Shown piece after piece: positions 1 to 64,000 of a stretch of DNA of 64,000 bases. The position numbers were made by a program, and so were the translations under genes. Position 1 is the stretch's first letter. Every line of letters starts with the position of its first letter. Source of the DNA: Rhodospirillales bacterium (lineage in GTDB: Bacteria > Pseudomonadota > Alphaproteobacteria > UBA828); the NCBI GenBank assembly GCA_028818565.1, contig JAPPNV010000307.1:16374-80373 (forward strand). The letters are read 5' to 3'. The notes beneath the pieces are model-generated. The model saw nothing but the letters and a program-made list of their open reading frames with translations, was not told the origin of the DNA and did no database searches.

Positions 1-258
1 CGTGCCCGCTCCCTCGGGTTCTCGATCGACGAATGCCGGACGCTGCTCTCGCTGTATGAGGACCGCGCGCGCGCCAGCGCCGACGTCAAGACGCTGGCCG
101 CGGCCCATCTGCGCCGCATCGATCGCAAGATCGCCGAGCTCGAAGGACTGCGCGGCACGCTCGCGACTCTTGTGGCGCAATGCCACGGCGACGAGCGGCC
201 GGAGTGCCCGATCCTCGACGACCTCGCCGGCCCGGCCCATGCGGGCGAACGATGCTGA
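1..258 (+). CDS. MerR-family transcriptional regulator, CueR/HmrR-like (C-terminal part; N-terminus is outside the window)
   Basis: Frame 1 reads RARSLGFSIDECRTLLSLYEDRARASADVKTLAAAHLRRIDRKIAELEGLRGTLATLVAQCHGDERPECPILDDLAGPAHAGERC*. This has a MerR dimerisation helix and a C-x7-C metal-binding loop as in copper-responsive CueR. The stop TGA is at 256-258 and overlaps the next start as ATGCTGA. Confidence 0.6.
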   Translation, partial: RARSLGFSIDECRTLLSLYEDRARASADVKTLAAAHLRRIDRKIAELEGLRGTLATLVAQCHGDERPECPILDDLAGPAHAGERC

Positions 259-677
259 AAACCTGGAAGGACAAGCTCTACCTCGTCGCGATCGCGGCCG
301 CGGCGGTCGTGGGCGTGGTCGGATGGCTGCAGTGGTTCGACGACGACCACGAGCATCACGACGAGGCCCAGACGGCCCTGACCATCCCGGCCTTCACGGC
401 CGAGGCGCAAGCGGGCCAGGCGCTCTTCGAGGAAAACTGCGTAACCTGTCACGGCCGCCACGCGACGGGGTCGGACCAGGGGCCGCCGCTGGTCCACAGG
501 ATCTACGAGCCCAATCATCACGGCGACATGTCGTTCCGCCTCGCCGCGCGGCAGGGCGTTCGCGCGCATCACTGGGACTTCGGCAACATGCCGCCGGTCG
601 AGGGCGTCTCGGACGACGACGTGATCAAGATCACCCGCTACGTGCGCGAGCTGCAGAAGGCCAACGGCATCTTCTAA
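252..677 (+). CDS. c-type cytochrome (class I, membrane-anchored)
   Basis: ATG at 252 within track ORF 180..677 gives MLKTWKDKLYLVAIAAAAVVGVVGW..., i.e. an N-terminal TM helix. It carries one CxxCH haem-binding motif (CVTCHG). Confidence 0.7.
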   Translation: MLKTWKDKLYLVAIAAAAVVGVVGWLQWFDDDHEHHDEAQTALTIPAFTAEAQAGQALFEENCVTCHGRHATGSDQGPPLVHRIYEPNHHGDMSFRLAARQGVRAHHWDFGNMPPVEGVSDDDVIKITRYVRELQKANGIF

Positions 678-683
678 CGCGCG

Positions 684-1322
684 TTACGCCGGCTTTGAAA
701 AATCTCCGGTGTCCGGGTCCATGGTCCAGAGATCGCCGTCGGCGATGTCGAACCAGGCGCCGTGCAGGCTGAGCCGGCCGCGCTCCTCGAGGATCGAGAC
801 ACAGGGGAAGGTCCGCAGATTCGCGATCGAATGACGTATCGACACGCGTTCGAGGGCGGTCTGCCGTTCGGCATCCGTCATTGGGTCGCAGGCCGCGATT
901 TCGCTGGCGGTGGGTCCCAGCAGCTTCATCCACCTGCCGATGAAGTCGCCTGGAGAAAGCGGTTCCGCCGTCGGGTGCAGTGCCGCCCGGATGCCACCGC
1001 AGCGGCCGTGGCCGAGCACGACGATGTGCCTGACCTTGAGGCTCTGCACCGCGAATTCGAGCGCGGCGGAGGTGCCGTGAAGGGAGCCGTCGGGCTCATA
1101 GGGCGGCACCAGGTTGGCGACGTTGCGGACCACGAACATTTCGCCAGGCGCGGCGTTGAAGATGGTCTCCGGCGCCGAGCGGGAATCGCAGCAGGCGATG
1201 ACCATGACTTCGGGCTTCTGCCCCTGCTCGGCAAGCGCGTGGTAGCGCGCGTGCTCCCGCGCAAAGCGGTCGCCCTTGAACGAGCGATAGCCATCCAGCA
1301 GTGCTTCAGGGAAATCGGTCAT
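684..1322 (-). CDS. beta-class carbonic anhydrase
   Basis: The internal ATG (residue 80 of track ORF 684..1559) gives MTDFPEALLDGYRSF.... The CCDSR and HGRCGG zinc-ligand motifs are present. The upstream part of the ORF is Arg/Pro-rich frame noise. Confidence 0.8.
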   Translation of the reverse strand: MTDFPEALLDGYRSFKGDRFAREHARYHALAEQGQKPEVMVIACCDSRSAPETIFNAAPGEMFVVRNVANLVPPYEPDGSLHGTSAALEFAVQSLKVRHIVVLGHGRCGGIRAALHPTAEPLSPGDFIGRWMKLLGPTASEIAACDPMTDAERQTALERVSIRHSIANLRTFPCVSILEERGRLSLHGAWFDIADGDLWTMDPDTGDFSKPA

Positions 1323-1518
1323 CGGGGTCCACGCGTGTGTTCTGCGCCGCGGGCGGGTGCGGCATGGCCGGGCATATAAGCGATCTGCGCCGAGAGTGCG
1401 ACTCGCCCGCTGGCTGACGTGCTCGGGCCTGCACCGGCCCGAAAGATCGGTTGCAGGGCCAGACCCGCCCCCGCAGGATGGCGGGCACCATAAGGACGCT
1501 AGCGACGAGGACAGGACA

Positions 1519-2031
1519 ATGACGAAACTGACTGCAGTCACCATTCTTGTAGCCGGCATAGCACTGGCCGCAACGTCTCAGATAGCGAGCGCAGCGGAGC
1601 AGGCGAGCGCCGCGATGATGAACGCGAACGGAGAATCGGTTGGCGCGGTGACGCTGAGAGAGACCCCGCAAGGCACACTGTTGCACGCGAAGCTCGAAAA
1701 CCTCCCGGCCGGCGCCCACGCCTTCCACGTCCATGCGGTCGGCGTATGCGAGCCGCCCTTCAAGTCGGCGGGAGGTCACTTCAATCCGGAGGGCAAGAAG
1801 CACGGGATCGACAGCGCCGAGGGAATGCACGCGGGCGATATGCCCAATATCCATGTCCCGGACTCGGGCGCGCTGGAGATCGAGGTGCTGAACGCGCAGT
1901 TGCGGCTGGATGCATCGCTCTTCGACGAGGACGGTGCGGCGATCGTGATTCACGACGGCCCCGATGACTACGTGTCCGATCCGGCGGGCGCCGCCGGGCC
2001 GCGCATCGCCTGCGGCGTCATCGCTCAGTAG
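1519..2031 (+). CDS. sodC: Cu/Zn superoxide dismutase with signal peptide
   Basis: The start is MTKLTAVTILVAGIALAA..., preceded by the SD-like sequence AGGACAGGACA. Conserved FHVHAVGVC, GGHFNP and IVIHDGPDDY motifs and the C-terminal ACGVI match SodC. Confidence 0.85.
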   Translation: MTKLTAVTILVAGIALAATSQIASAAEQASAAMMNANGESVGAVTLRETPQGTLLHAKLENLPAGAHAFHVHAVGVCEPPFKSAGGHFNPEGKKHGIDSAEGMHAGDMPNIHVPDSGALEIEVLNAQLRLDASLFDEDGAAIVIHDGPDDYVSDPAGAAGPRIACGVIAQ

Positions 2032-2099
2032 CACTGCCCGAGAGTCGCGGCTCTCCGCCCGGCTTGTGGTACACGCGCCGGGTCCGCTAGGAGTCGGGT

Positions 2100-3176
2100 A
2101 TGAGCGAACGTGGCAACCCGGCCTTCGGCTTCACCGTAGGCCCGGTAATGCCGGCGGAGCGGGATGGCGCCGCCGGCGACCGGCAGCGCTACCGCGAGAT
2201 GCTGGACGACTGCCGCTTCGGGCAGGCACTGGGCTTCGGCAGCGTCTGGGTGCTGGAGCACCACTTCACCGACTACTACCCCTCGCCCTCGCCGCTGCTC
2301 TTCCTCAGCCACGTCGCGGCGGCCTGCCCCGGCTTGGGGCTCGGCACCGCGGTCATCGTGCTGCCCTGGTACGAGCCGGTGCGGTTCGCCGAAGACCTGG
2401 CGATGCTGAGCCTGATGACCGATGCCGACCTGCATATCGGCCTCGGGCGCGGCGTGGCTCGGATCGAGTACGACGCGCGCGCCATCGACATGGCGCACTC
2501 GCGCGAGCTCTTCCGCGAAAACTGCGAGATCGCCAAGGGGCTGCTGAGCGGCGCGCCCTTCAGCTACGAGGGCACCCACGCCACCATCCCGCGCGAGGTC
2601 TCGCTCCGGCCGGGGCCGGCGCGCGATCGCATCCACCTCTACGGCGCCTGCAACAACCCCGGCACCGCCGAGCGCATGGCGGAGATGGGGCTCGGTCTGC
2701 TCTGCACCTCGGCCTCGCCCTTCCAGATGAACACCGACGCCATCGCCGCGTGGAAGGCGATCACGGCGTCCAAGGGCGGGCCGGCCGACGCCAATATCCC
2801 GCTCTGGATCCACTGCTTCATCGCGGACAGCGAGGCGGAGGCGCGTGACGAGGCGATCGCCTATCTGGTCGCCTTCTTCCGTGCGGTGGTCCGGCACTAC
2901 GAGACCCACGCCAACCCGTGGAAGGATGTGCCCACCTACGAGCGCAACGTGCAGCAGATGGAACGTATGGAGGCGATGGCGGATCCCGCCAATCTGCCGC
3001 CCTTCCTGAAACACCAGCTGGTCGGCACGCCGGAGCAGGTCGCGGCCCAGGTGCGGCACTACCGGGAGCTCGGGATCACCCAGTTCGCCATCAACACCGC
3101 GCAACCCACCCGGCCCGCCGAAAGCCGCCACCGCTCGATGGAACGCTTCGCCCGCGAGGTGATGCCGCTGGTTTGA
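2100..3176 (+). CDS. LLM-class (luciferase-like) flavin-dependent oxidoreductase
   Basis: 358 aa. It has the typical LLM TIM-barrel features, including a WVLEHHF-type motif, the YEP loop, and a GTPEQVAAQVRHYRELGITQF C-terminal region. Confidence 0.8.
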   Translation: MSERGNPAFGFTVGPVMPAERDGAAGDRQRYREMLDDCRFGQALGFGSVWVLEHHFTDYYPSPSPLLFLSHVAAACPGLGLGTAVIVLPWYEPVRFAEDLAMLSLMTDADLHIGLGRGVARIEYDARAIDMAHSRELFRENCEIAKGLLSGAPFSYEGTHATIPREVSLRPGPARDRIHLYGACNNPGTAERMAEMGLGLLCTSASPFQMNTDAIAAWKAITASKGGPADANIPLWIHCFIADSEAEARDEAIAYLVAFFRAVVRHYETHANPWKDVPTYERNVQQMERMEAMADPANLPPFLKHQLVGTPEQVAAQVRHYRELGITQFAINTAQPTRPAESRHRSMERFAREVMPLV

Positions 3177-3200
3177 CACCTCGGTTTGTGAGGCAAGGCA

Positions 3201-4559
3201 ATGTCGCGACGGGTTGCCATTATCGGTGCGGGAGTGTCGGGACTCGGGGTGGCATGGGCCCTGAATCGCCACCCCGAACAATTCGATTTTCGCGTGTTCG
3301 AGGCGCATTCTCAGGTCGGCGGCAATGCCATAACGGCCGACATGCCGCAAGACGACGGGACGTCGATTCCGTTCGATATTTCCGTCACCGCGTGCATTCC
3401 CACGGTTTACCACCATATCGTTCTGTTCATGAAGCAACACGGTATCGAGCTTGTCGATACCAGGTTCAGCTACAGCGTAAAGTATCGCGGCGACGTCTAT
3501 GCCCACGATTTCGACTCGGAAATCAGGCGGCAATTGCAACCGGAAATCGAGAAATTTCAGAAGATCCTGAGACGATTGAAGTGGTTCGGTCGGCTCAACC
3601 GCTCCAGATCCAGATTGCTCAATGCTCTGAATCCATACAACTACATCAGCATGGGTGCAGTTCTCAACTTTGGCAGGCTCTCCGGAGATTTCAGGTACAA
3701 GATACTGAAGCCCATGTTCGTCAACTTCCTGATGGCGACGAACGTATTCGACATGCCGGCGTCCCTCTTTTCCCGATACCTGGAGTTCTTCGATATCGAA
3801 ACCGCCACGCCGATGCAGACCTGGGACCGGGGCTCGCGTCGTATCTACGAGAACATGTCGGCCGCCTTTCAGGACAGGATTTACCTCGACCGGCCGGCCC
3901 GAAAAGTATATCGGCGCTCATCCGATGTCGTCGTCGAGGACGAAAACGGAGAGACAGAGACCTTCGACGAGGTCGTTTTCGCGTGCAACGCCAATCAAAC
4001 GCTGATGATGCTGGACAGACCGACCTTGCTGGAGAGCTTCATTCTCTCTTCAATCCGTTATGAGAGTGAACTTCACAACCATACGATCGTTCATTCAGAT
4101 GCCTCTGTTCTTCCGGACAACGAAGTCGAACCGCTCGGCACTCGGAGCAACCACATCGAGCAATACGGCATACGGCCTGACAATTATGAAATCACATACA
4201 TCATGCACAATCAGCAGCCGTGGGCGAAACGGTCGGACAAGCCGTGCCTGGTGACCTACAATCCAATTAGCCGCATCGACGAAGAAAAGATCGTCAAGAG
4301 ATGGTGGTTTCAGCACATCGTACACGACGTGCGTCACGTGGCTCTTCTGATCCACTTGTTCCGCTTCATTCAGGGCAAGCGGCGCTCGTGGCACTGCGGT
4401 GCTCATACCCTGGTCAACAGCCAGGAGACCTGTTTCGTCTCCGGCCTGGTTACGGCGAGACAGTTGGGTGCGGACTATCCGTTTCAGGATTCCGAAGCAC
4501 GGAAGTGGTTCAACTTCTACGGGCGCATGATGTACGGCCGGCGCTTGAGGAAGGCGTAA
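3201..4559 (+). CDS. NAD(P)/FAD-binding oxidoreductase (amine-oxidase-like Rossmann protein)
   Basis: It has an N-terminal GxGxxG (IIGAGVSGLGVAW) followed by FEAHSQVGGN. The gene has visibly lower GC (about 53%) than its flanks and uses many A/T-ending codons. Confidence 0.75.
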   Translation: MSRRVAIIGAGVSGLGVAWALNRHPEQFDFRVFEAHSQVGGNAITADMPQDDGTSIPFDISVTACIPTVYHHIVLFMKQHGIELVDTRFSYSVKYRGDVYAHDFDSEIRRQLQPEIEKFQKILRRLKWFGRLNRSRSRLLNALNPYNYISMGAVLNFGRLSGDFRYKILKPMFVNFLMATNVFDMPASLFSRYLEFFDIETATPMQTWDRGSRRIYENMSAAFQDRIYLDRPARKVYRRSSDVVVEDENGETETFDEVVFACNANQTLMMLDRPTLLESFILSSIRYESELHNHTIVHSDASVLPDNEVEPLGTRSNHIEQYGIRPDNYEITYIMHNQQPWAKRSDKPCLVTYNPISRIDEEKIVKRWWFQHIVHDVRHVALLIHLFRFIQGKRRSWHCGAHTLVNSQETCFVSGLVTARQLGADYPFQDSEARKWFNFYGRMMYGRRLRKA

Positions 4560-4574
4560 GCCGGGGCTTGCCCA

Positions 4575-4606
4575 GCGCTTGAGTACCAGCGGCCGCTTTC
4601 AAGCGC
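4575..4606. terminator. inverted repeat between convergent genes (candidate bidirectional terminator hairpin)
   Basis: GCGCTTGA (4575-4582) and TCAAGCGC (4599-4606) form an 8-bp stem with a 16-nt loop. It overlaps the stop codon of the minus-strand oligopeptidase gene. There is no U-tract. Confidence 0.3.
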
Positions 4607-6695
4607 GGCCGGCAATGGCGAGGACGAAGGCGTAGGCCATCGCCACCTCCCTGAGTCGGCGGAAGCGGCCGGAGGCGCCGCCGTGGCCGGCCTCCATGTT
4701 GGTGTGCAGCAGGAGGGGGTTGTCGTCGGTCTTGAGCCGGCGGAGCTTCGCCACCCACTTGGCCGGCTCCCAATAGGTGACGCGCGGGTCGGTGAGCCCG
4801 GCGGTGGCGAAGATCGCGGGATAGGCCCCGGCGGTCACGTTCTCATAGGGCGCGTAGGCCGCGATGGTGCGGTAGGCGTCCTCGTGCTCGATGGGATTGC
4901 CCCACTCCGGCCACTCCGGCGGCGTCAGCGGCAGGCCCTCATCGCACATGGTGTTGAGCACGTCGACGAAGGGCACCTCGGCGACGATGCTGGCGAAGAG
5001 GTCGGGCCGCATGTTGGCGACCGCTCCCATCAGCATGCCGCCGGCGCTGCCGCCGTGGGCCGCAATCCGCCCCTTGGCTGTGTAGCGCTCGGCGATCAGG
5101 TGCTCGGCGGCGACGATGAAGTCGGCGAAGGTGTTGGTCTTCTTCGCGAGCTTGCCGTCGAGGTACCAGCCGTAGCCGCAGTCCGAGCCGCCCCGGATGT
5201 GGGCGATGGCGTAGACGAAGCCGCGATCCACCAGGCTCAGCCGGTTGGTCGAGAACGCGGCCGGGATGGCGTGGCCGTAGGCGCCGTAGCCGTATAGGAG
5301 GAGCGGCGCGGTGCCGTCGAGCGGGGTTGAGCGGCGATGGAGCAGGGAGACCGGCACCTCGGCGCCGTCATGGCTCACGGCGTTGAGCCGGCGGGTGACG
5401 TAGTCGGCGGGGTCGTGCCCGCTCGGCACCTCCTGGGTCTTGCGCAACGTGCGGGCGCGGGTGCGCATGTCGTAGTCGAAGGTCTGCTGCGGCGTGGTCA
5501 TGGAGCTGTAGACGAAGCGAAGCGTCTCGGTCTCGAACTCGTAGCCCGGCAGGAGCGAGAGGTCGTAGGCCTCCTCCTCGAAGGCGATCGTGTGGGCCGC
5601 GCCGGTCTCGAGGTCAGTGATGACGATGCGGGGCAGGCCGCCGACCCGCTCCAGCCGCACGTGGTGGCCGGCGAAGAGGAGTTGCGCGCGCACGTAAGTG
5701 CCGGCCTCGTGGGGCAGCCAGTCGCGCCACGCCGCGCGCTCCGGCGCCTCCAGCGGTGCCGTCATGATCTTGAAATCCACCGCATCGTCGGCGTTGGTGA
5801 GGATGTAGAGACTGTCGCCCCGGAGGGCGACGTCATACTCGATGCCGCGCTCGCGGGCAGCGATGAGGCGGGGGGCGCCCTCGGGCGCTGCGGACTCGAT
5901 CAGATGGACCTCGGAGGTCGTGTGGTCGTGTGCCGAGATCATGACGAAGCGGCGGTTCTCGGACTCGCCGAGGTTGACGAAGAAACCCGGGTCCGACTCC
6001 TCGTAGACCACCGGGTCCGCCTCCGCCGCGCTGCCCACGCGGTGGCGGCGCACCCGGTAGGGGCGGTGGTTCTCGTCGAGCACGGTGTAGAAGACGGTCT
6101 CGCCGTCGGCGGCCCAGATGACGTCGCCGTAGGCGTCCTCGATCGGCCCGTCGATGACGTCTCCGGAGGCGATGTCGCGGACGTAGAGGCGGTAGCGCTC
6201 CGAGCCGTTGAGGTCGAGGGTGTAGGCGAGGCGGCGGTGGTCGTGGCTGTGCTCGCAGTCTCCGATTCTGAAATAGGCCTGGCTCTCGGCTTCGCGGTTG
6301 CCGTCGAGCAGCAGCACCTCCGCTGACTCGTCGGCGCGCGGGGCGCGGCAATAGAGCGGATGCTCGCCACCCTCCACGTAGCGGCGGTAGTAGGCCCAGT
6401 CGCCGTCGGGCGCCGGCACCGACGAATCGTCCTCCTTCATGCGCCCGCGCATCTCGCTCACCAGCGTCTCCCTGAGCGCCTTGTGGGGAGCGAGGACGGC
6501 GTCCGTGTAGGCGTTCTCGGCCTCCAGATAGGCGCGGATGTCGGGGTCGAGCGCCTCGGGCTCGCGCATCACGCACTGCCAGTCTGGATCCTTGAGCCAG
6601 GCGTAGTCGTCGCTGCGCGCGATGCCGTGCAGCGTCGCCGTGACGGGCTTTTGGGGCGCGACGGGGGGCTTGGGATCGGGCGCGGGCATGAACAT
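4599..6695 (-). CDS. ptrB: oligopeptidase B / S9A prolyl-oligopeptidase family serine protease
   Basis: The internal ATG at residue 45 of track ORF 4599..6827 gives MFMPAPDPKPPVAPQKPVTATLHGIARSDDYAWLKD.... There is a beta-propeller N-terminal half and a GGSAGGMLMG nucleophile-elbow motif in the C-terminal hydrolase domain. Confidence 0.85.
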   Translation of the reverse strand: MFMPAPDPKPPVAPQKPVTATLHGIARSDDYAWLKDPDWQCVMREPEALDPDIRAYLEAENAYTDAVLAPHKALRETLVSEMRGRMKEDDSSVPAPDGDWAYYRRYVEGGEHPLYCRAPRADESAEVLLLDGNREAESQAYFRIGDCEHSHDHRRLAYTLDLNGSERYRLYVRDIASGDVIDGPIEDAYGDVIWAADGETVFYTVLDENHRPYRVRRHRVGSAAEADPVVYEESDPGFFVNLGESENRRFVMISAHDHTTSEVHLIESAAPEGAPRLIAARERGIEYDVALRGDSLYILTNADDAVDFKIMTAPLEAPERAAWRDWLPHEAGTYVRAQLLFAGHHVRLERVGGLPRIVITDLETGAAHTIAFEEEAYDLSLLPGYEFETETLRFVYSSMTTPQQTFDYDMRTRARTLRKTQEVPSGHDPADYVTRRLNAVSHDGAEVPVSLLHRRSTPLDGTAPLLLYGYGAYGHAIPAAFSTNRLSLVDRGFVYAIAHIRGGSDCGYGWYLDGKLAKKTNTFADFIVAAEHLIAERYTAKGRIAAHGGSAGGMLMGAVANMRPDLFASIVAEVPFVDVLNTMCDEGLPLTPPEWPEWGNPIEHEDAYRTIAAYAPYENVTAGAYPAIFATAGLTDPRVTYWEPAKWVAKLRRLKTDDNPLLLHTNMEAGHGGASGRFRRLREVAMAYAFVLAIAGRA

Positions 6696-6819
6696 GGCCT
6701 CTTTGGAACAGCGGCAGACTCCTAGCCCAAGTCTCGCGCTTCGCCCACCCCGCAGGACGAGTATGGACATGCGGGGCCCGATCGCGGAGTCATAGCGGGC
6801 AGCGGAAAGGGAGGACGGC

Positions 6820-7830
6820 GTGGCCAAGCCCGACTACGAGCGTATCCACGACGAGGCCATCGTGATCGACGCGGTCTGTCCGCTCATGGTGCGCCGCGAG
6901 TACATCGACTGGTGGATCGAAGGGGGCGTCAGTGCGGCCGGCCCGACCGTCGGCGCCTTCGAGCGCGCCGGCCCCACGCTCCGCGCGCTGGGGGACTGGC
7001 TCCGCGCCATCGACGGGGACCCCAGGCTCGTCCAGATCAAGCGCGCCGCCGACTTCGCGACCGCCAAGGCCGCCGGCAAGTTCGGCCTGTTCTTCCACTT
7101 TCAGGGGACCGAGCCGATCGAGAACGACCTCAACCTGATCGATGCCTACAAGGCTCTTGGCGTCGGCATGATTCAGCTCGCCTACAACGTCAAGAACCGC
7201 GTGGGCGACGGCTGCGAGGAACGGACCGACGCCGGGCTCAGCACCTTCGGCCTCAAGGTGGTCGAGCGCCTCAACGAGGCGCGCGTGGTCGTGGACTGCT
7301 CCCACACCGGCTACCGCACGACCATGGAGGCGATCGAGGCCTCCTCGCGCCCCGTGGACTTCTCGCACGCGAACCCCAAGGCGGTGCGGGACTCGCGCCG
7401 CAACATCACCGACGAGCAGATGAAGGCGGCGGCCGGGACCGGCGGTCTCGTCGGCATGGTCGGCTTCCCGTCCTTCGTCAGCGCCTCGCCGAGGCCCACT
7501 CTCGACGAGTTCGTCGACCACATCGACTACGCCGTCGGGCTCGTCGGCGACGATCACGTCGGCCTCGGCCTCGACTATTTCCAGGGGCAGGTGCCGGTGG
7601 TCGACGACGACGAGGCCCTGCGCATGTACGAGCACCGTGTCGCGATCGGCGACTGGCGGCCCGAGTCCTATCCGCCCCCACCCCATCGCTTCCCCGACGG
7701 GATCGCCACGCCGCGCGACTTTCGCAATCTGACCAGGCGCCTGCTGGAGCGCAGCCACAGCGAACAGACGACGAAGAAGATCCTCGGCGGCAACTGGGTC
7801 AGGGTCTTCCGCGAGGTCTGGGGCGAATAG
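6820..7830 (+). CDS. membrane dipeptidase (peptidase M19, renal-dipeptidase family)
   Basis: GTG start (track) with the SD-like sequence GGAAAGGGAGGA upstream. HFQGTEPIENDLNLIDAYKALGVGMIQLAYN and DCSHTG motifs are characteristic of M19. Confidence 0.8.
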   Translation: MAKPDYERIHDEAIVIDAVCPLMVRREYIDWWIEGGVSAAGPTVGAFERAGPTLRALGDWLRAIDGDPRLVQIKRAADFATAKAAGKFGLFFHFQGTEPIENDLNLIDAYKALGVGMIQLAYNVKNRVGDGCEERTDAGLSTFGLKVVERLNEARVVVDCSHTGYRTTMEAIEASSRPVDFSHANPKAVRDSRRNITDEQMKAAAGTGGLVGMVGFPSFVSASPRPTLDEFVDHIDYAVGLVGDDHVGLGLDYFQGQVPVVDDDEALRMYEHRVAIGDWRPESYPPPPHRFPDGIATPRDFRNLTRRLLERSHSEQTTKKILGGNWVRVFREVWGE

Positions 7831-7912
7831 CCGCCGCTTGCCACATGGGAGATTGCGGCGCTGCGGCGATCGACTAAGGTCTTGCCGCGCGACAACACGG
7901 ATCGATCGAGCC

Positions 7913-9205
7913 TTGAGCGCAGACCAATCCGCCATCGTCATTCCCGAGGGCTACCGTCCGCTCGACGTGGCCACCCTCGCCCCCTATCTCGCGGAGCAGC
8001 CGGAACTGCGCGAGCGCCTCGGCGGCGAGCCCTCGGGCTGGCAGGTGGTCGAGGTGGGCGACGGCAACCTGAACCTGGTCTTCCTGGTGCGCGGGCCGGC
8101 CGGCGGGCTCTGCGTCAAGCAGGCGCTGCCCTACGTGCGGCTGGTGGGCGAGAGCTGGCCGCTGCCGCTGAGCCGCGCCTTCTTCGAGCACGAGGCGCTG
8201 GTGGAGCACGGCCGCCACGCGCCGGGGCTCACGCCCGAGATCTACCGCTTCGACTCGACCCTGATGCTGACGGCGATGGAGCTGCTGGAGCCCCACATCA
8301 TCATGCGGCGGGGCATGATCCAGGGCATCCGCTACCCGCGCGCCGCCACCGACGTGGCCGAATACATGGCGCGGACGCTCTTCTTCACCTCCGACCTCGG
8401 CACGGTCGCGGCCGAGAAGAAGGCGCGCGTCGCGGTATTCTGCGGCAACACGGCGCTCTGCAAGCTCACCGAGGACGTGATCTTCACCGAGCCCTACATG
8501 GTCCACGACAACAACCGCTGGACCTCGCCGCAGCTCGACGACATGGCCGCCGCGTTCCGGGCCGATGCCCCGCTGAAACGCGCCGTCTCCCGCCTCAAGT
8601 GCAAGTTCATGGGGAGCGCCGAGGCACTGATTCACGGCGACCTGCACACCGGCTCGATCATGGTGACGCAGGACGACACCCGGGTGATCGATCCCGAGTT
8701 CGCGTTCTACGGGCCCATGGGGTTCGACACCGGCGCCTTCGTCGGCAACCTGCTGCTCAACTACTTCAGCCAGGACGGCCACGCGACCGAGGCCGACGAC
8801 CGCGCCGCCTACAAGGCGTGGGGGCTGGAGACGGCCGAGACCTTCTGGCACGCCTTCTCGGAGCGCTACGGCGCGCTCTGGGCGGAGCGCGCGGGCGACG
8901 CCTACCCGGCTGCGCTCTTCGGCGGCGACGAGGGTGCTGCTTCGTTGGCACAGGCGCGGGACGACGCCATCGCCACGCTCTTCACCGACACGATTCGGTT
9001 CGGCGCCGCGAAGATGATCCGGCGCATCCTGGGGATCGCCCACAACATCGATTTCGAGTGGATCGAGAATCCCGACCGCCGCGCCGCCTGCGAGCGCCCG
9101 GCCCTCCTCCTCGGCCGCGAGCTGCTCGTGAACGCCGCCGCCTACTCGACGATCGAGGCCGTCACCGATGCGGCGCGCGATTTCCAGGCGCGTGCCGGTG
9201 CGTGA
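7913..9205 (+). CDS. mtnK: S-methyl-5-thioribose kinase
   Basis: The EVGDGNLNLVF, KQALPYVRLVGESWPL, LIHGDLHTGSIMV and DPEFAFYGPMGFD motifs match MtnK end to end. I chose the in-frame TTG at 7913 (MSADQSAIVIPEGY). The upstream ATG at 7838 would add a 25-aa Arg/Cys-rich extension that looks spurious. Confidence 0.7.
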   Translation: MSADQSAIVIPEGYRPLDVATLAPYLAEQPELRERLGGEPSGWQVVEVGDGNLNLVFLVRGPAGGLCVKQALPYVRLVGESWPLPLSRAFFEHEALVEHGRHAPGLTPEIYRFDSTLMLTAMELLEPHIIMRRGMIQGIRYPRAATDVAEYMARTLFFTSDLGTVAAEKKARVAVFCGNTALCKLTEDVIFTEPYMVHDNNRWTSPQLDDMAAAFRADAPLKRAVSRLKCKFMGSAEALIHGDLHTGSIMVTQDDTRVIDPEFAFYGPMGFDTGAFVGNLLLNYFSQDGHATEADDRAAYKAWGLETAETFWHAFSERYGALWAERAGDAYPAALFGGDEGAASLAQARDDAIATLFTDTIRFGAAKMIRRILGIAHNIDFEWIENPDRRAACERPALLLGRELLVNAAAYSTIEAVTDAARDFQARAGA

Positions 9206-9263
9206 AGGGCCTTTGCCCGCTACGATCACCCCGACGACCAACGACAAGGAGTGGAGACCAGCC

Positions 9264-9611
9264 ATGACCATCGAACGCTTCGACAAAGGCCCGCGCATGA
9301 GCCAGGCGGTTGTGCACGGCGATCGCGTGTACCTCGCCGGCCAGGTGGCTGACGACACCAGTGAGGACGTCGCCGGCCAGACCCGGCAGGTCCTCGCCAA
9401 GATCGACGCCCTGCTGGCCAGGGCCGGCTCGTCGAAGGAGCAGATTCTCACCGCCAACGTCTGGCTTTCCGACATCCGGACCTTCAACGAGATGAACAGC
9501 GTATGGGATCCATGGGTCTCCAAGGAGAACCCGCCCTGCCGCGCCTGCGTCGAGAGCAGGCTGGCGACGCCGGATTACACGGTCGAAATCATGATAGTGG
9601 CCGCGCGCTAG
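9264..9611 (+). CDS. RidA/YjgF/L-PSP family protein
   Basis: ATG at residue 33 of track ORF 9168..9611, with AAGGAGTGGAGA SD. The protein is 115 aa (MTIERFDKGPRMSQAVVHGDRVYLAGQVADDT...ENPPCRACVESRLATPDYTVEIMIVAAR), a chorismate-mutase-like fold family. Confidence 0.8.
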   Translation: MTIERFDKGPRMSQAVVHGDRVYLAGQVADDTSEDVAGQTRQVLAKIDALLARAGSSKEQILTANVWLSDIRTFNEMNSVWDPWVSKENPPCRACVESRLATPDYTVEIMIVAAR

Positions 9612-9648
9612 CGGCCACCGTGCCCACTGAAGGGCGCAGGAGGGAGAC

Positions 9649-10974
9649 ATGAGCGAGGCGATGGCAACCGCCGGCGCGAACCGGCGCTACGACATCATTC
9701 CTTGGGCGGCGCAGAACGCGCTCGACCCGGTGATCGAGATGGAGCGCGGCGAGGGCGCCTACATCTATGACACGGGAGGCAAGCGCTATCTCGATTTCTC
9801 GTCGCAGCTGGTGAACGTCAATCTCGGCTACCAGCATCCCAAGGTGATCGCGGCGATCCAGGAACAGGCCGGGAGGCTCTGCTACATCGGCCCGCACCAC
9901 ACCACGGCCGCGCGCGAGAAGCTCGGCCGCAAGCTAGCGGAGATCGCGCCGGGCGACATCCAGACCGCCTTCTTCACCGGGAGCGGCAGCGAGGCCACCG
10001 AGATCGCCATGATGGTCGCGCGCCTCGTCACCGGGCGGCGCAAGATCCTTGCCAAGTACCGCTCGTATCACGGCACCACCTCGGGCTCGATGTCGGCGAG
10101 CGGCGACCCCAGGCGCCTCGCCATCGGCTACGAACACCCCAACATCGTCCGCTTCCTGGACCCCTACTGCCATCGCTGCCCCTTCTCGCTCTCCTACCCC
10201 GGCTGCGGGGTGCAGTGCGCGAAGAGCGTGGAAGAGGTGATCGAGCGCGAGGGGCCGGGGCAGATCGCTGCGGTCATCGTCGAGCCGATGACGGCGGCGA
10301 GCGGCGGGATCAAGCCGCCGCCCGAGTACTTCCCCATGCTGCGCGAGATCTGCGACCGCTACGACATCCTGATGATCGCGGACGAGGTGATCTGCGGCTT
10401 CGGCCGCACCGGGCGCTGGTTCGGCATGGAGCACTGGGGCGTGGTGCCCGACCTGATGGCGGTCTCCAAGGGCATCACGTCTGGCTACATCCCGATGGGG
10501 GCCGTGCTGATGCGGCCGCACGTCGCCGCGCATTTCGACGACGACTGGTTCCCGCTCGGCTCGACCCAGACCGGCAACCCCATCGCCTGCGCCGCAGCCT
10601 GCGCCGCGCTCGACGCCTACGAGAACGACGGGCTGATCGAGAACGCGGCGCGAATGGGCAAGGTGCTGGCGTCGGGGCTGGAGGACCTCAAGGCGCGCCA
10701 CTCGTGCGTCTCGGACGTGCGCTCGCTCGGCCTGCTTGGGGCGATCGAGCTCACCGCCGATGCGGCGACCGACGCGCCCTTCTCGACCGCGCCGAACCAC
10801 GCGGCAGTGAACGACCTCATGAAGCGCCGGATGGTGGAGCACGGGCTGGAGGCCCGGACCTGCCTCAACGGGCTCCTGATCGGCCCGCCGCTCTGTATCG
10901 ACGCCGCGCAGATCGGGGACGCCATCGGCATCCTCGACACGATCCTTGACGAGGTCGACGCCGCGCTCGGCTGA
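9649..10974 (+). CDS. class III PLP-dependent aminotransferase (omega-aminotransferase family)
   Basis: SD AGGAGGGAGA upstream. The FTGSGSEATE, EPMTAASGGI, DEVICGFGRTGRWFG motifs and the SKGITSGYIPMGAV PLP-lysine region are present. Confidence 0.85.
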   Translation: MSEAMATAGANRRYDIIPWAAQNALDPVIEMERGEGAYIYDTGGKRYLDFSSQLVNVNLGYQHPKVIAAIQEQAGRLCYIGPHHTTAAREKLGRKLAEIAPGDIQTAFFTGSGSEATEIAMMVARLVTGRRKILAKYRSYHGTTSGSMSASGDPRRLAIGYEHPNIVRFLDPYCHRCPFSLSYPGCGVQCAKSVEEVIEREGPGQIAAVIVEPMTAASGGIKPPPEYFPMLREICDRYDILMIADEVICGFGRTGRWFGMEHWGVVPDLMAVSKGITSGYIPMGAVLMRPHVAAHFDDDWFPLGSTQTGNPIACAAACAALDAYENDGLIENAARMGKVLASGLEDLKARHSCVSDVRSLGLLGAIELTADAATDAPFSTAPNHAAVNDLMKRRMVEHGLEARTCLNGLLIGPPLCIDAAQIGDAIGILDTILDEVDAALG

Positions 10975-10980
10975 GGCAGC

Positions 10981-11005
10981 GCGAGTCCGTCCCTGACGGA
11001 CTCGC
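10981..11005 (+). terminator. strong stem-loop immediately after the aminotransferase stop (terminator candidate)
   Basis: GCGAGTCCGTC-cct-GACGGACTCGC is a perfect 11-bp inverted repeat with a 3-nt loop, 7 nt after the TGA at 10972-10974. There is no clear U-tract. Confidence 0.45.
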
Positions 11006-11160
11006 GGCAACCCGTCGATTGACGCCGCGTGGATGGCTGCGGCCGGGCACGGCCGCCATGTCCGCGCATTCCGGCCGCGGCGCGGCACGCCCGGCAAAAG
11101 CACAAGTTCAAGCCGCCGACAGTCCCTTATGTTTCCCCGGCATATATGAGTTCTTCCATT

Positions 11161-11347
11161 ATTAATTCTTAGATTTCGTCAACAAAAATTGTATTGGAAA
11201 TCATCTGAAGCTGCATGCAACGGTTTTGCGGGAGACGGGAATTTTCGCTCGCGAAGAAGATGATATCTAATGTTGGCTCCTTCTCGGCGAATTTCCAATG
11301 AAACGCCCGCAAATCTGTCACGATTCGACCGTTGAAGGAGGGAACTC
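11161..11347 (+). promoter_or_regulatory. AT-rich intergenic region (putative promoter/leader) upstream of a small ORF
   Basis: This region has a markedly lower GC stretch (ttcttccattattaattcttagatttcgtcaacaaaaattgtattggaaatcatctgaagctgc...) and ends in the AAGGAGGGAAC SD. Confidence 0.3.
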
Positions 11348-11449
11348 ATGTTCAAATACGGCCTCAATGACCCGGTAGTGCGCAGTGCCTTGGCGGCTTT
11401 TGTCGGCGCCGTCTCGTTCATGGCCTTGCTGTCATTTCTTCTCGACTAA
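11348..11449 (+). CDS. small hydrophobic protein (33 aa), unannotated in the ORF track
   Basis: ATG at 11348 sits 6 nt after a strong SD (GAAGGAGGGAAC). The product is MFKYGLNDPVVRSALAAFVGAVSFMALLSFLLD*, a single predicted TM helix. The stop TAA is at 11447-11449. Confidence 0.45.
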   Translation: MFKYGLNDPVVRSALAAFVGAVSFMALLSFLLD

Positions 11450-11579
11450 CACGTGGCACGGGCAAGGATAATCCCGCGAATTGCGGGCGGAACATGGCCG
11501 CCATTTCGGGAGAACTTTGCTTGCGCCATATCGTTATCTGACGCGGCAAGGGTGCCGGCTTTTCCGCCGGGAAATCCGC

Positions 11580-12418
11580 CTACTGCTTGATCGCGCCGAG
11601 CGTGAAGGCGCGCGCGAGGTGCTTCTGGATCAGGAAGCCGAAGAGGACGATGGGGAGCGCCGCCGCGACCGCGAGCGCCGCCTGCACGCCGTAGACCCCG
11701 GTGTGATGGTGCAGATAGATCGGCACCGTCACGATCAGCTTGTCGCTCAGCGTCACCGTCAGCAGGAACTCGTTCCAGGTGAGGATGAAGATGAAGAGGC
11801 CGGTGACCGCGAGGCCGCCCCGGATCATCGGCACGGTGACGACGAGGTGCGCGCGCAGGCGGCTCATGCCGTCCATCATGCCGGCCTCCTCGATGGCGGG
11901 CGGCACCTCGTCGATGAAGCTCTTCAGCATCCAGAATGAGAAGGGCACGCCGAAGGCGGTGTGGACGAGGATGATGCCGATGTGCGTATCCCGCAGGCCC
12001 ACCGAGGTGAAGAGGAAGAGCGCCGGGATCGCCAGCGTGATCGGCGCGGCACGGCGCGGACGGCGAGGATCCCGATGGCGAGGCGGTCGCTGCCAGCGCG
12101 GTAGCGTGAGAAGCCGATCGCGGCGAGCAGCCCGATGGCGAGCGCGAGCGCCGTGGTGCCGCCGGCGATGATGAAGGAATCGAGAATTGCGCCGAGCCCG
12201 GTCCTGGGCGCCGTGACGTAGCTCTCCGAGTAGCGCTCGAAGAGAGGCGCGTAGTTCCCGAGCGTGAGGTCGCGCGGCACCCAGGGCGGCGGCACCGCCG
12301 CCCATTCGCCGAGCGGCTTGAGCGACGTCGACACCATCCAGAAGACGGGGAAGAGCGCGAAGATGAGCGCGGCCGAGAGGCCGAGCGCGTGGTGGGGCCT
12401 GAAGCGGGGAGAGGTCAC
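11580..12418 (-). pseudogene. carbohydrate-type ABC transporter permease (MalG/UgpE-like), disrupted by a frameshift
   Basis: The N-terminal half is in track ORF 11924..12418 (MTSPRFRPHHALGLSAALIFALFPVFWMVSTSLKP...RYRAGSDRLAIGILAV). The C-terminal half, with the EAA-loop region (...ITLAIPALFLFTSVGLRDTHIGIILVHTAFGVPFSFWMLKSFIDEVP...), is in a different frame (ORF 11580..12485). The frames switch near 12040-12055, where ccgcgccg replaces the expected ccgccg. This is either a real pseudogene or a sequencing indel. No partner SBP, ATPase or second permease is adjacent. Confidence 0.6.
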
Positions 12419-12621
12419 GGGTGTACACCGGGGTTGATCCCGCCCGCCGACTAGGGGGCGTCAAGCAGCTACCGTAACCGTGCACGTCGTCCCTGTATAT
12501 ACTGCTAAACGAGCGATAAATTTGGCCTTACGGTCCAAGAGACTTGCAGAAATGCAGCTGACCAGTGAGCACCCCTGTTGCGAAAAATTACGCTTCCTTC
12601 GGCCGACCTCTACTTTTCTTC

Positions 12622-13701
12622 TTACTCACCGACACTCCATTTGAAATTCGTAATCCAAGGGTTCATGTCTACAATCGTTCCTAAGTCAGAACATATTGCT
12701 CGCGAACTGAGCAGCTTTGGCGCTGATGAAATCAACCAGTATCCTGCGTAAGGGAGCATGTCATCTATGATTGGCACGACTAATTCGTTCCACAGAGGCA
12801 TGGACATACTTTCTCTTAATGTCTCTGCTGCTGCAACTTGTTCATCTGTCATATAAGACCGTATTATACCCTTTTCCTTTCCGCCGTCATCAACTCCTCC
12901 CTTGTCCGAGAGATCGAACCATACATACGCATTCACGAAATCTTGCGAAACTCCCCAGCCAAGAGCATACATGTGCCCCAAGTTGTATTGCGCCCAAGGG
13001 TCTCCTACATTGGCTGCTTTCTTGAAGTACCGTACGGCCTCCTCGTAGTCTTTCTTCACCCCAATACCCGCAGCATAATGCATGCCCAAGTCGAGCGATG
13101 CGGGCGCATAATTCTTTAGGTCAGCGGCAATTAGCCATTCCAACATCAGATTATTGTCAGCCGCGCTACGTTCGGAGTTTTTGTGTGACCATGCGAGGTT
13201 ATATAACGCCGGTGCATAGTTCTCTTTAGAAGCACTTTCGAATAACACCAGTGCTCTTTCACGGTCTTTTTCCGTTCCCAAGGCGTTCCAATACATCGTA
13301 CCCAAATTGTTTTGCGCGGGAGCGTAATTCTGATCCGCAGCCAGAAAAAAATAACCTTTAGCGTTATCGTAGGACGATTGGTCGAGTCCCCAACCGGCAA
13401 CATTGAACGTTCCAAGAATGTTCTGTGCTGGCGCGTATCCAGATTCAGCAGCACTTTTAAATGTGGATATTGCTTCCTGTAAATTTGACGTCTTACCATC
13501 TAACCCGTACAGGCGAACGACGCCATATTGGACTAAGGACTCCAACTCTTCAATATCGCTACTGCCTACAAATTCTTTGACGGAAGCCGCATTCCAATTG
13601 TTTGCCATGCACGCTGTTGGAACATAAGCCCTCGCTATGCCAACAACGAGCACACTACAAGAAAGAGCGATAAGTCCCACGAAGGAGAACACAAATCTCA
13701 C
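12622..13701 (-). CDS. Sel1-repeat (tetratricopeptide-like) protein with N-terminal signal peptide
   Basis: MRFVFSFVGLIALSCSVLVVGIARA is a signal peptide. It is followed by at least six Sel1-type repeats with the recurring pattern A..NLG.MY..G.GV..D...A..W. Confidence 0.75.
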   Translation of the reverse strand: MRFVFSFVGLIALSCSVLVVGIARAYVPTACMANNWNAASVKEFVGSSDIEELESLVQYGVVRLYGLDGKTSNLQEAISTFKSAAESGYAPAQNILGTFNVAGWGLDQSSYDNAKGYFFLAADQNYAPAQNNLGTMYWNALGTEKDRERALVLFESASKENYAPALYNLAWSHKNSERSAADNNLMLEWLIAADLKNYAPASLDLGMHYAAGIGVKKDYEEAVRYFKKAANVGDPWAQYNLGHMYALGWGVSQDFVNAYVWFDLSDKGGVDDGGKEKGIIRSYMTDEQVAAAETLRESMSMPLWNELVVPIIDDMLPYAGYWLISSAPKLLSSRAICSDLGTIVDMNPWITNFKWSVGE

Positions 13702-13712
13702 CTTACACGCTC

Positions 13713-14213
13713 CTAATCTGCGGTTAGCAAAGGAAACGTTTTTGCAGGATCAGCCAGTGTGCCTCCACTATATGGCTGAAGTAATCTTGAGGCGCCTTCT
13801 AGGCGGCCCATAACATACACCACATGTAACATGGTAGACTGGACTACAACAGTTTGCTCTTGGAGAGCTTCATACTCCCTATGGACATGTTTATAGTCGG
13901 CCATGTTGTCATGGGTGTGATCAGAGGAAGCCATAGCGCTGTGCGCGTGGTCGGACGAGGCCATGTTGTCATGGGCGTGATCAGAGGAAGCCATAGCGCT
14001 GTGCGCGTGGTTGGACGAGGCCTTGTCGGCCATATCGTCCGATAGCAAACCAAAGGGAAGGACACCTAGGGCGACTATCACCGCGATAAGAATGGGAGCA
14101 AACCAGCGGTATAAGCGAAGTTCCCTTTCTACCGCCGCAACACGCCCCGATAGACTATTGATATCAATATGGAATTTCTCACTCCCGTTCTCAGGCATGT
14201 CTCGGCCGCTCAT
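13713..14213 (-). CDS. single-pass membrane protein with a histidine-rich tandem-repeat ectodomain
   Basis: There is an N-terminal cytoplasmic segment, then the TM helix FAPILIAVIVALGVLPFGLL, then SSNHAHSAMASSDHAHDNMASSDHAHSAMASSDHTHDNMADYKHVH. The gene is 11 nt upstream of, and co-directional with, the Sel1 gene. A possible alternative start is at 14198. Confidence 0.6.
   Translation of the reverse strand: MSGRDMPENGSEKFHIDINSLSGRVAAVERELRLYRWFAPILIAVIVALGVLPFGLLSDDMADKASSNHAHSAMASSDHAHDNMASSDHAHSAMASSDHTHDNMADYKHVHREYEALQEQTVVVQSTMLHVVYVMGRLEGASRLLQPYSGGTLADPAKTFPLLTAD
13901..14020. repeat. perfect-frame 60-bp tandem direct repeat (2 copies, 58/60 identical) inside the His-rich protein gene
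   Basis: ccatgttgtcatggg[t/c]gtgatcagaggaagccatagcgctgtgcgcgtgg[t]t[c/t]ggacgagg occurs at 13901-13960 and again at 13961-14020. It encodes the duplicated 20-aa unit SSDHAH(S/D)AMASSDH... Confidence 0.8.
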
Positions 14214-14655
14214 CTAGCCATTCACAAAGTACTTCACGGCATGAATCGATTAAACCGTCAATTTCGTCTGCCCCCCACTTAGAATCCATCATGGGCTCGC
14301 TGTCCAAGTGACCGGAAGGCATCAAGCAGCCTCAATCCTCAATAAGAGGCCACATTTGATATATCAGAAAGATGCTAGTCGCAGCGAGTGACGCTGTCAA
14401 TACATTTCAGCGCACAGCATCGGAGGTTCATGGTCTGTTCGCATAGGTTCGGGAGCGCCTAGTCTCGTTCAGGGTCTCGACCATGATAAGTGGAGCGAAC
14501 TGTCGAGCCGCACAGGGTGATCGCTAGGCTTAGCTTCACTGGGCAGAGGTTGAAAGCGCAGAAGAGCTGCCTATGAAGCACGATATTGAGCCATTGAATG
14601 GACACCATTACAGGCGGACCCGCCCACCGGGGCAGTGGCGTGAGGGTGTACGCCC

Positions 14656-15639
14656 TCAGCCTGCGCCACTCTCCTCGATTGCGTCGGCTGCCGCGCAGAG
14701 CGCATCGAGCGCGGCGCGGGCCTCCTGCGCCTCGCGCACCGTGACCGCGCGGAAGCGGAAGATGTCGCCGGGCCGCGCCTGGCCGGGCTTCCAGAGCGAG
14801 CCGGTCGGCACCGTGTAAGGGTTGATGAAGCCGCCGAGGGTGAGGCCGTCGGGCCCGAGCACGATGGGCGTCTGGCCGCAGAGGTTGATCGAGCCCAGGC
14901 CGTAGCCGTGCTCGATGATGTTGGAGGGATGCGTGCCGTTCTCCGGCGACTTGTCGTAGGCGCGGCGGGTGAAGGTCCACTCCGGCCCTTCCAGGCGCAC
15001 GCCCACCCGGTTGCTGTGGGCGGAGACGCGCCAGTCGCTGGTGAGGAAGCGGGCGTGCCCGGCCTGGTCGATCCAGTCCTCCCGGGGCCCCGGCACCGCC
15101 TCGACCGACCAGACCCGGTCTTCGGGGAAGCGCGGCCGGGCATGGGCCGCGGCCCGGCGCCCCGGCGTCCCCGCGCCCTCGCCGAGGTGCAGACGCTGCC
15201 CCGCACTGAGCGCCGTCCCCTCCGCCCCGCCGATCTGGCCCAGGCGATAGGTCGCGCGGGAGCCCAGGAAGGGCGGCACGTCGATGCCGCCCGAGACCGC
15301 GAGATAGGCGCGCGCGCCGCGTGTCGCCGAGCCGAGCGCCAGGGTCTGGCCGGCGCGGACGGCTACGCTGGTCCAGCCTTCGACGGGCACGCCGTCCAGC
15401 GCGGCAGGCATCTCGGCCCCGCATACCGCCACCGCGCGGTCGTCGTGAAAGCGCAGGCTGGGGCCGATGAACTGGCATTCCAGCCCGGCCGCGCTGGCAT
15501 CGTTGCCCACCAGACGGTTCGCGATACGGAAGGACCAGCCGTCCATCGGGCCCGAGATCGGGTAGCCGGTGCTGACCACGCCGACGCGGCCCGGATAGTC
15601 CTGAACCGTGGTCTCCAGGCCGGGCTTCAGCACCTTCAT
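14656..15639 (-). CDS. pxpC: 5-oxoprolinase subunit C (PxpC / KipA; biotin-dependent carboxyltransferase-family protein; allophanate hydrolase subunit 2 homologue)
   Basis: The internal ATG (residue 192 of the track ORF) gives MKVLKPGLETTVQDYPGRVGVVSTGYPISGPMD..., a typical KipA/PxpC N-terminus. The upstream 191 aa of the ORF is Arg/His-rich noise. Confidence 0.8.
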   Translation of the reverse strand: MKVLKPGLETTVQDYPGRVGVVSTGYPISGPMDGWSFRIANRLVGNDASAAGLECQFIGPSLRFHDDRAVAVCGAEMPAALDGVPVEGWTSVAVRAGQTLALGSATRGARAYLAVSGGIDVPPFLGSRATYRLGQIGGAEGTALSAGQRLHLGEGAGTPGRRAAAHARPRFPEDRVWSVEAVPGPREDWIDQAGHARFLTSDWRVSAHSNRVGVRLEGPEWTFTRRAYDKSPENGTHPSNIIEHGYGLGSINLCGQTPIVLGPDGLTLGGFINPYTVPTGSLWKPGQARPGDIFRFRAVTVREAQEARAALDALCAAADAIEESGAG

Positions 15640-15653
15640 GACAGGCGCCGCGC

Positions 15654-16529
15654 TCAGTGCCGTTGCTCCGCGTCGAGCGACGCCACCCAGGCCTCGTAGG
15701 CCGAAAGCGAGAAGCGCTGATACTCGACGATGTTGAAGGGGTAGGTCCCTTCCGCGAGCTTCGCCTCGATGCGGTCGTATTCGCTGCGGTCGACGGGATC
15801 GAACTTGATGCGGTCGCCGACGCGCAGCAGCGCGATGCCGCCGCCGAAGGCCGGGATGCGCCCCTCGGGATCCAGCATGGGGAGCGGCGTGCGGCCGATC
15901 ATGTTGAAGCCGCCCGGCGAGTGCAGGGTCTGGATCGCGCTCTGGCCGCCGGCGCAGACCACCGCGCCCTGCGGCGTCCACATGCGGGGCGGGTCGTACT
16001 TGGGCGCGTAGATGATGCAGCGCGGGTCGAGCGGGCGCATGAGCGGCAGGCCGGGATAGGCGCCGATGATGCCGATCCAGTACTCGGTCGCCGAATGGAG
16101 CGCGACCAGCTCGTCGAGCCCGGAGAGGCCGTTCTCCGCCACGATGAACTCGGGGTCGTAGGGCCGCTCCTTGATGGTGCGGTGGTACTCCTCCATGCAG
16201 GCGCGGGTCCACGGGTCGAGGTAGAGGGTGGGCACGTGGACCAGCCGGCTCTCGATCTCGTCGGGGGTCCCCACCGCGTCGGCCAGCGCCAGCGCCTCGC
16301 GCACCAGGTCGTCGTAGGCGATGCGCTGCCAGTCGTACTCGACGAGCACGGAGTTGAAGCCGGGGTTGGTCTCGATCACGCCGGGAATGCGGGCCTCGTC
16401 CACGGCCTTGGCGAAGCCGCGCGCCTGCAGGTTGAGCCGGAGCCCGCCGTCGTCGCCGAACTCGATCAGCACGAAGCGGTCGCCGTTGGGCGCGACCAGG
16501 GGTTCCTCATAGCGCATGCCGCGCATCAT
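15654..16529 (-). CDS. pxpB: 5-oxoprolinase subunit B (PxpB / KipI; allophanate hydrolase subunit 1 homologue)
   Basis: MMRGMRYEEPLVAPNGDRFVLIEFGDD... is a KipI-type N-terminus. The gene is 14 nt upstream of pxpC. The start is uncertain (16529, 16526 or 16517 are all possible). The 16607 ATG would overlap the divergent gene. Confidence 0.7.
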   Translation of the reverse strand: MMRGMRYEEPLVAPNGDRFVLIEFGDDGGLRLNLQARGFAKAVDEARIPGVIETNPGFNSVLVEYDWQRIAYDDLVREALALADAVGTPDEIESRLVHVPTLYLDPWTRACMEEYHRTIKERPYDPEFIVAENGLSGLDELVALHSATEYWIGIIGAYPGLPLMRPLDPRCIIYAPKYDPPRMWTPQGAVVCAGGQSAIQTLHSPGGFNMIGRTPLPMLDPEGRIPAFGGGIALLRVGDRIKFDPVDRSEYDRIEAKLAEGTYPFNIVEYQRFSLSAYEAWVASLDAEQRH

Positions 16530-16605
16530 AGCGGACGATTCGCCGTTGGCCCGGGCCGGCGCGCGGCGTAAGCATGGGCGACGACTTGGCATGAAGGCAC
16601 CGGTC

Positions 16606-17070
16606 ATGGCGGAGGAACCATCCGACCCTCAGGGCGAGGCGGAGGAGTGGCAGTACCAGCTCCGTGTCGATCTGGCGGAGGATGCCGCCGAGGCGGCGCG
16701 GCGGGGTGCGGAGCATCCGGGGCTCGGGCCGCTGCGCGACATCCTCGCCGCCCACAACGCGCGCCTCATCTGCCAGTACGACGCCTTCGCCGGATACTGT
16801 GCGGAAGCCGAGGAGAACGGCATCGAGCACTATCCCCTCTACGCCTGGACCAAGGCGGTGATCGCCGACTCCGCCAAGCAGGCGAAGTACCAGAAATCGT
16901 TCTCGATCCATGTCGGCGGTGCGGAGGTCTACGCCAGGGACAAGGCGGACGCGCTGGAGGCGGCGCTTGCGCCGCTGGTCGGCGCGGGAGTCGTGACACG
17001 GCTCGCGAAGCACGACACCAATCCGGCCAACAGCCCGCAGATGCCGGAAAAGTACCGCGCCCGCTCGTGA
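16606..17070 (+). CDS. hypothetical protein
   Basis: No family recognised (MAEEPSDPQGEAEEWQYQLRVDLAEDAAEAARRGAEHPGLGPLRDILAAHNARLICQYDAFAGYCAEAEENGIEHYPLYAWTK...). ATG at 16606 has AAGG about 10 nt upstream. The ATG at 16591 is an alternative start. Confidence 0.45.
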   Translation: MAEEPSDPQGEAEEWQYQLRVDLAEDAAEAARRGAEHPGLGPLRDILAAHNARLICQYDAFAGYCAEAEENGIEHYPLYAWTKAVIADSAKQAKYQKSFSIHVGGAEVYARDKADALEAALAPLVGAGVVTRLAKHDTNPANSPQMPEKYRARS

Positions 17071-17076
17071 CGGGGC

Positions 17077-17598
17077 TCAGCCGCTGCCGTCGGCGGCGAG
17101 CTTTTCGCGCAGGTAGGGGATCAGGCCACCGGCCTGCAGCATGCCGCGCTCGGCGGTGGAGTAAGGTGCGGTGGGGAGCGCGCCGCCCCGGCTCAGGTTG
17201 CGGACCTCTGCCGCCTCCCAGTCGATCTCGATCTCGTCCCAGCGCGCGACCAGGCCGGTGATGCCGGGGCAGGCGATCTGCGGGAAGCCCTCGGCGATCT
17301 CCTCCCGCCAGTAGCCGGTGGCGAAGGAGTCCGCGATCACCGCGCGGATGCCTAGGCGGCGCAGCCCGATCATCGGCGCGAAGTGGGGATGGCCGTAGCC
17401 GAAATTCTCGGCGCCGACGACCACGTCGCCGGGCTCGACCTTCTCCGCGAAGCCGGGATCGAAGCGGCGCATGGCGTGAGCCGCGAGCGCGTCGGGGTCG
17501 GTGAGGCGGATGTTCTCGACGCCCACGATCTGGTCCACGTCGAAGTCCGCCTCCTCGAAGACGTAGGCGACGCGGCCGCGCAGCGGGGCCAGACTCAC
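17077..17598 (-). CDS. aconitase-family small subunit (LeuD-like, type 2 3-isopropylmalate/homoaconitate dehydratase small subunit)
   Basis: GTG start (residue 69 of the track ORF) gives VSLAPLRGRVAYVFEEADFDVDQIVGVENI.... The GTGA start overlaps the large-subunit stop. Confidence 0.75.
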   Translation of the reverse strand: MSLAPLRGRVAYVFEEADFDVDQIVGVENIRLTDPDALAAHAMRRFDPGFAEKVEPGDVVVGAENFGYGHPHFAPMIGLRRLGIRAVIADSFATGYWREEIAEGFPQIACPGITGLVARWDEIEIDWEAAEVRNLSRGGALPTAPYSTAERGMLQAGGLIPYLREKLAADGSG

Positions 17599-18878
17599 GC
17601 GCCGGCCTCCGTAGCCTCTGCCAGATACGGGCGCGGGTCGGCGATCCGCCCTTCCAGGGCCGATGCCGCCACCGCCGCAGCGTTGCAGAGGTAGATCTCG
17701 GAGTCCGGGCTTCCCATGCGGCCGGTGACGTTGAGCGTGCCGGTGGAGACTGCGCGCTGGCCCGCGGTCATGGTGGCGATCCGTCCGTAGCAGTAGTCGC
17801 ACGAGGACGAGGTGACGAAGGCGCCGGCCTCGATCAGCGTGGTCAGCAGGCCCTCGCGGGCGGCGTCCGCCATGATCGCCTGGCTGGTGGGCACGACGTG
17901 GAGCTGGAAGCCCGGCGCGACGCGGCGGCCCTTGAGCACCGCCGCGGCGGCGCGCAGGTCCTCGAGCCGGCCGGAGGCGCAGGAGCCGAGATAGCCGGCC
18001 TGGACCTCGAGCCCGGCATGGTCTGCGAGATCGGCGGTGGCGGCCGGGTTAGGCGGCACCACCACGATGGGGGCGAGATCGGTGAGATCGACCTCGTGCA
18101 GGGCGGCGTAGGTGGCGTCCGCGTCGCTCGCCTGCGGCTCGAAGGGCTGGGTTACGTGGGCCTTCGCGTAGTCGAGCGCGAGCCGGTCCGGGTTGCAGAT
18201 CGCGGTGAGCGCGCCGGTGAACATGGCGAGCCCCGTGATGGTCTGGCGCCCTTCGAGCGAGATATCGCCCAGCGCCGGCCCGCCCAGCTCCAGCACCTGA
18301 AAGCGGCAGGAGCGCGGCCCGAGCACGCGCACCAGATGGTGGAACACGTCCCGCGCCATGACGCCGGGCGCGAGCCGGCCGGTGAGGTTGACGCGCGTGG
18401 TCTCCGGCACGGTGAAGTCGATCCGCTCGCGGACGAAGGCCTCCAGGAGCTGCGTGTGGATGCCGATGGCGAGCGTGCCGAAGGCGCCGAGCTGCGCGAT
18501 GTGGCCGTCGAAGTGGACAACGAAGCCACCAGGCACGGCGTAGCCTGCCTCCGCTGCTACCTGATGGCCGATGCCCTCGCGCTCATGGAGCCTGACGCCG
18601 TTCTCCGCGCACCAGGTGCGGGTGACGATGTGCAGCTCCTCCTCCTCGGGCGTGTTGGCGGGCACCATGTGGTCGATGAAGAGGGCGTAACGCTCCGGCT
18701 CGGCGACGCGCTCGATGCCGAACTCCTCCTTCATCTGCTTGAAAATGAGATCGAGGTAGCCGGGGAAGTCGTAGCCCAGCACGTAGTCGGGTTTGACCTC
18801 GACTTCGGTGCCGGCGGGCACCGGCGCGCCCGCCCGGCTCGCGCGCCCCATGATCTTTTCCGCGATCGTGTAGCCCAT
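17595..18878 (-). CDS. aconitase-family large subunit (type-2/archaeal-like LeuC/homoaconitase large subunit, 427 aa)
   Basis: MGYTIAEKIMGRASRAGAPVPAGTEVEVKPDYVLGYD... with the SSCDYCYGR 4Fe-4S cysteine region. The length and N-terminus match the short type-2 LeuC class rather than bacterial LeuC. Confidence 0.8.
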   Translation of the reverse strand: MGYTIAEKIMGRASRAGAPVPAGTEVEVKPDYVLGYDFPGYLDLIFKQMKEEFGIERVAEPERYALFIDHMVPANTPEEEELHIVTRTWCAENGVRLHEREGIGHQVAAEAGYAVPGGFVVHFDGHIAQLGAFGTLAIGIHTQLLEAFVRERIDFTVPETTRVNLTGRLAPGVMARDVFHHLVRVLGPRSCRFQVLELGGPALGDISLEGRQTITGLAMFTGALTAICNPDRLALDYAKAHVTQPFEPQASDADATYAALHEVDLTDLAPIVVVPPNPAATADLADHAGLEVQAGYLGSCASGRLEDLRAAAAVLKGRRVAPGFQLHVVPTSQAIMADAAREGLLTTLIEAGAFVTSSSCDYCYGRIATMTAGQRAVSTGTLNVTGRMGSPDSEIYLCNAAAVAASALEGRIADPRPYLAEATEAGA

Positions 18879-18955
18879 CGCTCTCCGCCCGCGCCTCTAT
18901 GCCTCTTCGCCCGATGTTAGCACCATCGGACCCGCGCCACGCATTACTGCGGCCG

Positions 18956-19948
18956 TCAGGATTGGTCCAGACGGAAGAGGAGCAGGAGCGTGCGCTGGAG
19001 GAAGTGGAAGTTGTCGTCGGAGAGGATGTAGACCAGCGTTGCGCCGTCCGCGTCTCGCGCCACGGCCACGCCCTCGTAGTTGTCCACGGTGAGCGGCGGC
19101 GCGAAGCGGGCGAGGAGCTCGCCCTTCGGCACGGCACCGCCTCCGTTGGCACCGGCGGAAATCCGCTCGAGCCGCGCCTTGAATCCGCCGAGCAGCTTGA
19201 AGTAGCGCGACAGCACGAGCACGTCGCCGTTCGGCAGCACGGCCGCATCGGTCGGCTTGAAGTCCCGCGCGGTGCGATAACCGAAAGCGTCGACCGTGCC
19301 GTCGCCGACGAGCCAGCCGGCACGTGAGCCGCCGGTGCGCTTCAGGCTCTCCGCCAGCATCAGGATGCGGCCGTCGGGGAGCGGCGTCAGCGCTTCCAGC
19401 CCGCCGTTGGGCGGGGCGGCCGCGATGCCCTTCGGCGTCGGGAAGGGCGCGGGGCGGCCCTGCAACCCGCCGGTCTCCGCCGCATAGCGCCAGACCCGGT
19501 GACGCCCCTCGAAGCTCACCAGCCAGTCGCCGCCCGGCAGGCGCTCAAGCGCCTCGGCGTCGCGCCACTCGCCCGCGACCGGGTGGCCCTTCGTGTCGAG
19601 AAGCGGTCCGAGCGCGGCGTCGGCCAAGTCCGTGAGGCGGCCGGTGCGGTCGCGCACGACGCGGGCGCTGAACCAGTGGCCGCGGTCGGTCACGGCGGTG
19701 AGCCGCCCGCCGCCCGTGACGCTGAGGCCGGAGAGGCCGCCGAATGCCGGCTCTGCGCTGCGCAGGTCCAGCCCGCCGAGGTAGTGCAGGCGGCCCACGT
19801 GTTGCACGGCGCGGTCGGTCGGGTCGAGGGCGACCGGGCGCGTGGAAAGCGAGATCGACGCCGCGAACGCGTCGCCGCACGCCACCGCGAGGGCACCGAC
19901 GATGACGAGGGCGACAAGGGCGCGCGCCGGCGAGCGGCCGCCGTTCAT
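18956..19948 (-). CDS. secreted esterase-like-activity-of-phytase family protein (phytase-like beta-propeller)
   Basis: Internal ATG gives MNGGRSPARALVALVIVGALAVACGDAFAASISLSTRPVALDP..., i.e. a signal peptide. The ATG forms an ATGA overlap with the stop of the upstream MFS gene. Confidence 0.6.
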   Translation of the reverse strand: MNGGRSPARALVALVIVGALAVACGDAFAASISLSTRPVALDPTDRAVQHVGRLHYLGGLDLRSAEPAFGGLSGLSVTGGGRLTAVTDRGHWFSARVVRDRTGRLTDLADAALGPLLDTKGHPVAGEWRDAEALERLPGGDWLVSFEGRHRVWRYAAETGGLQGRPAPFPTPKGIAAAPPNGGLEALTPLPDGRILMLAESLKRTGGSRAGWLVGDGTVDAFGYRTARDFKPTDAAVLPNGDVLVLSRYFKLLGGFKARLERISAGANGGGAVPKGELLARFAPPLTVDNYEGVAVARDADGATLVYILSDDNFHFLQRTLLLLFRLDQS

Positions 19949-21156
19949 GCTGCGGCGACCACACGCCCGAGACGCGCGTCGGCCCGCCATACGCCGGCGA
20001 CGACCGCGAGACCGAGAGAGGACCAGACCAGCATGGTCCACCACGCGGCGTCCCACCCGCCCAGAGCCCCGGTCACTGCGGCGAGCAGCGGCGGGCCGAG
20101 CACGGCGCCGAGCGCGGCCCCCTGCGCCACGAAGCCGCCAGCCATCGCCACCTGCGCCTGGCTCGGCGCATGCGCGATGCCGCCTTCGAAGCACACGGCC
20201 GGTAGCGGGCCGCTCACCAGGGCGAAGCAGACGGCGAGCGGGATCTTGGCATCGACGGGCGTGAAGGGCGCGAAGAGCGTGGCCGCGCAGACGCCCATGC
20301 CCGTGAAGGTGAGACCCAACAGCAGCCAGCGCGCAACGCCACGCTGCAAGAGCCAGGCGCTGGTTATGGAGCCCACGGTGGTGGCGAGGACGAAGAGCGC
20401 GGTGAAAAGCGCGGCAGCCTCGACCGAGCGGTCTTGGGTCTCGATCAGGAAGGTGGGCAGCCACGCCATCAGCGCCTGCCACTGCACGGCGAAAATCGCG
20501 AAGGCCGCGCCGAAGAGCCAGGGCCCCGGCCGCGCCAGCGTCGCGCGCACGCCTGCACGATCGAACGTGCTGCCCGCCGCCGGCATTCGCCAGCGCCCCG
20601 GCGCCGCGCCCCAGGCGAAGGCAAGCAGGAAGAGCAGGATGAGCCCGGAGTTGATGAACCAGAGGCCGCGCCAGCCCAGAGGCTCCAGCAGAACCGTCGC
20701 GATCACCAGCGAGAGCGCGATGCCGACCGGCATGTAGGTGCCCCAAATGCCGAGGACGAAGCGGCGCACGCCGGTATCCGTCGCGGCGACGAGCATCTTG
20801 GGCCCGGCAACCGTGAGGGTGGCGAAGCCGAAGCCTTCGACGATGCGGGCCGCCAGCAGCTGAGCCCCGTTCTCCGCGAACCCGCCGGCAAAGCTCGCGA
20901 GCGCCATCACGGCACCGCCCACGAAGACCATCCGCCCGATGCCCGCCCGGTCGACAATCACCCCGCCGGCAACGCCGAGGACCGCGCCCATGCCGTAGAA
21001 CGACGACGCGATCAGCCCGGCGATGACGCGGGGCAGATCAAGCTCCGCCTCCAGCATCGGCAGCGCGGGCGGCACCTTGCCGACCTGCATGCCCACCATG
21101 TAGCCGGCCGTGAAGGCCAGGGCCACGATGTCCCAGCGGGTGCGGGCCTGGGACAC
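19945..21156 (-). CDS. MFS transporter
   Basis: 403 aa with 12 predicted TM segments. GTG start. Its GTG lies 2 nt after the rnr stop. Confidence 0.8.
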   Translation of the reverse strand: MSQARTRWDIVALAFTAGYMVGMQVGKVPPALPMLEAELDLPRVIAGLIASSFYGMGAVLGVAGGVIVDRAGIGRMVFVGGAVMALASFAGGFAENGAQLLAARIVEGFGFATLTVAGPKMLVAATDTGVRRFVLGIWGTYMPVGIALSLVIATVLLEPLGWRGLWFINSGLILLFLLAFAWGAAPGRWRMPAAGSTFDRAGVRATLARPGPWLFGAAFAIFAVQWQALMAWLPTFLIETQDRSVEAAALFTALFVLATTVGSITSAWLLQRGVARWLLLGLTFTGMGVCAATLFAPFTPVDAKIPLAVCFALVSGPLPAVCFEGGIAHAPSQAQVAMAGGFVAQGAALGAVLGPPLLAAVTGALGGWDAAWWTMLVWSSLGLAVVAGVWRADARLGRVVAAA

Positions 21157-21158
21157 GA

Positions 21159-23363
21159 TCAGCGCCGCCGGCGCGGCTTGCCCCGCCGCCTGCCGTTACC
21201 ATCCGCCATCGAGTCCCAGGGCTCGCCGTTTGCGACCGAGAGAGAGAAGACGAGGCCGCCGGCCACGGGGTCGGCCTCCCTGAGCGTCACGACCACGGGA
21301 TCGCCCAGGCGCAGCACGCGCCCATCGACGGCGAGCGAATGCCGGCGGGCGTCGAAGCGCGGGCGGGCGTTACCGAGCGAGCGTCCCGGCACCAGGCCCT
21401 CGGCCCCGGTCTCGTCGAGGGAGACGAAGATACCGAAGCGGGTGACGCCCGCGATGCGGCCGTGGAACTCTGCGTCCACGCGATGAGCCAGATAGGCGGC
21501 GCAGTAGCGGTCCCCGGCATCGCGCTCGGCAGCCTGCGCGCGGCGCTCGGTGGACGAGATGTGCGCGCCGTCGCGTTCCAGCACCTCCGGTTCGATGCGG
21601 CCGGCGCCGCCCGGCCCGAGGCCGTAGGCATCGATCAAGGCGCGATGCACCAGCAGGTCGGCGTAACGGCGGATCGGCGAGGTGAAGTGGGCGTAGCGCA
21701 CGAGGCCGAGCCCGTAGTGGCCGATGTTGCGCGGGCTGTAGGCCGCCTGCGCCTGGGCACGCAGGATCATCAGGCTGGCGATGCCGACATCGCGCGGGTT
21801 CTCGAGCAGGGCGAGGAACCGATTGAAGGCATCGGGTTTGACCGCCCCGCTGCGCGGCAGGGCGATCCCACGCGTGCGCAGGAACTCGCGCAGCACCTCC
21901 AGCTTCGCGGTATCGGGCCGGTCGTGGACGCGGTACATGCAAGGCGAATGCCTGGCTTCGAGCGCGCTGGCGGCGGCGACATTGGCCGCGATCATCAGCT
22001 CCTCGATCAGGCGGTGGCTGTCGTGGCGGCGGACGAAGCCGATGCGCGCTACCGTCCCGTCCTCGGCCAGCGTGACCTCGCGCTCCGGCAGCTCCAGGTC
22101 GAGCGCGCCGCGGCGCTCCCGCGCCGATCGCAACGCGCCAAAGACGCCGTAGAGCGCGGTGATCGTGGCCCGAACCGATGGCGCCAGGCCCGCGCCATCG
22201 CGCTCGGCGGCGGTCTGGACTTGGTCATAGGTGAGCCGCGCGGCCGAGCGCATGAGCGCACGCTCGAAGCGCCAGTCAAGCAGTTCGCCCTCGGCATCGA
22301 TGCGGAGATGCGCGGCGAGGCAGGCACGGTCCACGTCGGGCTTCAGCGAGCAGAGGTCGGCGGAGAGCGCCTCGGGCAGCATCGGCACCACGCGATCGGG
22401 GAAGTAGGCGGAGTTGCCGCGCTCCCGTGCGGCCTTGTCGAGAGCGCCGCCGGGCCTGACGAAATGCGCCACGTCGGCGATGGCGACGACCGCGCGCCAG
22501 CCGCCCTTGTTGTCTGACGCAGGGTCGGCCTCGGCCCAGACCGCATCGTCGAAGTCGCGGGCGTCGGCGCCGTCGATGGTGACCAGGGGCAGCGCCCGCT
22601 GGTCGGTGCGGCCTTCGAGATCCGGCGGTGTCGCACGCTCGGCCTCAGCCAGAGCCGCGTCGGGAAAGCGCATGGGCAGGCCGTGGCCGTGGATCGCGGC
22701 GAGGCTGATTGCGCCGGGCGAGTCCGCGTCGCCCAGCCGCTCGACCACCCTGGCGTCGGTCAGGCCGAGCCGGCCGCCGGGCTCGGTCTCACCCACCACC
22801 AGTTCGCCGGTGTGGGCACCGGCGGTGTCCTCCGCCGGCACGTTGAGGCTGCGGCGAGAGCGGCGCTCTGCCGGCTCGATCACGCCCCCGCCGCTGCCCG
22901 TGGCGCGGAAGACCCCGACCACGCGGCGCGGGCCGGCGTCGAGCACGCGCATGGGCCGCGCCAGATATCCGCCGTCGGGCGCAGGCCGGAGCCGCGCGAG
23001 AACGCGATCGCCCTCCCCCGGTTCGGGAACGCCTCTGGGTGCGGGGTCGAGGGTGATCGGCGGTGGCGGATCGGGCTCTTCCCAGCGCGCGGGCCGGGCG
23101 CTCAGGGCGCCGTCGGGATCCAGCCCCACCACTTCCAGAACGGTGACCGACGGCAGCGTGCCCGCGGGGCGGCGTCGCTTGCGGCGGCCATCCAGCGCGC
23201 CCTCCTCCTCCAGCGTGCGCAGGAGCTCGGTCAGGGCGGCGCGGTCGTTGCCGCGGATGTTGAAGGCGCGGGCGATCTCGCGCCGGCCGACCTTGCCCGG
23301 GCTCTCCCGGACAAAGCGCAGAACCTCATCCCTGGTCGGAAAAGGAGCCGGCTTGCTCGCCAA
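21159..23363 (-). CDS. rnr: ribonuclease R
   Basis: The cold-shock/S1-flanked RNB domain (VTIDGADARDFDDAVWAE, HFTSPIRRYADLLVHR) and the Lys/Arg-rich C-tail are present. I propose a TTG start at 23363 (MASKPAPFPTRDEVLRFV...), 28 nt after the topA TAG. The track's longer ORF would overlap topA. Confidence 0.8.
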   Translation of the reverse strand: MASKPAPFPTRDEVLRFVRESPGKVGRREIARAFNIRGNDRAALTELLRTLEEEGALDGRRKRRRPAGTLPSVTVLEVVGLDPDGALSARPARWEEPDPPPPITLDPAPRGVPEPGEGDRVLARLRPAPDGGYLARPMRVLDAGPRRVVGVFRATGSGGGVIEPAERRSRRSLNVPAEDTAGAHTGELVVGETEPGGRLGLTDARVVERLGDADSPGAISLAAIHGHGLPMRFPDAALAEAERATPPDLEGRTDQRALPLVTIDGADARDFDDAVWAEADPASDNKGGWRAVVAIADVAHFVRPGGALDKAARERGNSAYFPDRVVPMLPEALSADLCSLKPDVDRACLAAHLRIDAEGELLDWRFERALMRSAARLTYDQVQTAAERDGAGLAPSVRATITALYGVFGALRSARERRGALDLELPEREVTLAEDGTVARIGFVRRHDSHRLIEELMIAANVAAASALEARHSPCMYRVHDRPDTAKLEVLREFLRTRGIALPRSGAVKPDAFNRFLALLENPRDVGIASLMILRAQAQAAYSPRNIGHYGLGLVRYAHFTSPIRRYADLLVHRALIDAYGLGPGGAGRIEPEVLERDGAHISSTERRAQAAERDAGDRYCAAYLAHRVDAEFHGRIAGVTRFGIFVSLDETGAEGLVPGRSLGNARPRFDARRHSLAVDGRVLRLGDPVVVTLREADPVAGGLVFSLSVANGEPWDSMADGNGRRRGKPRRRR

Positions 23364-23391
23364 GACCGTCTCAGGGCCGCGCCGCGCGCCG

Positions 23392-25980
23392 CTAGGGCGC
23401 GCCGTCGGCAGGCGCGTCCTGTTGCCGGCGAGATGTACGCTTCGCCTTCGGCCGGCCGCGACCGGCGGCTTTCTTCTTGGCTCCGCCCTTGGCCGCCTTG
23501 GCGGCGAGCAGCTTGACGGCGTCATCCAGGGTGAGCGTGTCGTCGGACGCGCCCTTGGGCAGCGAGGCCCGCAGCCTGCCATGCTGGACGTAGGGCCCGT
23601 AGCGGCCCGTGTGGAGAGTTACGGCCTGCCCGCCGTCGGGATGGGCGCCGAGCTCCCGCAGGAGCCGCGCGCCGCTCTTCTTCTCGGCGATCAGCACCAC
23701 CGCCCGGTTCAGGCCCACGTCCAGCACGTTCTCGCCGCGCGGCAGCGAGCGATAGGTGCCGTCGTGCTTGACGTAGGCGCCGAAGCGGCCGATGCCGGCA
23801 GTGACCGGCTTGCCGGTCTCGGGATGAGTGCCGATCTCCCGCGGCAGCGACAGCAGGCCGAGCGCGGTGTCGAGATCGACCATGTCCGGCGCCAGGTCCT
23901 GGGGTAGGGACACCCGCTTCGGCTTCTCCTTGGAGCCCTCCGCCACGCCGCGCTCAACGTAGAGGCCGTAGGGGCCGCGCTTCAACAGCACCGGCAGGCC
24001 GGTCTCCGGGTCGTTCCCGAGCGTGCGCGGCTCCGACGCATCGCCCCCGTTATCGGCGAGCGGGCGCGTGTACTTGCAATCGGGGTAATTGGCGCAACCG
24101 ACGAAGGGGCCGTAGCGCCCGAGCTTGAGCCCGAGCCGCCCGTCCTCGCAGGAGGGGCAGCGGCGGTCCTCGCCGCCGTCCTCGGCCGGGAACAGGTGCA
24201 GCCCGAGCGTCGCATCGAGGGCATCGAGCACCTGCTTGACCCGGAGCCCCTTGGTCTCCTCCACCGCGCCGGCGAAGTCGCGCCAGAAGTCGCTCAGCAC
24301 CTGCCGCCAGTCGATCTCACCGGCGGAGATGGTATCGAGCTGGCCTTCGAGCGAAGCCGTGAAGTCGTACTCGACGTAGCGGCTGAAGAAGTTCTCGAGG
24401 AACACCGTGACGATGCGTCCGCGATCCTCGGGCACGAAGCGGCGCTTCTCCAGGCGCACGTAGTCGCGGTCCTGCAGCACCGAGATGATCGACGCGTAAG
24501 TGGAGGGACGGCCGATGCCGAGCTCCTCGAGCCGCCTGACCAGGCTCGCTTCGGAGAAGCGCGGCGGCGGCTCGGTCACGTGCTTGTTCGGAGTGACGTC
24601 CGCGACCGCCATCGCCTCGCCCACAGTGACCGCCGGCAACCGGCGCTCGTCGTCTTCGGCGTCGCCGTTGTCGGGCCGGGCGTCGTCCCGGCCCTCCTGA
24701 TAGACACGGAGAAAGCCGTCGAAGGCGACGGTCGACCCGGTGGCGCGGAGCCCGGCGCGGCCGTCGTCGGAGGCGATATCCACGCTCACCCGGTCGATCT
24801 CTGCGCTCGCCATCTGGCTCGCGAGCGCGCGCTTCCAGATCAGCTCGTAAAGCCGCGCCTGATCCTTCTTGAGCACGGCCGAGAGCGATTGGGGCGTGCG
24901 GGCCAGATCGGTGGGGCGGATCGCCTCGTGCGCCTCCTGCGCGTTCTTCGCCTTGGTGCGGTAGCGGCGTGGCTTCTCCGGCACGTAGTTGGGGCCGTAG
25001 CGCTTGCCGATCACGTCCCGCGCCTGGCGCAGCGCCTGCTCCGCGATCTGCACGCCGTCGGTCCGCATGTAGGTGATGAGGCCCACCTGCTCGCCGTTCA
25101 CGGCGATGCCTTCGTAGAGCTGCTGGGCGACCTGCATGGTGCGCCGCGCGGCGAAGCCCAGCTTGCGCGAGGCCTCCTGCTGCAGGGTGGAGGTTGTGAA
25201 GGGCGGCGCCGGATTGCGCTTGACGCGCTTTGGCTCGACCGCGGCGATGCGGTAGCGGCCAGACCGGACAAGCGCGGCCGCCCGCTCGGCCGCTTCCCGG
25301 TCGCCGAGCGCGTACTTGCCGAGTTTTTGACCGTCGAGGGCGGCGAGGCGGGCGATCATGCGCTCGCCCCTGGGCGTATCCAGATCGACCTCGATGGACC
25401 AGTACTCGCGCGGCTTGAAGGCCTCGATCTCGACCTCGCGCGCGCAGATCAGGCGGAGCGCGACGGACTGCACGCGGCCTGCCGAGCGCGAGCCCGGAAG
25501 CTTGCGCCAGAGCACCGGCGAGAGCGTGAAGCCCACCAGATAGTCGAGCGCGCGGCGCGCCTTGTAAGCGTCGATCAGATCGTCGTCGAGATCGCGCGGG
25601 TCGGCCATGGCGTCGAGCACGGCGGACTTGGTGACCTCGGTAAAGACCACGCGCCTGACGGCGACGCCGTCCAGGAGCCCGCGCCGGCCGAGCTCGTCCC
25701 GCACATGCCAGGAGATCGCCTCGCCCTCGCGGTCCGGGTCGGTGGCGAGATAGAGCCGGTTCGCGCCCCGGAGCGCCCTGCCGATGGCGCCGATGTGCTT
25801 CTCGGCGCCGTCGGAGACGGTCCAGTCCATGGCGAAGGCGTCGTCCGGCCGCACCGAGCCGTCCTTGGGCAGGAGGTCGCGGACATGGCCATAGGAGGCC
25901 ACGACCGTGTAGTCCGGTCCCAGGTACCTGCCGATGGTGGACGCCTTGGTAGGCGATTCGACGACGACGACGTTCATCAT
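23392..25980 (-). CDS. topA: DNA topoisomerase I
   Basis: MMNVVVVESPTKASTIGRYLG... is a Toprim N-terminus. Multiple C4 zinc-ribbon motifs and a basic C-tail follow. The second ATG at 25977 is an equally likely start. Confidence 0.9.
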   Translation of the reverse strand: MMNVVVVESPTKASTIGRYLGPDYTVVASYGHVRDLLPKDGSVRPDDAFAMDWTVSDGAEKHIGAIGRALRGANRLYLATDPDREGEAISWHVRDELGRRGLLDGVAVRRVVFTEVTKSAVLDAMADPRDLDDDLIDAYKARRALDYLVGFTLSPVLWRKLPGSRSAGRVQSVALRLICAREVEIEAFKPREYWSIEVDLDTPRGERMIARLAALDGQKLGKYALGDREAAERAAALVRSGRYRIAAVEPKRVKRNPAPPFTTSTLQQEASRKLGFAARRTMQVAQQLYEGIAVNGEQVGLITYMRTDGVQIAEQALRQARDVIGKRYGPNYVPEKPRRYRTKAKNAQEAHEAIRPTDLARTPQSLSAVLKKDQARLYELIWKRALASQMASAEIDRVSVDIASDDGRAGLRATGSTVAFDGFLRVYQEGRDDARPDNGDAEDDERRLPAVTVGEAMAVADVTPNKHVTEPPPRFSEASLVRRLEELGIGRPSTYASIISVLQDRDYVRLEKRRFVPEDRGRIVTVFLENFFSRYVEYDFTASLEGQLDTISAGEIDWRQVLSDFWRDFAGAVEETKGLRVKQVLDALDATLGLHLFPAEDGGEDRRCPSCEDGRLGLKLGRYGPFVGCANYPDCKYTRPLADNGGDASEPRTLGNDPETGLPVLLKRGPYGLYVERGVAEGSKEKPKRVSLPQDLAPDMVDLDTALGLLSLPREIGTHPETGKPVTAGIGRFGAYVKHDGTYRSLPRGENVLDVGLNRAVVLIAEKKSGARLLRELGAHPDGGQAVTLHTGRYGPYVQHGRLRASLPKGASDDTLTLDDAVKLLAAKAAKGGAKKKAAGRGRPKAKRTSRRQQDAPADGAP

Positions 25981-26012
25981 GAAACGATTGCTGGTAGCGT
26001 CATCGGGCGGCG

Positions 26013-27161
26013 CTACGCCGCCGGCCGGGAGAGTGAAACGCGGTTGCCGGGCTGCCGCTCCAGGCGCCCCGCCAACTCAAGCTCAAGCAAAATGGTTGCC
26101 ACCATCGCGGGAGTCAACCGGCTCTGCCTGACCAGCATGTCCACCGGCACCGGGCTCGGGCCGAGCAGCGCGGTCACCGTATCGCGGGCGTTGGCTGGCG
26201 CGTCGTCGTCCTCGGGCGCGCCGGGAGCGGCGTCCTCCGGCCATGGTTTGCGGGGTTCGCCGAGGATTTGGCGGCCGCCTTCGGCGAGCGCTTCGAGCAC
26301 GTGGTCGGCGCTCTCCACCAGCGTAGCACCTTGGCGAATCAGGCGGTTAGGGCCGCTGGCGCGGGGGTCGAGCGGCGAGCCAGGGACCGCCATCACCTCG
26401 CGGCCCTGCTCCAGCGCAAGCCGTGCCGTGATCAGGGAGCCCGAGCGCGCCGCGCCCTCGACGATCACGACGCCGCGGCAGAGCCCGGCGATGATGCGGT
26501 TGCGGCGCGGGAAGTGGCGCCCGATCGGCACGGTGCCGAGCGGCGCCTCCGCGACGACCGTGCCCTCCGCCAGCAGCTTCTCGAAGAGCGCCCGATTCTC
26601 CTTGGGATAGAGGACATCGATTCCGCCCCCCATGATCGCGACCGTGCCGGTAGGCAGCGCGCCGGCGTGGGCGCGGGCATCGATGCCGCGGGCCATGCCG
26701 GAGACCACGGTGAGCCCCGCCGCACCGAGATCTGTTGCCAGCCGCTCGGCGAAGTGAAGCCCGTTCGCGGACGCGTTGCGCGCGCCGACCACGGCGACGC
26801 TGTCGCCCGCGAGCAGGTCCGCGCGTCCGCGCAGGGCGATGACCGGCGGCGGGTCGTCGATGGCGGCGAGCGCCGGCGGATAGGCGGGCTCGCCCAGCGC
26901 GATCAGGTGTCCGCCAAGCCGGTCGAGCGCCTCGGCCTCGCGCTCGGCAGCCGCGCGCGAGCAGACCTTGATGGGACGCCGGCGGCCGCCGCGGCGCGCC
27001 AGCGCCGGCAGCGCGTCGAGCACCGCCGAGGGCGTGCCGAAACGAGCGAGCAGGGCGAAGAATGTGATCGGGCCCACGTTCTCGCTGCGCGCGAGCCGCA
27101 GCCAGTCGAGGCGCTCGGCCTCGGTGAGCGTGCGCGGCTCGTTGGCGTGCAAAACGTTCAC
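26013..27161 (-). CDS. dprA: DNA-processing protein DprA (Smf)
   Basis: The Rossmann-like DprA core (VVSGMARGIDARAHAGAL...GGGIDVLYPKEN...RFPRRNRIIAGLC) and a C-terminal winged-helix are present. The start ATGA-overlaps the plsY stop. Confidence 0.85.
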   Translation of the reverse strand: MNVLHANEPRTLTEAERLDWLRLARSENVGPITFFALLARFGTPSAVLDALPALARRGGRRRPIKVCSRAAAEREAEALDRLGGHLIALGEPAYPPALAAIDDPPPVIALRGRADLLAGDSVAVVGARNASANGLHFAERLATDLGAAGLTVVSGMARGIDARAHAGALPTGTVAIMGGGIDVLYPKENRALFEKLLAEGTVVAEAPLGTVPIGRHFPRRNRIIAGLCRGVVIVEGAARSGSLITARLALEQGREVMAVPGSPLDPRASGPNRLIRQGATLVESADHVLEALAEGGRQILGEPRKPWPEDAAPGAPEDDDAPANARDTVTALLGPSPVPVDMLVRQSRLTPAMVATILLELELAGRLERQPGNRVSLSRPAA

Positions 27162-27808
27162 TGGCCCTCCGGGGATTCGGCCTCAGGCGCGGCCGGGGCG
27201 CTCCGGCCGATCCGGGGCTCGCGCCCGCGCGCGAGGCGCCAAATGTTAGCGCCATGACGCAGCGTCACGATGACCGCCAAGAAACCGGCCAGCCACGATA
27301 TCTGCGGCATGTCGAAAAGGATCGCGAACCCTGGCGAGGCGCAGATCGCGATCAGGGCGGCGAGGGAGGAATAGCGGAAGAGCCCGGCGACCGCGAGCCA
27401 GAGGCCGCAGGCGACGAGCCCCACGGGCCACGCGATCGCGAGCAGGACGCCGAGGGTCGTGGCCACGCCCTTGCCGCCCCTGAAGAGCAGCCAGACCGGC
27501 GCGACGTGACCCACGACCACGCAGCCTGCGGCGATCACCGCCATGTCGGGGCCGAAGCGCTGGGCAATGACCACGGCGACGGCGCCCTTGCCACCGTCGA
27601 GCAGCAGGGTGAGCGCGGCGGCCGCCTTGTTGCCGGTGCGCAGCACATTGGTCGCCCCGATATTGCCGGAGCCGATGCGGCGCAGGTCGCCGAGCCTGAA
27701 GAGGCGGGCCACGATCAGGCCCATGGGGAGCGCGCCGATCAGATAGGCGATGACCCCGCCTGCGTAGAACGGCCAGGTAAAGGCGAAGTTGCCGAGCGGA
27801 TCGGGCAC
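27158..27808 (-). CDS. plsY: glycerol-3-phosphate acyltransferase PlsY
   Basis: Motifs GSGNIGATNVLRTGNK, FRGGKGVAT and the C-terminal GREPRIGR are present. Confidence 0.85.
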   Translation of the reverse strand: MPDPLGNFAFTWPFYAGGVIAYLIGALPMGLIVARLFRLGDLRRIGSGNIGATNVLRTGNKAAAALTLLLDGGKGAVAVVIAQRFGPDMAVIAAGCVVVGHVAPVWLLFRGGKGVATTLGVLLAIAWPVGLVACGLWLAVAGLFRYSSLAALIAICASPGFAILFDMPQISWLAGFLAVIVTLRHGANIWRLARGREPRIGRSAPAAPEAESPEGQ

Positions 27809-27822
27809 CGCGACCGGTCGGG

Positions 27823-28854
27823 CTAGGGCCGCATGATCATGCGGCCGAAGAAGTTGCGGCTCTCCATCAGCGCGTGGGCCGCCGGCGCCTCGCTGAGGGC
27901 GAAAGTCTGGTGGATGACGGGCTTGAGATGGCCTTCCGCCATTAGCCCGAGCACGCGCTCGACATGGGTCTTGGTCGAGCGCCCGCAGCCGTGCACCGCG
28001 ATGTGCTTGCGGAAGAACTCGATGAAGTCGATCTCCACCCGCTCGCCGCCGTGGGCGCCGATGGTGGCGAGCCGGGCGCCGGGCGCGAGCGCGTCGATGG
28101 CGCCCACCAGGATGGCGCCGCCGGTCATCTCAAGCGCCGCATCGACGCCCCGGCCATCGGTGAGCCTGCGCGCGGCACCGCCGATGTCCTGGCGCGTGTA
28201 GTCGATGGCAGCGTCGGCACCGAGGGCGAGGGCCTTCTCCAGCTTCTCCTCGGAGCCCGCGGCGGCGATCACGCGCGCGCCGGCGAGCTTGGCGATCTGG
28301 ACGGCGGCGGAGCCGACGCCGCCGCCCGCCGCGGTGATCAGCACGGTCTCTCCGGCGCGGAGGCCGATCTCCTCGATCAACGCCTCCCAGGCGGTGGCAA
28401 AGGGAATCTGGCCGGCCACGGCATCCTCGTAGGAAAGCGAGTCGGGAATGGGGACGACGTGGTCGTGGCGCACCCGCACATAGTCCGCGTAGCCGCCCCA
28501 ATGGGTGACCCCGAGGACGCCTGCGTTCATGCACAGGTTCTCGCGGCCGTCGCGGCAGTCGCCGCAGATGCCGCAGCTCAGCATGAAGTGCGGCGCGACC
28601 CGGTCGCCCTCGCTGAACCCGCTCACGCCGGCGCCGACGTCGGCGACAGCGCCCGCCGCGTCCACGCCCATGACGTGCGGCATCGGGCTTTCGACGCCGA
28701 AGAGCCCCTTGCGCAGGTCGGTGTCGCAATGGTTCACGCCCGAGGCGTGGACCTTGATGAGGAGCTCGCCGGGGCCAGCGACGGGGGTCTGCACGTCCTC
28801 GTAGACGATCGTGTCGAACGCCTCGCCGTAGCCGTGGATCACTGCCGCCTTCAT
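27823..28854 (-). CDS. zinc-dependent MDR-family alcohol dehydrogenase / quinone oxidoreductase
   Basis: Internal ATG with GGAGGAAGAGC SD gives [44 protein letters not shown].... A GxGxxG segment ([14 protein letters not shown]) is present. The start ATGA-overlaps the upstream stop. Confidence 0.8.
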
Positions 28855-29816
28855 GCTCTTCCTCCGGCAACCCGCATTCGCGCCCGGCCGTCGGCCGAAG
28901 CCGCCACCAGGGCCGCGGCCCGATGGACGCTCGTATGCCGGCGCGCGAGGCGGTCGAGATCGTCGGCATAGCCGCCGCCCACCACGCACGCGGTCGGCAC
29001 GCCGGCCTCGCGGCAGGTCTCGATCACGTAGCGATCGCGCCGGGCGAGACCGCCGTCCCCCAGGGCGAGCCGGCCGAGCTTGTCCTCCACATGGGGATCG
29101 ACGCCGGCATTGTAGAACACGATGTCCGGCCGATGGTCCGCGAGCAGCGCCGGCAGGTGGGTCGCCAGCACCGAGTGATAGACGTCATCGCCGGTGCCGG
29201 GGGGGACGCCGATATCGAGATCGCTTGTTTCCTTCAGGGGCGGGTAGTTGGCCTCGCAGTGGAGCGAGAAGGTGAAGACCTCCGGCTCGTCCTGGAAGAT
29301 CGCGGCCGTGCCGTCGCCCTGATGGACGTCGAGATCGACCACCAGCGCCCGCTCGATCAGCCGCTCGCTGCGCAGCACGCGGATCGCGACGGCGACATCG
29401 TTGAAGAGGCAGAAGCCGGCACCGTGATCGGCGAAGGCATGGTGGCTGCCGCCGGCCGTGTTGCAGGCGAGCCCGTGCTCCAGCGCGAGGCGGCCGGTGA
29501 GTACCGTCCCGCCGACGGCGGCGCGGCCGCGGCGCACCAGGGCGTCGGAGAGCGGAAGCCCGAGCCGGCGAATGGCGCGGCGGTCGAGCGCGAGGTTGAG
29601 CAAGGCGGCGACGTAGGCCTCGTGGTGGGCGAGCGTCAGCCACTCTCGCGACGCGGGCGCGGGCCGGGCGAGGCTCGCCGGCGGAATCACGCCGTCCTGC
29701 AGCAGCACGTCCTTGATTCGGCCGAATTTCCCGATGGGGAAGCGATGGCCGGGCGGCAGCGGGACCGTGTATTCCGGGTGAAAGACGACGGGCAGGACCA
29801 CAGGTACCGGATGCAA
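28851..29816 (-). CDS. histone-deacetylase-family protein (AcuC/acetoin-utilisation-like amidohydrolase)
   Basis: [18 protein letters not shown]...[24 protein letters not shown]...[12 protein letters not shown] matches the HDAC metal-binding signature. I chose a TTG start at 29816 (2 nt after the arsC TAG). A GTG at 29801 is an alternative. The 1041-aa track ORF is mostly frame noise. Confidence 0.7.
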
Positions 29817-29818
29817 GG

Positions 29819-30166
29819 CTAAAGGATCGACAGCACGCTCTCGGGCGGCCGGCCGAGGGCCGCGCGGGCGCCGTTCACGACGATGGGCCGCTCGATGACG
29901 ATGGGATTGGCCACCATGAGGTCGATCAGAGCGTGGCGGGAGAGCTCCTCGTCGGCCATGCCGGCCTCGCGGTAGGCGGCCTCCTTCGTGCGCATCAGCG
30001 CGCGGGGCTCCATTCCGAGCTTGGCGAGCACAGCGTCCATCTCGTCGGCCGAGGGCGGCGTCCTCAGATACTCCACGATCTCCGGCTCGATGCCCCGGTC
30101 CTGCAACAACTGCAATGTTTGACGGGACTTGGAGCAGCGCGGGTTGTGGTAAATAGTCACCGCCAT
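29819..30166 (-). CDS. arsC: ArsC-family (glutaredoxin-type) arsenate reductase / Spx-ArsC fold protein
   Basis: [39 protein letters not shown]...[23 protein letters not shown] is collinear with E. coli ArsC (ITIYHNPACGTSRNTL...RPIVV...RPSE.VLDIL). A strong SD, GGGAGGGACGAC, is upstream. Confidence 0.8.
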
Positions 30167-32603
30167 GTCGTCCCTCCCGGTGCATCGTACGGCGGCGGCA
30201 CTCTGGCACGCGCTCACGCGAGGTGTCCAGCGGCCCGCTAGTCGTGCCCCGCGCGCGTGCGTCGCAGGGGCTGCGGCGCTGCTGCTGGCGACCCTGTGGC
30301 TTGCCGCGAGCGCGCCGGCGCTGGCGCAGGAAAGCGCGCCCGCCGCCGACGCGGCCGACTCTCAGGCCCTCGAGAGCCTGGTCGAGACCCTCGAATCGCC
30401 GGAGCAGCGCGAGCGCTTCATCGCCGACCTGAAGGCCGCGCTCGAGGCTCAACAGGCGACGGAGGCGAGCGAGGATGCCGAAGGCGCGTCGGCCATGCGC
30501 GCGTTCTCTGACGGGATCGCAACCCTCGGCAGGCATATCGTGGATCTCGCGGGCGCGATTGCCGACATCCCGGAGGCCATCGACTGGTTGATCGAGCACT
30601 GGGGCGAGCAGGAGGAGCGCGACGCCTGGCTGGTCTCCTTCGGCAAGCTGGTCGCGATCGTCGTGGCGGGGGTCGTCATCGGCCTGATCGTCTTCCGCGC
30701 GCTCCGGAGACCGCGCCGCTGGGTCGAGGGGCTGGAGCAGCCGTCTCCGTGGCTCCAGCCCGCGCTGCTGCTCTACAACGCGGTGCTGAGGGCCGTGCCC
30801 AATCTGGTCGCGGCCGGCGCCGCCTACGGTGTGCTCACCGTCATCGATCCGGCGGATGCGCTGCGCGTGGTCGCGCTCGCGATCATCAGCGCCCACCTGA
30901 TCGCGAGCGTGGTCAAGGCCGTGGGCACGCTGGTGCTGGCGCCCTACGCGCCGCAGCTCAGGCTTGGGCCGATCACGAACGAGAACGCCGCCTACTGCTC
31001 GATCTGGTGGCGTCGGCTCGTGAACATCGGGGCTTACGGCTACGTCTTCTGCTACGCGGCCCTGCTTCTCGGCCTGCCCGAGAGCGGCCATGCGGCCTTG
31101 ATCCGCCTGCTCGGCATTCTCCTCGTCGGCCTTCTCATCACCTTCATCCTGCAGAATCGCGTGGCGTTCGCGCGCTGGCTGCACGAGACCGGGCGAACCA
31201 GCGGCACGCGGGCGCACCTCCGCGTCTTCGCGTTCCTGGGCAAGCTCGCGGACTTCTGGCACATCCCGGCGATCCTCTACGTCGTCGCAGGCGGTCTGCT
31301 GGCGGCGGCGGAGGGGCTGGAGGGCTTCCTCTTCCTGATCAAGGGGAGCGCGGCGACCGTCGCGATCGCCTGGGCCACGGGCTTCGGCTTTGCCGGCGTC
31401 AGGCGCGGCTTCGAGCGGGGATTCCGAATCCGGGCCGAGCTGCACGAGCGCTATCCGGGGCTGCAGGCGCGGGTCAACCGCTATCTGCCGGTGGCACGCA
31501 GGGCGGCGCAGACGGTGATCCTGCTGCTCGGGCTCTGCCTCATCCTCGAAGCGTGGAGCGCCGATATCTTCACCTGGCTCGCGAGCGAGACGGGCACCGC
31601 CGTGATCGCCACGCTCGCCTCGATCGTCGCCATCGCCCTGATCGCGACCATCGTGCTCGAGGTGGCGACCACGCTGGTCGACCGCTACCTCACCCAGTTC
31701 GACGACAAGGGCGAGCTGGTGGAGCGGAGCCAGCGTGCGCGGACGCTGCTGCCGCTCGCGCGCAACGCGCTCCGGGTCGTCGTGGGGGTGATTGCGGCGC
31801 TGATGATCCTCTCCGAGATTGGCTTGGACATCGCGCCGGTGCTGGCCGGCGTCGGCGTCGCCGGCCTCGCCATCGGCTTCGGCGCGCAGACCCTGGTGAA
31901 GGACATCATCACCGGGCTCTTCATCCTGCTGGAGGACAGCGTCGCCGTGGGCGATGTCGTGACCGCCGGCGGCCATACCGGCACCGTGGAGGCGATCACG
32001 ATCCGCACCATCCGCCTGCGCGATTTACAAGGCCACGTGCACACCGTGCCATTCAGCGGTGTCGACACGATCTCCAACATGACCAAGGAGTTCTCCTACT
32101 ACCTGATCGACATGGGCGTGGCCTACCGCGAGGACTACGACGAGGTGGTGGACGTCATGCGCGAGGTCGGCGCGGAGCTGCAGCAGGACCCCGAGTTCGG
32201 CCCCAACATGCTGGAGCCGCTGGAGATCATGGGCCTCAACAGCTTCGGCGATTCGGCCGTCATCGTCCGCGCCCGCCTCAAGACCAAGCCGCTCACGCAG
32301 TGGGCGACCGGGCGAGAGTACAACCGCAGGTTGAAAGCCGCCTTCGACGACCGCGGCATCGAGATTCCCTTCCCCCACACGCAGATCTACTTCGGCGAGG
32401 ACAAGCAGGGCCGCGCGCCTGCCGCCCGCGTGGTCATCGAGGACGCGCGAGCGGGCGACGACGACGCTCCGCCGCAGACTTCGGCTGATGACGAGAAGGA
32501 GCGCGAGAGACGAGCACAGCAGCGGGAGCGCACGCCGCGCGAGCGGACCGGCGACGGGCCGGAAGACGCAGGCAGCAGTTCAGGCGACGACGCACCGGGT
32601 TAG
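30165..32603 (+). CDS. MscS-family mechanosensitive channel with a large periplasmic N-terminal domain (MscK/KefA-like)
   Basis: There is a signal-peptide-like region, then a long acidic helical domain, then about 11 TM segments. The MscS pore/beta domain ([38 protein letters not shown]) and an acidic C-tail follow. The start is uncertain: the track ATG overlaps the divergent arsC start, and a GTG at 30183 is an alternative. Confidence 0.75.
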
Positions 32604-32907
32604 CGCGCGCTTCCGCAGCAGACTGAACCAGTCCAGCCGCGGTCGGGAGAAATTTAGAGTGGACCACGGTACGGGACGTGACGAGGCGGGGGCCGGCAAT
32701 CATTCCTCGTCGTGCTTAGGCATCGCGCCCGGCTGCACACACCCTTAACTCGGGTCGTAGTAGCCATGTAATGATCCGTAGATCGTGCCGCACCGGAAAA
32801 TTCCGGGACATAGCGGGATATTGCTGTTGTTGAGTGCGGAAGATTGACGACCAACCCGTGCGATAGTGTCGCGAGGCTCACCCCGCGCTGCTGGAGGACC
32901 GCCCCCT

Positions 32908-33489
32908 ATGTCCAGACTACCGCTGACCGACCCGCAAGACCTGCCGCCTTTCCTTGAGAGCATGCACGACGGTGCCGCGGAGAACGACTGGTCGACGCGC
33001 CATTGCGCCCGCGTCTTCGCGGCGCATCCGGATATCCTGGAGCGATATCTCGCCTTCTACTATCCCTTCCACGCGAGCGAGCCGGGAAGCCTGTTGGACA
33101 GCCGCATCAAGGAGCTGGTTCGGCTGCGCATCGCGACCCTCAACGGCTGCAAGACCTGCAAGGCGGCACGGCTCGCACCGGGCGAGGTCAGCGAGCGGGA
33201 GGCCGCGGTGGGGGTCGACGAGCCGGCCGAGGCGGCGTTTTCGGCGCGCGAGCGGGCCGCGCTCGCGCTCGCCGAACAGATGGCGCTCGATCACCACGCC
33301 TTCGACGACGCGGCGATGAGCGCGTTACGTCGGCACTTCTCCGAGGCCGAGACGCTGGAGCTGATGATGATGATCGGCCAGTACATCGGCTTCGGCCGGA
33401 TGCTGGCGATGCTCCAGCTCGAAGAGACGCATTGCCCGATCGAGCCGGCCGTCGAATCTCAGCCCCAGACCGCCGAGTCCTTGAGGTAG
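32908..33489 (+). CDS. carboxymuconolactone-decarboxylase (AhpD-like) family protein
   Basis: ATG at residue 15 of the track ORF has GGAGGA about 10 nt upstream. The CMD motif context (RIATLNGCKTCKAA...) is present. Confidence 0.7.
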   Translation: MSRLPLTDPQDLPPFLESMHDGAAENDWSTRHCARVFAAHPDILERYLAFYYPFHASEPGSLLDSRIKELVRLRIATLNGCKTCKAARLAPGEVSEREAAVGVDEPAEAAFSARERAALALAEQMALDHHAFDDAAMSALRRHFSEAETLELMMMIGQYIGFGRMLAMLQLEETHCPIEPAVESQPQTAESLR

Positions 33490-34247
33490 TCATGCACCAC
33501 GCGTCCGAAGTCGAGGTCGAAGTCCACCACGGCGAAGAATCCGCCGAGGATGCGCACGGGTGCCAGTTGATGCCATGAATCGGCGGCGGTGCTTGCGAGC
33601 GTGAGCGCGGCGCGGCCGGCGTAGAGCTCTGGGCTGCCGTCCCCGCTCTTGCGCAGCGCGCCTGTCACGTCGAGGCGCACCAGCTCCGAGACGCTCGGCC
33701 GCACCGCGGTCTCCGCGCTCGGGATATGGCGGTAGGACAGCACCGGCGATTCGGCGAGTTCGTCGGGCGAGGCCTTGCGGTCGCACACCATCGAGGCGGT
33801 CATCAGGCGCTGCCCGCGCGGCCGCTCCACAGTGAGCAGGAGCTGCTCCATATAGGGCATGGTGTCGCCGCCCCAGTTGTGCTCGATCACGGCGATCTTC
33901 TTGGCGTAGCCCCAGATCTCGCGGCCCGCGCCGAGCGGGATGTCGTTATCCACCAGGATCGAGGGCTGATACATGTAGCGCGTACCGTCCAGCATCACGT
34001 CGACCATGACGAAGGCCTCGTGATAGGGGCCGAAGGCCGAGAACGGGACCCAGCGCGCCCACGAGGTGCAGATTACCGGATCGTCCGCCGGCTCCAGATG
34101 GGGCGGCAGCAGCTCCATCACCGCAGCGCTGTCGGCCTCGTAGCGGATCATGAGGTCCTGCACGCCGCGGAAGGGATAAGGCGGGGCGGCGTACATCGGG
34201 CCGCCGAGCGGCATGCTGAAGTGGCGCTTGAAGGTAGCGATGTCCAT
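33459..34247 (-). CDS. acetoacetate decarboxylase (ADC) family protein
   Basis: 262 aa. MDIATFKRHFSMPLGGPMYAAPPYPFRGVQDLMIRYEAD... is a typical ADC-family double-beta-barrel N-terminus. Its 3' end overlaps the convergent CMD gene by 31 nt. Confidence 0.65.
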   Translation of the reverse strand: MDIATFKRHFSMPLGGPMYAAPPYPFRGVQDLMIRYEADSAAVMELLPPHLEPADDPVICTSWARWVPFSAFGPYHEAFVMVDVMLDGTRYMYQPSILVDNDIPLGAGREIWGYAKKIAVIEHNWGGDTMPYMEQLLLTVERPRGQRLMTASMVCDRKASPDELAESPVLSYRHIPSAETAVRPSVSELVRLDVTGALRKSGDGSPELYAGRAALTLASTAADSWHQLAPVRILGGFFAVVDFDLDFGRVVHDYLKDSAVWG

Positions 34248-34271
34248 GGTGGGTCTCCCTGGCGCGCGGGC

Positions 34272-35045
34272 CTAGCCGTTCTCCGTGTCGAGCGCGGACC
34301 AATCGTCGAGCCGGCCGTAGAGGTAGGGCACGAATTCTTCGGCCGGGAGCCGGGCCAGCGGGCGGCAGGTGGAGAGCAGATCGCCCTCGATGTAGGAGGC
34401 GCCGCGCAACTCGCAGATCTCGATGTCGGCCAGCGGATCGTGCACTGTCGAGCGCAGCGCGAGCGTGCCGGTCCCCTCCCGCCGCACGGTCAGATGGTTG
34501 TCGAACTCGGCCAGCGTGAGGACAGGGTCGTCCTCAAGGCCGACACCGGTGCATGACGGTAGCGCCTTGATGTTGAAGTTGGCGCCCTTCTCGCGGCCGG
34601 GCTCCCGCTCGTGGGGCAGCGTCGCCTCGATCTCGATCACACGCGTGCCGAGCCGCTCGATGTAGCCGTGCATGGCATCCCCGCGCCGCTGCAGGCGCGT
34701 CGTGGCCTGCTTCTTGGGCTCGCCGAAGAGATCTCGCCCGAAGATGATCGCGTGGTCCTGATCCATGAACATGGCGAGCACGTAGGGCGCCTCGATTTCC
34801 CCGTGCCGGGCCATGACGTAGATGGCGCCGCCGGCGAAGTCGGCCACGCAGTTGGAGCGCCAGCGGCCCACCATCGCCGTCACCAGCGGCTCCGCCACGG
34901 GCTCGAGCCTGGGCGGCAGAATCTCGGCGACGATCTCCGGCCGCGTGAGAAAATCGACCATCAGCATCTCGGCGCCGACGAAGCGGGGCCGCTTCAGCAC
35001 CGCCTCGATGCGCTTCACTTCCTCCGGCGTTTTCACGAAGCCCAT
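34272..35045 (-). CDS. acetoacetate decarboxylase (ADC) family protein, paralogue
   Basis: 257 aa. It is distantly similar to the downstream ADC-family gene and is the same length class. It lies directly after the ABC ATPase genes. Confidence 0.65.
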   Translation of the reverse strand: MGFVKTPEEVKRIEAVLKRPRFVGAEMLMVDFLTRPEIVAEILPPRLEPVAEPLVTAMVGRWRSNCVADFAGGAIYVMARHGEIEAPYVLAMFMDQDHAIIFGRDLFGEPKKQATTRLQRRGDAMHGYIERLGTRVIEIEATLPHEREPGREKGANFNIKALPSCTGVGLEDDPVLTLAEFDNHLTVRREGTGTLALRSTVHDPLADIEICELRGASYIEGDLLSTCRPLARLPAEEFVPYLYGRLDDWSALDTENG

Positions 35046-35080
35046 GACACGACCCTCCTCGTGTAAATGGCGCGATCCGA

Positions 35081-35788
35081 TCAGGCGCCCAGATAGGCGC
35101 GGCGCAGCCGCTCGGAATCTCGAAGCGCGTCGACGGTGCCGCTGAAGCTCACTTCGCCGCCGGAGATAACGGTCCCATTGTCGGCGACCCGAAGCGCGAA
35201 CTCGGCGTTTTGCTCGGCGACGATGATGGTGAGCCCCAGCGACTTCAGCGCGCGGAACGTGTCGGCGAGCGTGTTGATGATGGCGGGTGCGAGGCCCAGC
35301 GTCGGCTCGTCCACCATGAGCAGCCGGGGCTGCGCCATCAGGCCGCGCGCGATGGTGAGCTGCTGCTGCTCGCCGCCCGAGAGCGTGCCACCCGCCTGCC
35401 GGGCGCGCTCCTTGAGGATCGGAAACATCGCGTAGTTGCGCTCGATCAGCTCGCGCGTCTTCGTCCGTTCGCGAATGTGAACGCTCGCACCCACCAGCAG
35501 ATTGTCGAGCACGCTCATCTCCGGAAAGATGCGCCGCCCTTCGGGCACGTGGGCGATGCCGTCCAGCACGATCCTGTCGGGCGCGCGACGGATGAGCGAC
35601 TTCCCTTCGAAATTGATCTGCCCGGCAAGCGGGCGCATGAGGCCGCTGATCGCGCGCAGGATCGAGGTCTTGCCTGCGCCGTTTGGGCCAAGCAGCGCGC
35701 AGACCTCGCCCTGATCCACCGACAGGTTGAAACCGCGCACCACGCGGTTCACCCCGTACGCGAGCGTCAGATCGTCGATCTCCAGCAT
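35081..35788 (-). CDS. branched-chain-amino-acid-type ABC transporter ATP-binding protein (LivF-like)
   Basis: Walker A (GPNGAGKTS), LSGGEQQ signature and Walker B (LLMVDEP) are present. Confidence 0.85.
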   Translation of the reverse strand: MLEIDDLTLAYGVNRVVRGFNLSVDQGEVCALLGPNGAGKTSILRAISGLMRPLAGQINFEGKSLIRRAPDRIVLDGIAHVPEGRRIFPEMSVLDNLLVGASVHIRERTKTRELIERNYAMFPILKERARQAGGTLSGGEQQQLTIARGLMAQPRLLMVDEPTLGLAPAIINTLADTFRALKSLGLTIIVAEQNAEFALRVADNGTVISGGEVSFSGTVDALRDSERLRRAYLGA

Positions 35789-35789
35789 C

Positions 35790-36539
35790 TCAGTGCTCGC
35801 CGCCGAGGTAGATGCTGACCACCTGTTCGTTCGCCCGGATCTCGTCGGGGGTGCCGGAGACCAGCAGCGCGCCGTGATGCATGACGAACAGGTACTCGCA
35901 GACGTCCATGACCACTTCCATGTTGTGGTCGATCAGGAGCATGGTGAGCCCGCCCCGCTGGCATTCGCGCAGGTGCTCGATCAGATCGAAGGACTCCTCC
36001 CGGCTGAAGCCGGCGAAGGGCTCGTCGAGCAGGAGCACCTTGGGGCCGAGAGCCAGCGCCTGGGCGATCTCGGCGCGCCGTCGCATCAGGTGGCTGAGAT
36101 CGGTCGGCAGGTCGGCGCGCACAGCCTCCAGCTCGAAGAATTCGAGGAGCGCGTCGCATCGCGCGTCCTCGTCGCCGACACAGCCTGGGTAGCTGAGATC
36201 GCGGCCGCCGTGCCGGCCTCCCCAGATCATCGCCGTCCTGATGTTTTCCTCCACCGACTCTTCGGTGAAGAGACGGTTCTTCTGGTAGGTACGGCTGAGG
36301 CCGCTGCGCGCGACCTTGTAGGACGGCAGGCGGTGGATCGGCTTCGAGTCCAGCATTACCGTGCCCGCATCGGGCGTCGCATGCTTGGTCACGAGGTTGA
36401 CGAAGGTGGTCTTGCCGGCGCCGTTCGGCCCGATCAGGCCGACCAGCGCCCCGCGCGGCACGTCGAAGCTCACGTCGCGCACGGCTTCGACGCCGCCGAA
36501 GCGCTTGCTCAGATCGCGCACCTCCAGAATGGCGTCCAT
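35790..36539 (-). CDS. branched-chain-amino-acid-type ABC transporter ATP-binding protein (LivG-like)
   Basis: GPNGAGKTT, the LSHLMRRRAEIAQAL region and LLLDEPFAG are present. The stop is 2 nt from the LivF-like start. Confidence 0.85.
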   Translation of the reverse strand: MDAILEVRDLSKRFGGVEAVRDVSFDVPRGALVGLIGPNGAGKTTFVNLVTKHATPDAGTVMLDSKPIHRLPSYKVARSGLSRTYQKNRLFTEESVEENIRTAMIWGGRHGGRDLSYPGCVGDEDARCDALLEFFELEAVRADLPTDLSHLMRRRAEIAQALALGPKVLLLDEPFAGFSREESFDLIEHLRECQRGGLTMLLIDHNMEVVMDVCEYLFVMHHGALLVSGTPDEIRANEQVVSIYLGGEH

Positions 36540-36545
36540 CGGCGC

Positions 36546-37583
36546 CTACTTTCCCCGCGTCGCGGCGCCGAGCGCCTGCGCCACGATCTGCCTGATGCCG
36601 ACGGACTCGAGGGCGAAGTGCCAGAGCAAATTGGCGCCGCCCCAGAGCCCACCGCGGAAGAACAGGACCGTGACCACGATCAGGCCGCCGAGGACGATCT
36701 GGTTCCACTTGCCGAAGTCCTGGATGAACTGATCGAGAACCACCAGGAAGACGACGCCGATGGCGGGCCCCAAAAGTGTGCCCGAGCCGCCGATGATGAC
36801 GTAGATCACATATTGGAAGGAGCTCCAGATCGTGAACGAGCTCGGGTCGATGGCGATCTGCATCGAGGCGTAGAGCGCGCCGGAGAGGCCCGCGAAGCCG
36901 GCGGCAAAGACGAAGACAAGCTGCTTGTAGCGGAAGACGTCGAGGCCGCGCGCGGCCGCGAGATCCTCGTCCTGCCGGATCGCGCTCAAGGCGCGCCCCA
37001 CGTGGCCACGCGCGAGCCACCAGGAGGCAAACGCCGCGATCACGAGGAAGAAGAGCACCACGATGAGGAAGCGCTGGTTGGTGACGAAGGCGTAGTCGCC
37101 AAGCGCGGGCCTGGGGATGCCGGCGGTGCCGTGCGGGCCGCCGGTGAACCACTCCCAGCTGTCGAACATGATGTAGAGGAGCTGGCCGACGGCCAGCGTG
37201 CCGATGGCGAAGTGGTAGCCGCGCAGCCGGAACAGCGGATAGCTCAGCAGGTACGCGAGCGCGCTGGTGATGATGATGGCGCAGGGCAGCGCGGCCCAGA
37301 AGTCGAACTCGAACTGCTGCACCGTGAGCACGCCGACCACGTAGGCGCCGACGCCGACGAATCCGCCCTGCCCCATTGCGAGGTAGCCCATGTGGCCCAT
37401 GAGCAGCCCGAAGGGGATGACCGCGATCATCGCCGTGCCCGCGCCCACCAGCAGACGCAGGTGATAGTTGTTGTCGACCACAGCCCACAGGATGCCGAGG
37501 AAGGCGAGCAGGACGAGCCAGCCGATCACGGCCCGCGTGCGGCGATCCCGAAGCGATATCCGGTGGGCCGGGAGGAGCGTCAT
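36546..37583 (-). CDS. branched-chain-amino-acid-type ABC transporter permease (LivM-like)
   Basis: 345 aa polytopic permease. The start overlaps the upstream permease stop by 4 nt. Confidence 0.8.
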   Translation of the reverse strand: MTLLPAHRISLRDRRTRAVIGWLVLLAFLGILWAVVDNNYHLRLLVGAGTAMIAVIPFGLLMGHMGYLAMGQGGFVGVGAYVVGVLTVQQFEFDFWAALPCAIIITSALAYLLSYPLFRLRGYHFAIGTLAVGQLLYIMFDSWEWFTGGPHGTAGIPRPALGDYAFVTNQRFLIVVLFFLVIAAFASWWLARGHVGRALSAIRQDEDLAAARGLDVFRYKQLVFVFAAGFAGLSGALYASMQIAIDPSSFTIWSSFQYVIYVIIGGSGTLLGPAIGVVFLVVLDQFIQDFGKWNQIVLGGLIVVTVLFFRGGLWGGANLLWHFALESVGIRQIVAQALGAATRGK

Positions 37584-38455
37584 GCGTTGCGATCCGGCAA
37601 GCCGAAGAGCCCTTGCGGGCGGATCATCAGAATCGCCAGGAGCACCAGGAAGGGCACCAGATCGCCGAGCTTGGAGCCGACGTAGAAGACCGTGAGGTTG
37701 TACAGAATGCCGAGGATGAGGCCGGCGACGATGGAGCCCGCGATGCTGCCCATCCCGCCGAAGATGATGATGACCAGCGCCATCAGCAGCGGCTGGAAGC
37801 CCATGTCCGGCCGCACGTTGAAAAGCGCGCCGAGCATGGCCCCGGCGGCGCCGCCGAGCGCGCCGCCGAGGAAGAACACGATTGCCGCCACCCGGCGCTT
37901 CTTGATGCCCATCAGCGCGGCGGTTTCCTCCCCCTGCGCGGTGGCGCGCATGGTGCGCCCGAGATGGGTGCGGTAGACGACGAAATAGAGCGATGCGAAC
38001 AGGACAAGAGTGATGGCGATGGTGACCAGCCGCGCTCCGTCGATACGGATTTCCCCGGCCGTCAGCGCCCAGTCCTCACCCGGCATGGCGATCGGCCGCG
38101 CCTCGAAGTCTCCCCAGATACGGAGCGCCGTGGTGCCGAGAACCATGTAGAGGCCGAGCGAGGCCAGAAGCTGGTCGGTGAGCGGGCGGCGCTGGAGGAA
38201 GCGGAAGACGGCGTTCTCCAGCACGATGCTGAGCAGCCCCATGACGATCATGGCGGCGAAGAAGCCGACGAAGAAATGTGTGCCGAGCTGCGTCGCGACC
38301 ACGTAGGCCACGAATCCGCCAAGCATGATGAGCTGCCCGTGGGCGAGGTTGATGACCCTGTAGACGCCGAAGATGAGGGCGAGCCCCGCGGCCGCCACGG
38401 CAAGGTTCATGCCGTACGAGGCGCCGTAAATCAGTTGTTGGGCGAACGCGGTCAC
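37580..38455 (-). CDS. branched-chain-amino-acid-type ABC transporter permease (LivH-like)
   Basis: MTAFAQQLIYGASYGMNLAVAAAGLALIFG... is a LivH-type N-terminus. Confidence 0.8.
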   Translation of the reverse strand: MTAFAQQLIYGASYGMNLAVAAAGLALIFGVYRVINLAHGQLIMLGGFVAYVVATQLGTHFFVGFFAAMIVMGLLSIVLENAVFRFLQRRPLTDQLLASLGLYMVLGTTALRIWGDFEARPIAMPGEDWALTAGEIRIDGARLVTIAITLVLFASLYFVVYRTHLGRTMRATAQGEETAALMGIKKRRVAAIVFFLGGALGGAAGAMLGALFNVRPDMGFQPLLMALVIIIFGGMGSIAGSIVAGLILGILYNLTVFYVGSKLGDLVPFLVLLAILMIRPQGLFGLPDRNA

Positions 38456-38552
38456 GAGATCACGCCCTTGCCGGCGGGGGACAGAATATGGACGTCAGAC
38501 AAACCGAGCCGCGAAGCGGTCCAGCCGGCGCGACCGCCCGGCGATTGAGGGC

Positions 38553-38595
38553 AAAAAAAGAGGCGGCGCACACCCTCTCGCGGGCAGGCGCCGCC
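38553..38595 (-). terminator. rho-independent terminator/attenuator between the SBP gene and the permease genes
   Basis: On the minus strand the sequence reads GGCGGCGC-ctgcccgcgagagggtgt-GCGCCGCC followed by TCTTTTTTT. That is an 8-bp GC stem plus a 7-U tract, about 50 nt after the SBP stop. Confidence 0.6.
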
Positions 38596-38647
38596 CCGGC
38601 GTCTTCTCAACCTGCGGAATCCGGCCTGGACCGTCCCCGCTACAGGG

Positions 38648-40027
38648 CTACTTCGGCAGCTTGTCGCCGTACACGTACGGGCCGTAGAAGAGCTCGTCCC
38701 GATAGCTGATGCCGGTATAGAAGACCTTCTCGTCCGCCACGCCGATGATGTACTCGGTCGCGAAGAGCTGGCCGGTCTTCTCGCCGGTATCGGGCCGGGT
38801 GAAGAACTCGTTTGTCGGCCCGCGCAGGCCGTTGATCTTCAGGTTGCGCCAGGCTTCCACGATCTTGTCGTTGTCGGTGTGGTCGCCCGAGGCCTGCACG
38901 CCGTAGAGGAACCAGATGGCGGCGTCGTAGGCGCCGCGATCGAAGGGGCTGGAGTTCCCGACCTCGGTGTCGCCGTACTTCGCGTTGTAGATGGGCACGT
39001 ACTTCTCGACGCGTGCGAGGGTCGCCTCGTCCTGCGCCGGGTTGTGCTCCTGCCAGCCCCAGACGTAGCCGGACGACATGTTGATGCCCTGGTCCTTGGC
39101 CACGTCGACGAAGATCTGCAGCATCAGCACGTCGTTGCCGAGCAGGATGATCTCGCCGGTCTCGTAGTTGAGGCCCTGCTTCTTCATCTCGTTCATGATC
39201 GCCAGCATGTCGGGGAAGATGTAGGCGTCCATGAGCACGATGTCGGGGTCCTGCTCGGCGAGCTTGGCGACGTGGGGCGCGAAGTCGGTGGTGCCGAAGG
39301 GATAGAGCACCGCCCAGTCGTGCTGGTACTCGTACCGGCCGCCGCCCTTCTCCACCGCTTCCTGCCAGCCGATGGAGCCGTGCACGGTGTAAAGCTCGTT
39401 GCGGCCGATGAAGCCGAGCTTCTTGCGCCCGTCGAAGAGGGCGGGGTCGATGCCGTGCTCCGCCAGCCTCTCGGGCGTTTCGTGGATGAACTCGCCCATG
39501 CCGTGCTTCTCGATCACGCCGGTGTCGGTGATGTCGTGGCCATACTTGCGGCCCACGGTCATCGCCGGGCTCGAGCAGATCGCGCAGATGCTGATGATGC
39601 CCTGCGGATCGAGGATCGAGGCGGCGGACAGCAACGCCGAATTCATCCGGGGGCCCCAGATCGCGCGGGCTTCATCCTGCTCGACCAGGCGGATGACGGC
39701 GTCGATCGACTTCTTGTCTTCCGAGACGTCGTCATAGGCCGTCCATTCGATGGGGATGACCTTGTCGCCGATCTTGAGCCCACCGCCTTCGCAGGGCTGC
39801 GGCGGTACGGCCTCGACGATGCAATCGCCCTTCATGAACTGCTCGACGGCGAGCCTCACGGCCGCTTCCTCGAAGAGGCCCAGGAACGAGGCCGGGCCCG
39901 ACAGCGTGAAGACGCCGCCGAACTTGAAGGTGTCTTCCGCCTTGGCCAGTTGCGGGCCGGCCACAAGCCCCGCACAGAGCGCCGCACCCAGCAGCCCTGC
40001 TCGAATTACTCCAAAGGATGATGCCAT
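38648..40027 (-). CDS. ABC transporter periplasmic substrate-binding protein (family 4 / Leu-Ile-Val-binding-protein type)
   Basis: The signal peptide is MASSFGVIRAGLLGAALCAGLVAGPQLAKA. It is a 459-aa type-I periplasmic binding fold, first gene of the operon. Confidence 0.8.
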   Translation of the reverse strand: MASSFGVIRAGLLGAALCAGLVAGPQLAKAEDTFKFGGVFTLSGPASFLGLFEEAAVRLAVEQFMKGDCIVEAVPPQPCEGGGLKIGDKVIPIEWTAYDDVSEDKKSIDAVIRLVEQDEARAIWGPRMNSALLSAASILDPQGIISICAICSSPAMTVGRKYGHDITDTGVIEKHGMGEFIHETPERLAEHGIDPALFDGRKKLGFIGRNELYTVHGSIGWQEAVEKGGGRYEYQHDWAVLYPFGTTDFAPHVAKLAEQDPDIVLMDAYIFPDMLAIMNEMKKQGLNYETGEIILLGNDVLMLQIFVDVAKDQGINMSSGYVWGWQEHNPAQDEATLARVEKYVPIYNAKYGDTEVGNSSPFDRGAYDAAIWFLYGVQASGDHTDNDKIVEAWRNLKINGLRGPTNEFFTRPDTGEKTGQLFATEYIIGVADEKVFYTGISYRDELFYGPYVYGDKLPK

Positions 40028-40127
40028 CTCTCTCTCCCTGAGTTCCGCGCCGTGCGCGCTACAAAACCACTCAAATTCGGCTCGGAGTATGGGTTAGCGC
40101 CCCAAATGGTGTCAAACGACGCTCCGG

Positions 40128-40916
40128 TCACGAGCCGAACGCCTCGGTCAGGCGACCGCGCCACCCGTGATTGGTCATGTCCAGCTGGATCGGCGTGACC
40201 GAAATCGCGTTCTCGTGGATCGCATGGAGATCGGTTCCGGGGTGTTTGCCACCGTCCTTGTAGCTGATCTCCACCCAGAAGTAGGGCACGTGGCGCGTGT
40301 CGATGCGCCCGTCGATGGTGAAGGAACCCGGCGGCCGCTGCCCCTGGGCGGTGATGCGGACGCCGCTCACCGATTCCGGCAGCGCATCCGGGAAGTTGAC
40401 GTTGACCAGCGTGCCCGAGGGCCAGTCCGGCAGGCGCATGAGGGTCTCGATCACGTCCGGTGCGAAGGCTTCCGCCGTGGCCCAGAGCGCCTCGCCGCCC
40501 ATGGTGAACACCTGGCTGAGCGCGATCGAGCGGATGCCGAGCAGGGTTCCCTCCATCGCTGCGGCGATGGTGCCGGAATAGGTCATGTCCTCCGCGAGGT
40601 TCGCGCCGCGATTGATGCCGGAGAGGAGGACCGTAGGCGGGCTCTCGGTCATCAGCTCGTGGATCGCCATCAGCGCGCAGTCGGTGGGCGTGCCGTCCAC
40701 CGCGTAGCGCCTCTCGCCCATCTGGCGCAGGCGGATCGGCGTATGCATCGAGATCGAATGGCCGGCACCGCTCCGCTCGTGATCCGGCGCGACGACCCAG
40801 ACGTCGTCTGACAGGCTCCGCGCGATCGCCTCGAGAATCTTCAGCCCCCTGGCGTGGATGCCGTCGTCATTGGTGACCAGGATGCGGTGGTGGGAGAGAT
40901 CGCTCTCCGCTGGCAT
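40128..40916 (-). CDS. surE: 5'/3'-nucleotidase SurE
   Basis: Internal ATG with AAAGGA SD gives MPAESDLSHHRILVTNDDGIHARGL..., the SurE signature. The upstream part of the track ORF is noise. Confidence 0.85.
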   Translation of the reverse strand: MPAESDLSHHRILVTNDDGIHARGLKILEAIARSLSDDVWVVAPDHERSGAGHSISMHTPIRLRQMGERRYAVDGTPTDCALMAIHELMTESPPTVLLSGINRGANLAEDMTYSGTIAAAMEGTLLGIRSIALSQVFTMGGEALWATAEAFAPDVIETLMRLPDWPSGTLVNVNFPDALPESVSGVRITAQGQRPPGSFTIDGRIDTRHVPYFWVEISYKDGGKHPGTDLHAIHENAISVTPIQLDMTNHGWRGRLTEAFGS

Positions 40917-41103
40917 GGCGGGGATCCTTTCGGGCGCGCTCGGCGGAGGCGGCAGTCTCTTCGCCGTGCCAGCCGAGCGCAAGGATGCCTCCAGGCGCCG
41001 CCGGATTGCGATGGCTGGCCTTGCGGTGTGACGGCATTGACAGCCCAAAGGCCGATCCGCATGTTGGCGCCTCCGTTCCGGCGAGCCTGCCCTGGGGGAG
41101 AGT

Positions 41104-41856
41104 GTGGCGAAGCTCTACGTGGACTCGGACAAGTACGGCGATCAGGCCCACTCGCCCACCGTCGAGGCGTTCCATAGCGCGATCAAGGACCTCGTCCGGC
41201 GCCGCCTCGACGAGAGCGGGGTCGACTGGAACAGCTTCGTCTTCGACAAGTCCTACGATCTGATTACCGCGGCCGATTTCGAGGAGATCGAGAGGAAACT
41301 CCTCGACGCCGGGCACCGCTACGACTTCTCGGCCGTGATTTCGGTGAACGAACGGCCCGAGGCCTACAAGCCCGCCGAAGGCATCTTGGGCGACGACCCC
41401 GACTGGACCATGGAGCACCCCGACGCGCCCTCAGGCGACGCAGACGCGGAGGGCCGGGCGCTCTGCGGCGTCGGCGACAACGTGATGCGCGTCTCCGAAA
41501 ACACCGTGGGCACCGCGCACTACGTCCGCTCCAGCAGCCAGGTCATGCGCTACCTCGGCGATGGCGTGCCGCCCGGGACCATCGCCATCATCGACGATTC
41601 CGGCGGGACCCTGACGGCGCCGATCCTGGAGCGGTTCGCCGGAATTATCTGCATGGGCGGCACCGTACGCTCCCATCTCGGCATCCTCTCGCGGGAGTAC
41701 GGCATTCCCTGCTTCATGAACGCCAAGATCACCGGGATCAGGGAAGGCGAGCGGCTGGAGATGGAGACCGCCGCGGCGGCGAAGACGGCGGAGGCCTACC
41801 AGAAGGGCGAGGAAATGACCGCCAACATCTGGAAGCTGGTCCAGGAGGCTCCGTGA
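41104..41856 (+). CDS. protein with a C-terminal PEP-utilising-enzyme mobile (phosphohistidine) domain
   Basis: GTG start with GGGGGAGAG SD. The C-terminal approximately 90 aa, GTIAIIDDSGGTLTAPILERFAGIICMGGTVRSHLGILSREYGIPCFMN, fits the swivelling phosphohistidine domain of PEP synthase/PPDK (GG-T-SH-AI-ARE-GIP). The N-terminal approximately 140 aa is unassigned. Confidence 0.6.
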   Translation: MAKLYVDSDKYGDQAHSPTVEAFHSAIKDLVRRRLDESGVDWNSFVFDKSYDLITAADFEEIERKLLDAGHRYDFSAVISVNERPEAYKPAEGILGDDPDWTMEHPDAPSGDADAEGRALCGVGDNVMRVSENTVGTAHYVRSSSQVMRYLGDGVPPGTIAIIDDSGGTLTAPILERFAGIICMGGTVRSHLGILSREYGIPCFMNAKITGIREGERLEMETAAAAKTAEAYQKGEEMTANIWKLVQEAP

Positions 41857-43409
41857 TGGTCGGCGCGCCGCGACTTTCATACGCCCAGCTGCTGGAGACC
41901 AACAACCTCCTTCAGACCTTCACCGACGAGACCTACTGGCTCTGCGTCACGCGGACGGTGCAGGAGTCGAAGCTCTTTCCTGTGCCGCCCTACATGCTGC
42001 TCTCGTACCTCAACGCCTTCTACCGCTATCCCTCGCTCTTGCGGAAGGTGGAGAGCGTGATGACGGCGGAAGAGATCGGCGACCGCGCCCGCGAGGGGCG
42101 CCCGCCCGGCAAAAGCGCCATGGGCTGGGGGATGCCGGGCTTTTACCTGCTCGGCCGCGAGTGGCTCATCAACATGGGGCTGCTGCGGCCACAGGACGCC
42201 GCCGAAGACGTCGTCTACCTGATGGATTTCTGGAAGCGCCTGCAGCTCTCCTGGCACAGGAACGACGGGCACATCACGAACAAGGAATTCGGCCACCGCT
42301 GCCAGATCCTGCCCGAACGCAGGCTCCAGGTCTTCGAGTCCGACGCCTACGGCTGCGAGACCGGCGATCCGCTGCACAGCGCGGCGACCCAGTTCATGGC
42401 GTCTGCGGCCCAATACGGCTTCCTGGTGAGCTGCGAGAGCCGCATCAGCCTGCTCAACACCGGGCCCTACAAGCTTGCCGACGGCAACGAGATGATCGTC
42501 CGCGAATTCATGGACCTCGGCGAGGGCGACTTCCCCTGGCTCGACGACGTGGCTGCGGACATTCCCTACAACAACCTCACCGTCCCGATGCTGGTGAAGG
42601 ACTGCCACTTCTACCTGGTCGACGACTGGGGCAGCTTCGAATCCGAGCCCGAGTTCCGGGCAGAGAGCATCGTCGGCGTCGGCCTCTACACCTCCGACCC
42701 GCTCACCGAGGGGCACGTTCCGGTGGGGATGGAGAGCCGCGAGGCCCTGACCGAGACCTTCCGCACGCTGGACGGGCTCTTCAAGGAGGCGACGGCGCGG
42801 CTCTGGAAGCGCATCGCCGGCTGGAGCCGCGACCAGATGCTCGATGCCGGCGCGCTCACCTACTTCGGCATCTGCAAGGATCTCGCCCATGTCGCCGGCG
42901 TCTACGCCCACGAGGACTGGATGCTGATCGACGAGCGGGCCGAGCGCTTCCGCCCGCTGCTCAACGACGAGTTCAGCCGCGACTGCCTGGGCGAGCTGGT
43001 GGGGCTGCTGACGCTGCCGAGCCATCGCCTCTCGTCCTACAGCATGATGCAGCACGGCAACGGCCCGACGCGCATGTACACGCCGATCCCCTACGCGATC
43101 CTGGACGGCGAGGGTTACGTGCCCACCTGCGGCCCGGTCTACCCCGGCGCCACCACGCTCCCGGCCAAGGCCGACCGCTACCGCACCAGCCAGGGTGTGC
43201 TGACGCTGGAGGAGTACAACCTACGGGTCCGTGACTTCGCGCCGCAGTCGGATCGGTATCGTTTCCTGGACGAGACCTGGCTCAAGTACAACCACGACAC
43301 GCCGCGTGCCGACAAGATGTACCGGCACGAGCAGGAGCGGGCGCGCAAGATCCAGGATTGCGGCGCATCGCTCGGCGCTGCGGAGCTGGCGGCGCTTCCC
43401 CGCGACTAG
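41856..43409 (+). CDS. hypothetical protein (517 aa), translationally coupled to the upstream phosphohistidine-domain protein
   Basis: ATG at 41856 overlaps the upstream TGA (GTGATGG), with AGGAGG 8 nt upstream. I recognise no family (MVGAPRLSYAQLLETNNLLQTFTDETYWLCVTRTVQESKLFPVPPYMLLSYLNAFYRYPSLL...). Confidence 0.55.
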   Translation: MVGAPRLSYAQLLETNNLLQTFTDETYWLCVTRTVQESKLFPVPPYMLLSYLNAFYRYPSLLRKVESVMTAEEIGDRAREGRPPGKSAMGWGMPGFYLLGREWLINMGLLRPQDAAEDVVYLMDFWKRLQLSWHRNDGHITNKEFGHRCQILPERRLQVFESDAYGCETGDPLHSAATQFMASAAQYGFLVSCESRISLLNTGPYKLADGNEMIVREFMDLGEGDFPWLDDVAADIPYNNLTVPMLVKDCHFYLVDDWGSFESEPEFRAESIVGVGLYTSDPLTEGHVPVGMESREALTETFRTLDGLFKEATARLWKRIAGWSRDQMLDAGALTYFGICKDLAHVAGVYAHEDWMLIDERAERFRPLLNDEFSRDCLGELVGLLTLPSHRLSSYSMMQHGNGPTRMYTPIPYAILDGEGYVPTCGPVYPGATTLPAKADRYRTSQGVLTLEEYNLRVRDFAPQSDRYRFLDETWLKYNHDTPRADKMYRHEQERARKIQDCGASLGAAELAALPRD

Positions 43410-43450
43410 GGGCGCGCGCCTCTCCCCACGCGTCCGAGCAGCCTGGCCCA

Positions 43451-44947
43451 ATGCAGATCGGCGAATACATCCGGCGCGCGGGCGCCATGTTCGGCGAGGC
43501 GCCAGCGCTGACCGAGGGCGCGCGCACGCTGAGCTTCCGCGCACTCGACGAAGCGACGGACCGGCTCGGCAACGCGCTGCTGGTGGAAGGCTTCGAGCCG
43601 GGCGATCGCGTCGGCGTGCTGCTGCCCAACGGGATCGACTGCCTGATCGCCTACTACGCGCTTGCCAAGTGCGGCCTCGTGCGGGTCTCGCTCAACGTGC
43701 GCGAGACCGCGGCGGACCATCGCTACAAGTTGGGCGATAGCGGCGCGCGTGGACTCATCCACGACGGCTCTGGCAGTGCCGACGGCATCGATGTGGAACT
43801 CGTCTACGACCTCGACGCTCTGCGCCGGCTCATCGACGACGGCCCGCCCGGCGCCTGCCGCGTGGACCGCGACCTTGAGGCGCCCTTTCGCCTGGGCTTC
43901 ACCGGCGGGACCACCGGCGCGCCCAAGGCGGTCACGCTCACCACGCTGGGCGAGACTGCGGAGCTCTCGGCCTTTCTCATGGACCTGGTGCCGGACCTCG
44001 CGCCGGGCGACCGCTTTCTCCACGCCGCCCCCATCGCACACGCATCGGGCGCCTTCTTCCTGCCCTCGCTGGTGCGGGGCGTGCACCAATGGATCATGCC
44101 GCACTTCGACGCGGCCGGCTTCATCGCCATGGCCGCGCAGGGGCAGGCGACCCATACCTTTCTCGTGCCGACCATGCTGGCCATGATCATGGAGGAGCCC
44201 GCGCTGGAGACGGCGACGCTCCGCTTCAAGCGCATCTGCTACGGCGCTTCGCCCATCGCGCCGAGCCTCTTGGAGCGCGCCATGGACCGCTTCGGGCCGG
44301 TCTTCGCCCAGACCTACGGCCAGGCTGAATCGCCGATGGTTATCACCTGTCTCGGGCCGGAGGATCACGACCGCGTGGGCTCGTGCGGGCGGCCCTATAC
44401 CACCGTGGACGTGGCGATCTTCAACGATGACGACATGCCCGTGCCCACCGGCGAGCGGGGCGAGATCGTCTGCCGCGGCACCCAGCTCATGGCCCGTTAC
44501 TGGAACCGCCCGGAGGAGACGGCCAAGGCCTTCCGCAACGGCTGGCTCCATACCGGCGACATCGGCCGCATGGACGAGGACGGCTTCTTCTACATCCTCG
44601 ACCGAAAGAACGACATGCTCATCAGCGGTGGCTACAACGTCTATCCCCGGGAGATCGAAGACGTGCTGCTTGCGTACGAGGGCGTTGTCGAGGCCGCGGT
44701 CGTGGGCTTGCCCGACGAGAAGTGGGGCGACCGCGTTCATGCGGTGGTCGCCGGGCGGCCCGGCCTGGACCCGGAGGCCGTGCGGCTGTTCTGCCGCGAG
44801 CGGCTAGCGGGCTACAAGTGCCCGAAGAGCGTCGAGATCTGGGACACGCTGCCCAAGAGCGGGGCCGGCAAGCTCCTGCGCCGCGCCGTGCGCGACCGCG
44901 TTATCGCGGCGGCAGCCACCGAGGCGCCCGTGCAGCCGGGCAACTGA
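43451..44947 (+). CDS. AMP-dependent synthetase/ligase (acyl-CoA synthetase family)
   Basis: AMP-binding motifs FTGGTTGAPKAV, YGQAESP, GWLHTGDIG and the lysine-containing C-terminal KSGAGKLLRR are present. Confidence 0.85.
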   Translation: MQIGEYIRRAGAMFGEAPALTEGARTLSFRALDEATDRLGNALLVEGFEPGDRVGVLLPNGIDCLIAYYALAKCGLVRVSLNVRETAADHRYKLGDSGARGLIHDGSGSADGIDVELVYDLDALRRLIDDGPPGACRVDRDLEAPFRLGFTGGTTGAPKAVTLTTLGETAELSAFLMDLVPDLAPGDRFLHAAPIAHASGAFFLPSLVRGVHQWIMPHFDAAGFIAMAAQGQATHTFLVPTMLAMIMEEPALETATLRFKRICYGASPIAPSLLERAMDRFGPVFAQTYGQAESPMVITCLGPEDHDRVGSCGRPYTTVDVAIFNDDDMPVPTGERGEIVCRGTQLMARYWNRPEETAKAFRNGWLHTGDIGRMDEDGFFYILDRKNDMLISGGYNVYPREIEDVLLAYEGVVEAAVVGLPDEKWGDRVHAVVAGRPGLDPEAVRLFCRERLAGYKCPKSVEIWDTLPKSGAGKLLRRAVRDRVIAAAATEAPVQPGN

Positions 44948-44950
44948 GCC

Positions 44951-45553
44951 ATGAGCGACACCTACCTCGTCCTCCACGGGCTTGCGATCAAGAAGCACGC
45001 GGACGCTGGCGCGGTTGCCGCTGCGCTCGGACTCGCCGAGGACGAGGTGCGCGCCGTGCTGGACGATGCGGTGGCGAAAGGCCGCGCAGCGCGCGCAGGC
45101 GAGGCATATTCGCTGACTCCCGTCGCCCGTGTGGCGCTCGACGGCGCCTATTCCCGGCTCTTCGCCGCGCAACGGGCCGATGAGGCCTTCGCCGCCGCCC
45201 ACGAGCGCTTCGAGGCGATCAACATAGAGCTAAAGCAGCTGATGACCGCGTGGCAGACCATCGAGATCGATGGCGAGAACGTGCTGAACGACCACACCAA
45301 CAAGGACTACGACGACAGGCTGATCGACCGCCTCGGCGCCCTGCACGAGCGGGCGGAGACGACCCTCCAGCAACTGAGCGCCGGGCTGCCACGCCTCGCA
45401 ATTTATTCGGAAAAGCTCGAAGCGGCGCTGGAGAAGGCCGAGGACGGCGCCATCGAGTGGGTCAGCGGCGCGCGGATCGAGTCCTACCACACGGTCTGGT
45501 TCGAGCTTCACGAGGACCTGCTGCGGATCCTCGGCCGCACGCGGCAGGAATAG
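44951..45553 (+). CDS. hypothetical protein (200 aa; possible winged-helix-like N-terminal region)
   Basis: It starts 4 nt after the ligase stop. Its stop TAG overlaps the next start region (TAGGCATG). No confident family assignment. Confidence 0.5.
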   Translation: MSDTYLVLHGLAIKKHADAGAVAAALGLAEDEVRAVLDDAVAKGRAARAGEAYSLTPVARVALDGAYSRLFAAQRADEAFAAAHERFEAINIELKQLMTAWQTIEIDGENVLNDHTNKDYDDRLIDRLGALHERAETTLQQLSAGLPRLAIYSEKLEAALEKAEDGAIEWVSGARIESYHTVWFELHEDLLRILGRTRQE

Positions 45554-45555
45554 GC

Positions 45556-47316
45556 ATGGGTGCCGTCGGCCGCTGGGTCCTTTCCCTTGACGGCGCTGCG
45601 TTGCCCGACGGTGCGCTTGTCGGGGGCAAGGCGTGGGGCATCGCCTTCATGCGCCACGCGGGCCTCCCGGTGCCGCCCGCCTTCGTGGTGACGACAGAGG
45701 CCTGCCGCGCCTACCTCGCCGAGGGCCAGTTGCCGGATGGCCTCACCGACGAGCTTCACGCCGGCATCGCCATGCTGGAGGCGGAGACCGGGCGCCGCTT
45801 CGGCGTGCCCGAGCGCCCGTTGCTGCTGGCGGTCCGCTCCGGCGCCGCCATCAGCATGCCGGGCATGCTGGATACGGTGCTCAATCTCGGGATCGACGAA
45901 GAGATTGAGGCGGCTCTGGCGCGAGAAAGCGGCGACGTGGCCTTCGCCCGCGACACCCACCGGCGCTTCCACGAGATGTACGCGCGCATCGTGCTCAAGG
46001 CGGGGATCGACGGGCTTCCGCCCGAGGGATCCGTCGAGGAATGGCGGGCGGCCGTGGCGGAGGCGGGGGCCGCAGCCAGGGTGCCGGAGGCGCCGGTCGA
46101 TCAGCTTCTCGGCGCGGTTCGTGCCGTCTTCGACTCATGGAACGGGCGGCGCGCGAAGCGTTATCGCCGGCATCACGGGCTCGCGGATGACGCGGGCACC
46201 GCCGTCACGGTGCAGGCCATGGTGTTTGGCAACCTCGGCGCGAACAGCGGGACGGGCGTGCTTTTCAGCCGCAATCCGCTCACCGGTGCGCCTGTGCCTT
46301 ACGGCGAGTATCTTGCCTGCGCCCAGGGGGAGGACGTGGTCTCCGGCCAGCGGACGCCGCAGGGACTCGATGCGCTGTCGTCGTCCCTGCCGGAGGCGCA
46401 CGCCGCCCTGATCGACGCCGCGGGCCGGCTGGAGGCGCTGAACCGGGATGTGCAGGACATCGAGTTCTCGGTACAAAATGGCGCGCTCTACCTGTTGCAG
46501 ACCCGCACCGCCGCCCGGGCTCCCGCAGCGGCCATGCGCATCGCCGTCGATCTGGTGAACGAGGGAACCATCTCCTCCGACGAAGCGCTCGCCCGCGTCA
46601 GCGCGGCCCAGGTCCGGACGCTGCTCATGCCCCGCCTCGATGAGGGCGCCGGAGAGGACGCCGCCCTGCTCGCGGAAGGCGAGGGCGCGAGTCCTGGTGT
46701 CGGCATCGGCAAAGTCGTGCTGGATGCCGACGCGGCCGAGGCGAGCGGCGCGGCCGGCGAGGACGTGGTGCTGGTGCGCCCGACCACCAGCCCGGAGGAC
46801 GTGCACGGCATGGTCGCCGCCCGCGCGGTCGTGACGGCGACCGGGGGTGCGACCTCGCACGCCGCCGTGGTAAGCCGCTCCCTCGGCGTTCCCTGCGTCG
46901 TCGGCTGCGGCGAAGGCGTGGGCGCGGCGCTTGCGGGCAGGGAGGTGACGGTGGATGGCAAGGCCGGGCAGGTGTTCGATGGTGTCCTGCCGGTGAGCAT
47001 TCCCGCGGAGACGGACGATCCGTACCTGCGCCGGATTGCGGCATGGGCCCGCGCGGCCGCGCCCATCGCGGTCTATCGCGCCGAAGATTCGGCGCCCAAC
47101 GGCGCGGTCGATCTCGACCGCTTGCCCGGCGGTGAGGAACCGGAGCGAATGCCCGCGCTGCTCGCGGGGGCTCCCGGCGCAAAGGGCGGCGCGCTCGCCA
47201 GCGATGCGGGTGTCGCGGCCGCCGTTGCCGCCGGCCTCGACTTCATCGTTGTTCGCCACGCTCTGCCGGCCCTGCTCGCGGCCTGTGCCGCCGCGCGCGC
47301 CGAGGCTGCCACATGA
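45556..47316 (+). CDS. pyruvate-phosphate-dikinase-like protein: PPDK_N nucleotide-binding domain plus central phosphohistidine domain, lacking the C-terminal PEP/pyruvate TIM barrel
   Basis: MGAVGRWVLSLDGAALPDGALVGGKAWGIAFMRHAGLPVPPAFVVTTEACRAYLAEG...LLLAVRSGAAISMPGMLDTVLNLG...RRFHEMYARIV...VFDSWNGRRAKRYRRHHGLADDAGTAVTVQAMVFGNLGANSGTGVLFSRNPLTG...YGEYLACAQGEDVVSGQRTP is collinear with the PPDK N-terminal domain. ATGGATSHAAVVSRSLGVPCVVGC is the catalytic His swivel domain. The protein ends about 80 aa later, so there is no room for the roughly 300-aa PEP-utilizers C domain. Confidence 0.8.
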   Translation: MGAVGRWVLSLDGAALPDGALVGGKAWGIAFMRHAGLPVPPAFVVTTEACRAYLAEGQLPDGLTDELHAGIAMLEAETGRRFGVPERPLLLAVRSGAAISMPGMLDTVLNLGIDEEIEAALARESGDVAFARDTHRRFHEMYARIVLKAGIDGLPPEGSVEEWRAAVAEAGAAARVPEAPVDQLLGAVRAVFDSWNGRRAKRYRRHHGLADDAGTAVTVQAMVFGNLGANSGTGVLFSRNPLTGAPVPYGEYLACAQGEDVVSGQRTPQGLDALSSSLPEAHAALIDAAGRLEALNRDVQDIEFSVQNGALYLLQTRTAARAPAAAMRIAVDLVNEGTISSDEALARVSAAQVRTLLMPRLDEGAGEDAALLAEGEGASPGVGIGKVVLDADAAEASGAAGEDVVLVRPTTSPEDVHGMVAARAVVTATGGATSHAAVVSRSLGVPCVVGCGEGVGAALAGREVTVDGKAGQVFDGVLPVSIPAETDDPYLRRIAAWARAAAPIAVYRAEDSAPNGAVDLDRLPGGEEPERMPALLAGAPGAKGGALASDAGVAAAVAAGLDFIVVRHALPALLAACAAARAEAAT

Positions 47317-47792
47317 CCATCGACCGCAAGGAGGTCGAGGCGCTGATCCGCCTCTTCGAGCGGTCGGACTGGCACGAGCTCCGGCTCGAGACCGACGGGC
47401 TGAAGCTGGTGCTCTCGAAGGACGCGGATGCGGCAGCGCTCGGGTCGGAAGCCGAGGCTGCCGCAGCCTCGGCAGAGAAGGCTCCCCTGGAAACCACACG
47501 CGCCCAGGACGACGTGGCGCCGGTGGACGGGCTGGTCCCGATCACGGCGCCCAACCTCGGCACCTTCTATCGCGCGCCGAAGCCGGGGGTCGCGCCCTAC
47601 GTGGAGGTCGGCCAGCAGGTCGGCGAGGCAACCGAGGTATGCCTGATCGAGGTCATGAAGCTGTTCACGCCGGTTCGGGCCGGGATCAACGGCCGGATCG
47701 CCAAGGCCTGCGTCGAGGACGGCGAGATGGTGGAGTTCGGCGCGCCGCTCTTTCTGGTCGAGCCGGAGGCCGAAGCGGCCGAGAAGGCGTGA
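47313..47792 (+). CDS. biotin carboxyl carrier protein (biotinyl/lipoyl domain protein)
   Basis: ATGA overlap with the upstream stop. The C-terminal biotinyl domain carries the CLIEVMKLFTPV lysine motif (AMKM-type) within a GxxVxxGxxL hammerhead context. Confidence 0.8.
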   Translation: MTIDRKEVEALIRLFERSDWHELRLETDGLKLVLSKDADAAALGSEAEAAAASAEKAPLETTRAQDDVAPVDGLVPITAPNLGTFYRAPKPGVAPYVEVGQQVGEATEVCLIEVMKLFTPVRAGINGRIAKACVEDGEMVEFGAPLFLVEPEAEAAEKA

Positions 47793-49150
47793 TGGCCCTC
47801 TCGCGCGTCTTCGTCGCCAACCGGGGGGAGATCGCCGTGCGCATCGTCCGCGCCTGCCGCTCCCTCGGGCTCGAGAGCGTCGTCGGGGTCTCCGACGCCG
47901 ACCGCGAGGGCCTGGCGGCGGAGCTTGCGGACCGCGCCGTGGTGCTGGGGCCGGCGCCGGCGCGCGAGAGCTACCTCAACGCCAATCTCGTGGTTCATGC
48001 GGCGAAGGCGACCGCATGCGACGCGCTGCATCCGGGCTACGGCTTCCTCTCCGAATCTTCGGCCCTCGCCGGGCTGTGCGAGCGGGAGGAGATCGTGTTC
48101 GTGGGGCCGCGGGCCGAGACCATCGAGCGGCTCGGCGACAAGCTCACCGCCCGCGCCATCGCAGCCGAGGCGGACGTGCCCATTGTCCCTGGTTCCGGCG
48201 AGATCCGCGCGGCAGCGGAGGCACGCACGTTTGCCGCGCGGGTCGGCTATCCGGTGCTGATGAAGGCCAGCGCCGGCGGCGGCGGGCGCGGCATGTTCGT
48301 TGCGCGAACGGACGCGGACATCGACGACGGTTTCGAGCGCGCATCGGCGGAAGCCGAAGCCGCCTTCGGCGACGGGGCGCTCTTCGTCGAGCGCTTCGTC
48401 GAGGACGCGCGTCACGTCGAGGTCCAGATCATGGGGGACGGTGCAGGCGCGGTCGTCCACTTCGGCGAGCGGGATTGCTCGGTGCAGCGGCGCTTCCAGA
48501 AGGTGGTGGAGGAAGCGCCGGCGGCGGCGCTGTCGGCCGAGGCGCGCGCGCAGATCCACGACGCCGCCTGCCGTCTCGCCCGGCACCTCGACTATCAGAG
48601 CGCCGGCACGGTCGAGTTCCTCTACGACGTGGCACGCGGCGAGGCCTATTTCATCGAGGCCAACGTGCGTATTCAGGTTGAGCATCCGGTGACGGAGGAA
48701 GTCACCGGCATCGACCTGATCGAGGAGCAGTTGCGCATCGCTGGAGGTGGCGGGCTCAGCGTCGCGCAGGGGGACATCGCCCTTGCCGGCCACGCCATCG
48801 AATGCCGGATCAACGCCGAGGCGCCGGAGCGGGACTTCGCGCCGTCGCCCGGTTTGATCGACGCCTGGCGCGCACCGGAGGGCCAGGGCATCCGCATCGA
48901 CAGCCACTGCCGCGCGGGCGCCTTCGTGTCTCCCTTCTACGACAGCATGATCGCCAAGCTGATCGTGCGCGCCGGCGACCGCACGCAAGCGGTGGAGCGC
49001 ATGAGCGGCGCGCTGGACGCGTTTCGGATCGGTGGCATCGACACCAACCTCGCGTTCCAGGCGCGCCTCGTGCGGCACCCTGACTTCGCAGCCAACAGTC
49101 TCAACACGCGCTGGCTGGAGGATGTCTTCATGCCCTCGCTCATGCACTAG
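47792..49150 (+). CDS. biotin carboxylase (ATP-grasp; AccC-like subunit)
   Basis: TGATG overlap with the BCCP stop. MALSRVFVANRGEIAVRIVRACRSLG..., YPVLMKASAGGGGRGM and EANVRIQVEHPVTE are present. It runs the full length of AccC (452 aa). Confidence 0.85.
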   Translation: MALSRVFVANRGEIAVRIVRACRSLGLESVVGVSDADREGLAAELADRAVVLGPAPARESYLNANLVVHAAKATACDALHPGYGFLSESSALAGLCEREEIVFVGPRAETIERLGDKLTARAIAAEADVPIVPGSGEIRAAAEARTFAARVGYPVLMKASAGGGGRGMFVARTDADIDDGFERASAEAEAAFGDGALFVERFVEDARHVEVQIMGDGAGAVVHFGERDCSVQRRFQKVVEEAPAAALSAEARAQIHDAACRLARHLDYQSAGTVEFLYDVARGEAYFIEANVRIQVEHPVTEEVTGIDLIEEQLRIAGGGGLSVAQGDIALAGHAIECRINAEAPERDFAPSPGLIDAWRAPEGQGIRIDSHCRAGAFVSPFYDSMIAKLIVRAGDRTQAVERMSGALDAFRIGGIDTNLAFQARLVRHPDFAANSLNTRWLEDVFMPSLMH

Positions 49151-49166
49151 GCCGAGGAGAGCGACG

Positions 49167-50627
49167 ATGGCGCATATCGAATTCCTCGACGAGACCATGC
49201 GGGACGGGCAGCAGAGCCTTTGGGGCATGCGCATGCAGGCCGGCATGGCGCTCCCCATTGCGCCGGTCATCGATCGGGTGGGCTACCGCGTGGTGGACCT
49301 CACGGGCTCCAGCCTCTTCGAGGTGCTGATCCGCCACTGCCGCGAGAACCCGTGGGAAGGGCTCGACCTCCTGGTCGACGCCATGCCGAACAGCACGATC
49401 CGCGGCGGCATGCGCAGCAACGCGAGCGTTACCTTCGGCGTCACACCCGATGCGCTGATGGACGTCTGGATGCGGCAGCTTTGCGTCCACGGCTGCCGCA
49501 GCTTCTGGATCTACGACGTTCTCTTCAATATCGACAAGACGCACCGCCTCGCCAAGGTGGCCAAGGAGTTCGGCGCGGAGGTGGCGGGCGCCATCATGTT
49601 CACGCTGAGCCCGGTTCACACCGACGACTATTACGCCGACAAGGCGGACAGGCTCTCCGCCTCGCCGGATATCGACACGCTCCTGCTTTACGACACGGGC
49701 GGCGTGCTGGAGCCCGACCGCATGCGCACGCTGGTTCCGGCGATCATGGCGAAGGCGCGCGGCAAGCCCATCGAGTTCCACTCGAATAACCTCCTCGGCG
49801 CCTCCGGTCGCGCCTACGTCGAGGCGATCAAGCTCGGCATCCGCATCCTGCACACCGCCTGCGGACCCATGGCGAACGGCCCCTCGGTGCCCTCGGTCGA
49901 GGTGATGACGCGGAACGTCGAGCACCTGGGCCATACCCACAACATCGACCGCTCGCTGTTGCCGCAGATCGCGGAGCACTTCGAGAGCGTGGCCGCGGCG
50001 GCCGGGTTCCCCATCGGCGTGCCGCAGGAATACGACCTCTTCTCCGTGCGGCATCAGGTGCCGGGCGGGATGATGGGCACGCTCAAGGCGCAGCTCGTCC
50101 AGCACGAGATGGCGGACCGGCTCGACGACGTGCTGGAGGAAACCGGCCACGTGCGCCGCGAGCTCGGCTACCCCGGCATGGCGACACCGTTCTCCCAACT
50201 GGTCGGCACGCTGGCTGTGCTCAACATCGTCACCGGCGAGCGCTATTCCGTTATCCCGGACGAGGTGATCCAATACGCCGGTGGGCACTACGGCGAGCCG
50301 GTCGCGCCCATCGATGAGGACGTGCTGGACCGGATTATGGCCGCACCTCGCGCCAGGGAGGTGCTGGCCGAGCCGCCGGAGCAGCCTGCGCTGGCCGAGC
50401 TGCGCAAGCGCCACGGCACCGATGACGACGACGAGCTGATCCTGCGTGCCCTGGTCCCGGCGGCGGACCTCGACAGGATGCGCGCCGCGGGCCCGGTGAA
50501 GCGGGACTTCCCGATTCTCTCCACGCCGGAGCTCGAGCACGTGCGCAAGCTGATGGCGCTCTCCACCTCGAAGTACGTCGAGGTGGAGACCGCGAACCTC
50601 TCGGTCTCGTTGCGCCGCGCCGGCTAG
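49167..50627 (+). CDS. carboxyltransferase subunit of a biotin-dependent oxo-acid carboxylase (HMGL-like TIM barrel plus PYC/OadA-type domain; no biotinyl domain)
   Basis: AGGAGAGCGACG SD. FLDETMRDGQQSLWGMRM...IDRVGYRVVDLTGSS...LIRHCRENPWEGL...FWIYDVLFNIDK...MFTLSPVHTDDYY...LLLYDTGGVL...IEFHSNNLLGASGRAYVEAIKLG is collinear with the pyruvate carboxylase B-subunit / oxaloacetate decarboxylase alpha carboxyltransferase domain. Confidence 0.8.
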   Translation: MAHIEFLDETMRDGQQSLWGMRMQAGMALPIAPVIDRVGYRVVDLTGSSLFEVLIRHCRENPWEGLDLLVDAMPNSTIRGGMRSNASVTFGVTPDALMDVWMRQLCVHGCRSFWIYDVLFNIDKTHRLAKVAKEFGAEVAGAIMFTLSPVHTDDYYADKADRLSASPDIDTLLLYDTGGVLEPDRMRTLVPAIMAKARGKPIEFHSNNLLGASGRAYVEAIKLGIRILHTACGPMANGPSVPSVEVMTRNVEHLGHTHNIDRSLLPQIAEHFESVAAAAGFPIGVPQEYDLFSVRHQVPGGMMGTLKAQLVQHEMADRLDDVLEETGHVRRELGYPGMATPFSQLVGTLAVLNIVTGERYSVIPDEVIQYAGGHYGEPVAPIDEDVLDRIMAAPRAREVLAEPPEQPALAELRKRHGTDDDDELILRALVPAADLDRMRAAGPVKRDFPILSTPELEHVRKLMALSTSKYVEVETANLSVSLRRAG

Positions 50628-50634
50628 GATCGGC

Positions 50635-51804
50635 ATGCGCCGCGCCTGCATCGTCGATGTCGTCCGCACGCCCTTCGCCAGGGGGCGGGAGGGCGGTGCG
50701 CTGAGCGCGGTTCACCCGGTCGACCTGCTCGCGAAGACGCTCGAGGGCCTGGTCGCGCGCACCGGCATCGACCCCGGCGCGGTCGACGACGTGATCGCGG
50801 GCTGCGTCATCCAGGTGGGCGAGCAGGCCGCCAACATCGGCCGCCAAGCCTGGCTCGCGGCGGGCTTTCCCGAGACCGTCCCCGCCGTCACCATCGATCG
50901 CAAGTGCGGCTCGGCGCAGCAGGCGATGGACTTCGCGGCCCAGGGCGTGATGGCGGGGGCCTACGACCTCGCCATCGCCTGCGGGGTCGAGATGATGAGC
51001 CGCGTGCCCATGGGCAGCAACCGGCGCGGTAAGGACCATCTGGGTCCGATGTTGCGCCGGCGCTATGCGGAAGGCCTGGTGCACCAGGGCATCTCCGCCG
51101 AGCTGATCGCCGCACGCTGGGGCCTCTCGCGCGAAGCACTCGACGCCTATGCGCTGCGCTCGCACCGGCGCGCCGCGGCTGCCGAGGACAAGGGCCTCTT
51201 TGCGCGCGATATCGTACCCATCGACAGCGCTGCCAGGGACGAAGGCATCCGCCGCAACACGAGCGCCGAGAGGCTGGCCGCGCTGGAGCCGGCGTTCGTG
51301 GACGCCGGTACGGCCGAGCGCTTTCCCGAGATCGGCTGGGTGGTGACGGCGGGGAATTCAAGCCAGGTTTCCGATGGCGCATCGGCGCTGCTGATCGCTT
51401 CGGAAGAGGCGGCGCGGCGGTTGAAACTCGCCCCGCGCGCCGCCATCACCCACTTTGCGGTCTGCGGCGACGACCCCGTGCTCATGCTGACCGGAATCAT
51501 CCCGGCGACACGGAAACTGCTGGCGCGGAGCGGCCGGACCTTCGACGACATCGACTGCTTTGAGGTCAACGAAGCCTTCGCGTCCGTGGTGCTGGCGTGG
51601 GCGGAGACGCTGGGTGCGGACCTCGACCGGGTCAACGTCAACGGCGGCGCCATCGCCTTCGGCCACCCCGTCGGCGCGTCGGGCGGACGGCTCACGGCCA
51701 ACCTGATCGGCAGCCTGGAGGAGAACGGCGGGCGCCTCGGCCTTCAGACCATGTGCGAGAGCGGCGGCATGGCCAACGCAACGCTGATCGAGCGGCTGGG
51801 TTGA
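50635..51804 (+). CDS. thiolase (acetyl-CoA C-acyltransferase family)
   Basis: RKCGSAQQA holds the active-site Cys. NVNGGAIAFGHPVGASG and the CESGGMANA C-terminal motifs are present. Confidence 0.85.
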   Translation: MRRACIVDVVRTPFARGREGGALSAVHPVDLLAKTLEGLVARTGIDPGAVDDVIAGCVIQVGEQAANIGRQAWLAAGFPETVPAVTIDRKCGSAQQAMDFAAQGVMAGAYDLAIACGVEMMSRVPMGSNRRGKDHLGPMLRRRYAEGLVHQGISAELIAARWGLSREALDAYALRSHRRAAAAEDKGLFARDIVPIDSAARDEGIRRNTSAERLAALEPAFVDAGTAERFPEIGWVVTAGNSSQVSDGASALLIASEEAARRLKLAPRAAITHFAVCGDDPVLMLTGIIPATRKLLARSGRTFDDIDCFEVNEAFASVVLAWAETLGADLDRVNVNGGAIAFGHPVGASGGRLTANLIGSLEENGGRLGLQTMCESGGMANATLIERLG

Positions 51805-51813
51805 GGGCGCCGC

Positions 51814-52554
51814 CTACGCCGCCAGGTAGTGGCCGCCGTTGACGAAGATGGTCTGCCCCTGGACGAACTCGGCTTCGGGGCTCGCGAGGAAACGGATCAC
51901 GCTGGTGTAGTCCTCGTCCCGCACGCCGCGCCCGCTCGGGTTGGTCTCGGCGGCGTGCTTCACGATCTCGCTTGCCTGGTCGCCGAACAGCGCCCGCACG
52001 GCATCCGTGTCCACCACGCCGGGGGCGACGCTGTTGATCCGCACGCCACGCGGCGCGAGCTCGCTCGCGAGATAGCGCACCAGAGATTCCGCCAGCGCCT
52101 TGGCGACGCCGATGGCGGCGTAGTTGGGGACCACGGTGCGCCCGCCCCGGCTGGTGAGGAAGAACACCGTGCTGCCGCGCCGGAGCAGCGGATCGGCCGC
52201 CTGCACGAGGTAGAGCAGCGCCGTGCCGTTGAGATTGACCGCGGCGGCGAAGTCGTCCGCATCGCAGTCCAGCGCGGGCCTCGGAATGGCGCGGACGGCG
52301 CAGTGCACGAGCTGGTCGAGCCTGTCGACTCGCTCCGCCACCTCGGCGAGCACAGCGCGCGCGCCTTCCGGCGTGCCGACATCCTGCTTGATCACGTGGC
52401 AGCGTGCGCCCCTGGCCTCGACCAAGGAATTTGCCTCGCGCGCGGCCGCGTCGTCGCCCGCATAATTGAGAAACACGTCGACGCCGGATTCGGCAAAGGC
52501 AAGCGCGATGGCGCGTCCGATGCCCTTGGTGCCGCCCGTTATCAAGATCGACAT
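51814..52554 (-). CDS. SDR-family oxidoreductase
   Basis: MSILITGGTKGIGRAIA holds the TGxxxGxG motif. The YAAIGVAKAL catalytic Y-x3-K and the PGVVDTD motif are present. Confidence 0.8.
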   Translation of the reverse strand: MSILITGGTKGIGRAIALAFAESGVDVFLNYAGDDAAAREANSLVEARGARCHVIKQDVGTPEGARAVLAEVAERVDRLDQLVHCAVRAIPRPALDCDADDFAAAVNLNGTALLYLVQAADPLLRRGSTVFFLTSRGGRTVVPNYAAIGVAKALAESLVRYLASELAPRGVRINSVAPGVVDTDAVRALFGDQASEIVKHAAETNPSGRGVRDEDYTSVIRFLASPEAEFVQGQTIFVNGGHYLAA

Positions 52555-52727
52555 GACGCCCTCGCTCTACGCTGCACCATCGGGCAGTCTGCCCATAAGT
52601 GCTTGATGCTACCACGCAATACCATCGACTGCGCTGCTTGACGGCGGTCCTTGCGTCGATAGACTTCCGCCCTCTCGGCAGTCGCGCGGGCGACGCGCCG
52701 CTTTACCAGACGAAGAGGAATCGGACC

Positions 52728-52847
52728 ATGACGCGGGAGATCGTTCTCGCCGGCGGCATGCGCACGCCGTTCGGCGACTTCGGCAAGTCGCTCAAGAACA
52801 TCCCGCTGGCGGCGCTGGCCAATCTGATGGAGCGCGTCGTGCATTAG
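52728..52847 (+). pseudogene. thiolase N-terminal remnant (39 codons) left by an internal deletion
   Basis: GAGGAA SD then MTREIVLAGGMRTPFGDFGKSLKNIPLAALANLMERVVH*, a canonical thiolase N-terminus that stops after 39 aa. It is followed 28 nt later by the hbd-like gene. Confidence 0.5.
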
Positions 52848-52875
52848 CACGCGACCGCGCCGGGAGGTTTCAAAG

Positions 52876-53736
52876 ATGACCGTGAACACCATCGGCGTGG
52901 TGGGCGCCGGCATGATGGGCTCGGAAATCGCGCTGGTGATGGCGCTCGCCGGCAAGGCGGTGCTGCTGAGCGACCGCGATCAGGCGCTGCTCGACAAGGC
53001 CGTGGCCAAGCTCGACGGCGTGCTCGAGAAGGGCATCGCCCGCGACTTCTACAGCGACGACGACAAGGACAGGGTGCAGGACAACCTGCGCACGACCCTC
53101 GACCTCGGCGACTTCGCACCTTGCGACATGGTGATCGAGGCCGTGTTCGAGGACGAGGAGGTAAAGGCCGGCGTCTATCGGGCGCTCGGCGAGGTTCTGG
53201 CCCCGGCGTGCCTGATCGCGAGCAACACGTCGAGCATCTCGATCAGCGTGCTCGCCTCCTACCTGGAGGAGGCCCGCCGGCCCTTCTTCCTCGGCACCCA
53301 TTTCTTCTCGCCGGTCTCGCGCATGAAGCTGGTCGAGGTGATCCCGGGGCTGGAGACCGCGGAAGAGACCGTCGCCTCCGTGACCGCGGTCTGCGAGGAG
53401 GCGGGCAAGACGCCGGTGCCGATCAAGGATGTCGTCGGCTTCGCGGTCAACCGCCTGATCCACATCTTCTGGATCGAGGCGATCCGCCTGGTGGAAGAAG
53501 GGGTGGCTACGCCCGAGGATATCGACACCGCCTGCAAGCTCGGCATGGGGCTCCCGGTCGGGCCGTTCCGCCTGATGGACGCGGTGACCAACAACCTCAG
53601 CCTTGACGTGCAGGAGATCCTGCACGAGGCCTACGGGCCCCGGTTCATGCCGCGCCCCCTGCTGAAGCAGATGGTGAAGGCGGGCTACAATGGGCGGAGC
53701 GCCGGCAAGGGCTGGTATCGCTACGACGAAGGCTGA
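52876..53736 (+). CDS. 3-hydroxyacyl-CoA (3-hydroxybutyryl-CoA) dehydrogenase
   Basis: GGGAGG SD. IGVVGAGMMGSEIA is the NAD-binding motif. The NTSSISI and HFFSPVSRMKLVEV motifs are present. Confidence 0.85.
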   Translation: MTVNTIGVVGAGMMGSEIALVMALAGKAVLLSDRDQALLDKAVAKLDGVLEKGIARDFYSDDDKDRVQDNLRTTLDLGDFAPCDMVIEAVFEDEEVKAGVYRALGEVLAPACLIASNTSSISISVLASYLEEARRPFFLGTHFFSPVSRMKLVEVIPGLETAEETVASVTAVCEEAGKTPVPIKDVVGFAVNRLIHIFWIEAIRLVEEGVATPEDIDTACKLGMGLPVGPFRLMDAVTNNLSLDVQEILHEAYGPRFMPRPLLKQMVKAGYNGRSAGKGWYRYDEG

Positions 53737-53780
53737 GCCGGGGCAGCGTTCGCGCTCGACCGGATCGAGGAGGGAGAGAG

Positions 53781-54812
53781 ATGGAAGCAGCAGTGTTCAG
53801 GGGTGTCGGCAATCCCTTGTCGGTCGAGCAGGTAGACGAGCCGTCAGTGCGGCCGGGCGATCTCCTGATCAAGGTCGAGTATTGCGGAATCTGCGGCTCG
53901 GATCTGCACGCGACCGAGGCTGGCGCGCTGGTGGTGCCGGACGGCCAGATCCTGGGCCACGAGTTCACCGGGACCGTCGTGGAGATGGGCACGGAAGTAG
54001 GCGGGGACTGGAACGTAGGCGATCATGTGACCGCCGTGCCGGTCAACGCCTGTGCGGAGTGTGGACGCCAGTGCAAGCTCGGCATGGGCATCCACTGCCC
54101 CAACAACATCATCACTGGCTTCGGCGCGCCGGGGGCATACGCCGAGTACATTCGCGTCGATGCGGGCAACGCGCTGCGCCTGCCGAAGGGCTTGAGTTTC
54201 CGCGAGGGCGCGACGGCAGAGCCGCTCTCCGTCGGCCATCACGTGATCGACAAGGCGGGCATGCGGCCGGGTACCAACGTGCTGGTGATCGGCGCCGGCC
54301 CCATCGGCCTCTCGTGCACGACCTTCGCCCGCTTCTCCGGCGCCCGCCACGTCGTGGTGAGCGAGTTTGCCGAGAACCGCCGCGAGCGCGCTCTGGCAAT
54401 GGGGGCCACCGCAGTCATCGACCCCAACGCCGGCGATGTGGCCGAGCAGTACGCGGCGATCGCCGGCGGCCCGCCCGATCTCGTGATCGAGTGCGTGGGC
54501 GTCCCCGGAATGCTCGGGCTCTGCATCGACCTGGTGAAGCACCAGGGCAAGGTCATGGTCTGCGGCGTCTGCACCAACGAGGAGAGCTTCATCCCGCTCG
54601 CCGCGCTGGCGAAGGAGGTCTGCCTGCAGTGGGCGCTCGGTTACAAGCCGAGAGACTTCGAGGTGGTGCTCGATCTGCTTGCGAGCGGGCGGATCGACCC
54701 GGCGCCGCTCATCACCCACGTGATCGGCTTCGACGATCTCGCCGCGCGCTTCGAGAAGCTCAGAACGCCGACCGACGAGTGCAAGGTGCTGTTGCGCCCC
54801 CAGCGGGACTGA
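53781..54812 (+). CDS. zinc-dependent MDR alcohol dehydrogenase (threonine/sorbitol-dehydrogenase-like; candidate secondary-alcohol dehydrogenase)
   Basis: GAGGGAGAGAG SD. CGICGSDLH is the catalytic Zn site. CAECGRQCKLGMGIHC is the structural Zn site. VIGAGPIGL binds NAD. Confidence 0.85.
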   Translation: MEAAVFRGVGNPLSVEQVDEPSVRPGDLLIKVEYCGICGSDLHATEAGALVVPDGQILGHEFTGTVVEMGTEVGGDWNVGDHVTAVPVNACAECGRQCKLGMGIHCPNNIITGFGAPGAYAEYIRVDAGNALRLPKGLSFREGATAEPLSVGHHVIDKAGMRPGTNVLVIGAGPIGLSCTTFARFSGARHVVVSEFAENRRERALAMGATAVIDPNAGDVAEQYAAIAGGPPDLVIECVGVPGMLGLCIDLVKHQGKVMVCGVCTNEESFIPLAALAKEVCLQWALGYKPRDFEVVLDLLASGRIDPAPLITHVIGFDDLAARFEKLRTPTDECKVLLRPQRD

Positions 54813-54825
54813 CGGGAGGGATTCG

Positions 54826-55611
54826 ATGACCGGACGGGTCGACGGCAAGATCGCGCTCATCTCGGGCGCCGGCACGGGCGTCGGGCGCGCCTGCATGGTT
54901 CTGTTCGGACGGGAGGGCGCCAAGGTGGTCGGCTGCTCGCGTACCCAGGCGAACCTTGACGAGACGCTGCGGCTGACGAAGAAGGCGGGCGGCGACGGTG
55001 TCGTGGTCGCGCACGACCTTGCGCGGCCCGAAGGGGCGGAGGCGTTGATCCAGGCCGCCATGGATGTTTACGGGCGCATCGACATCCTCGTGAACTGCGC
55101 GAGCGTCGGCTACAGCTGGCTGGAGAAAAGCCCCGATTCCATGGGCGACGTGGTCAACACCACGCCCGAGAAGTGGCAGGAGGTGATGGGGATCAACCTC
55201 GATTCCTATTTCTATCTCTGCCGCGGCGTCGTTCCCATCATGCAGAAGCAGGGCGGCGGCGCGATCGTCAACGTGGCCAGCATCTCGGGCTTCCAGGGCC
55301 TTCCCGTCGCGCACACCTACACGGCGGCGAAAGGCGCTGCGATCAACCTGACGCGCTCGCTCTGCGTGACCTATGCCAAGGACAATATTCGGGCCAATTG
55401 CGTCGCACCGGGCTTCATCGACACGCCGATGGTGGCGCCCGTCCTCAATCTCTTCGACGATCCGGACATGGCGGACCGCCTCACGCCGATGCTGCGCCCC
55501 GGCACGCCTGAGGAGATGGCCTACGGCTGCCTCTATCTCGGCTCCGACGAGGCGACCTACTGTAACGGCACCGTGCTGACCATCGACGGCGGGACCACGG
55601 CTCGGCAGTAG
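54826..55611 (+). CDS. SDR-family oxidoreductase
   Basis: GGGAGGG SD. ISGAGTGVGRA, NCASVG and YTAAKGA (Y-x3-K) are present. Confidence 0.85.
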   Translation: MTGRVDGKIALISGAGTGVGRACMVLFGREGAKVVGCSRTQANLDETLRLTKKAGGDGVVVAHDLARPEGAEALIQAAMDVYGRIDILVNCASVGYSWLEKSPDSMGDVVNTTPEKWQEVMGINLDSYFYLCRGVVPIMQKQGGGAIVNVASISGFQGLPVAHTYTAAKGAAINLTRSLCVTYAKDNIRANCVAPGFIDTPMVAPVLNLFDDPDMADRLTPMLRPGTPEEMAYGCLYLGSDEATYCNGTVLTIDGGTTARQ

Positions 55612-55690
55612 GCCCGCCGACGCGGCGCTTCGATCCGCGCACGGGTCAAGACCAAGCCGCTCACGCAATGGTCGACGGGGCGGGTTAGGC
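55612..55690 (+). pseudogene. remnant of an MscS-family C-terminal coding region (no start codon)
   Basis: Reads ...[19 protein letters not shown].... A 22-nt identical core (tcaagaccaagccgctcacgca) and roughly 80% identity over about 50 nt match 32278-32330 inside the intact MscS-family gene ([23 protein letters not shown]). Confidence 0.45.
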
Positions 55691-55724
55691 GCCGCTACAG
55701 CACGAGAGATGGAGGTTCGGGAAT

Positions 55725-55901
55725 ATGAGCACAACACGCGTCAGGATTGACCCGGACAATCCGCGCAGCCTTCCTTCGGGACGGGTCGATCATGCGGTGC
55801 TGGACGCGACGAGCGAGGAAGATATCGCGCGGCAGGCGCGCGATGACGACGCCGAGGCGATGCAGGATACGGCCCGGTTTGCCCTGCGTGTGCTCGACTG
55901 A
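55725..55901 (+). CDS. small acidic protein (58 aa), possibly BrnA/DUF4415-like
   Basis: GGAGG 9 nt upstream. MSTTRVRIDPDNPRSLPSGRVDHAVLDATSEEDIARQARDDDAEAMQDTARFALRVLD*. Not in the ORF track because it is shorter than 60 aa. The family assignment is tentative. Confidence 0.4.
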   Translation: MSTTRVRIDPDNPRSLPSGRVDHAVLDATSEEDIARQARDDDAEAMQDTARFALRVLD

Positions 55902-56116
55902 CTTCGGGAAATCGCGCCCCGCCCCACCTCGTTATTCCGGCAAGGCTCACGCCGCGCTGGACGTGCAGGCCTTGGAGCCGGCACGATCCTTCAACAATTC
56001 AAACAGTGATGTGAACCGCACCGCGGACGCGTTGACTCGGTCGCGGCCCGGCCGCATCGTGCGCCGCGAACTTGAGCTGGCGCGGCGGCGGAACAGGAAC
56101 CGCGTACGGGGGTTGC

Positions 56117-57784
56117 ATGAAAGCGTCCGATCTTCTGGTCAAGTGCCTCGAAACCGAGGGCGTGACCCACATCTTCGGCATTCCCGGCGAGGAGAACGCC
56201 GACGTGATGATGTCGCTGATGGAGAGCGACATCGACTTCGTCCTCTGCCGCCACGAGCAGGCAGCCGCCTTCATGGCCGACGTCTACGGCCGGCTCACGG
56301 GCAAGGCCGGCGTCTGCCTCGGCACACTGGGCCCGGGCGCCACCAACCTCGTGACCGGCGTCGCCGACGCCAACATGGACCGCGCGCCGCTGGTCTGCCT
56401 CATCGGCCAGGCCGGCACCCAGCGCCTCCACAAGGAGAGCCACCAGAACATGGACTCGGTCTCCATGTTCCGCCCCATCACCAAGTGGGCGCAGACGGTG
56501 CACCAGCCGGACAACATCCCCGAGATCGTGCGCAAGGCCTTCAAGGTCGCCGAGGCCGAGAAGCCGGGCGCGGTGCTGATCGAGCTGCCGGAGGATATCG
56601 CCGAGCACGAGGCGGCTGGCGCACCGATTGCCCCGATCAAGACGCGGCGCCCCGGCGCCGACTACAAGGCGGTAGCGCGGGCGGTGGACGCGATCATGGG
56701 CGCCAGGAACCCGCTGATCCTGGCCGGCAACGGCGCCATCCGCAAGCGCGCGTCCACGCAGCTCAGGCGCCTCGCGGACCTCACCGGCATCGGCGTCGTC
56801 AACACCTTCATGGGCAAAGGGGCCGTTCCCAGGAGCGACGAGCACTGCCTCTACACCGTGGGCCTGCAGGGCAAGGACCACATCATCGCAGCGCTGCGCG
56901 AGGCGGACGTGATCGTCTCCGTCGGCTACGACCTGGTGGAGTATTCGCCCGCCTTCTGGAACCGGGGCGCGGAGAAGACCATCGTCCATATCGACTTCTG
57001 GCCGGCCGAGGTGGACGGCGACTACCAGGTAGAGGTCGACGTCGCCGGCGACATCGCCGATGCGCTCTGGCAGATCAACGAGGAGATCGAGCGGCGCAGC
57101 GCGGACGGCGGCGACGGCCTGCCGCTCTTCGATATCGGTAACCGGCAGGCGCTCCGCACCACCATCCACGACGACCTCACGGCGGAACGGGGCAGCAGCC
57201 ACTTCCCCATGCGCCCGCAGAAGGTGCTCTACGACGTGCGCAGCGTCATGGGGCCGGAGGACGTGCTGCTCTCGGACGTGGGCGCCCACAAGATGTGGAT
57301 CGCCCGCTACTACCAGTGCGACGAGGCGAACACCTGCCTGATCTCCAACGGCTTTTGCACCATGGGCTTCGCCTTCCCCGGCTCCCTCGGGGCGAAGATA
57401 GCCATGCCGGAGCGGCGCATCCTCTCGATCAACGGCGATGCCGGGTTCTTCATGAACGCGCAGGACATGGAGACCGCAGTCAGGCGCAGGCTCAACGTGG
57501 TCGCCATGATCTGGATGGACGGCGCCTACGGGCTGATCGAGTGGAAGCAGCGGAACGCCTTCGACGGCCGGCACTTCGACCTCTCGTTCACCAACCCCGA
57601 TCTCGCGCTCTGGGCCCAGTCCTACGGCGCCTGGGGCCGCACCATCGAGAAGGCCGGCGAGCTCGTGCCGGCGCTGGAGGAGGCGTTCCAGCAGCCGGGG
57701 CCGGCGGTGATCGGCGTGCCCATCGACTACGGCGAGAACATGAAGCTGTCTGCGCGCCTCGGGAAGATCGAATACCCGATCTGA
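56117..57784 (+). CDS. acetolactate synthase large subunit-type thiamine-diphosphate enzyme
   Basis: MKASDLLVKCLETEGVTHIFGIPGEEN... is a TPP-enzyme N-terminus. The central domain and the C-terminal TPP-binding motif (INGDAGFFMNAQDMETAVR...) are present. Confidence 0.85.
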   Translation: MKASDLLVKCLETEGVTHIFGIPGEENADVMMSLMESDIDFVLCRHEQAAAFMADVYGRLTGKAGVCLGTLGPGATNLVTGVADANMDRAPLVCLIGQAGTQRLHKESHQNMDSVSMFRPITKWAQTVHQPDNIPEIVRKAFKVAEAEKPGAVLIELPEDIAEHEAAGAPIAPIKTRRPGADYKAVARAVDAIMGARNPLILAGNGAIRKRASTQLRRLADLTGIGVVNTFMGKGAVPRSDEHCLYTVGLQGKDHIIAALREADVIVSVGYDLVEYSPAFWNRGAEKTIVHIDFWPAEVDGDYQVEVDVAGDIADALWQINEEIERRSADGGDGLPLFDIGNRQALRTTIHDDLTAERGSSHFPMRPQKVLYDVRSVMGPEDVLLSDVGAHKMWIARYYQCDEANTCLISNGFCTMGFAFPGSLGAKIAMPERRILSINGDAGFFMNAQDMETAVRRRLNVVAMIWMDGAYGLIEWKQRNAFDGRHFDLSFTNPDLALWAQSYGAWGRTIEKAGELVPALEEAFQQPGPAVIGVPIDYGENMKLSARLGKIEYPI

Positions 57785-57881
57785 TTTCGCCGAGGTCCCT
57801 GGCCCGAAGCGCCCGCTCACGTTGACTTGGAGGCGCCGTGAACGGATAGTGCGCGCTTTCCAAATCCCGGGAGGCGCTGCC

Positions 57882-59051
57882 GTGTCCACCTCATTGATGG
57901 CCAACTATGGCCGCTTCGACCTTACCTTCGAGCGGGGCGAGGGGTCGTATCTCTATACGGCTGACGGCGAGCGCTACCTGGATTTCGGCTGCGGCATCGG
58001 CGTGACCAGCCTGGGCCACGCGCATCCGCACGTGATCGCGGCGCTGGAGGCCCAGAGCAAGGAGCTCTGGCACGTCTCGAACCTCTACCATATTCCGCCG
58101 CAGGCGCGCTTGGCCGAGCGGCTCACCGCCGCGTCCTTCGCCGACCGTGTGCTCTTCTGCAATTCCGGCGCGGAAGCGATGGAGTGCGCGATCAAGCTCG
58201 CGCGCATCTATCAGACCAGCCGCGGCGAGCCCGAGCGCTACCGCGTGGTCACCTTCCGCAACGCCTTCCACGGGCGGACGCTCGCGACCATCGCGGCCGG
58301 CGCTCAGGCCAAGCACCTCAAGGGCTTCGAGCCGGCCGTCGACGCCTTCGATCAGGTCGATCTCAACGATCTCGATGCGACCCGCGCCGCCATCGGCGAC
58401 GAGACCGCAGCACTGCTGGTCGAGCCGATCCAGGGCGAGGGCGGCGTCCATCCGGCGACCGACGCGTTCCTGCAGGGCCTGCGCGCGCTCGCCGACGAGG
58501 CCGGGCTCGTGCTGATCTTCGACGAGGTGCAGTGCGGCGTCGGCCGCACCGGCCGGCTTTTCGCCCACGAGTGGGCAGGCGTGACGCCCGACATCATGGC
58601 GGTCGCCAAGGCGCTCGGGAACGGCTTCCCCATCGGCGCCTGCCTCGCGCGGGAGGAGGTCGCGGCGGCGATGGTTCCCGGCAGCCACGGCACCACCTTC
58701 GGCGGCAACCCGCTGGCGACCGCAGTGGCCAACGCCGTGCTCGACGTGGTGCTCGCCGACGGCTTCCTCGACACCGTGCAGAAGAACGCCGCGCTGCTGG
58801 CCGAGCGGCTGACCGCGCTCGCCGGCAACAAGAGCGTCTACACCGGCGTGCGCGGCCGGGGAATGATGCTGGGGCTGGAGTGCGTCGTGCCCAACATGGA
58901 GCTGCTCGGCGCGCTGCGCGAGAACAAGGTGCTGGCGCTGCCGGCGGACAGCAACATCCTGCGCATGCTGCCCCCGCTCAACATCGGCGAGACCGAGATC
59001 GACGAAGCCTGCGATGCGTTGGAGCGGGCCCTCTCCCAGGTGGGGTCGTGA
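57882..59051 (+). CDS. argD: acetylornithine aminotransferase
   Basis: GTG at 57882 has GGGAGG 8 nt upstream (MSTSLMANYGRFDL...). The ATG at 57897 is an alternative start. Class III aminotransferase motifs DEVQCGVGRTG and AKALGNGFPIGA are present. Confidence 0.85.
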   Translation: MSTSLMANYGRFDLTFERGEGSYLYTADGERYLDFGCGIGVTSLGHAHPHVIAALEAQSKELWHVSNLYHIPPQARLAERLTAASFADRVLFCNSGAEAMECAIKLARIYQTSRGEPERYRVVTFRNAFHGRTLATIAAGAQAKHLKGFEPAVDAFDQVDLNDLDATRAAIGDETAALLVEPIQGEGGVHPATDAFLQGLRALADEAGLVLIFDEVQCGVGRTGRLFAHEWAGVTPDIMAVAKALGNGFPIGACLAREEVAAAMVPGSHGTTFGGNPLATAVANAVLDVVLADGFLDTVQKNAALLAERLTALAGNKSVYTGVRGRGMMLGLECVVPNMELLGALRENKVLALPADSNILRMLPPLNIGETEIDEACDALERALSQVGS

Positions 59052-59953
59052 CGCAGCCCCGCCACTTTCTCGATTTCGACGGGATCGACGCCGCCACGCT
59101 GCGCGCGACCATCGACCGGGCACGCACGCTCAAGGGGCGGAACGGCGCCGCGCCGCTCGTCGGCAAGACGCTGGCCGCGATCTTCGAGAGCCCGTCGACG
59201 CGGACGCGGGTCTCGTTCGAGGTCGCCATGGACGAGCTCGGCGGCAAGACCATCACCATGACGGCGGCCGACATGCAGCTCGGGCGCGGCGAGACCATCG
59301 AGGACACCGCGCGCGTGCTCTCGCGCTACGTCGATGCCATCGCGCTGCGCACGCGCTCCCACGAGACACTGCTGGCGCTCGCCGATGGCGCGAGCGTGCC
59401 GGTCATCAACGCGCTCTCCGACCGCAGCCACCCCTGCCAGCTGGTGGCTGACGTGATGACCTATGAGGAGTACCGGGGCCCCATCGAGGGTCGCACGGTG
59501 GCCTGGCTGGGCGACGGCAACAACATGGCCGCCACCTGGGTGCAGACCGCCGCGCACTGCGGCTTCAGCCTGCGCCTCGCCTGCCCGGCTGCCTACCCGC
59601 CGCCGCGCGAGATCGTCGCCTGGGCGAAGGAGCGGGGCGCCGATATCGAGGTGGGTACCGACGTGGCCAGCGCGGTGACCGGCGCCGACTGCGTGGTGAC
59701 CGACACCTGGGTGTCGTTGCACGACGACCCCGCGCGCAAGGGCAACGTGTCGTTCGAGCCTTTCCGGGTCGACGAAGCGGTGATGGCGATGGCAGCGCCC
59801 GACGCAATCTTCATGCACTGCCTGCCGGCGAAGCGCGGCTGCGAGGTGACCGACGCGGTGCTCGACGGCCCGCAGTCCGTGGTGCTCGACGAGGCGGCCA
59901 ACCGCGTGCCCGCGCAGAAGGCAATCCTGCTCTGGTGCCTCGAGGGCGGGTGA
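59048..59953 (+). CDS. argF: ornithine carbamoyltransferase
   Basis: GTGA overlap with the argD stop. The STRTR carbamoyl-phosphate motif, the HPCQ ornithine motif and HCLP are present. Confidence 0.85.
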   Translation: MTQPRHFLDFDGIDAATLRATIDRARTLKGRNGAAPLVGKTLAAIFESPSTRTRVSFEVAMDELGGKTITMTAADMQLGRGETIEDTARVLSRYVDAIALRTRSHETLLALADGASVPVINALSDRSHPCQLVADVMTYEEYRGPIEGRTVAWLGDGNNMAATWVQTAAHCGFSLRLACPAAYPPPREIVAWAKERGADIEVGTDVASAVTGADCVVTDTWVSLHDDPARKGNVSFEPFRVDEAVMAMAAPDAIFMHCLPAKRGCEVTDAVLDGPQSVVLDEAANRVPAQKAILLWCLEGG

Positions 59954-60014
59954 GCATTTCGGCCCCGCCGCCCATCCTCTGACGGACCATGCCGACCGTT
60001 GCTGAATTATGTCA

Positions 60015-60059
60015 TTGACACTTTAGCCTTTTTGTTGCATTGTTACGAACGAATAGAAT
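60015..60059 (+). promoter_or_regulatory. sigma70-like promoter candidate upstream of the wHTH-VapC pair
   Basis: The region is AT-rich. TTGACA is at 60015-60020. TAGAAT is at 60054-60059, with a TTTGTT/TTGTTG -35-like element 17 nt upstream. The SD GGGGAA and the GTG start are about 30 nt downstream. Confidence 0.35.
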
Positions 60060-60087
60060 CACATCGTCGCGATCGGGGAATGGTGCC

Positions 60088-60638
60088 GTGCCGACAATCC
60101 GAATTTCTGACGAATCGATGCAGCGACTGAAGGCGTGGGCGGAACCGCTCGTGGACTCGGCAGACTCGGCCCTTGCGAAGGCGCTGGACGCCGCCGAACG
60201 CTATCGTGAGACGCACGCCCCATCGGCCATCGGCCCCGGCGATCATGCTCCGGGGCTACCGGAGAAGACCGTTAGAGAGCCCCTCATGGATGTCATCTAT
60301 GAGCGAGGTGGCAGCGCGAGCGGGCGCGATGTTTATCCGGCCCTGAGAGAGCGCATGAAGCACTACATGACGCCCGGCGATTTCGACCGAATCAACTCGG
60401 GCGACAATAGATGGAGAAGTACCGTGAAGTCGGCACGCGAAGACCTGGTTCAAGAGGGATATCTCCGCGACGATTCGCCGCGCGGCGTCTGGGCGCTGTC
60501 CGACGCAGGCGTCGCGTTGGTCGAGAGCCGGCGTGTGGCGTCCTCGGGGAGCTTCGTTGACCACCTCCTCGCGTTTCCGGATGTGGGCGAAGATTCCGAC
60601 TTCGATCAGCCGCGCTCGGGCCCGCGGCCGGTGGACCT

Positions 60639-60642
<4 letters not shown>
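60088..60642 (+). CDS. winged-helix protein (Mrr-N-terminal-domain-like), putative antitoxin/partner of VapC
   Basis: GTG start with GGGGAA SD gives MPTIRISDESMQRLKAWAEPLVDSADSALAKALDAAERYRE.... The C-terminal half (VYPALRERMKHYMTPGDFDRINSGDNRWRSTVKSAREDLVQEGYLRDDSPRGVWALSDAGVALVE) resembles the Mrr_N winged-helix domain. The stop overlaps the VapC GTG (GTGA). Confidence 0.5.
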
Positions 60643-62571
<1,929 letters not shown>

Positions 62572-62594
62572 AAGAGACGACGGGAGGCAGAACG

Positions 62595-63137
62595 ATGAGC
62601 GACGACATCATCAGCGTAGACGAGTTCGAGAAGACGCGGGTGGCGCGCTTCGACCAGCTCCATGGCAGCACGCTGCCCATGCTGGACGCGGTGATCCCCG
62701 GCTGCGAGCGCGAGATCTTCCACATCATCGGGCGCGGCGTCGGCGAGGACGCGACTCAGAAGGCCGCGATCACCGACAACCGGGACTTCAACGTCGCCGT
62801 GGTGCGCTGCGAAGCCGGCAAGGGCACGCTGCACCACGACCACGAGACCAACGAGGTCTTCATGCCGCTCAAGGGCCGCTGGAAGATCTTCTGGGGGGAC
62901 GACGAGGACACCCGCTGCGTCTTCCTCGACCCGTGGGACGTGGCCTCCTGCCCGCCCCACGTGATGCGGGGTTTCCGCAACGTGAGCGACGAGGAAGGCC
63001 TGCTCTTCGTCATCGTCGGCGCCACCGACCCCGGCCGGGTGACCTGGCGCGACGACGTGCTGGAGGAGGCCGAGCGCCGCGGCCACAAGCTGACCGAGAG
63101 CGGCAGCATCGAGCAGGTGCCGGCGGCAGCCGAATAG
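62595..63137 (+). CDS. cupin-domain protein
   Basis: ATG at 62595 has GGGAGG 8 nt upstream. GKGTLHHDHETNEVFMPLKGRWKIFWG is a cupin two-His/Glu motif. An alternative start at 62568 would ATGA-overlap the hydantoinase stop. Confidence 0.7.
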   Translation: MSDDIISVDEFEKTRVARFDQLHGSTLPMLDAVIPGCEREIFHIIGRGVGEDATQKAAITDNRDFNVAVVRCEAGKGTLHHDHETNEVFMPLKGRWKIFWGDDEDTRCVFLDPWDVASCPPHVMRGFRNVSDEEGLLFVIVGATDPGRVTWRDDVLEEAERRGHKLTESGSIEQVPAAAE

Positions 63138-63176
63138 CCGCGCTCGGCGCCGCCTCTAACTGCCGGCGGCGAACCG

Positions 63177-64000
63177 TTACGAGACGAGGGTCGGCCAGCG
63201 GTCGCGCCAAGGCCGTGCGGCCTCGAAGGCCGCCGCAGCCCGCAACACCATCGGGTCGTCTAGGTGGCGGCCCACGATCTGGAGCCCCACCGGCAGCCCG
63301 TCCGCCGTCCAGCCGGCCGGCACGCTGGCGGCGGGCTGGCCGGTCATGTTGAGCGGGAAGGTGAAGGCGAGCCAAGCGAAGGGCGGCACCAGGCGCCCCT
63401 CGATGATCTCCGGCCCCTGCATGTAGAGCCCGAAGGGCGGGCACGCCAGCGTCGGCGTCAGCAGGACGTCGTAGTTCCGCATGAAGCGCCACATCTTGTT
63501 GACCACCGCCTTCCGCCCGATCACGGAATTCGTGAGGTCTTCGGCGGTCCAGGGGCGAGTGATGAAATCCACCAGATGCGGCGTCATCTGCGCGCCGTGC
63601 TCGGCCACCAGCCGGCGCATCCCGGCGAGGTCGGTCTCCGCCGCCACCAGGCCCCAGAAGGTGAAGTAGGGGTCGTCCCAGCCGGGGTCGGCCTCCTCCA
63701 CGGTGCAGCCGAGGTCGCTCTCGAACACCTTCACCGCTTCGCCCACGATCCGGCGCACCTCGGGATCGACCGCGGCGTAGCCCCAGTCGGCGCTGTAGGC
63801 GACGCGGCAGCCCCTGAGATCGCCGCCCACGTCCGTCCAGTCGAAATCGGCGGCGGGCAGTGAGTGGCGGTCGCGATCGTCCGGCCCGGCCATGACCGAG
63901 AGCATGAGGCTTGAGTCCGCCACCGTCCGCGACAGGGGGCCGATGTGCTCGACCCCCTCCCAGCTGGAGACTCCGGGGTAGCGCTCGTCCCGGCACCCGG
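63177..64000 (-). CDS. amidase-signature family amidase (C-terminal part; N-terminus lies beyond the window)
   Basis: The frame stays open to the window edge. The upstream translation ...GCPDERYPGVSSWEGVEHIGPLSRTVADSSLMLSVMAGPDD... matches the amidase-signature region (GGSSGG...GPLARTVEDAA..LL.V.AG). Confidence 0.75.
   Translation of the reverse strand, partial: GCRDERYPGVSSWEGVEHIGPLSRTVADSSLMLSVMAGPDDRDRHSLPAADFDWTDVGGDLRGCRVAYSADWGYAAVDPEVRRIVGEAVKVFESDLGCTVEEADPGWDDPYFTFWGLVAAETDLAGMRRLVAEHGAQMTPHLVDFITRPWTAEDLTNSVIGRKAVVNKMWRFMRNYDVLLTPTLACPPFGLYMQGPEIIEGRLVPPFAWLAFTFPLNMTGQPAASVPAGWTADGLPVGLQIVGRHLDDPMVLRAAAAFEAARPWRDRWPTLVS

Follow-up and report, generated by a model that had tools for sequence, protein, structure and literature searches.

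A conserved swivel phosphohistidine protein and its unannotated partner as the proposed substrate-side half of a split dikinase in a biotin carboxylase operon

What do two overlapping genes, one encoding a small phosphohistidine-domain protein (ORF1) and the other a 517-aa protein lacking any recognisable motif (ORF2), accomplish together in a Rhodospirillales bacterium? They lie in a stretch of 64,000 nucleotides (assembly GCA_028818565.1, contig JAPPNV010000307.1, positions 16,374 to 80,373; hereafter the window) and open a nine-gene conserved operon that continues with an acyl-CoA ligase, a 200-aa protein (p200), a truncated pyruvate phosphate dikinase (PPDK), a biotin carboxyl carrier protein (BCCP), a biotin carboxylase (BC), a carboxyltransferase (CT) and a thiolase (Table 1). 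From sequence comparisons, we consider it rather probable that ORF1 and ORF2 serve the substrate side of an ATP-dependent swivel-histidine dikinase made of four proteins, whose other half is p200 and the truncated PPDK and which would feed the adjacent biotin carboxylase.

Table 1. Features of the ORF1/ORF2 locus (positions in the window)
Feature	Position	Strand	Characteristics
SurE-family phosphatase, divergent from the operon	40128..40916	-	PF01975, E 1.6e-58; NF001490, 336 bits (cut-off 233)
ORF1	41104..41856	+	250 aa, GTG start
AGGAGG Shine-Dalgarno site of ORF2	41843..41848	+	within the 3' end of ORF1, read from the sequence
ORF2	41856..43409	+	517 aa, ATG start at 41856
Acyl-CoA ligase, AMP-forming	43451..44947	+	PF00501, PF13193; syntenic at most loci
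p200	44951..45553	+	200 aa; no Pfam match; fused to ORF2 homologues
Truncated PPDK (ATP-grasp and own swivel His domain)	45556..47316	+	PF01326, PF00391, NF004531
Biotin carboxyl carrier protein	47313..47792	+	EVMKL biotinylation motif; PF00364; TIGR00531, 108 bits (just below the cut-off of 115.2)
Biotin carboxylase	47792..49150	+	PF02786, PF02785, PF00289; NF006367, 603 bits
Carboxyltransferase, pyruvate carboxylase/oxaloacetate decarboxylase family	49167..50627	+	PF02436; 2nx9, E 2e-59
Thiolase, degradative type	50635..51804	+	PF00108, PF02803; TIGR01930, 436 bits; syntenic

The ORF1 stop codon (TGA, 41854-41856) shares its final base with the ORF2 start codon, and an AGGAGG motif stands 7 nt upstream of this ATG; both the overlap and the position of the Shine-Dalgarno site inside the first gene, as described in the earlier note, are read directly in the sequence. 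An in-frame GTG at 41853 is probably not the start of ORF2 because it is too near the Shine-Dalgarno site, while the GTG start of ORF1 is supported by the conservation of its N-terminus (MAKLYVD) among homologues. Close relatives (L003-L012) retain the TGATG overlap, together with a conserved GGAGG at the Shine-Dalgarno position. More distant genomes display a gap of 2-40 nt with a GGAGG-like site, and one locus (L022) an 8-nt overlap, so the tight adjacency is conserved and the exact overlap is lineage-specific. The largest separation concerns Novosphingobium resinovorum, in which the two genes are ~7 kb apart, still inside one module. Stoichiometric co-production of both proteins is plausible. 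A scan for promoters and terminators gave no signal above shuffled background.

ORF1 combines a helical N-terminal part (~residues 18-68) with a C-terminal domain that matches the PEP-utilizers family PF00391 over residues 156-209 (E 4e-7; 29.9 bits for a gathering cut-off of 23.1 bits) and has the swivel-domain fold. The protein thus carries, as previously claimed, a PEP-utilising mobile domain additional to that of the PPDK-like protein of the operon. Its catalytic-motif histidine, His191, sits in GGTVRSHLG (G-G-x-x-x-S-H motif) and is invariant in two homologue sets (n = 16 and n = 35); conservation of the histidine of RSHLG had been singled out by the earlier note as decisive for a phosphotransfer role. 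Judged on these features, the C-terminal part of ORF1 is a genuine swivel phosphohistidine domain, and the protein a predicted phosphoryl carrier.

ORF2 is no orphan, contrary to its initial description: a homologue search returned 1015 matches, with ~65% identity across classes, which places it in a large, widespread and conserved family that is unannotated. The other part of that description, the lack of any assignable motif, was borne out by searches of Pfam, NCBIfam, PADLOC and, by sequence, PDB (best E 0.6), all devoid of a match; ten diverse homologues had no match in Pfam either, nor did the family profile in PDB. The predicted model of ORF2 is confident, yet it has no relative among solved structures. 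Homology to a family foreign to phosphotransfer, against which the earlier note had cautioned, did not appear, and neither Pfam nor NCBIfam returned a DNA-binding or known regulatory domain. The idea that ORF2 derives by divergence from a PpsA/HpeH substrate domain was rejected, the hhalign probability between the ORF2 family and a mycobacterial PpsA-like protein being 0.2%; no NCBIfam model for the substrate region of the PRK08296 group (PpsA/HpeH/AcvA/CreH alpha) matched ORF2. Conservation is strong over a core of about 370 aa (~residues 10-380), and the C-terminal ~120 aa are peculiar to the carboxylase-linked subfamily. The alignment is rich in conserved arginines, which fits phosphate binding; it shows no conspicuous invariant residue of a catalytic kind (acidic, histidine or cysteine).

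The absence of a salient catalytic residue may suit a structural or accessory subunit, for instance a kinase-carboxylase scaffold or a channelling lid, whose partner (e.g. the CT) would bear the acceptor site. In the same direction, ORF2 directly precedes BCCP/BC/CT in N. resinovorum and ORF1 stays with p200/PPDK, so that ORF2 could be functionally nearer to the carboxylase. We nevertheless regard this role as highly unlikely, given the size of the core, its strong conservation and its many conserved arginines, and because distant ORF2-like cores pair with swivel domains at loci without any carboxylase. Gene fusions tie the parts together in several ways. Two distant ORF2 homologues (P0297 and P0314) have an N-terminal swivel domain, with its histidine retained, fused to the ORF2-like core; for a third one (P0276), an overlapping upstream gene encodes a swivel domain alone. 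The ORF2 homologues P0052, P0054 and P0110 carry p200 at their C-terminus, and a 793-aa protein of R. opacus B4 (L025) consists of a swivel domain, an ORF2-like core and a p200-like domain. Such fusions point to ORF1 and ORF2 working as a single unit. Together with the swivel-only neighbour gene, they support the substrate-binding or phosphoryl-accepting role initially suggested for the second protein, and we infer that ORF2 is a substrate-binding phosphotransfer domain. A 214-aa gene following the P0297 fusion was examined as a p200 homologue and was not supported as such.

The module made of ORF1, ORF2, p200, truncated PPDK, BCCP, BC, CT and thiolase, joined at most loci by the ligase, is kept from Rhodospirillales and the Roseobacter group to Gammaproteobacteria and Rhodococcus, and occurs widely among Alphaproteobacteria from marine and soil habitats. 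Within the operon, the PPDK stop codon overlaps the BCCP start (ATGA) and the BCCP stop that of the BC (TGATG). The divergent SurE gene occupies the same position at many loci (L001, L003, L005-L013, L015, L018, L019, L026 and L029); it is replaced by a Y_phosphatase3 gene in a Rhodococcus locus (L024), and L029 has Y_phosphatase3 plus SurE. Phosphatases of two unrelated families therefore accompany the module in separate lineages, and SurE is a candidate for a dephosphorylation step. At four loci (L002, L014, L027 and L028), no phosphatase gene was found within 10 kb.

The truncated PPDK belongs to the NF004531 equivalog (704 bits, cut-off 456), i.e. the same family as VadK (Rv1127c) of M. 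tuberculosis. It aligns with PPDK structures (E 3e-115) over PPDK residues 1 to ~535 only, and neither domain nor structure-sequence matches revealed a C-terminal PEP/pyruvate TIM-barrel or an acceptor domain. Its identity to copies on mycobacterial plasmids, each directly followed by a p200 homologue, is 48-50%; p200 itself shares 31-43% identity with the 200-aa genes located just downstream of the truncated PPDK on plasmids of M. avium and M. branderi. A "PEP-utilizing enzyme" encoded beside these mycobacterial pairs was considered as a possible ORF2-like protein and proved to be PpsA-like with a C-terminal swivel domain. VadK autophosphorylates on a histidine and co-purifies tightly with Rv1126c, whose gene adjoins its own, an adjacency that the p200/PPDK pair resembles (PMC13400623 for VadK and Rv1126c). 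We propose that p200 links the truncated PPDK to ORF2 as an adaptor. VadK was reported without an acceptor domain in its genome, whereas PPDK and p200 are here accompanied by dedicated proteins for the swivel and putative acceptor roles, as well as by a carboxylase.

VadK has been described as regulating the methylcitrate cycle and binding its enzymes (PMC13400623). By analogy, PPDK and p200 could signal the energy state, with ORF1 and ORF2 as protein phospho-acceptors or effectors tuning the carboxylase or CoA enzymes. In line with such a phosphorelay, C-terminal p200-like segments on actinobacterial plasmids carry annotations as transcriptional regulators, of the MarR type or others, and a weak TrmB-like match occurs in the p200-like domain of the triple fusion of R. 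opacus B4. However, four to five dedicated and highly conserved genes (~65% identity across classes) inside a catabolic operon, fusions with an enzyme-like layout (cf. PpsA and rifampin phosphotransferase), co-occurring phosphatase genes and the domain searches on ORF2 mentioned above make a regulatory function very improbable.

The proposed split dikinase and the steps after it parallel the Hpe/Acv acetovanillone pathway. The truncated PPDK would transfer a phosphoryl group from ATP to its own histidine, as demonstrated for its VadK homologue, and p200 would tether it to ORF2, as suggested by the fusions and by the tight VadK-Rv1126c association. The phosphoryl group could then reach His191 of ORF1, whether relayed by the PPDK histidine or loaded directly by the PPDK ATP-grasp domain, and ORF1 would hand it over to a small substrate molecule bound by ORF2, the latter standing in for the PEP/pyruvate barrel of PPDK. 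Next, the phosphorylated methyl-ketone-type substrate would be carboxylated by BCCP/BC/CT and dephosphorylated by SurE, before the ligase yields a beta-ketoacyl-CoA whose splitting would be ensured by the thiolase. The phosphate acceptor is most likely a hydroxyl group serving as a phosphate handle, rather than an enol oxygen. Several points argue against this scheme: it does not account for two swivel histidines (PPDK and ORF1), histidine-to-histidine transfer between two swivel domains has to our knowledge no direct precedent, the four loci named above have no phosphatase gene within 10 kb, and ORF2 of N. resinovorum goes with the carboxylase genes instead of with ORF1.

The CT brings a further complication. 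In 22 module CTs, KDMAG is replaced by YDTGG and HxH by HxN, and the protein falls below all NCBIfam cut-offs; it has lost the carbamyl-lysine, one histidine metal ligand and the catalytic threonine (proton-shuttle) position, while Acv/MarK-type CTs (L032 and L033) keep IKDPxG, HxH and the threonine. Carboxylation may therefore proceed by a chemistry other than that of Hpe/Acv, and the remodelled site also hints at a chemistry unlike that of pyruvate carboxylase. The parts missing in all 22 of these CTs are those for enolising a ketone, as would be expected if ORF2 bound a plain methyl ketone without a hydroxyl (2-alkanones, acetone or acetophenone-like compounds) and phospho-ORF1 converted it into an enol phosphate, which the CT would carboxylate with release of phosphate. 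Such a route would also agree with a donor that is a true homologue of PPDK, an enzyme that natively yields an enol phosphate, with the loci without a nearby phosphatase, with the fatty-acid-type appearance of the ligase and thiolase, and with one module locus flanked by P450, luciferase-like monooxygenase and mutase genes. Conversely, the recurring phosphatases of two families would be needless if phosphate were lost during carboxylation. Moreover, one distant ORF2 relative lies in a cluster with genes for a P450, an ADH, an ALDH and a phosphatase, which is arranged like that of the 4-cresol (Cre) pathway and implies a stable phosphoester, and we know of no biotin enzyme that accepts an enol phosphate. 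We thus hold the enol-phosphate route to be rather unlikely. A broader version, in which PPDK and p200 (as VadK-Rv1126c) are a general phosphoryl-donor module for interchangeable swivel-histidine acceptors, and ORF2 an unseen fold through which an unactivated methyl ketone becomes an enol phosphate for a metal-free CT, appears doubtful to us. If true, it would represent a new biotin-dependent chemistry of ketone carboxylation and suggest that the missing partner or ancestral role of VadK is a small-molecule dikinase.

Coming back to the split dikinase, its relationship to known systems can be specified. A literature search found no description of this module, the relevant papers being limited to Hpe/Acv, MarK and VadK; rifampin phosphotransferase (RPH) and canonical PPDK/PEP synthase are also among the closest known systems. 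As predicted from its sequence, the gene content of the operon (kinase, BCCP-BC-CT, phosphatase, CoA ligase and cleavage enzyme) fits a phospho-dependent biotin carboxylation pathway of the Hpe/Acv type. In Rhodococcus GD02 and Sphingobium SYK-6, an ATP-dependent swivel-histidine dikinase (HpeHI/AcvAB) is likewise accompanied by a carboxylase with the same BCCP-BC-CT order (HpeCBA/AcvCDE), by a phosphatase and a CoA ligase, and by an enzyme for C-C cleavage. The logic shared with the Hpe, Acv and MarK acetovanillone pathways is to phosphorylate, carboxylate, dephosphorylate, CoA-activate and cleave, and the BC and CT of the module are ~50% and 38-41% identical, respectively, to those of Acv/MarK-type clusters on plasmids. 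Besides offering a testable function for the large "hypothetical protein" family of ORF2, the module shows that VadK-type truncated PPDKs, a proposed tuberculosis drug target, are elsewhere paired with separate acceptor subunits and a 200-aa partner, which provides a possible biochemical model for VadK-Rv1126c.

The kinase of the module is not homologous to those of the Hpe, Acv and MarK pathways. Compared with HpeHI/AcvAB, the substrate-side subunit ORF2 is non-homologous (no PRK08296/PpsA-like match, in agreement with hhalign), the swivel domain forms a protein by itself or occupies the N-terminus of the fusion proteins, a histidine domain is retained on the ATP-side protein (PF01326 and PF00391), and p200 comes as an additional subunit; downstream, the CT active site is remodelled and the phosphatase is SurE or Y_phosphatase3 instead of HAD. 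PpsAB(C) of Thauera aromatica and CreHI of Corynebacterium are also split dikinases: the histidine that receives the phosphoryl group from the ATP-grasp protein lies on a separate substrate-binding protein, and the phosphoester product is consumed by downstream enzymes. However, PpsB/CreI has no histidine domain, PpsA/CreH unites substrate domain and histidine on one chain, and ORF2 is unrelated to them in sequence. Finally, MarK (UPF0261) of Novosphingobium aromaticivorans is a non-homologous aromatic kinase encoded just upstream of BCCP-BC-CT-phosphatase, a placement which shows that the kinase slot is interchangeable in such operons; it is monomeric and works without a phosphohistidine relay, unlike the module described here, and domain searches detected no UPF0261 gene in this operon. 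The kinase type proposed here has not yet been described for phosphorylate-then-carboxylate pathways. If our reading is true, it would be a third type for this route on acetyl-substituted compounds, structurally unrelated to both HpeHI/AcvAB and MarK.

The two genes are joined by a single base, which is common to the TGA of ORF1 (41854-41856), encoding a small swivel phosphohistidine protein, and to the ATG of ORF2 (41856), while an AGGAGG lies at 41843-41848, 7 nt before this ATG. The start/stop overlap and Shine-Dalgarno site described in the earlier note are thus borne out by the sequence. Homologues share the MAKLYVD N-terminus of ORF1, in support of its GTG start. Close relatives retain the TGATG overlap. 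In more distant genomes the two genes either are separated by 2-40 nt, with a GGAGG-like site present, or overlap by 8 nt, indicating that tight coupling of ORF1 and ORF2 is general and the exact overlap lineage-specific. The operon contains another two start/stop overlaps, an ATGA between truncated PPDK and BCCP (47313..47316) and a TGATG between BCCP and biotin carboxylase (47790..47794), so that the ORF1/ORF2 overlap belongs to a general pattern of tight coupling.

The PEP-utilizers mobile domain attributed to the first product was recovered as a PF00391 match exceeding the gathering score (residues 156-209), and its RSHLG histidine, whose conservation had been proposed as a check, is invariant. 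ORF2 has no match in Pfam or NCBIfam, in line with its reported lack of assignable motifs, but the label "orphan" has to be abandoned, as a word-indexed search returned 1015 matches. The best 120 of these are 63-96% identical over nearly full length, originate from Alpha- and Gammaproteobacteria and metagenomes, and are all "hypothetical" and devoid of Pfam domains. An exhaustive search against 50%-identity representatives gave 430 matches, and a distant branch comprises proteins of ~380 aa with 25-34% identity across ORF2 residues 15-370. Sequence and structure prediction relate ORF2 to no known fold, and its last ~120 residues are found only in the carboxylase-linked subfamily. Arginine is prominent among the conserved positions (R33, R101, R216 and the invariant R196), which also include Y46, Y205 and G100; this pattern fits phosphate binding, and a role of ORF2 as a scaffold is less likely.

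ORF1 and ORF2 come first among nine closely packed genes (spacing of -4 to 41 nt). A scan of the + strand, in itself weak evidence, found no promoter- or terminator-like sites breaking the operon.

Genes of the operon and the divergent phosphatase gene (window coordinates)
Feature	Coordinates	Strand	Remarks
SurE-family phosphatase	40128..40916		divergent from ORF1
ORF1	41104..41856	+	GTG start, 250 aa
ORF2	41856..43409	+	ATG at 41856, 517 aa
AMP-forming acyl-CoA ligase	43451..44947	+	
p200	44951..45553	+	200 aa, no Pfam match
Truncated PPDK	45556..47316	+	ATP-grasp and His domains, PEP/pyruvate domain absent
BCCP	47313..47792	+	
Biotin carboxylase (BC)	47792..49150	+	
Carboxyltransferase (CT)	49167..50627	+	pyruvate carboxylase / oxaloacetate decarboxylase family
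Thiolase	50635..51804	+	

On the - strand, two adjoining genes belong to the acetoacetate decarboxylase (ADC) family (33459..34247 and 34272..35045), and a branched-chain-type ABC transporter (35081..40027) adjoins both this pair and the SurE gene. As ADC-family enzymes act on beta-keto acids, they may be connected with the beta-ketoacid that the carboxylase would produce. Downstream, an AlsS-like thiamine-diphosphate enzyme (NF006187, 740 bits), a class-III aminotransferase, an amidohydrolase and an amidase fragment (56072..59051 and 61123..63923) appear to be unrelated catabolic genes.

Gene fusions delineate the functional unit. ORF2 is joined to a p200 homologue in three proteins of ~720 aa (P0052, P0054 and P0110), and two distant homologues (P0297 and P0314) combine an N-terminal PF00391 swivel, including the catalytic His, with an ORF2-like core; an overlapping 117-aa swivel-only gene lies directly 5' of a further homologue (P0276). 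On plasmid pROB02 of Rhodococcus opacus B4, a 793-aa "PEP-utilizing enzyme" unites swivel (18-113), ORF2-like core (212-547) and p200-like region (603-790); it is followed by a Y_phosphatase3 gene, with truncated PPDK, P450, ADH and ALDH genes close by. These fusions indicate that ORF1, ORF2 and p200 behave as a single functional unit working with a truncated PPDK. On Rhodococcus oxybenzonivorans pRB98 (L024, 7902..12272), two extra paralogous sets lie just upstream of the full module: one pairs a swivel-only gene (125 aa) with an ORF2-like gene (398 aa), and in the other a swivel+core fusion of 542 aa accompanies a hypothetical protein of 381 aa. This suggests that several acceptor subunits share a single donor.

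The proposed donor, the truncated PPDK, matches NF004531 at 704 bits (cut-off 456) and aligns to PPDK structures through its nucleotide and His domains only. In M. tuberculosis this type is represented by VadK (Rv1127c), which phosphorylates itself on His422 when given ATP and Mg. After co-expression with Rv1126c, called its "operonic partner", separating the two proteins took a 2 M NaCl wash, and the authors report that the M. tuberculosis genome lacks an acceptor domain for VadK (PMC13400623). Judging by position and size, p200 may be homologous to Rv1126c. On mycobacterial plasmids (M. avium pP7a and M. branderi), a truncated PPDK (48-50% identity) directly precedes a p200 homologue (31-43%), near a PpsA-like protein that bears a swivel domain of its own at the C-terminus. 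PPDK and p200 thus resemble a donor pair that serves differing swivel-bearing acceptors. In this plasmid context, several C-terminal halves similar to p200 have been annotated as transcriptional regulators, of MarR type or otherwise.

Searching the fetched loci by tblastn with the window proteins retrieved the whole module from Rhodospirillales MAGs (ORF2 93-97% identical; probably the lineage to which the window belongs), Chachezhania sediminis, Roseiarcus fermentans, Gemmobacter, Acetobacteraceae, Gammaproteobacteria, pRB98 and Novosphingobium resinovorum pSA1. On pSA1 (L026, 14001..25774), it is split into two blocks ~7 kb apart, one with ORF2 immediately before BCCP/BC/CT/ligase and the other with SurE, ORF1, p200 and truncated PPDK. 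In some loci the internal ligase is missing and ORF2 is fused to p200. In two unrelated genomes (L001, 919..2631; L027, 15311..16963), the neighbourhood of the module includes genes for anion transporters of the SulP/STAS family; some SulP proteins carry bicarbonate, which a carboxylase would need.

Domain content, the invariant His, fusions, synteny and the ORF2 fold without known relative come from sequence and structure prediction; His autophosphorylation was demonstrated for VadK (PMC13400623) and phospho-dependent carboxylation for homologues (PMC9618137, bioRxiv 10.1101/2022.04.28.489975, PMC12624787). From this computation, the pair is inferred to be part of a split swivel-His dikinase that is coupled to a biotin carboxylase and has a new acceptor domain. 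This upholds overall the earlier reading of the pair as part of a phosphotransfer relay; a purely regulatory relay is less likely. ATP would load the PPDK histidine, p200 would dock PPDK onto ORF2, and the phosphoryl group would pass to ORF1 His191 and then to a substrate held in ORF2. The phospho-substrate would be carboxylated, dephosphorylated by SurE, activated with CoA and cleaved thiolytically.

A hydroxyl "phosphate handle" is the favoured acceptor, because the module is repeatedly accompanied by phosphatases, which come from two unrelated families (in Rhodococcus, Y_phosphatase3 3' of the thiolase replaces SurE, and one locus has both), and because a distant relative sits in a P450/ADH/ALDH/phosphatase cluster resembling that of the Cre (4-cresol) pathway. 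Its main rival, in which PPDK-like chemistry turns a plain methyl ketone into its enol phosphate, draws on the loci with no phosphatase within 10 kb of the module and on the remodelled CT. Across most of the more distant loci no module protein is better conserved than the CT, yet all 22 module CTs depart from the family active site: YDTGG, or EDAAG in Rhodococcus, takes the place of the carbamyl-lysine motif KDMAG, HxN that of the HxH metal ligands, and Gly that of the proton-shuttle Thr. Acv/MarK-type CTs retain K, HxH and T, so that carboxyl transfer may proceed differently here than in Hpe/Acv.

In acetovanillone/4-hydroxyacetophenone catabolism, the substrate is phosphorylated by HpeHI/AcvAB, homologues of the phenylphosphate synthase PpsAB, or by the UPF0261 protein MarK, carboxylated by the biotin-dependent HpeCBA/AcvCDE (the Rhodococcus enzyme takes the phosphorylated compound only), dephosphorylated by a HAD phosphatase, and finally activated with CoA and cleaved (PMC9618137, bioRxiv 10.1101/2022.04.28.489975, PMC12624787). 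ORF2 matched no PpsA-type model, and hhalign against a PpsA-like protein returned 0.2% probability. Bisphenol degraders (Sphingomonas bisphenolicum pBAR1 and a Pseudomonas putida YC-AE1 plasmid) carry a protein annotated as Tm-1-like ATP-binding, presumably of the UPF0261/MarK type, followed by BCCP, BC, CT and a HAD hydrolase, which suggests, by analogy with the MarK operon, a 4-hydroxyacetophenone-type route. Taken as MarK-type clusters, they indicate that the kinase slot before BCCP-BC-CT-phosphatase is interchangeable. A 2025 survey counts two kinase types only, and we found no description of the present type in the literature. Split swivel-His dikinases and phosphorylate-then-carboxylate pathways are already known, and ORF2 would be the new acceptor domain. 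The window operon shares pathway logic and BCCP-BC-CT order with the Hpe/Acv/MarK systems but has a non-homologous putative kinase.

Follow-up and report, generated by a model that had tools for sequence, protein, structure and literature searches.

The gene described here encodes a short pyruvate phosphate dikinase (PPDK) of the PRK05878 family, hereafter sPPDK, in which the ATP-grasp and phospho-histidine parts are intact and the PEP/pyruvate-binding barrel is absent. Its product probably supplies phosphate to three neighbouring proteins, which we call HisS, U518 and U200, in a widespread operon that appears to add phosphate to a ketone and then to carboxylate it. The short architecture itself is already known (PRK05878/VadK); its genomic context appears to be new, and literature searches yielded no description of the operon. 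The features discussed below are collected in Table 1, in which positions refer to the window, i.e., the whole 64-kb stretch of DNA that was analysed.

Table 1. Positions of the sPPDK operon, its flanking genes and the predicted catalytic sites within the window
Feature	Position	Strand	Evidence or remark
SurE-family phosphatase, divergent	40128..40916	-	Pfam SurE 2.5e-58
HisS, 250 aa, C-terminal PEP-utilizers-type swivel domain	41104..41856	+	Pfam PEP-utilizers 4.2e-07
Predicted phospho-His191 codon of HisS	41674-41676	+	conserved motif
U518, 517 aa, candidate acceptor-substrate subunit	41856..43409	+	no Pfam family
AMP-forming acyl-CoA ligase	43451..44947	+	Pfam AMP-binding, AMP-binding_C
U200, 200 aa, likely adaptor/partner of sPPDK	44951..45553	+	Pfam: no match
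sPPDK (short PPDK), 586 aa	45556..47316	+	ATP-grasp nucleotide-binding domain, phospho-His swivel domain, C-terminal alpha/beta subdomain
His435 codon of sPPDK, predicted phospho-carrier (TSHAA motif)	46858..46860	+	invariant in alignment A1
sPPDK C-terminal subdomain, residues ~489-586	47020..47313	+	linker helix, then strand/helix units
BCCP (biotin carboxyl carrier protein)	47313..47792	+	Pfam Biotin_lipoyl; TIGR00531 108 bits
Biotin carboxylase	47792..49150	+	NCBIfam NF006367 608 bits, above cutoff; Pfam domains
Carboxyltransferase, pyruvate-carboxylase/oxaloacetate-decarboxylase (5S) type	49167..50627	+	Pfam PYC_OADA
Thiolase	50635..51804	+	TIGR01930 436 bits, above cutoff
Short-chain dehydrogenase, convergent with the operon	51814..52554	-	Pfam adh_short_C2

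Results

Architecture of sPPDK

The sPPDK reading frame is intact and has a clean stop, as the first-pass annotation of this DNA had stated. Its ATG, preceded by AGGA, is separated from the upstream stop by 2 nt, and its TGA (47314-47316) forms the ATGA overlap, likewise noted before, with the BCCP gene, whose ATG begins at 47313. A homologue search retrieved more than 100 proteins of 570-620 aa with the same C-terminal ending, and both length and tail are kept across hundreds of sequences sharing 58-89% identity. A frameshift or sequencing error was ruled out, since the homologues are equal in length and end and the downstream gene encodes a normal BCCP.

Pfam recognised PPDK_N (2.3e-42) and the PEP-utilizers mobile domain (2.3e-23) in sPPDK. 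The NCBIfam model NF004531/PRK05878 scored 704 bits (cutoff 456) over profile positions 8-532 of 534; TIGR01828, which represents full-length PPDK, remained at 496 bits (cutoff 843), its alignment ending at residue 512. In Foldseek structural alignments sPPDK shared 38-40% identity with solved PPDKs (E 1e-48), and its AlphaFold2 model has a mean pLDDT of 90.6. The collinearity with PPDK through the nucleotide-binding and swivel domains that had been proposed from the sequence was borne out. It extends to the canonical enzymes of C. symbiosum and maize, from which sPPDK differs by lacking the PEP/pyruvate TIM barrel of ~340 aa. PEP-utilizers_C was found neither by Pfam over the whole protein nor in a single-sequence scan of the tail at E up to 10, and a PEP/pyruvate domain was not detected when the tail was compared with the PDB, either as a single sequence (phmmer) or as a profile of 29 sPPDK tails. 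Furthermore, none of the Pfam-scanned ORFs of the 64-kb window contained PEP-utilizers_C. Together with the uniform length of the homologues, these searches uphold the earlier claim that the domain is truly absent rather than lost to a frameshift. Because the barrel is absent and profile similarity stops at residue 512, sPPDK would be unable to make PEP alone; the family is thus mis-named, though 'pyruvate, phosphate dikinase' is its label in source names, on the plasmids examined and in the NCBIfam model.

The catalytic His and the ATP-grasp residues proved to be conserved, as anticipated. sPPDK contains the motif TGGATSHAAVVSRSLGVPCVVG, which agrees with the PPDK signature GG(x)TSHAA, and in alignment with C. 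symbiosum PPDK its H435 falls on the TSH motif, whose histidine we take to be the catalytic His455. H435 is invariant in 18 diverse homologues, as are K25, R94, D301, E303, Q315 and R317, six residues that presumably match the nucleotide-site residues of C. symbiosum PPDK. A rifampicin-phosphotransferase-type enzyme, which the first-pass annotation had named as one outcome that would overturn its reading, is contradicted by the PRK05878 match and by the PPDK fold found with Foldseek; the succession of ATP-grasp, rifampin-binding-type and C-terminal His domains typical of that architecture does not occur in sPPDK.

The protein had been described as ending in an Ala-rich tail about 80 residues after the swivel domain. 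This description did not hold, and the tail is not of low complexity: 151 residues lie beyond the catalytic His, ~100 of them beyond the end of the His domain, and they include a conserved alpha/beta subdomain of ~85 aa that is confidently modelled by AlphaFold2 (pLDDT ~90 or more, the last few residues excepted). The tail is conserved among 29 non-redundant sequences, and its profile matched only HisA beta-alpha units in the PDB, non-significantly (E ~0.2). The relatives from M. branderi and Diaphorobacter are shorter by 64-80 residues, and tblastn matches to both end near residue 480-491. An origin of the tail as a barrel remnant left by internal deletion, considered because of an apparent likeness to the last beta-alpha unit of the PPDK barrel, was dropped as it had no computed support.

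Operon conservation and partner proteins

Seven core genes, encoding HisS, U518, U200, sPPDK, BCCP, biotin carboxylase and the PC-type carboxyltransferase, occur together in 49 of the 51 loci that were long enough, which were taken from 315 species with matches. Genes for an acyl-CoA ligase and a thiolase accompany them, often along with one for a phosphatase. Their hosts are Alpha-, Beta- and Gammaproteobacteria as well as Rhodococcus plasmids; among the carriers that can be cultured are Kineobactrum sediminis, Roseiarcus fermentans DSM 24875, Pseudooceanicola atlanticus, Chachezhania sediminis, Sphingopyxis sp. J-6 and R. oxybenzonivorans S2-17. Even on plasmid pSA1 of N. resinovorum, where gene order is scrambled, HisS, U518, U200 and sPPDK are kept together. 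This co-occurrence and the gene fusions described below lend strong comparative support to the earlier proposal that the phosphoryl acceptor may be supplied in trans, with U518 and the small His-domain protein as candidates. The range 41104-43409, which had been given as one, comprises two genes, those of HisS and U518. U200, the biotin-carboxylase half of the operon and the named family PRK05878/VadK had been missed.

HisS carries the motif GGT(V/I)RSHLGILSREYGIPC, which is essentially invariant among 78 homologues, all of which possess the predicted catalytic His, and which in PEP synthase 8A8E lines up with the TSH motif, where the catalytic His lies. U518 has an alpha+beta fold rather than a (beta-alpha)8 barrel, and its loops at residues 31-43 and 138-149 are invariant but modelled with low pLDDT; neither a Pfam family nor a solved structural relative was found for it, nor a structural match to the rifampin-binding domain. 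Since U518 has no recognisable fold relative, it is context and fusions that point to its putative role as the acceptor site. In two sequences (P0172 and P0230) U200 is fused onto the C-terminus of U518. Distant U518 relatives bear an N-terminal PEP-utilizers His domain and have a short PPDK gene adjacent, and some of these fusions also end in a U200-like segment. The C-terminal half of U200 shares 39-42% identity with the products of 200-aa genes adjoining short PPDKs in Mycobacterium and Diaphorobacter, and comparable matches were obtained in Rhodococcus and Streptomyces. The search for short PPDKs with similar partners, as had been recommended, turned up U200-like genes and His-domain/U518-like fusions beside short PPDKs elsewhere. 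In M. branderi and Diaphorobacter, the sPPDK/U200-like pair stands beside an RPH/HpeH-like subunit with its own swivel His, an arrangement with a different acceptor subunit that fits sPPDK as a general donor module.

Carboxylation and accessory genes

The carboxyltransferase scored under the cutoff of every named NCBIfam family. Its identity to the carboxyltransferase of a MarK-type acetovanillone cluster on pBAR1 of S. bisphenolicum reaches 38% (50% for the biotin carboxylase), compared with ~30% to OadA. Its metal site is altered, consisting of D13, Y175, H205 and N207, and this D-Y-H-N pattern recurs in 56 of 59 orthologues. In alignment with 2NX9, Tyr stands in place of K178 and Asn in place of H209, two residues that we take to be Zn ligands of OadA, whereas the acetovanillone-type carboxyltransferase keeps the Lys and the His. 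Because these two presumed metal-ligand positions are replaced, the chemistry may differ from that of pyruvate carboxylase. A true two-subunit pyruvate carboxylase was rejected, given that the carboxyltransferase lies below all curated cutoffs and that a CoA ligase and a thiolase are present in the operon.

The acyl-CoA ligase, which is of the medium/long-chain type and not an acetoacetyl-CoA synthetase, was found at >50% identity in 43 of the 51 long loci, the thiolase in 47 and the short-chain dehydrogenase in 29. A phosphatase gene, SurE or Y_phosphatase3, is present within 10 kb in 17 of the 33 full-length loci and so is not universal; in the operon of Rhodococcus, Y_phosphatase3 replaces SurE. 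The two phosphatase families found beside the operon are unrelated to each other, and a third kind, a HAD hydrolase, belongs to the acetovanillone-type cluster of pBAR1. Both in the window and in Kineobactrum, the operon is bordered by dehydrogenases of the secondary-alcohol type (SDR, Zn-ADH). Transporters, regulators and dehydrogenases nearby vary by lineage; the recurrent extras, namely a GntR regulator, an ADC-family protein, a second thiolase and a second CoA ligase, indicate no particular compound.

Discussion

With somewhat better than even confidence, we propose that the operon encodes a multi-component, ATP-dependent dikinase that primes a ketone for biotin-dependent carboxylation, which would be followed by dephosphorylation, CoA ligation and thiolysis. 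Lacking the PEP/pyruvate domain, sPPDK would serve as the ATP-using donor within a small-molecule dikinase of several subunits; by analogy with VadK, ATP would be bound in its ATP-grasp domain and His435 autophosphorylated. U200 could serve as an adaptor subunit beside sPPDK, HisS as a second swivel phospho-His carrier (through His191) and U518 as the substrate-binding subunit, with phosphate passing from the sPPDK histidine to that of HisS and on to the substrate. This order is a guess, since we know of no precedent for two swivel His domains in one system among the characterised small-molecule dikinases, and since HpeI has no His domain. The phosphorylated product would most likely be a methyl-ketone-bearing compound, with the phosphate carried either by a hydroxyl group or by the enol oxygen. 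BCCP, the biotin carboxylase and the PC/OadA-type carboxyltransferase could then convert this product into a beta-keto acid, which the SurE or Y_phosphatase3 enzyme may dephosphorylate and which, once converted to its CoA ester, would be cleaved by the thiolase. Several points weigh against this proposal: a phosphatase lies nearby in only 17 of the 33 full-length loci, neighbouring transporters and regulators differ between lineages, the carboxyltransferase has its altered metal site, and VadK was interpreted as a regulatory rather than a metabolic kinase. On this reading, the operon would give the sPPDK family a concrete role, namely a phosphate supply for priming a substrate before biotin-dependent carboxylation.

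The pathway logic is best read, by analogy, as that of the Hpe/Acv acetovanillone pathway operating with a different kinase. This experimentally proven pathway starts with a kinase; its biotin carboxylase accepts the ketone only in phosphorylated form, and a phosphatase, a CoA ligase and C-C cleavage follow (PMC9618137). Like the Hpe/Acv/Xcc clusters (acetovanillone, 4-hydroxyacetophenone), the window operon combines putative kinase genes with a three-subunit biotin carboxylase including a PC/OadA-type carboxyltransferase, a CoA ligase and a cleavage enzyme, and its BCCP, biotin carboxylase and PYC_OADA genes lie directly downstream of the putative dikinase genes. However, its proposed kinase resembles neither HpeHI/AcvAB (RPH-like, two components) nor MarK (UPF0261), and no UPF0261 protein or RPH-like subunit was found in the window operon. 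Moreover, the candidate phosphatase is SurE or Y_phosphatase3 and not a HAD enzyme, and a thiolase takes the place of the hydrolase or VceAB. If the proposal is true, the recently discovered strategy of degrading ketones by phosphorylation and subsequent carboxylation would gain a third kinase type, and a conserved 517-aa family without Pfam model or structural relative would gain a function. Many Proteobacteria of marine, freshwater and soil habitats, as well as catabolic plasmids of Rhodococcus, would then carry this catabolic route, and a fresh hypothesis would be at hand for VadK and Rv1126c, the virulence-associated pair of M. tuberculosis.

The putative division of labour is also reminiscent of the split dikinases HpeHI, CreHI and the phenylphosphate synthase PpsAB, in which the ATP-grasp module and the module combining substrate binding with the swivel His are separate proteins that have to work together (PMC12167813). 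Rifampin phosphotransferase, another such dikinase, is a single chain. sPPDK and its partners would likewise be separate modules. In contrast to those systems, the ATP-grasp protein of the window bears its own His domain, giving two swivel histidines per system, and the proposed assembly needs a third protein, U200; U518, in turn, does not structurally match the rifampin-binding domain. In HpeI and its relatives the ATP-grasp domain is nearer to PEP synthase (PMC12167813), whereas that of sPPDK is PPDK-like (38-40% identity, Foldseek).

The short PPDK that has been studied experimentally is VadK (Rv1127c) of M. tuberculosis, which autophosphorylates on His422 with ATP and Mg (2025-26; PMC13400623). 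Interactions with methylcitrate-cycle enzymes and a tuning of flux were reported, VadK was read as a regulatory kinase, and Rv1126c co-purifies with it (PMC13400623). sPPDK and VadK both consist of the PPDK ATP-grasp and phospho-His domains without the PEP/pyruvate domain, and His422 of VadK is the equivalent of His435. We take Rv1126c to adjoin vadK in the position that the U200-like gene occupies beside other short PPDKs, and vadK presumably lies near the prp genes. Homologues of prpC or prpD were found neither in the operon nor among the Pfam-scanned ORFs of the window. Unlike VadK, sPPDK has the additional conserved C-terminal alpha/beta subdomain (~85 aa) and sits in a biotin-carboxylase/CoA-ligase/thiolase operon together with HisS and U518.

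A regulatory role on the VadK model, in which sPPDK would bind or phosphorylate the carboxylase or the CoA ligase and tune flux with no metabolite being phosphorylated, appears distinctly unlikely to us. It draws on the sole experimentally studied member of the group, linked as it is to methylcitrate-cycle enzymes and flux tuning (PMC13400623), and on the fact that sPPDK passes the short-PPDK model PRK05878. However, strict co-inheritance and fusions tie sPPDK to a second His carrier and to U518, in the manner of the split dikinase HpeHI (PMC12167813), phosphatases from two unrelated families recur in the cluster, and elsewhere the partner of the short PPDK is a substrate-binding subunit of the RPH/HpeH type. 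Far less credible still, and hardly worth entertaining, is a decayed or split canonical PPDK, whether as a pseudogene remnant or as one half of an enzyme that would join up with a PEP/pyruvate domain encoded at another site. The database label 'pyruvate, phosphate dikinase' would suit such an origin, but length, tail and all catalytic residues are kept across hundreds of sequences, PEP-utilizers_C is missing from the Pfam-scanned ORFs of the 64-kb window, U518 has an alpha+beta rather than a (beta-alpha)8 barrel fold, and the operon partners (CoA ligase, thiolase) are catabolic.

More of a challenge is posed by a sub-case of the ketone-priming dikinase that we favour, in which an unactivated ketone, for instance acetone or another aliphatic methyl ketone, would be converted into an enol phosphate and then carboxylated by the biotin enzyme, so that the operon would represent a third type of ketone carboxylase after those for acetone and for acetophenone. 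The descent of sPPDK from PPDK, whose natural reaction turns a ketone into an enol phosphate, speaks for this variant, as do the SDR and Zn-ADH flanking the operon in the window and in Kineobactrum and the remodelled metal site of the carboxyltransferase (Lys to Tyr, His to Asn). Phosphoenol-ketone intermediates are, in addition, accepted for acetone and acetophenone carboxylases. On the other hand, U518 is not homologous to the pyruvate-binding barrel of PPDK, and PPDK chemistry therefore does not carry over by homology; the CoA ligase belongs to the medium/long-chain type and is not an acetoacetyl-CoA synthetase; and the proven Hpe, Acv and MarK systems place the phosphate on a hydroxyl group and depend on a phosphatase, which the window has too. 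We regard the enol-phosphate variant as unlikely, though less so than the regulatory model.

A broader extension of the proposed ketone-priming dikinase is fairly doubtful at present, and we put it forward tentatively. Short PPDKs could be the common ATP-driven donor, comparable to an 'Enzyme I', of a widespread and hitherto undescribed family of modular small-molecule dikinases, docking through U200/Rv1126c-type proteins and passing phosphate from His to His onto interchangeable subunits of the U518 or RPH/HpeH type. The operon described here would then be a new type of ketone carboxylase working through an enol or a hydroxyl phosphate, with its remodelled biotin carboxyltransferase carboxylating the phosphorylated ketone, and VadK would have, or once have had, a small-molecule substrate instead of a role in regulation alone. 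Relatives of sPPDK on mycobacterial plasmids are 50-53% identical to it and are adjoined by a U200-like 200-aa gene.

The short PPDK and its family

The short pyruvate phosphate dikinase sPPDK is encoded in high-GC DNA within a tightly packed, co-directional operon (see table), and is 100 % identical to a protein from a Rhodospirillales MAG. Its ATG is preceded by AGGA and, two bases upstream, by the stop of the previous gene, while its TGA overlaps the following ATG as ATGA. PPDK_N and the PEP-utilizers mobile domain are its sole Pfam matches; residues 6-504 align with PPDKs of C. symbiosum and plants (phmmer against PDB), and Foldseek structural alignment gives 38-40 % identity to PPDKs. The ATP-grasp and catalytic-His residues are kept: H435 of the TSHAA motif is invariant among 18 diverse homologues, as are K25, R94, D301, E303, Q315, and R317, which we take to correspond to the PPDK nucleotide-site residues of C. 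symbiosum.

The full-length PPDK model TIGR01828 aligns to sPPDK only up to residue 512, with a score far below cutoff. The first-pass annotation had proposed that the pyruvate/PEP-binding barrel is missing and not frameshifted, and judged by sequence its absence is indeed real, because more than 100 homologues of 570-620 aa share a common ending and no PEP-utilizers_C domain was found in the last 108 residues by Pfam (E up to 10) or phmmer against PDB, nor in the tail by a 29-sequence tail profile against PDB. The loose Ala-rich tail of that description has to be abandoned, however, since the tail is conserved in alignments and AlphaFold2 builds it from a linker helix and then strand/helix units, with pLDDT of ~90 or more. 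The range 41104-43409 given there comprises two genes, HisS and U518.

Truncated PPDKs as such were already known. sPPDK belongs to a known family, matching NCBIfam NF004531 (PRK05878, “pyruvate, phosphate dikinase”) over its full length with 704 bits against a cutoff of 456, and shares its short architecture with M. tuberculosis Rv1127c; the database name is therefore functionally wrong for these short PPDKs. Rv1127c was recently renamed VadK, its swivel His is autophosphorylated with ATP and Mg, and its authors stressed that it has no pyruvate/PEP domain; Rv1126c co-purifies with it and was removed by a 2 M NaCl wash (PMC13400623).

Operon genes and flanking features in window coordinates
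Feature	Position	Strand
CT_C_D (PxpB / allophanate-hydrolase-subunit-like)	15654-16607	-
Aconitase family	17595-18878	-
PF06314, acetoacetate-decarboxylase family	33459-34247	-
PF06314, acetoacetate-decarboxylase family	34272-35045	-
SurE phosphatase, divergent	40128-40916	-
HisS, 250 aa, PEP-utilizers-type His domain	41104-41856	+
U518, 517 aa, no family	41856-43409	+
ACS, AMP-forming acyl-CoA ligase	43451-44947	+
U200, 200 aa, no family	44951-45553	+
sPPDK, short PPDK, 586 aa	45556-47316	+
BCCP, biotin carboxyl carrier	47313-47792	+
BC, biotin carboxylase	47792-49150	+
CT, PC/OadA-type carboxyltransferase	49167-50627	+
Thl, thiolase	50635-51804	+
SDR, short-chain dehydrogenase, convergent	51814-52554	-
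3-Hydroxyacyl-CoA dehydrogenase, Zn-dependent alcohol dehydrogenase, second SDR	52876-55611	

Partner proteins

The swivel-His protein HisS carries a motif, GGT(V/I)RSHLGILSREYGIPC, that is kept in 78 of 78 homologues and lines up with the TSH motif, which holds the catalytic His, in PEP synthase. U518 matches no Pfam or NCBIfam family and has no recognisable fold relative, and is 63-97 % identical across classes; its invariant loops (residues 31-43 and 138-149) are also its least confidently modelled parts, which would suit a lid or docking surface. Some genomes encode U518-U200 fusions of ~720 aa. Furthermore, distant U518-like domains emerged from a profile search across 1.8 billion representatives, several of them in proteins with an N-terminal PEP-utilizers His domain; protein P0492 and a 793-aa protein of R. 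opacus B4 unite all three elements (His domain, U518-like domain, and U200-like end) in a single chain, and a short PPDK adjoins both fusion genes.

The C-terminal half of U200 is 39-42 % identical to the products of 200-aa “MarR family” or hypothetical genes on Mycobacterium and Diaphorobacter replicons (8584-9186 in locus L096, 6339-6959 in L097), which adjoin short PPDKs; similar matches occur on Rhodococcus and Streptomyces plasmids, the inspection for neighbouring short PPDKs having covered Mycobacterium and Diaphorobacter. In M. tuberculosis, Rv1126c presumably holds the same position beside VadK. M. branderi and Diaphorobacter have as third partner not U518 but a “PEP-utilizing enzyme” resembling RPH and HpeH (the RPH-like subunit of the split dikinase HpeHI), in which a substrate domain bears a C-terminal swivel His, so that the short PPDK and its adaptor would work with acceptor subunits of at least two kinds, each with its own histidine.

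Two unrelated hosts (L084, 8428-12939; L087 on Rhodococcus pRB98, 5902-10272) carry a second, paralogous module beside the main operon, which encodes a small His-domain protein (~126 aa), a U518-like protein (~399 aa), a fusion of both types (~545-575 aa), and a further ~382-aa protein. As this module has no ATP-grasp gene of its own, it suggests that a single short PPDK serves several acceptor modules. On the Methylibium petroleiphilum PM1 plasmid, genes for a U518-like protein, a small PEP-utilizing His protein, and a U200-like “MarR” protein (L095, 8890-11779) adjoin apparent 2-hydroxyisobutyryl-CoA mutase genes (B12-binding domain protein, MeaB, methylmalonyl-CoA mutase family), with a short PPDK elsewhere on the same replicon.

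Spread of the operon and the carboxyltransferase site

U518 relatives turned up in 315 stretches when one genome per species was scanned. We compared the window proteins with 82 loci by tblastn, 51 of which were long enough to judge: 49 of these contained all seven core genes (HisS, U518, U200, sPPDK, BCCP, BC, and CT), 47 the thiolase, and 43 the ligase. The operon occurs, among others, in Rhodospirillales, Rhodobacterales, Roseiarcus, Sphingomonadales, Halieaceae, Salinisphaeraceae, Steroidobacteraceae, Hydrogenophaga, and on Rhodococcus catabolic plasmids, and N. resinovorum pSA1 retains all parts despite a scrambled gene order. Phosphatase genes near the operon come from two unrelated families: the window and many Alphaproteobacteria have SurE, Rhodococcus and some Proteobacteria Y_phosphatase3. 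Of 33 full-length loci, 17 have one or the other no more than 10 kb away.

Compared with V. cholerae OadA (2NX9), whose zinc ligands we take to be D17, carbamylated K178, H207, and H209, CT keeps D17 (as D13) and H207 (as H205), whereas K178 is replaced by Tyr175 and H209 by Asn207. OadA and pyruvate carboxylase have a carbamylated Lys at the position of Tyr175. The D-Y-H-N pattern recurs in 56 of 59 proteobacterial CT orthologues, while the acetovanillone-type carboxyltransferase retains Lys and His-x-His and the Rhodococcus orthologue has Glu and His-x-His. The D-Y-H-N site points to a possibly altered handling of metal or substrate.

A putative dikinase for ketone carboxylation

In gene content the operon resembles the Hpe/Acv pathway, which acts on acetovanillone and 4-hydroxyacetophenone. 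There, the substrate is first phosphorylated by a dikinase; the biotin carboxylase, made of three subunits, takes the ketone only in its phosphorylated form; and once a phosphatase has taken off the phosphate, the pathway is completed by a CoA ligase and an enzyme that cleaves a C-C bond (PMC9618137, PMC12167813). In other bacteria MarK, a second and unrelated kinase, serves the same carboxylase type (PMC12624787). The carboxyltransferase of the MarK-type cluster on S. bisphenolicum pBAR1 is 38 % identical to CT, compared with ~30 % for oxaloacetate decarboxylases.

Domain content, residue conservation, synteny, and fusions are direct observations. The fusions, the kept HisS motif, and the recurrent pairing with short PPDKs speak for sPPDK, U200, HisS, and U518 being parts of a single enzyme. 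We consider it rather probable that the four form one ATP-dependent dikinase that would phosphorylate a ketone-bearing substrate, which BCCP, BC, and CT would then carboxylate to a beta-keto acid, leaving the remaining breakdown to phosphatase, ligase, and thiolase. sPPDK would autophosphorylate and phosphate would pass from His to His, in an order that we infer together with the substrate class and the phosphate position.

An unlikely sub-case of this reading is an enol-phosphate route on an unactivated ketone: the PPDK ancestry of sPPDK, the secondary-alcohol-type dehydrogenases flanking the operon, and the remodelled CT site would fit, but U518 has no homology to the pyruvate site, nor is the ligase of acetoacetate type. 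Somewhat more doubtful still is a regulatory kinase in the style of VadK, which accounts poorly for the second His carrier, the fusions, and the phosphatases. That sPPDK is a decayed or split canonical PPDK is highly improbable, as its conservation speaks against it and no PEP-utilizers_C domain was found among the Pfam-scanned ORFs of the window.

Returning to the putative ketone-priming dikinase, literature searches directed at this operon gave no description of a four-protein dikinase with U518, a pair of swivel histidines, and a biotin carboxylase coupled to it. This combination appears to be the new part, kin to known systems, the nearest kinds being split small-molecule dikinases and phosphorylation-dependent ketone carboxylation. 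Found in many lineages, the system is coherent and open to testing, and it bears on VadK.

Flanking regions

The dehydrogenase genes that follow the operon (3-hydroxyacyl-CoA dehydrogenase, Zn-dependent alcohol dehydrogenase, and second SDR) have a counterpart in Kineobactrum, where similar ADH and SDR genes likewise flank it. The PF06314 pair, ~6 kb upstream, adjoins a branched-chain-type ABC transporter, and genes of this family lie beside the operon in 11 other loci (e.g. L025, 3437-4408). Across the whole window no Rfam family was matched. The CT_C_D gene is unrelated, and neither it nor the aconitase-family gene has a link to the sPPDK finding. GC content is 0.53 at 12001-14000, against ~0.67-0.72 elsewhere.

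Follow-up and report, generated by a model that had tools for sequence, protein, structure and literature searches.

What a biotin-dependent carboxylase acts on when its transferase resembles that of pyruvate carboxylase and its biotin carrier is a separate small protein is the question raised by a locus of a Rhodospirillales bacterium, which was analysed here within a window of 64,000 nucleotides (contig JAPPNV010000307.1). A preliminary description had recognised a free-standing BCCP, an AccC-type biotin carboxylase and a transferase encoded in tandem, and all three genes are confirmed on the plus strand. The BCCP (47313-47792) has 159 aa, matches Pfam Biotin_lipoyl (E 9e-15) and carries, as described, the biotinyl-Lys in EVMKLF; it scores 108 bits against TIGR00531, under the 115.2-bit cut-off. 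The biotin carboxylase (47792-49150; 453 aa; start at ATG 47792 or GTG 47789) is likewise full-length, with the Pfam domains Biotin_carb_N, CPSase_L_D2 and Biotin_carb_C and 607.8 bits against NCBIfam NF006367, over the 597-bit cut-off. Both the GGGGRGM loop and the catalytic motif E-x-N-x-R-x-Q-V-E are readable in its translation, which is 50-51% identical to counterparts in Acv-type clusters. The gene junctions, described as overlapping, do overlap between BCCP and biotin carboxylase (TGATG), and an ATGA overlap joins the preceding PPDK-like gene to the BCCP gene; between biotin carboxylase and transferase, the stop at 49150 is followed by a 16-nt spacer with GGAGAG and the ATG at 49167.

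The transferase (49167-50627, plus strand; 486 aa) matches Pfam PYC_OADA (E 3e-27) and, weakly, HMGL-like (22.8 bits, under the 29-bit cut-off), and no Biotin_lipoyl domain was found in it by Pfam, in agreement with its first reading as a PycB/OadA-like protein that lacks the C-terminal biotinyl domain. Its absence characterises the family and does not reflect a truncation, because the best 120 homologues are all 484-500 aa long; a C-terminal extension of about 90 aa is common to all free-standing transferases. Translation begins at ATG 49167 and yields the conserved N-terminus MAHIEF; a longer reading frame from GTG 49032 was rejected as an over-extension.

With PycB (5ks8), OadA (2nx9) and 5S (1rqb) the transferase shares the fold family, an HMGL-like TIM barrel followed by a PYC_OADA domain, and the conserved RD..QS and PGGM motifs. 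It differs from them in its missing biotinyl domain, its operon context and its identity of only about 30% to OadA and PycB, and it falls under every cut-off of the NCBIfam PycB/OadA models (best 310 bits, cut-off 402). In a neighbour-joining tree with bootstrap, the free-standing transferases are monophyletic and stand apart from OadA, PycB and 5S (100%), so that the phylogeny proposed earlier as a check reveals no clustering with housekeeping PycB. The window clade is itself supported at 100% and has the Hpe/Acv clade as its sister (90%); identities of 38-41% were obtained between the window transferase and those of the AcvAB-type cluster L006, the MarK-type clusters L004 and L005, and the Rhodococcus cluster L088 with its hpeHICBAD-like gene order. 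Judged by these sequences, the window carboxylase is a member of a widespread branch that is sister to the Hpe/Acv clade. Related carboxylase clusters which lack a kinase also occur (L007, L089, L090).

A second check proposed earlier, the conservation of the DxHxH-type metal ligands, gave a different outcome, as the ligands are partly absent. Relative to 2nx9, 5ks8 and 1rqb, the window transferase retains Asp13 but has Tyr175 in place of the carbamylated Lys and His205-Ser-Asn207 in place of the HxH motif. Loss of the carbamylated Lys extends to every transferase of the window clade (Tyr, or Glu in Rhodococcus) and, among the transferases compared, is confined to it. Most members also have HxN instead of HxH; since HxH is still present in the Rhodococcus member and in three deep ones, a metal may still bind. 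The pyruvate-site residues Arg, Asp and Gln are retained. In pyruvate carboxylase, Arg and Gln bind the anionic end of pyruvate, and the conserved Arg is presumably the counterpart of Arg621 of R. etli, which binds the pyruvate carboxylate in that enzyme. Hpe/Acv transferases, in contrast, keep both the carbamylated Lys and HxH and have Thr where the window clade keeps Arg. That two of the four metal ligands have been lost specifically in this clade suggests a transferase chemistry unlike that of Hpe/Acv.

The three-polypeptide architecture is not new, having been biochemically characterised since 2022 and predicted earlier as XccABC of Aromatoleum aromaticum EbN1. HpeCBA of Rhodococcus rhodochrous GD02 carboxylates the acetyl group of aryl methyl ketones; it accepts phosphorylated ketones only, converts one ATP to ADP, and its product is then dephosphorylated by HpeD (PMC9618137). 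AcvCDE of Sphingobium lignivorans SYK-6 also carboxylates the acetyl group of aryl methyl ketones (bioRxiv 10.1101/2022.04.28.489975), and AcvABCDEF are essential for growth on acetovanillone. In these systems, and by prediction in Xcc, the carboxylated position is the acetyl methyl of 4-phospho-acetophenone or 4-phospho-acetovanillone, with a kinase acting before and a phosphatase after. All of them resemble the window locus in that the BCCP, the AccC-type biotin carboxylase and the PycB-like transferase are separate polypeptides, the transferase, at about 490 aa, again lacking a biotinyl domain and having the C-terminal extension. They also resemble it in that an ATP-dependent kinase is encoded upstream and that the locus provides a phosphatase, a CoA ligase and an enzyme for beta-keto cleavage. 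They differ in the transferase, given its 38-41% identity, in the kinase (HpeHI/AcvAB dikinase or MarK), in the phosphatase, which is of the HAD type, and in the final step, which is carried out by the hydrolase HpeF or by VceB where the window encodes a thiolase.

The carboxylase genes of the window belong to a nine-gene operon with a conserved order, shared by Alpha-, Beta- and Gammaproteobacteria and by the Rhodococcus plasmid pRB98: phosphohistidine swivel protein, 518-aa protein, acyl-CoA ligase, 200-aa protein, truncated VadK-like PPDK, BCCP, biotin carboxylase, transferase and thiolase, flanked by a SurE phosphatase on one side and an SDR on the other. All eight proteins compared between the pRB98 operon and the window are 29-55% identical. 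The putative kinase module lies immediately upstream of the carboxylase genes within the same operon. Its proposed ATP-dependent phosphoryl donor is the truncated PPDK (45556-47316, plus strand; Pfam PPDK_N and PEP-utilizers), which comprises the ATP-grasp nucleotide-binding domain and a phosphohistidine swivel domain (TGGATSHAAVV), and in which the PEP/pyruvate TIM-barrel domain is missing. It scores 703.7 bits against NCBIfam NF004531 (PRK05878; cut-off 456), and its match to Clostridium symbiosum PPDK (E 3e-115) ends near residue 534 of 874. VadK (Rv1127c) of Mycobacterium tuberculosis is also a truncated PPDK, which autophosphorylates on the swivel His and has been described as a regulatory histidine kinase interacting with methylcitrate-cycle enzymes (PMC13400623). 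The two share the nucleotide-binding and phosphohistidine domains, the absent PEP/pyruvate domain, the PRK05878 family and the catalytic His motif; whereas VadK has been described as regulating the methylcitrate cycle, and is not known to have a small-molecule acceptor, the window gene sits in a catabolic operon with a carboxylase and three partner proteins.

These partners are encoded on the plus strand as well. The swivel protein (41104-41856; 250 aa), the proposed phospho-carrier of the module, has a C-terminal PEP-utilizers domain (Pfam, E 4e-7) with the sequence GGTVRSH191LGILSREYGIP; His191 and the surrounding motif are invariant in 25 orthologues, and synteny of the gene holds in 81 of 84 loci. 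The uncharacterised 518-aa protein (41853-43409), for which no fold relative is known, is proposed as a substrate-binding or phosphotransfer subunit and marks this type of operon, with relatives in 354 species genomes. Its partner, the uncharacterised 200-aa protein (44951-45553), has no match in Pfam or in the PDB; its gene is syntenic in 69 loci, and in P0172, P0173, P0174 and P0230 it forms the C-terminal part of a fusion with the 518-aa protein, with 61% identity to fusion residues 528-721. No homology of the module to HpeH/AcvA is detectable outside the swivel domain, and what the module phosphorylates may not be a substrate hydroxyl.

Further enzymes point to the fate of the product. The AMP-forming acyl-CoA ligase (43358-44947, plus strand; start between 43358 and about 43451; Pfam AMP-binding, E 6e-66) has FadD8, feruloyl-CoA synthetase and MenE as nearest solved relatives and is 55% identical to its counterpart in the Rhodococcus operon. 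The degradative 3-ketoacyl-CoA thiolase (50635-51804, plus strand; Pfam Thiolase_N and Thiolase_C) has FadA5 and FadA among its nearest solved relatives and keeps its synteny in 52 loci. From these types of ligase and thiolase one would expect an aromatic, alicyclic or medium-chain ketone rather than acetone; no aromatic ring-cleavage genes lie within the window. The SurE-family phosphatase (40128-41048, minus strand; Pfam SurE, E 2.5e-58; NDDG motif present), a candidate for a dephosphorylation step, is divergent from the operon, with a Liv-type ABC transporter coming next on the same strand. In 31 of the 54 loci of at least 15 kb, a SurE homologue is found no more than 10 kb from the operon, and in 32 a SurE or Y_phosphatase3 gene; no phosphatase is nearby in 22, and the Rhodococcus operon has a Y_phosphatase3 gene inside. 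The SDR adjoining the thiolase (51814-52554, minus strand; Pfam adh_short_C2, E 2e-57) may be a secondary-alcohol dehydrogenase supplying the ketone, and in most of these loci an orthologue of it or of the SDR at 54826-55611 adjoins the thiolase.

Taken together, we lean with moderate confidence towards the three genes being the carboxylase of a ketone degradation with two ATP-dependent steps, which would follow the Hpe/Acv logic with a different kinase and phosphatase; the best reading of the substrate is a ketone larger than acetone. The catalytic steps that we infer from the operon would run as follows. The truncated PPDK would autophosphorylate its swivel His from ATP and, together with the 250-aa swivel, 518-aa and 200-aa proteins, phosphorylate a hydroxyl of the ketone, which might itself arise from a secondary alcohol via the adjacent SDR. 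The biotin carboxylase would then carboxylate biotin on the free BCCP with ATP and bicarbonate, and the transferase would carboxylate the phosphorylated substrate at the carbon adjacent to its keto group. From the resulting phosphorylated beta-keto acid, phosphate would be removed by SurE here and by Y_phosphatase3 in other genomes, after which the ligase would activate the beta-keto acid and the thiolase cleave the beta-ketoacyl-CoA to acyl-CoA and acetyl-CoA. It is from homologues only that phosphorylation is known to be required for carboxylation (HpeCBA, PMC9618137) and a truncated PPDK to autophosphorylate (VadK, PMC13400623). Domain scores, the characterised homologues HpeCBA, Acv and VadK, identities, the tree, synteny, the phosphatases, the 518+200 fusion and the medium-chain or aromatic type of ligase and thiolase were counted for this pathway; counted against it were the limitation of kinase homology to the swivel domain, the 22 long loci with no phosphatase, the absence of ring-cleavage genes within the window, the two lost metal ligands and the Arg in place of Thr. 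The preliminary description had missed that this architecture was already characterised, that the characterised members act on phosphorylated substrates and that a putative kinase module lies directly upstream here.

Among other explanations, it is conceivable, if rather unlikely, that the PPDK-derived module turns an unfunctionalised ketone into its enol phosphate, as PPDK does with pyruvate, whereupon the transferase would add CO2 from carboxybiotin with release of phosphate, its remodelled Tyr and Asn site holding the phosphate ester. If true, the chemistry of acetone or acetophenone carboxylases would have a biotin-dependent analogue here. Those hydantoinase-type enzymes are biotin-independent, belong to protein families unrelated to the window carboxylase and convert ketones to beta-keto acids at the expense of two ATP equivalents, the acids then being activated with CoA and thiolysed; the phosphoenol intermediates reported for them favour such a route, as do a donor that is a genuine PPDK N-terminal half, the clade-specific loss of the Lys (and, in most members, of one His), the retained Arg and Gln and the loci devoid of a phosphatase. 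Two unrelated phosphatase families are, however, strongly enriched beside or inside the operon and would be needless here, the sister clade phosphorylates a remote phenol, and HxH persists in the three deep members and in Rhodococcus.

The module might also be regulatory, the truncated PPDK phosphorylating a protein (swivel protein, carboxylase or regulator) and thereby controlling the carboxylase of an unphosphorylated ketone. We regard this as improbable: although VadK of the same NCBIfam family is described in such a role (PMC13400623), a second swivel-domain protein could serve as phospho-acceptor and kinase-free related clusters exist, the four genes dedicated to the module stay strictly syntenic with the carboxylase in different phyla and one pair of them fuses, which looks like an enzyme complex, a catalytic kinase is required in the sister clade, and phosphatases co-occur with the operon. 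Least of all do we expect an ordinary anaplerotic enzyme, be it a split pyruvate carboxylase, an oxaloacetate decarboxylase or a 2-oxoglutarate carboxylase, even though the best-matching NCBIfam models bear the names pyruvate carboxylase subunit B and OadA, homologues are publicly annotated as oxaloacetate decarboxylase or pyruvate carboxylase, and the Arg, Asp and Gln are kept. Scores under all curated cut-offs, the bootstrap separation, the lost metal ligands, the absence of the membrane subunits OadB and OadG, and the ligase, thiolase and kinase module in the operon all speak against it. The earlier argument against an acyl-CoA carboxylase holds, with no crotonase-fold transferase present, and the enzyme is not a housekeeping pyruvate carboxylase either; of the two substrate classes then offered, a methyl ketone fits best, HpeCBA and AcvCDE being the nearest characterised enzymes, whereas a 2-oxo acid finds no support in a context of CoA ligase and thiolase rather than TCA-cycle genes.

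Two gene starts were also revised. A PPDK-like reading frame from GTG 45250 is over-extended, as 44951-45553 is occupied by the upstream 200-aa gene, and the true start of the SurE gene probably lies downstream of TTG 41048.

On the forward strand at 47313-50627, three genes in tandem encode a biotin carrier protein (BCCP, 47313-47792), a biotin carboxylase (47792-49150) and a carboxyltransferase (49167-50627). The BCCP comprises 159 aa and carries a Biotin_lipoyl domain with the biotinylation motif EVMKLF (Pfam), while the biotin carboxylase (453 aa) has all three of its Pfam domains and passes the NCBIfam model NF006367 (607.8 bits, cut-off 597). The transferase (486 aa) contains a PYC_OADA domain and matches HMGL-like only weakly; Pfam and NCBIfam profile searches found no Biotin_lipoyl domain on this polypeptide, and its alignment to NF006761 stops at profile position 431 of 591. 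The lack of this domain characterises the whole family, since the best 120 homologues in the database are all 484-500 aa long, and an extension of about 90 C-terminal residues, common to all free-standing transferases, replaces it. Pfam, NCBIfam and homologue lengths thus bear out the consecutive arrangement of BCCP, biotin carboxylase and a transferase devoid of a biotinyl domain that the preliminary description had reported. The overlapping junctions it also reported are present between BCCP and the truncated PPDK-like gene upstream (ATGA) and between BCCP and biotin carboxylase (TGATG), but not between biotin carboxylase and transferase. The latter starts at the ATG at 49167, with the conserved N-terminus MAHIEF, and a 16-nt spacer with the ribosome-binding site GGAGAG precedes this start, so the two genes do not overlap.

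This three-polypeptide architecture is already known from 2022 studies of the Hpe and Acv phosphoketone carboxylases. XccABC of Aromatoleum aromaticum, said to be associated with a thiolase and with an acetoacetyl-CoA synthetase, is a predicted counterpart for 4-hydroxyacetophenone. HpeCBA of Rhodococcus rhodochrous GD02 is a three-component biotin enzyme which carboxylates 4-phospho-acetophenone and 4-phospho-acetovanillone but not the unphosphorylated ketones, converting one ATP to ADP; it is preceded by the two-component dikinase HpeHI and followed by HpeD, a HAD-type phosphatase, together with a CoA ligase and a hydrolase (PMC9618137). The homologous acvABCDEF genes of Sphingobium SYK-6 are essential for growth on acetovanillone, and the Acv transferase shares 26% identity with PycB (bioRxiv 10.1101/2022.04.28.489975). 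A third kinase type linked to the same carboxylase, MarK (UPF0261), was described in 2025 (PMC12624787), and a paper of 2026 still lists only the Hpe/Acv and MarK variants (PMC13101465). The labels biotin carboxylase and carboxyltransferase are assigned in opposite ways to HpeA/ApkA and HpeB/ApkB in Table 1 of PMC9618137 and in bioRxiv 10.1101/2022.04.28.489975; given the reported masses of 57.4 and 49.3 kDa, HpeA should be the transferase. Literature searches for an operon combining PPDK, biotin carboxylase and thiolase, or for acetone together with a biotin-dependent carboxylase, returned nothing relevant.

Comparison with established families places the three genes outside the classical carboxylases. 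The transferase stays below the curated NCBIfam cut-offs of the PycB, OadA and 5S models, with 310 bits against a cut-off of 402 (NF006761), 268 against 734, 268 against 756.5 and 190 against 827. The BCCP lies below the cut-off of TIGR00531 (108 bits, cut-off 115.2) and the biotin carboxylase below that of TIGR00514 (568 bits, cut-off 626.5), the broader subfamily model being the one that it passes. Neither AccA nor AccD, the crotonase-fold subunits of acetyl-CoA carboxylase (AccABCD), is encoded in the operon, in agreement with the earlier view that this is not an acyl-CoA carboxylase.

The window resembles the Hpe/Acv/Xcc type in its separate, tandem BCCP, AccC-type biotin carboxylase and PycB-like transferase, and the same set was found in several plasmid loci when plasmids were searched by tblastn with the window transferase and the annotated contexts of the several tiers of matches were compared. 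A MarK-like kinase precedes BCCP, biotin carboxylase, transferase and HAD phosphatase in Sphingobium yanoikuyae (locus L004, 38% identity to the window transferase) and in P. putida YC-AE1 (L005, 41%), an AcvAB-like kinase takes this place in Rhizobium (L006, 40.6%), and Rhodococcus sp. JS3073 (L088, 38%) has an hpeHICBAD-like gene order. A further tier, of 35-39% identity, lacks a kinase and comprises plasmid clusters of Burkholderia sp. THE68 (L007, 8980-12392), Cnuibacter physcomitrellae (L089, 7926-14610) and Sulfitobacter faviae (L090, 6139-9449); no literature on clusters of this type was found. In the Cnuibacter cluster the carboxylase genes are followed by BioY, both parts (A and B) of 3-oxoacid CoA-transferase and a thiolase, a set that resembles a biotin-dependent pathway leading from a small ketone to acetoacetyl-CoA. 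With the solved structures of OadA and PycB, the window transferase shares about 30% identity.

In a neighbour-joining tree (200 bootstraps), the free-standing transferases, including that of the window, are monophyletic with 100% support relative to OadA, PycB and 5S, which covers the PycB and OadA part of the phylogenetic check that the preliminary description had proposed. The kinase-less types form the first branches; the Hpe/Acv clade (100%) and the window clade (100%) are sisters with 90% support, the window clade not being nested inside the other.

The window differs from the Hpe/Acv/Xcc type in the genes around the carboxylase. It lacks the HpeHI/AcvAB dikinase and MarK, and tblastn and blastp found no homologues of AcvA, AcvB or MarK beyond generic swivel and ATP-grasp stretches; another kinase module is present instead. 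Five genes lie directly upstream of BCCP on the same strand, with tight junctions, and encode a swivel protein of 250 aa (PEP-utilizers phosphohistidine domain), a 518-aa protein (41853-43409) that matches neither Pfam nor NCBIfam, an AMP-forming CoA ligase, a second unmatched protein, of 200 aa, and a truncated PPDK of 586 aa (45556-47316, NCBIfam PRK05878). The transferase gene is followed by one for a degradative thiolase and by an SDR gene on the other strand (51814-52554), and a SurE phosphatase gene (40128-41048, reverse strand), divergent from the operon, heads a Liv-type ABC transporter operon. Scans for promoters and terminators inside the operon gave nothing beyond shuffle expectation.

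The same nine-gene order recurs in two unrelated contigs (transferase identity 73-75%) and on plasmid pRB98 of Rhodococcus oxybenzonivorans, where the eight proteins compared all share 29-55% identity and where the operon also encodes a phosphatase of the Y_phosphatase3 family, an SRPBCC protein and a DUF35/SCP-x thiolase pair. With the 518-aa protein as marker, a scan of one genome per species retrieved relatives from no fewer than 354 species genomes, among them marine Rhodobacterales, Roseiarcus, sphingomonads, many gammaproteobacterial MAGs and Rhodococcus plasmids. Among the cultured bacteria that carry the marker are Roseiarcus fermentans, Pseudooceanicola atlanticus, Chachezhania sediminis, Marinibaculum pumilum, Sphingopyxis sp. 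J-6 and Sphingobium estronivorans, and the closest relatives of the window (96%) are Rhodospirillales/Alphaproteobacteria MAGs. The gene order is kept in 80 fetched loci wherever the contig is long enough. Neighbours within 10 kb of the 518-aa gene were counted in the 54 loci of at least 15 kb: SurE occurs in 31, Y_phosphatase3 in 10-12 and one or both in 32, a GntR/FCD regulator in 24 and a second, SCP-x-type thiolase in 23, and an SDR adjoins the thiolase in most, while the chance of a single-copy gene lying so near is well under 1%. Where a phosphatase gene was found in the 518-type loci, i.e., those with homologues of the 518-aa protein, it is SurE or Y_phosphatase3 and not the HAD phosphatase (HpeD/AcvF) of the Hpe/Acv/Xcc type; no HAD match was found in any 518-type locus examined. 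The CoA ligase gene is missing in several loci (e.g., L037, L045, L060 and L070), so that the 518-aa and 200-aa genes are adjacent there. In four homologues (P0172, P0173, P0174 and P0230) the 518-aa and 200-aa proteins form one polypeptide of about 720 aa, a fusion which argues that they act jointly.

The truncated PPDK scores 703.7 bits against PRK05878 (cut-off 456), covering profile positions 8-532 of 534, and matches the PPDK of Clostridium symbiosum with an E value of 3e-115, the matched stretches stopping at about residue 534 of 874. It retains the catalytic TSHAAV motif and is devoid of the PEP/pyruvate domain; domains, score and catalytic histidine thus place it in the same NCBIfam family as VadK (Rv1127c), a virulence-linked autophosphorylating kinase of M. 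tuberculosis. According to a 2026 study, VadK autophosphorylates on its swivel histidine with ATP and Mg2+ (PMC13400623). The histidine of the second, 250-aa swivel protein is invariant among orthologues, and this protein and the 518-aa/200-aa pair are the obvious candidate partners of the truncated PPDK; its association with these neighbours suggests that candidate partner families may be sought near vadK as well. The AlphaFold model of the 518-aa protein has an overall pLDDT of 81, with most of the first 510 residues above 90. Foldseek returned no fold relative below E 0.3, a sequence profile search against the PDB and a profile comparison with AcvA were negative, and the 200-aa protein had no match in the PDB.

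The preliminary description had proposed checking whether the metal-binding residues of the transferase are conserved, and this proves to be only partly so. An alignment of 64 transferases of fetched loci, the window's own and three structural references shows the first metal-ligand Asp in all groups. The kinase-less and classical enzymes (OadA, PycB, 5S) have Lys at the carbamylated position, the HxH motif and Arg in a further column, which we take to correspond to the Arg that contacts the pyruvate carboxylate in pyruvate carboxylase (R. etli structure). The kinase-less clade, basal among the free-standing transferases, thereby keeps the full metal site. Hpe/Acv-type transferases likewise have Lys and HxH, with Thr at the Arg position. 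In the 56 proteobacterial 518-type transferases Arg is kept and Lys is replaced by Tyr, and the motif reads HxN in 53 and HCH in three deep-branching members; the Rhodococcus member has Glu, HFH and Arg. The window transferase retains Asp13 and His205 and has Tyr175 for Lys and Asn207 for the second His, like the 53 proteobacterial orthologues, and so departs from the PycB/OadA/5S metal site (Asp, carbamylated Lys, His, His). As residue states differ by group, the metal-binding part of the active site has been remodelled in step with the kinase change.

Domain identity, synteny, phylogeny and residue states are observed; beyond them, the function of the operon is what we infer. The best-supported reading follows the logic of the sister clade: the kinase module would first phosphorylate a ketone, the carboxylase would then act on the phosphorylated ketone, and phosphatase and CoA ligase would follow in turn, before a final thiolysis to acyl-CoA and acetyl-CoA. 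It draws on the sister-clade relationship, the strict coupling of kinase module and carboxylase, the finding that phosphatases of two unrelated families are enriched, and the pair of CoA ligase and thiolase. The ligase resembles FadD8, feruloyl-CoA synthetase and MenE, and the thiolase resembles FadA5 and FadA, which points to a substrate larger than acetone. Acetone itself is unlikely given this ligase type and the degradative thiolase, and 3-oxoacid CoA-transferase sits with the kinase-less Cnuibacter relative instead. No gene for aromatic ring cleavage, nor any other hint at the substrate, was found across the whole window.

In the main rival to this phosphorylated-ketone route, an unfunctionalised ketone would be phosphorylated as its enol, and the carboxyl group would then be transferred independently of metal. 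Such a route would account for the clade-specific loss of metal ligands and for the PPDK ancestry of the kinase, but would leave the phosphatases unexplained. In its full form, a PPDK-derived multi-subunit kinase, made up of a VadK-like donor, another swivel carrier and a novel-fold 518-aa/200-aa subunit, would make the enol phosphate, and the transferase with its replaced metal centre (Lys to Tyr, His to Asn) would carboxylate it independently of metal; we regard this as improbable. If true, VadK-type truncated PPDKs would gain an ancestral role as small-molecule kinases, and the ketone carboxylation route would be one not described before. A purely regulatory role of the VadK-like kinase is less likely, as is an anaplerotic pyruvate or 2-oxoglutarate carboxylase. 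A housekeeping pyruvate carboxylase or OadA, the case that would have made the enzyme an ordinary one, is rejected on the basis of the NCBIfam cut-offs, the separate position in the tree, the changed metal ligands and the different operon context. Of the two substrate classes put forward earlier, 2-oxo acids and methyl ketones, a ketone stays plausible and a 2-oxo acid is rated lower.

Biotin-dependent ketone carboxylation has been known only since 2022, and only for lignin-derived hydroxyphenyl ketones; the operon reveals a large, uncharacterised sister branch, which brings its own kinase machinery, centred on a truncated PPDK from the same family as the M. tuberculosis virulence factor VadK. 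New here are the widespread sister branch itself, the PPDK-derived multi-protein kinase, two unannotated protein families, the different phosphatases and the remodelled transferase metal site. Identification of the substrate would add a catabolic ketone route, possibly relevant to the turnover of lignin-, pollutant- or lipid-derived ketones, would give a function to the two unannotated families, and would serve to test if a transferase of the PycB type functions without the canonical metal site.

Several other features of the window were recorded. Two tandem genes of the acetoacetate-decarboxylase family (33459-35045, reverse strand) lie at the end of the SurE/Liv-type ABC transporter operon (35081-41048). 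That a beta-keto-acid decarboxylase should adjoin an operon for ketone carboxylation is odd, and the pairing is kept only in close relatives; a gene of this family also occurs near the kinase-less Burkholderia cluster. The genes at 52876-59051 (forward strand) may represent further steps of the same catabolic island. They encode a 3-hydroxyacyl-CoA dehydrogenase and a Zn-dependent alcohol dehydrogenase, an SDR with orthologues beside the thiolase of many other loci, and, in addition, an acetolactate-synthase-like ThDP enzyme and an aminotransferase of class III. The KipI/PxpB-like carboxyltransferase C/D domain protein encoded beside aconitase-family large and small subunits (15654-16607 and 17077-18878, reverse strand) belongs to a biotin-independent family that is 'CT' in name and, with these aconitase-family genes, is unrelated to the carboxylase. 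The segment 12001-14000, with a GC content of 0.53 against about 0.68 elsewhere, contains a Sel1-repeat protein gene (12622-13701, reverse strand) and a 166-aa ORF that matches no family, and may have been acquired horizontally. A PIN-domain (VapC-like toxin) gene lies at 60639-61067, and in the Salinisphaera locus L002 (11541-12006) ParE toxin and TraY-like genes are inserted between transferase and thiolase. The housekeeping genes rnr, topA, dprA and plsY at 21159-28989 show that the window is chromosomal.
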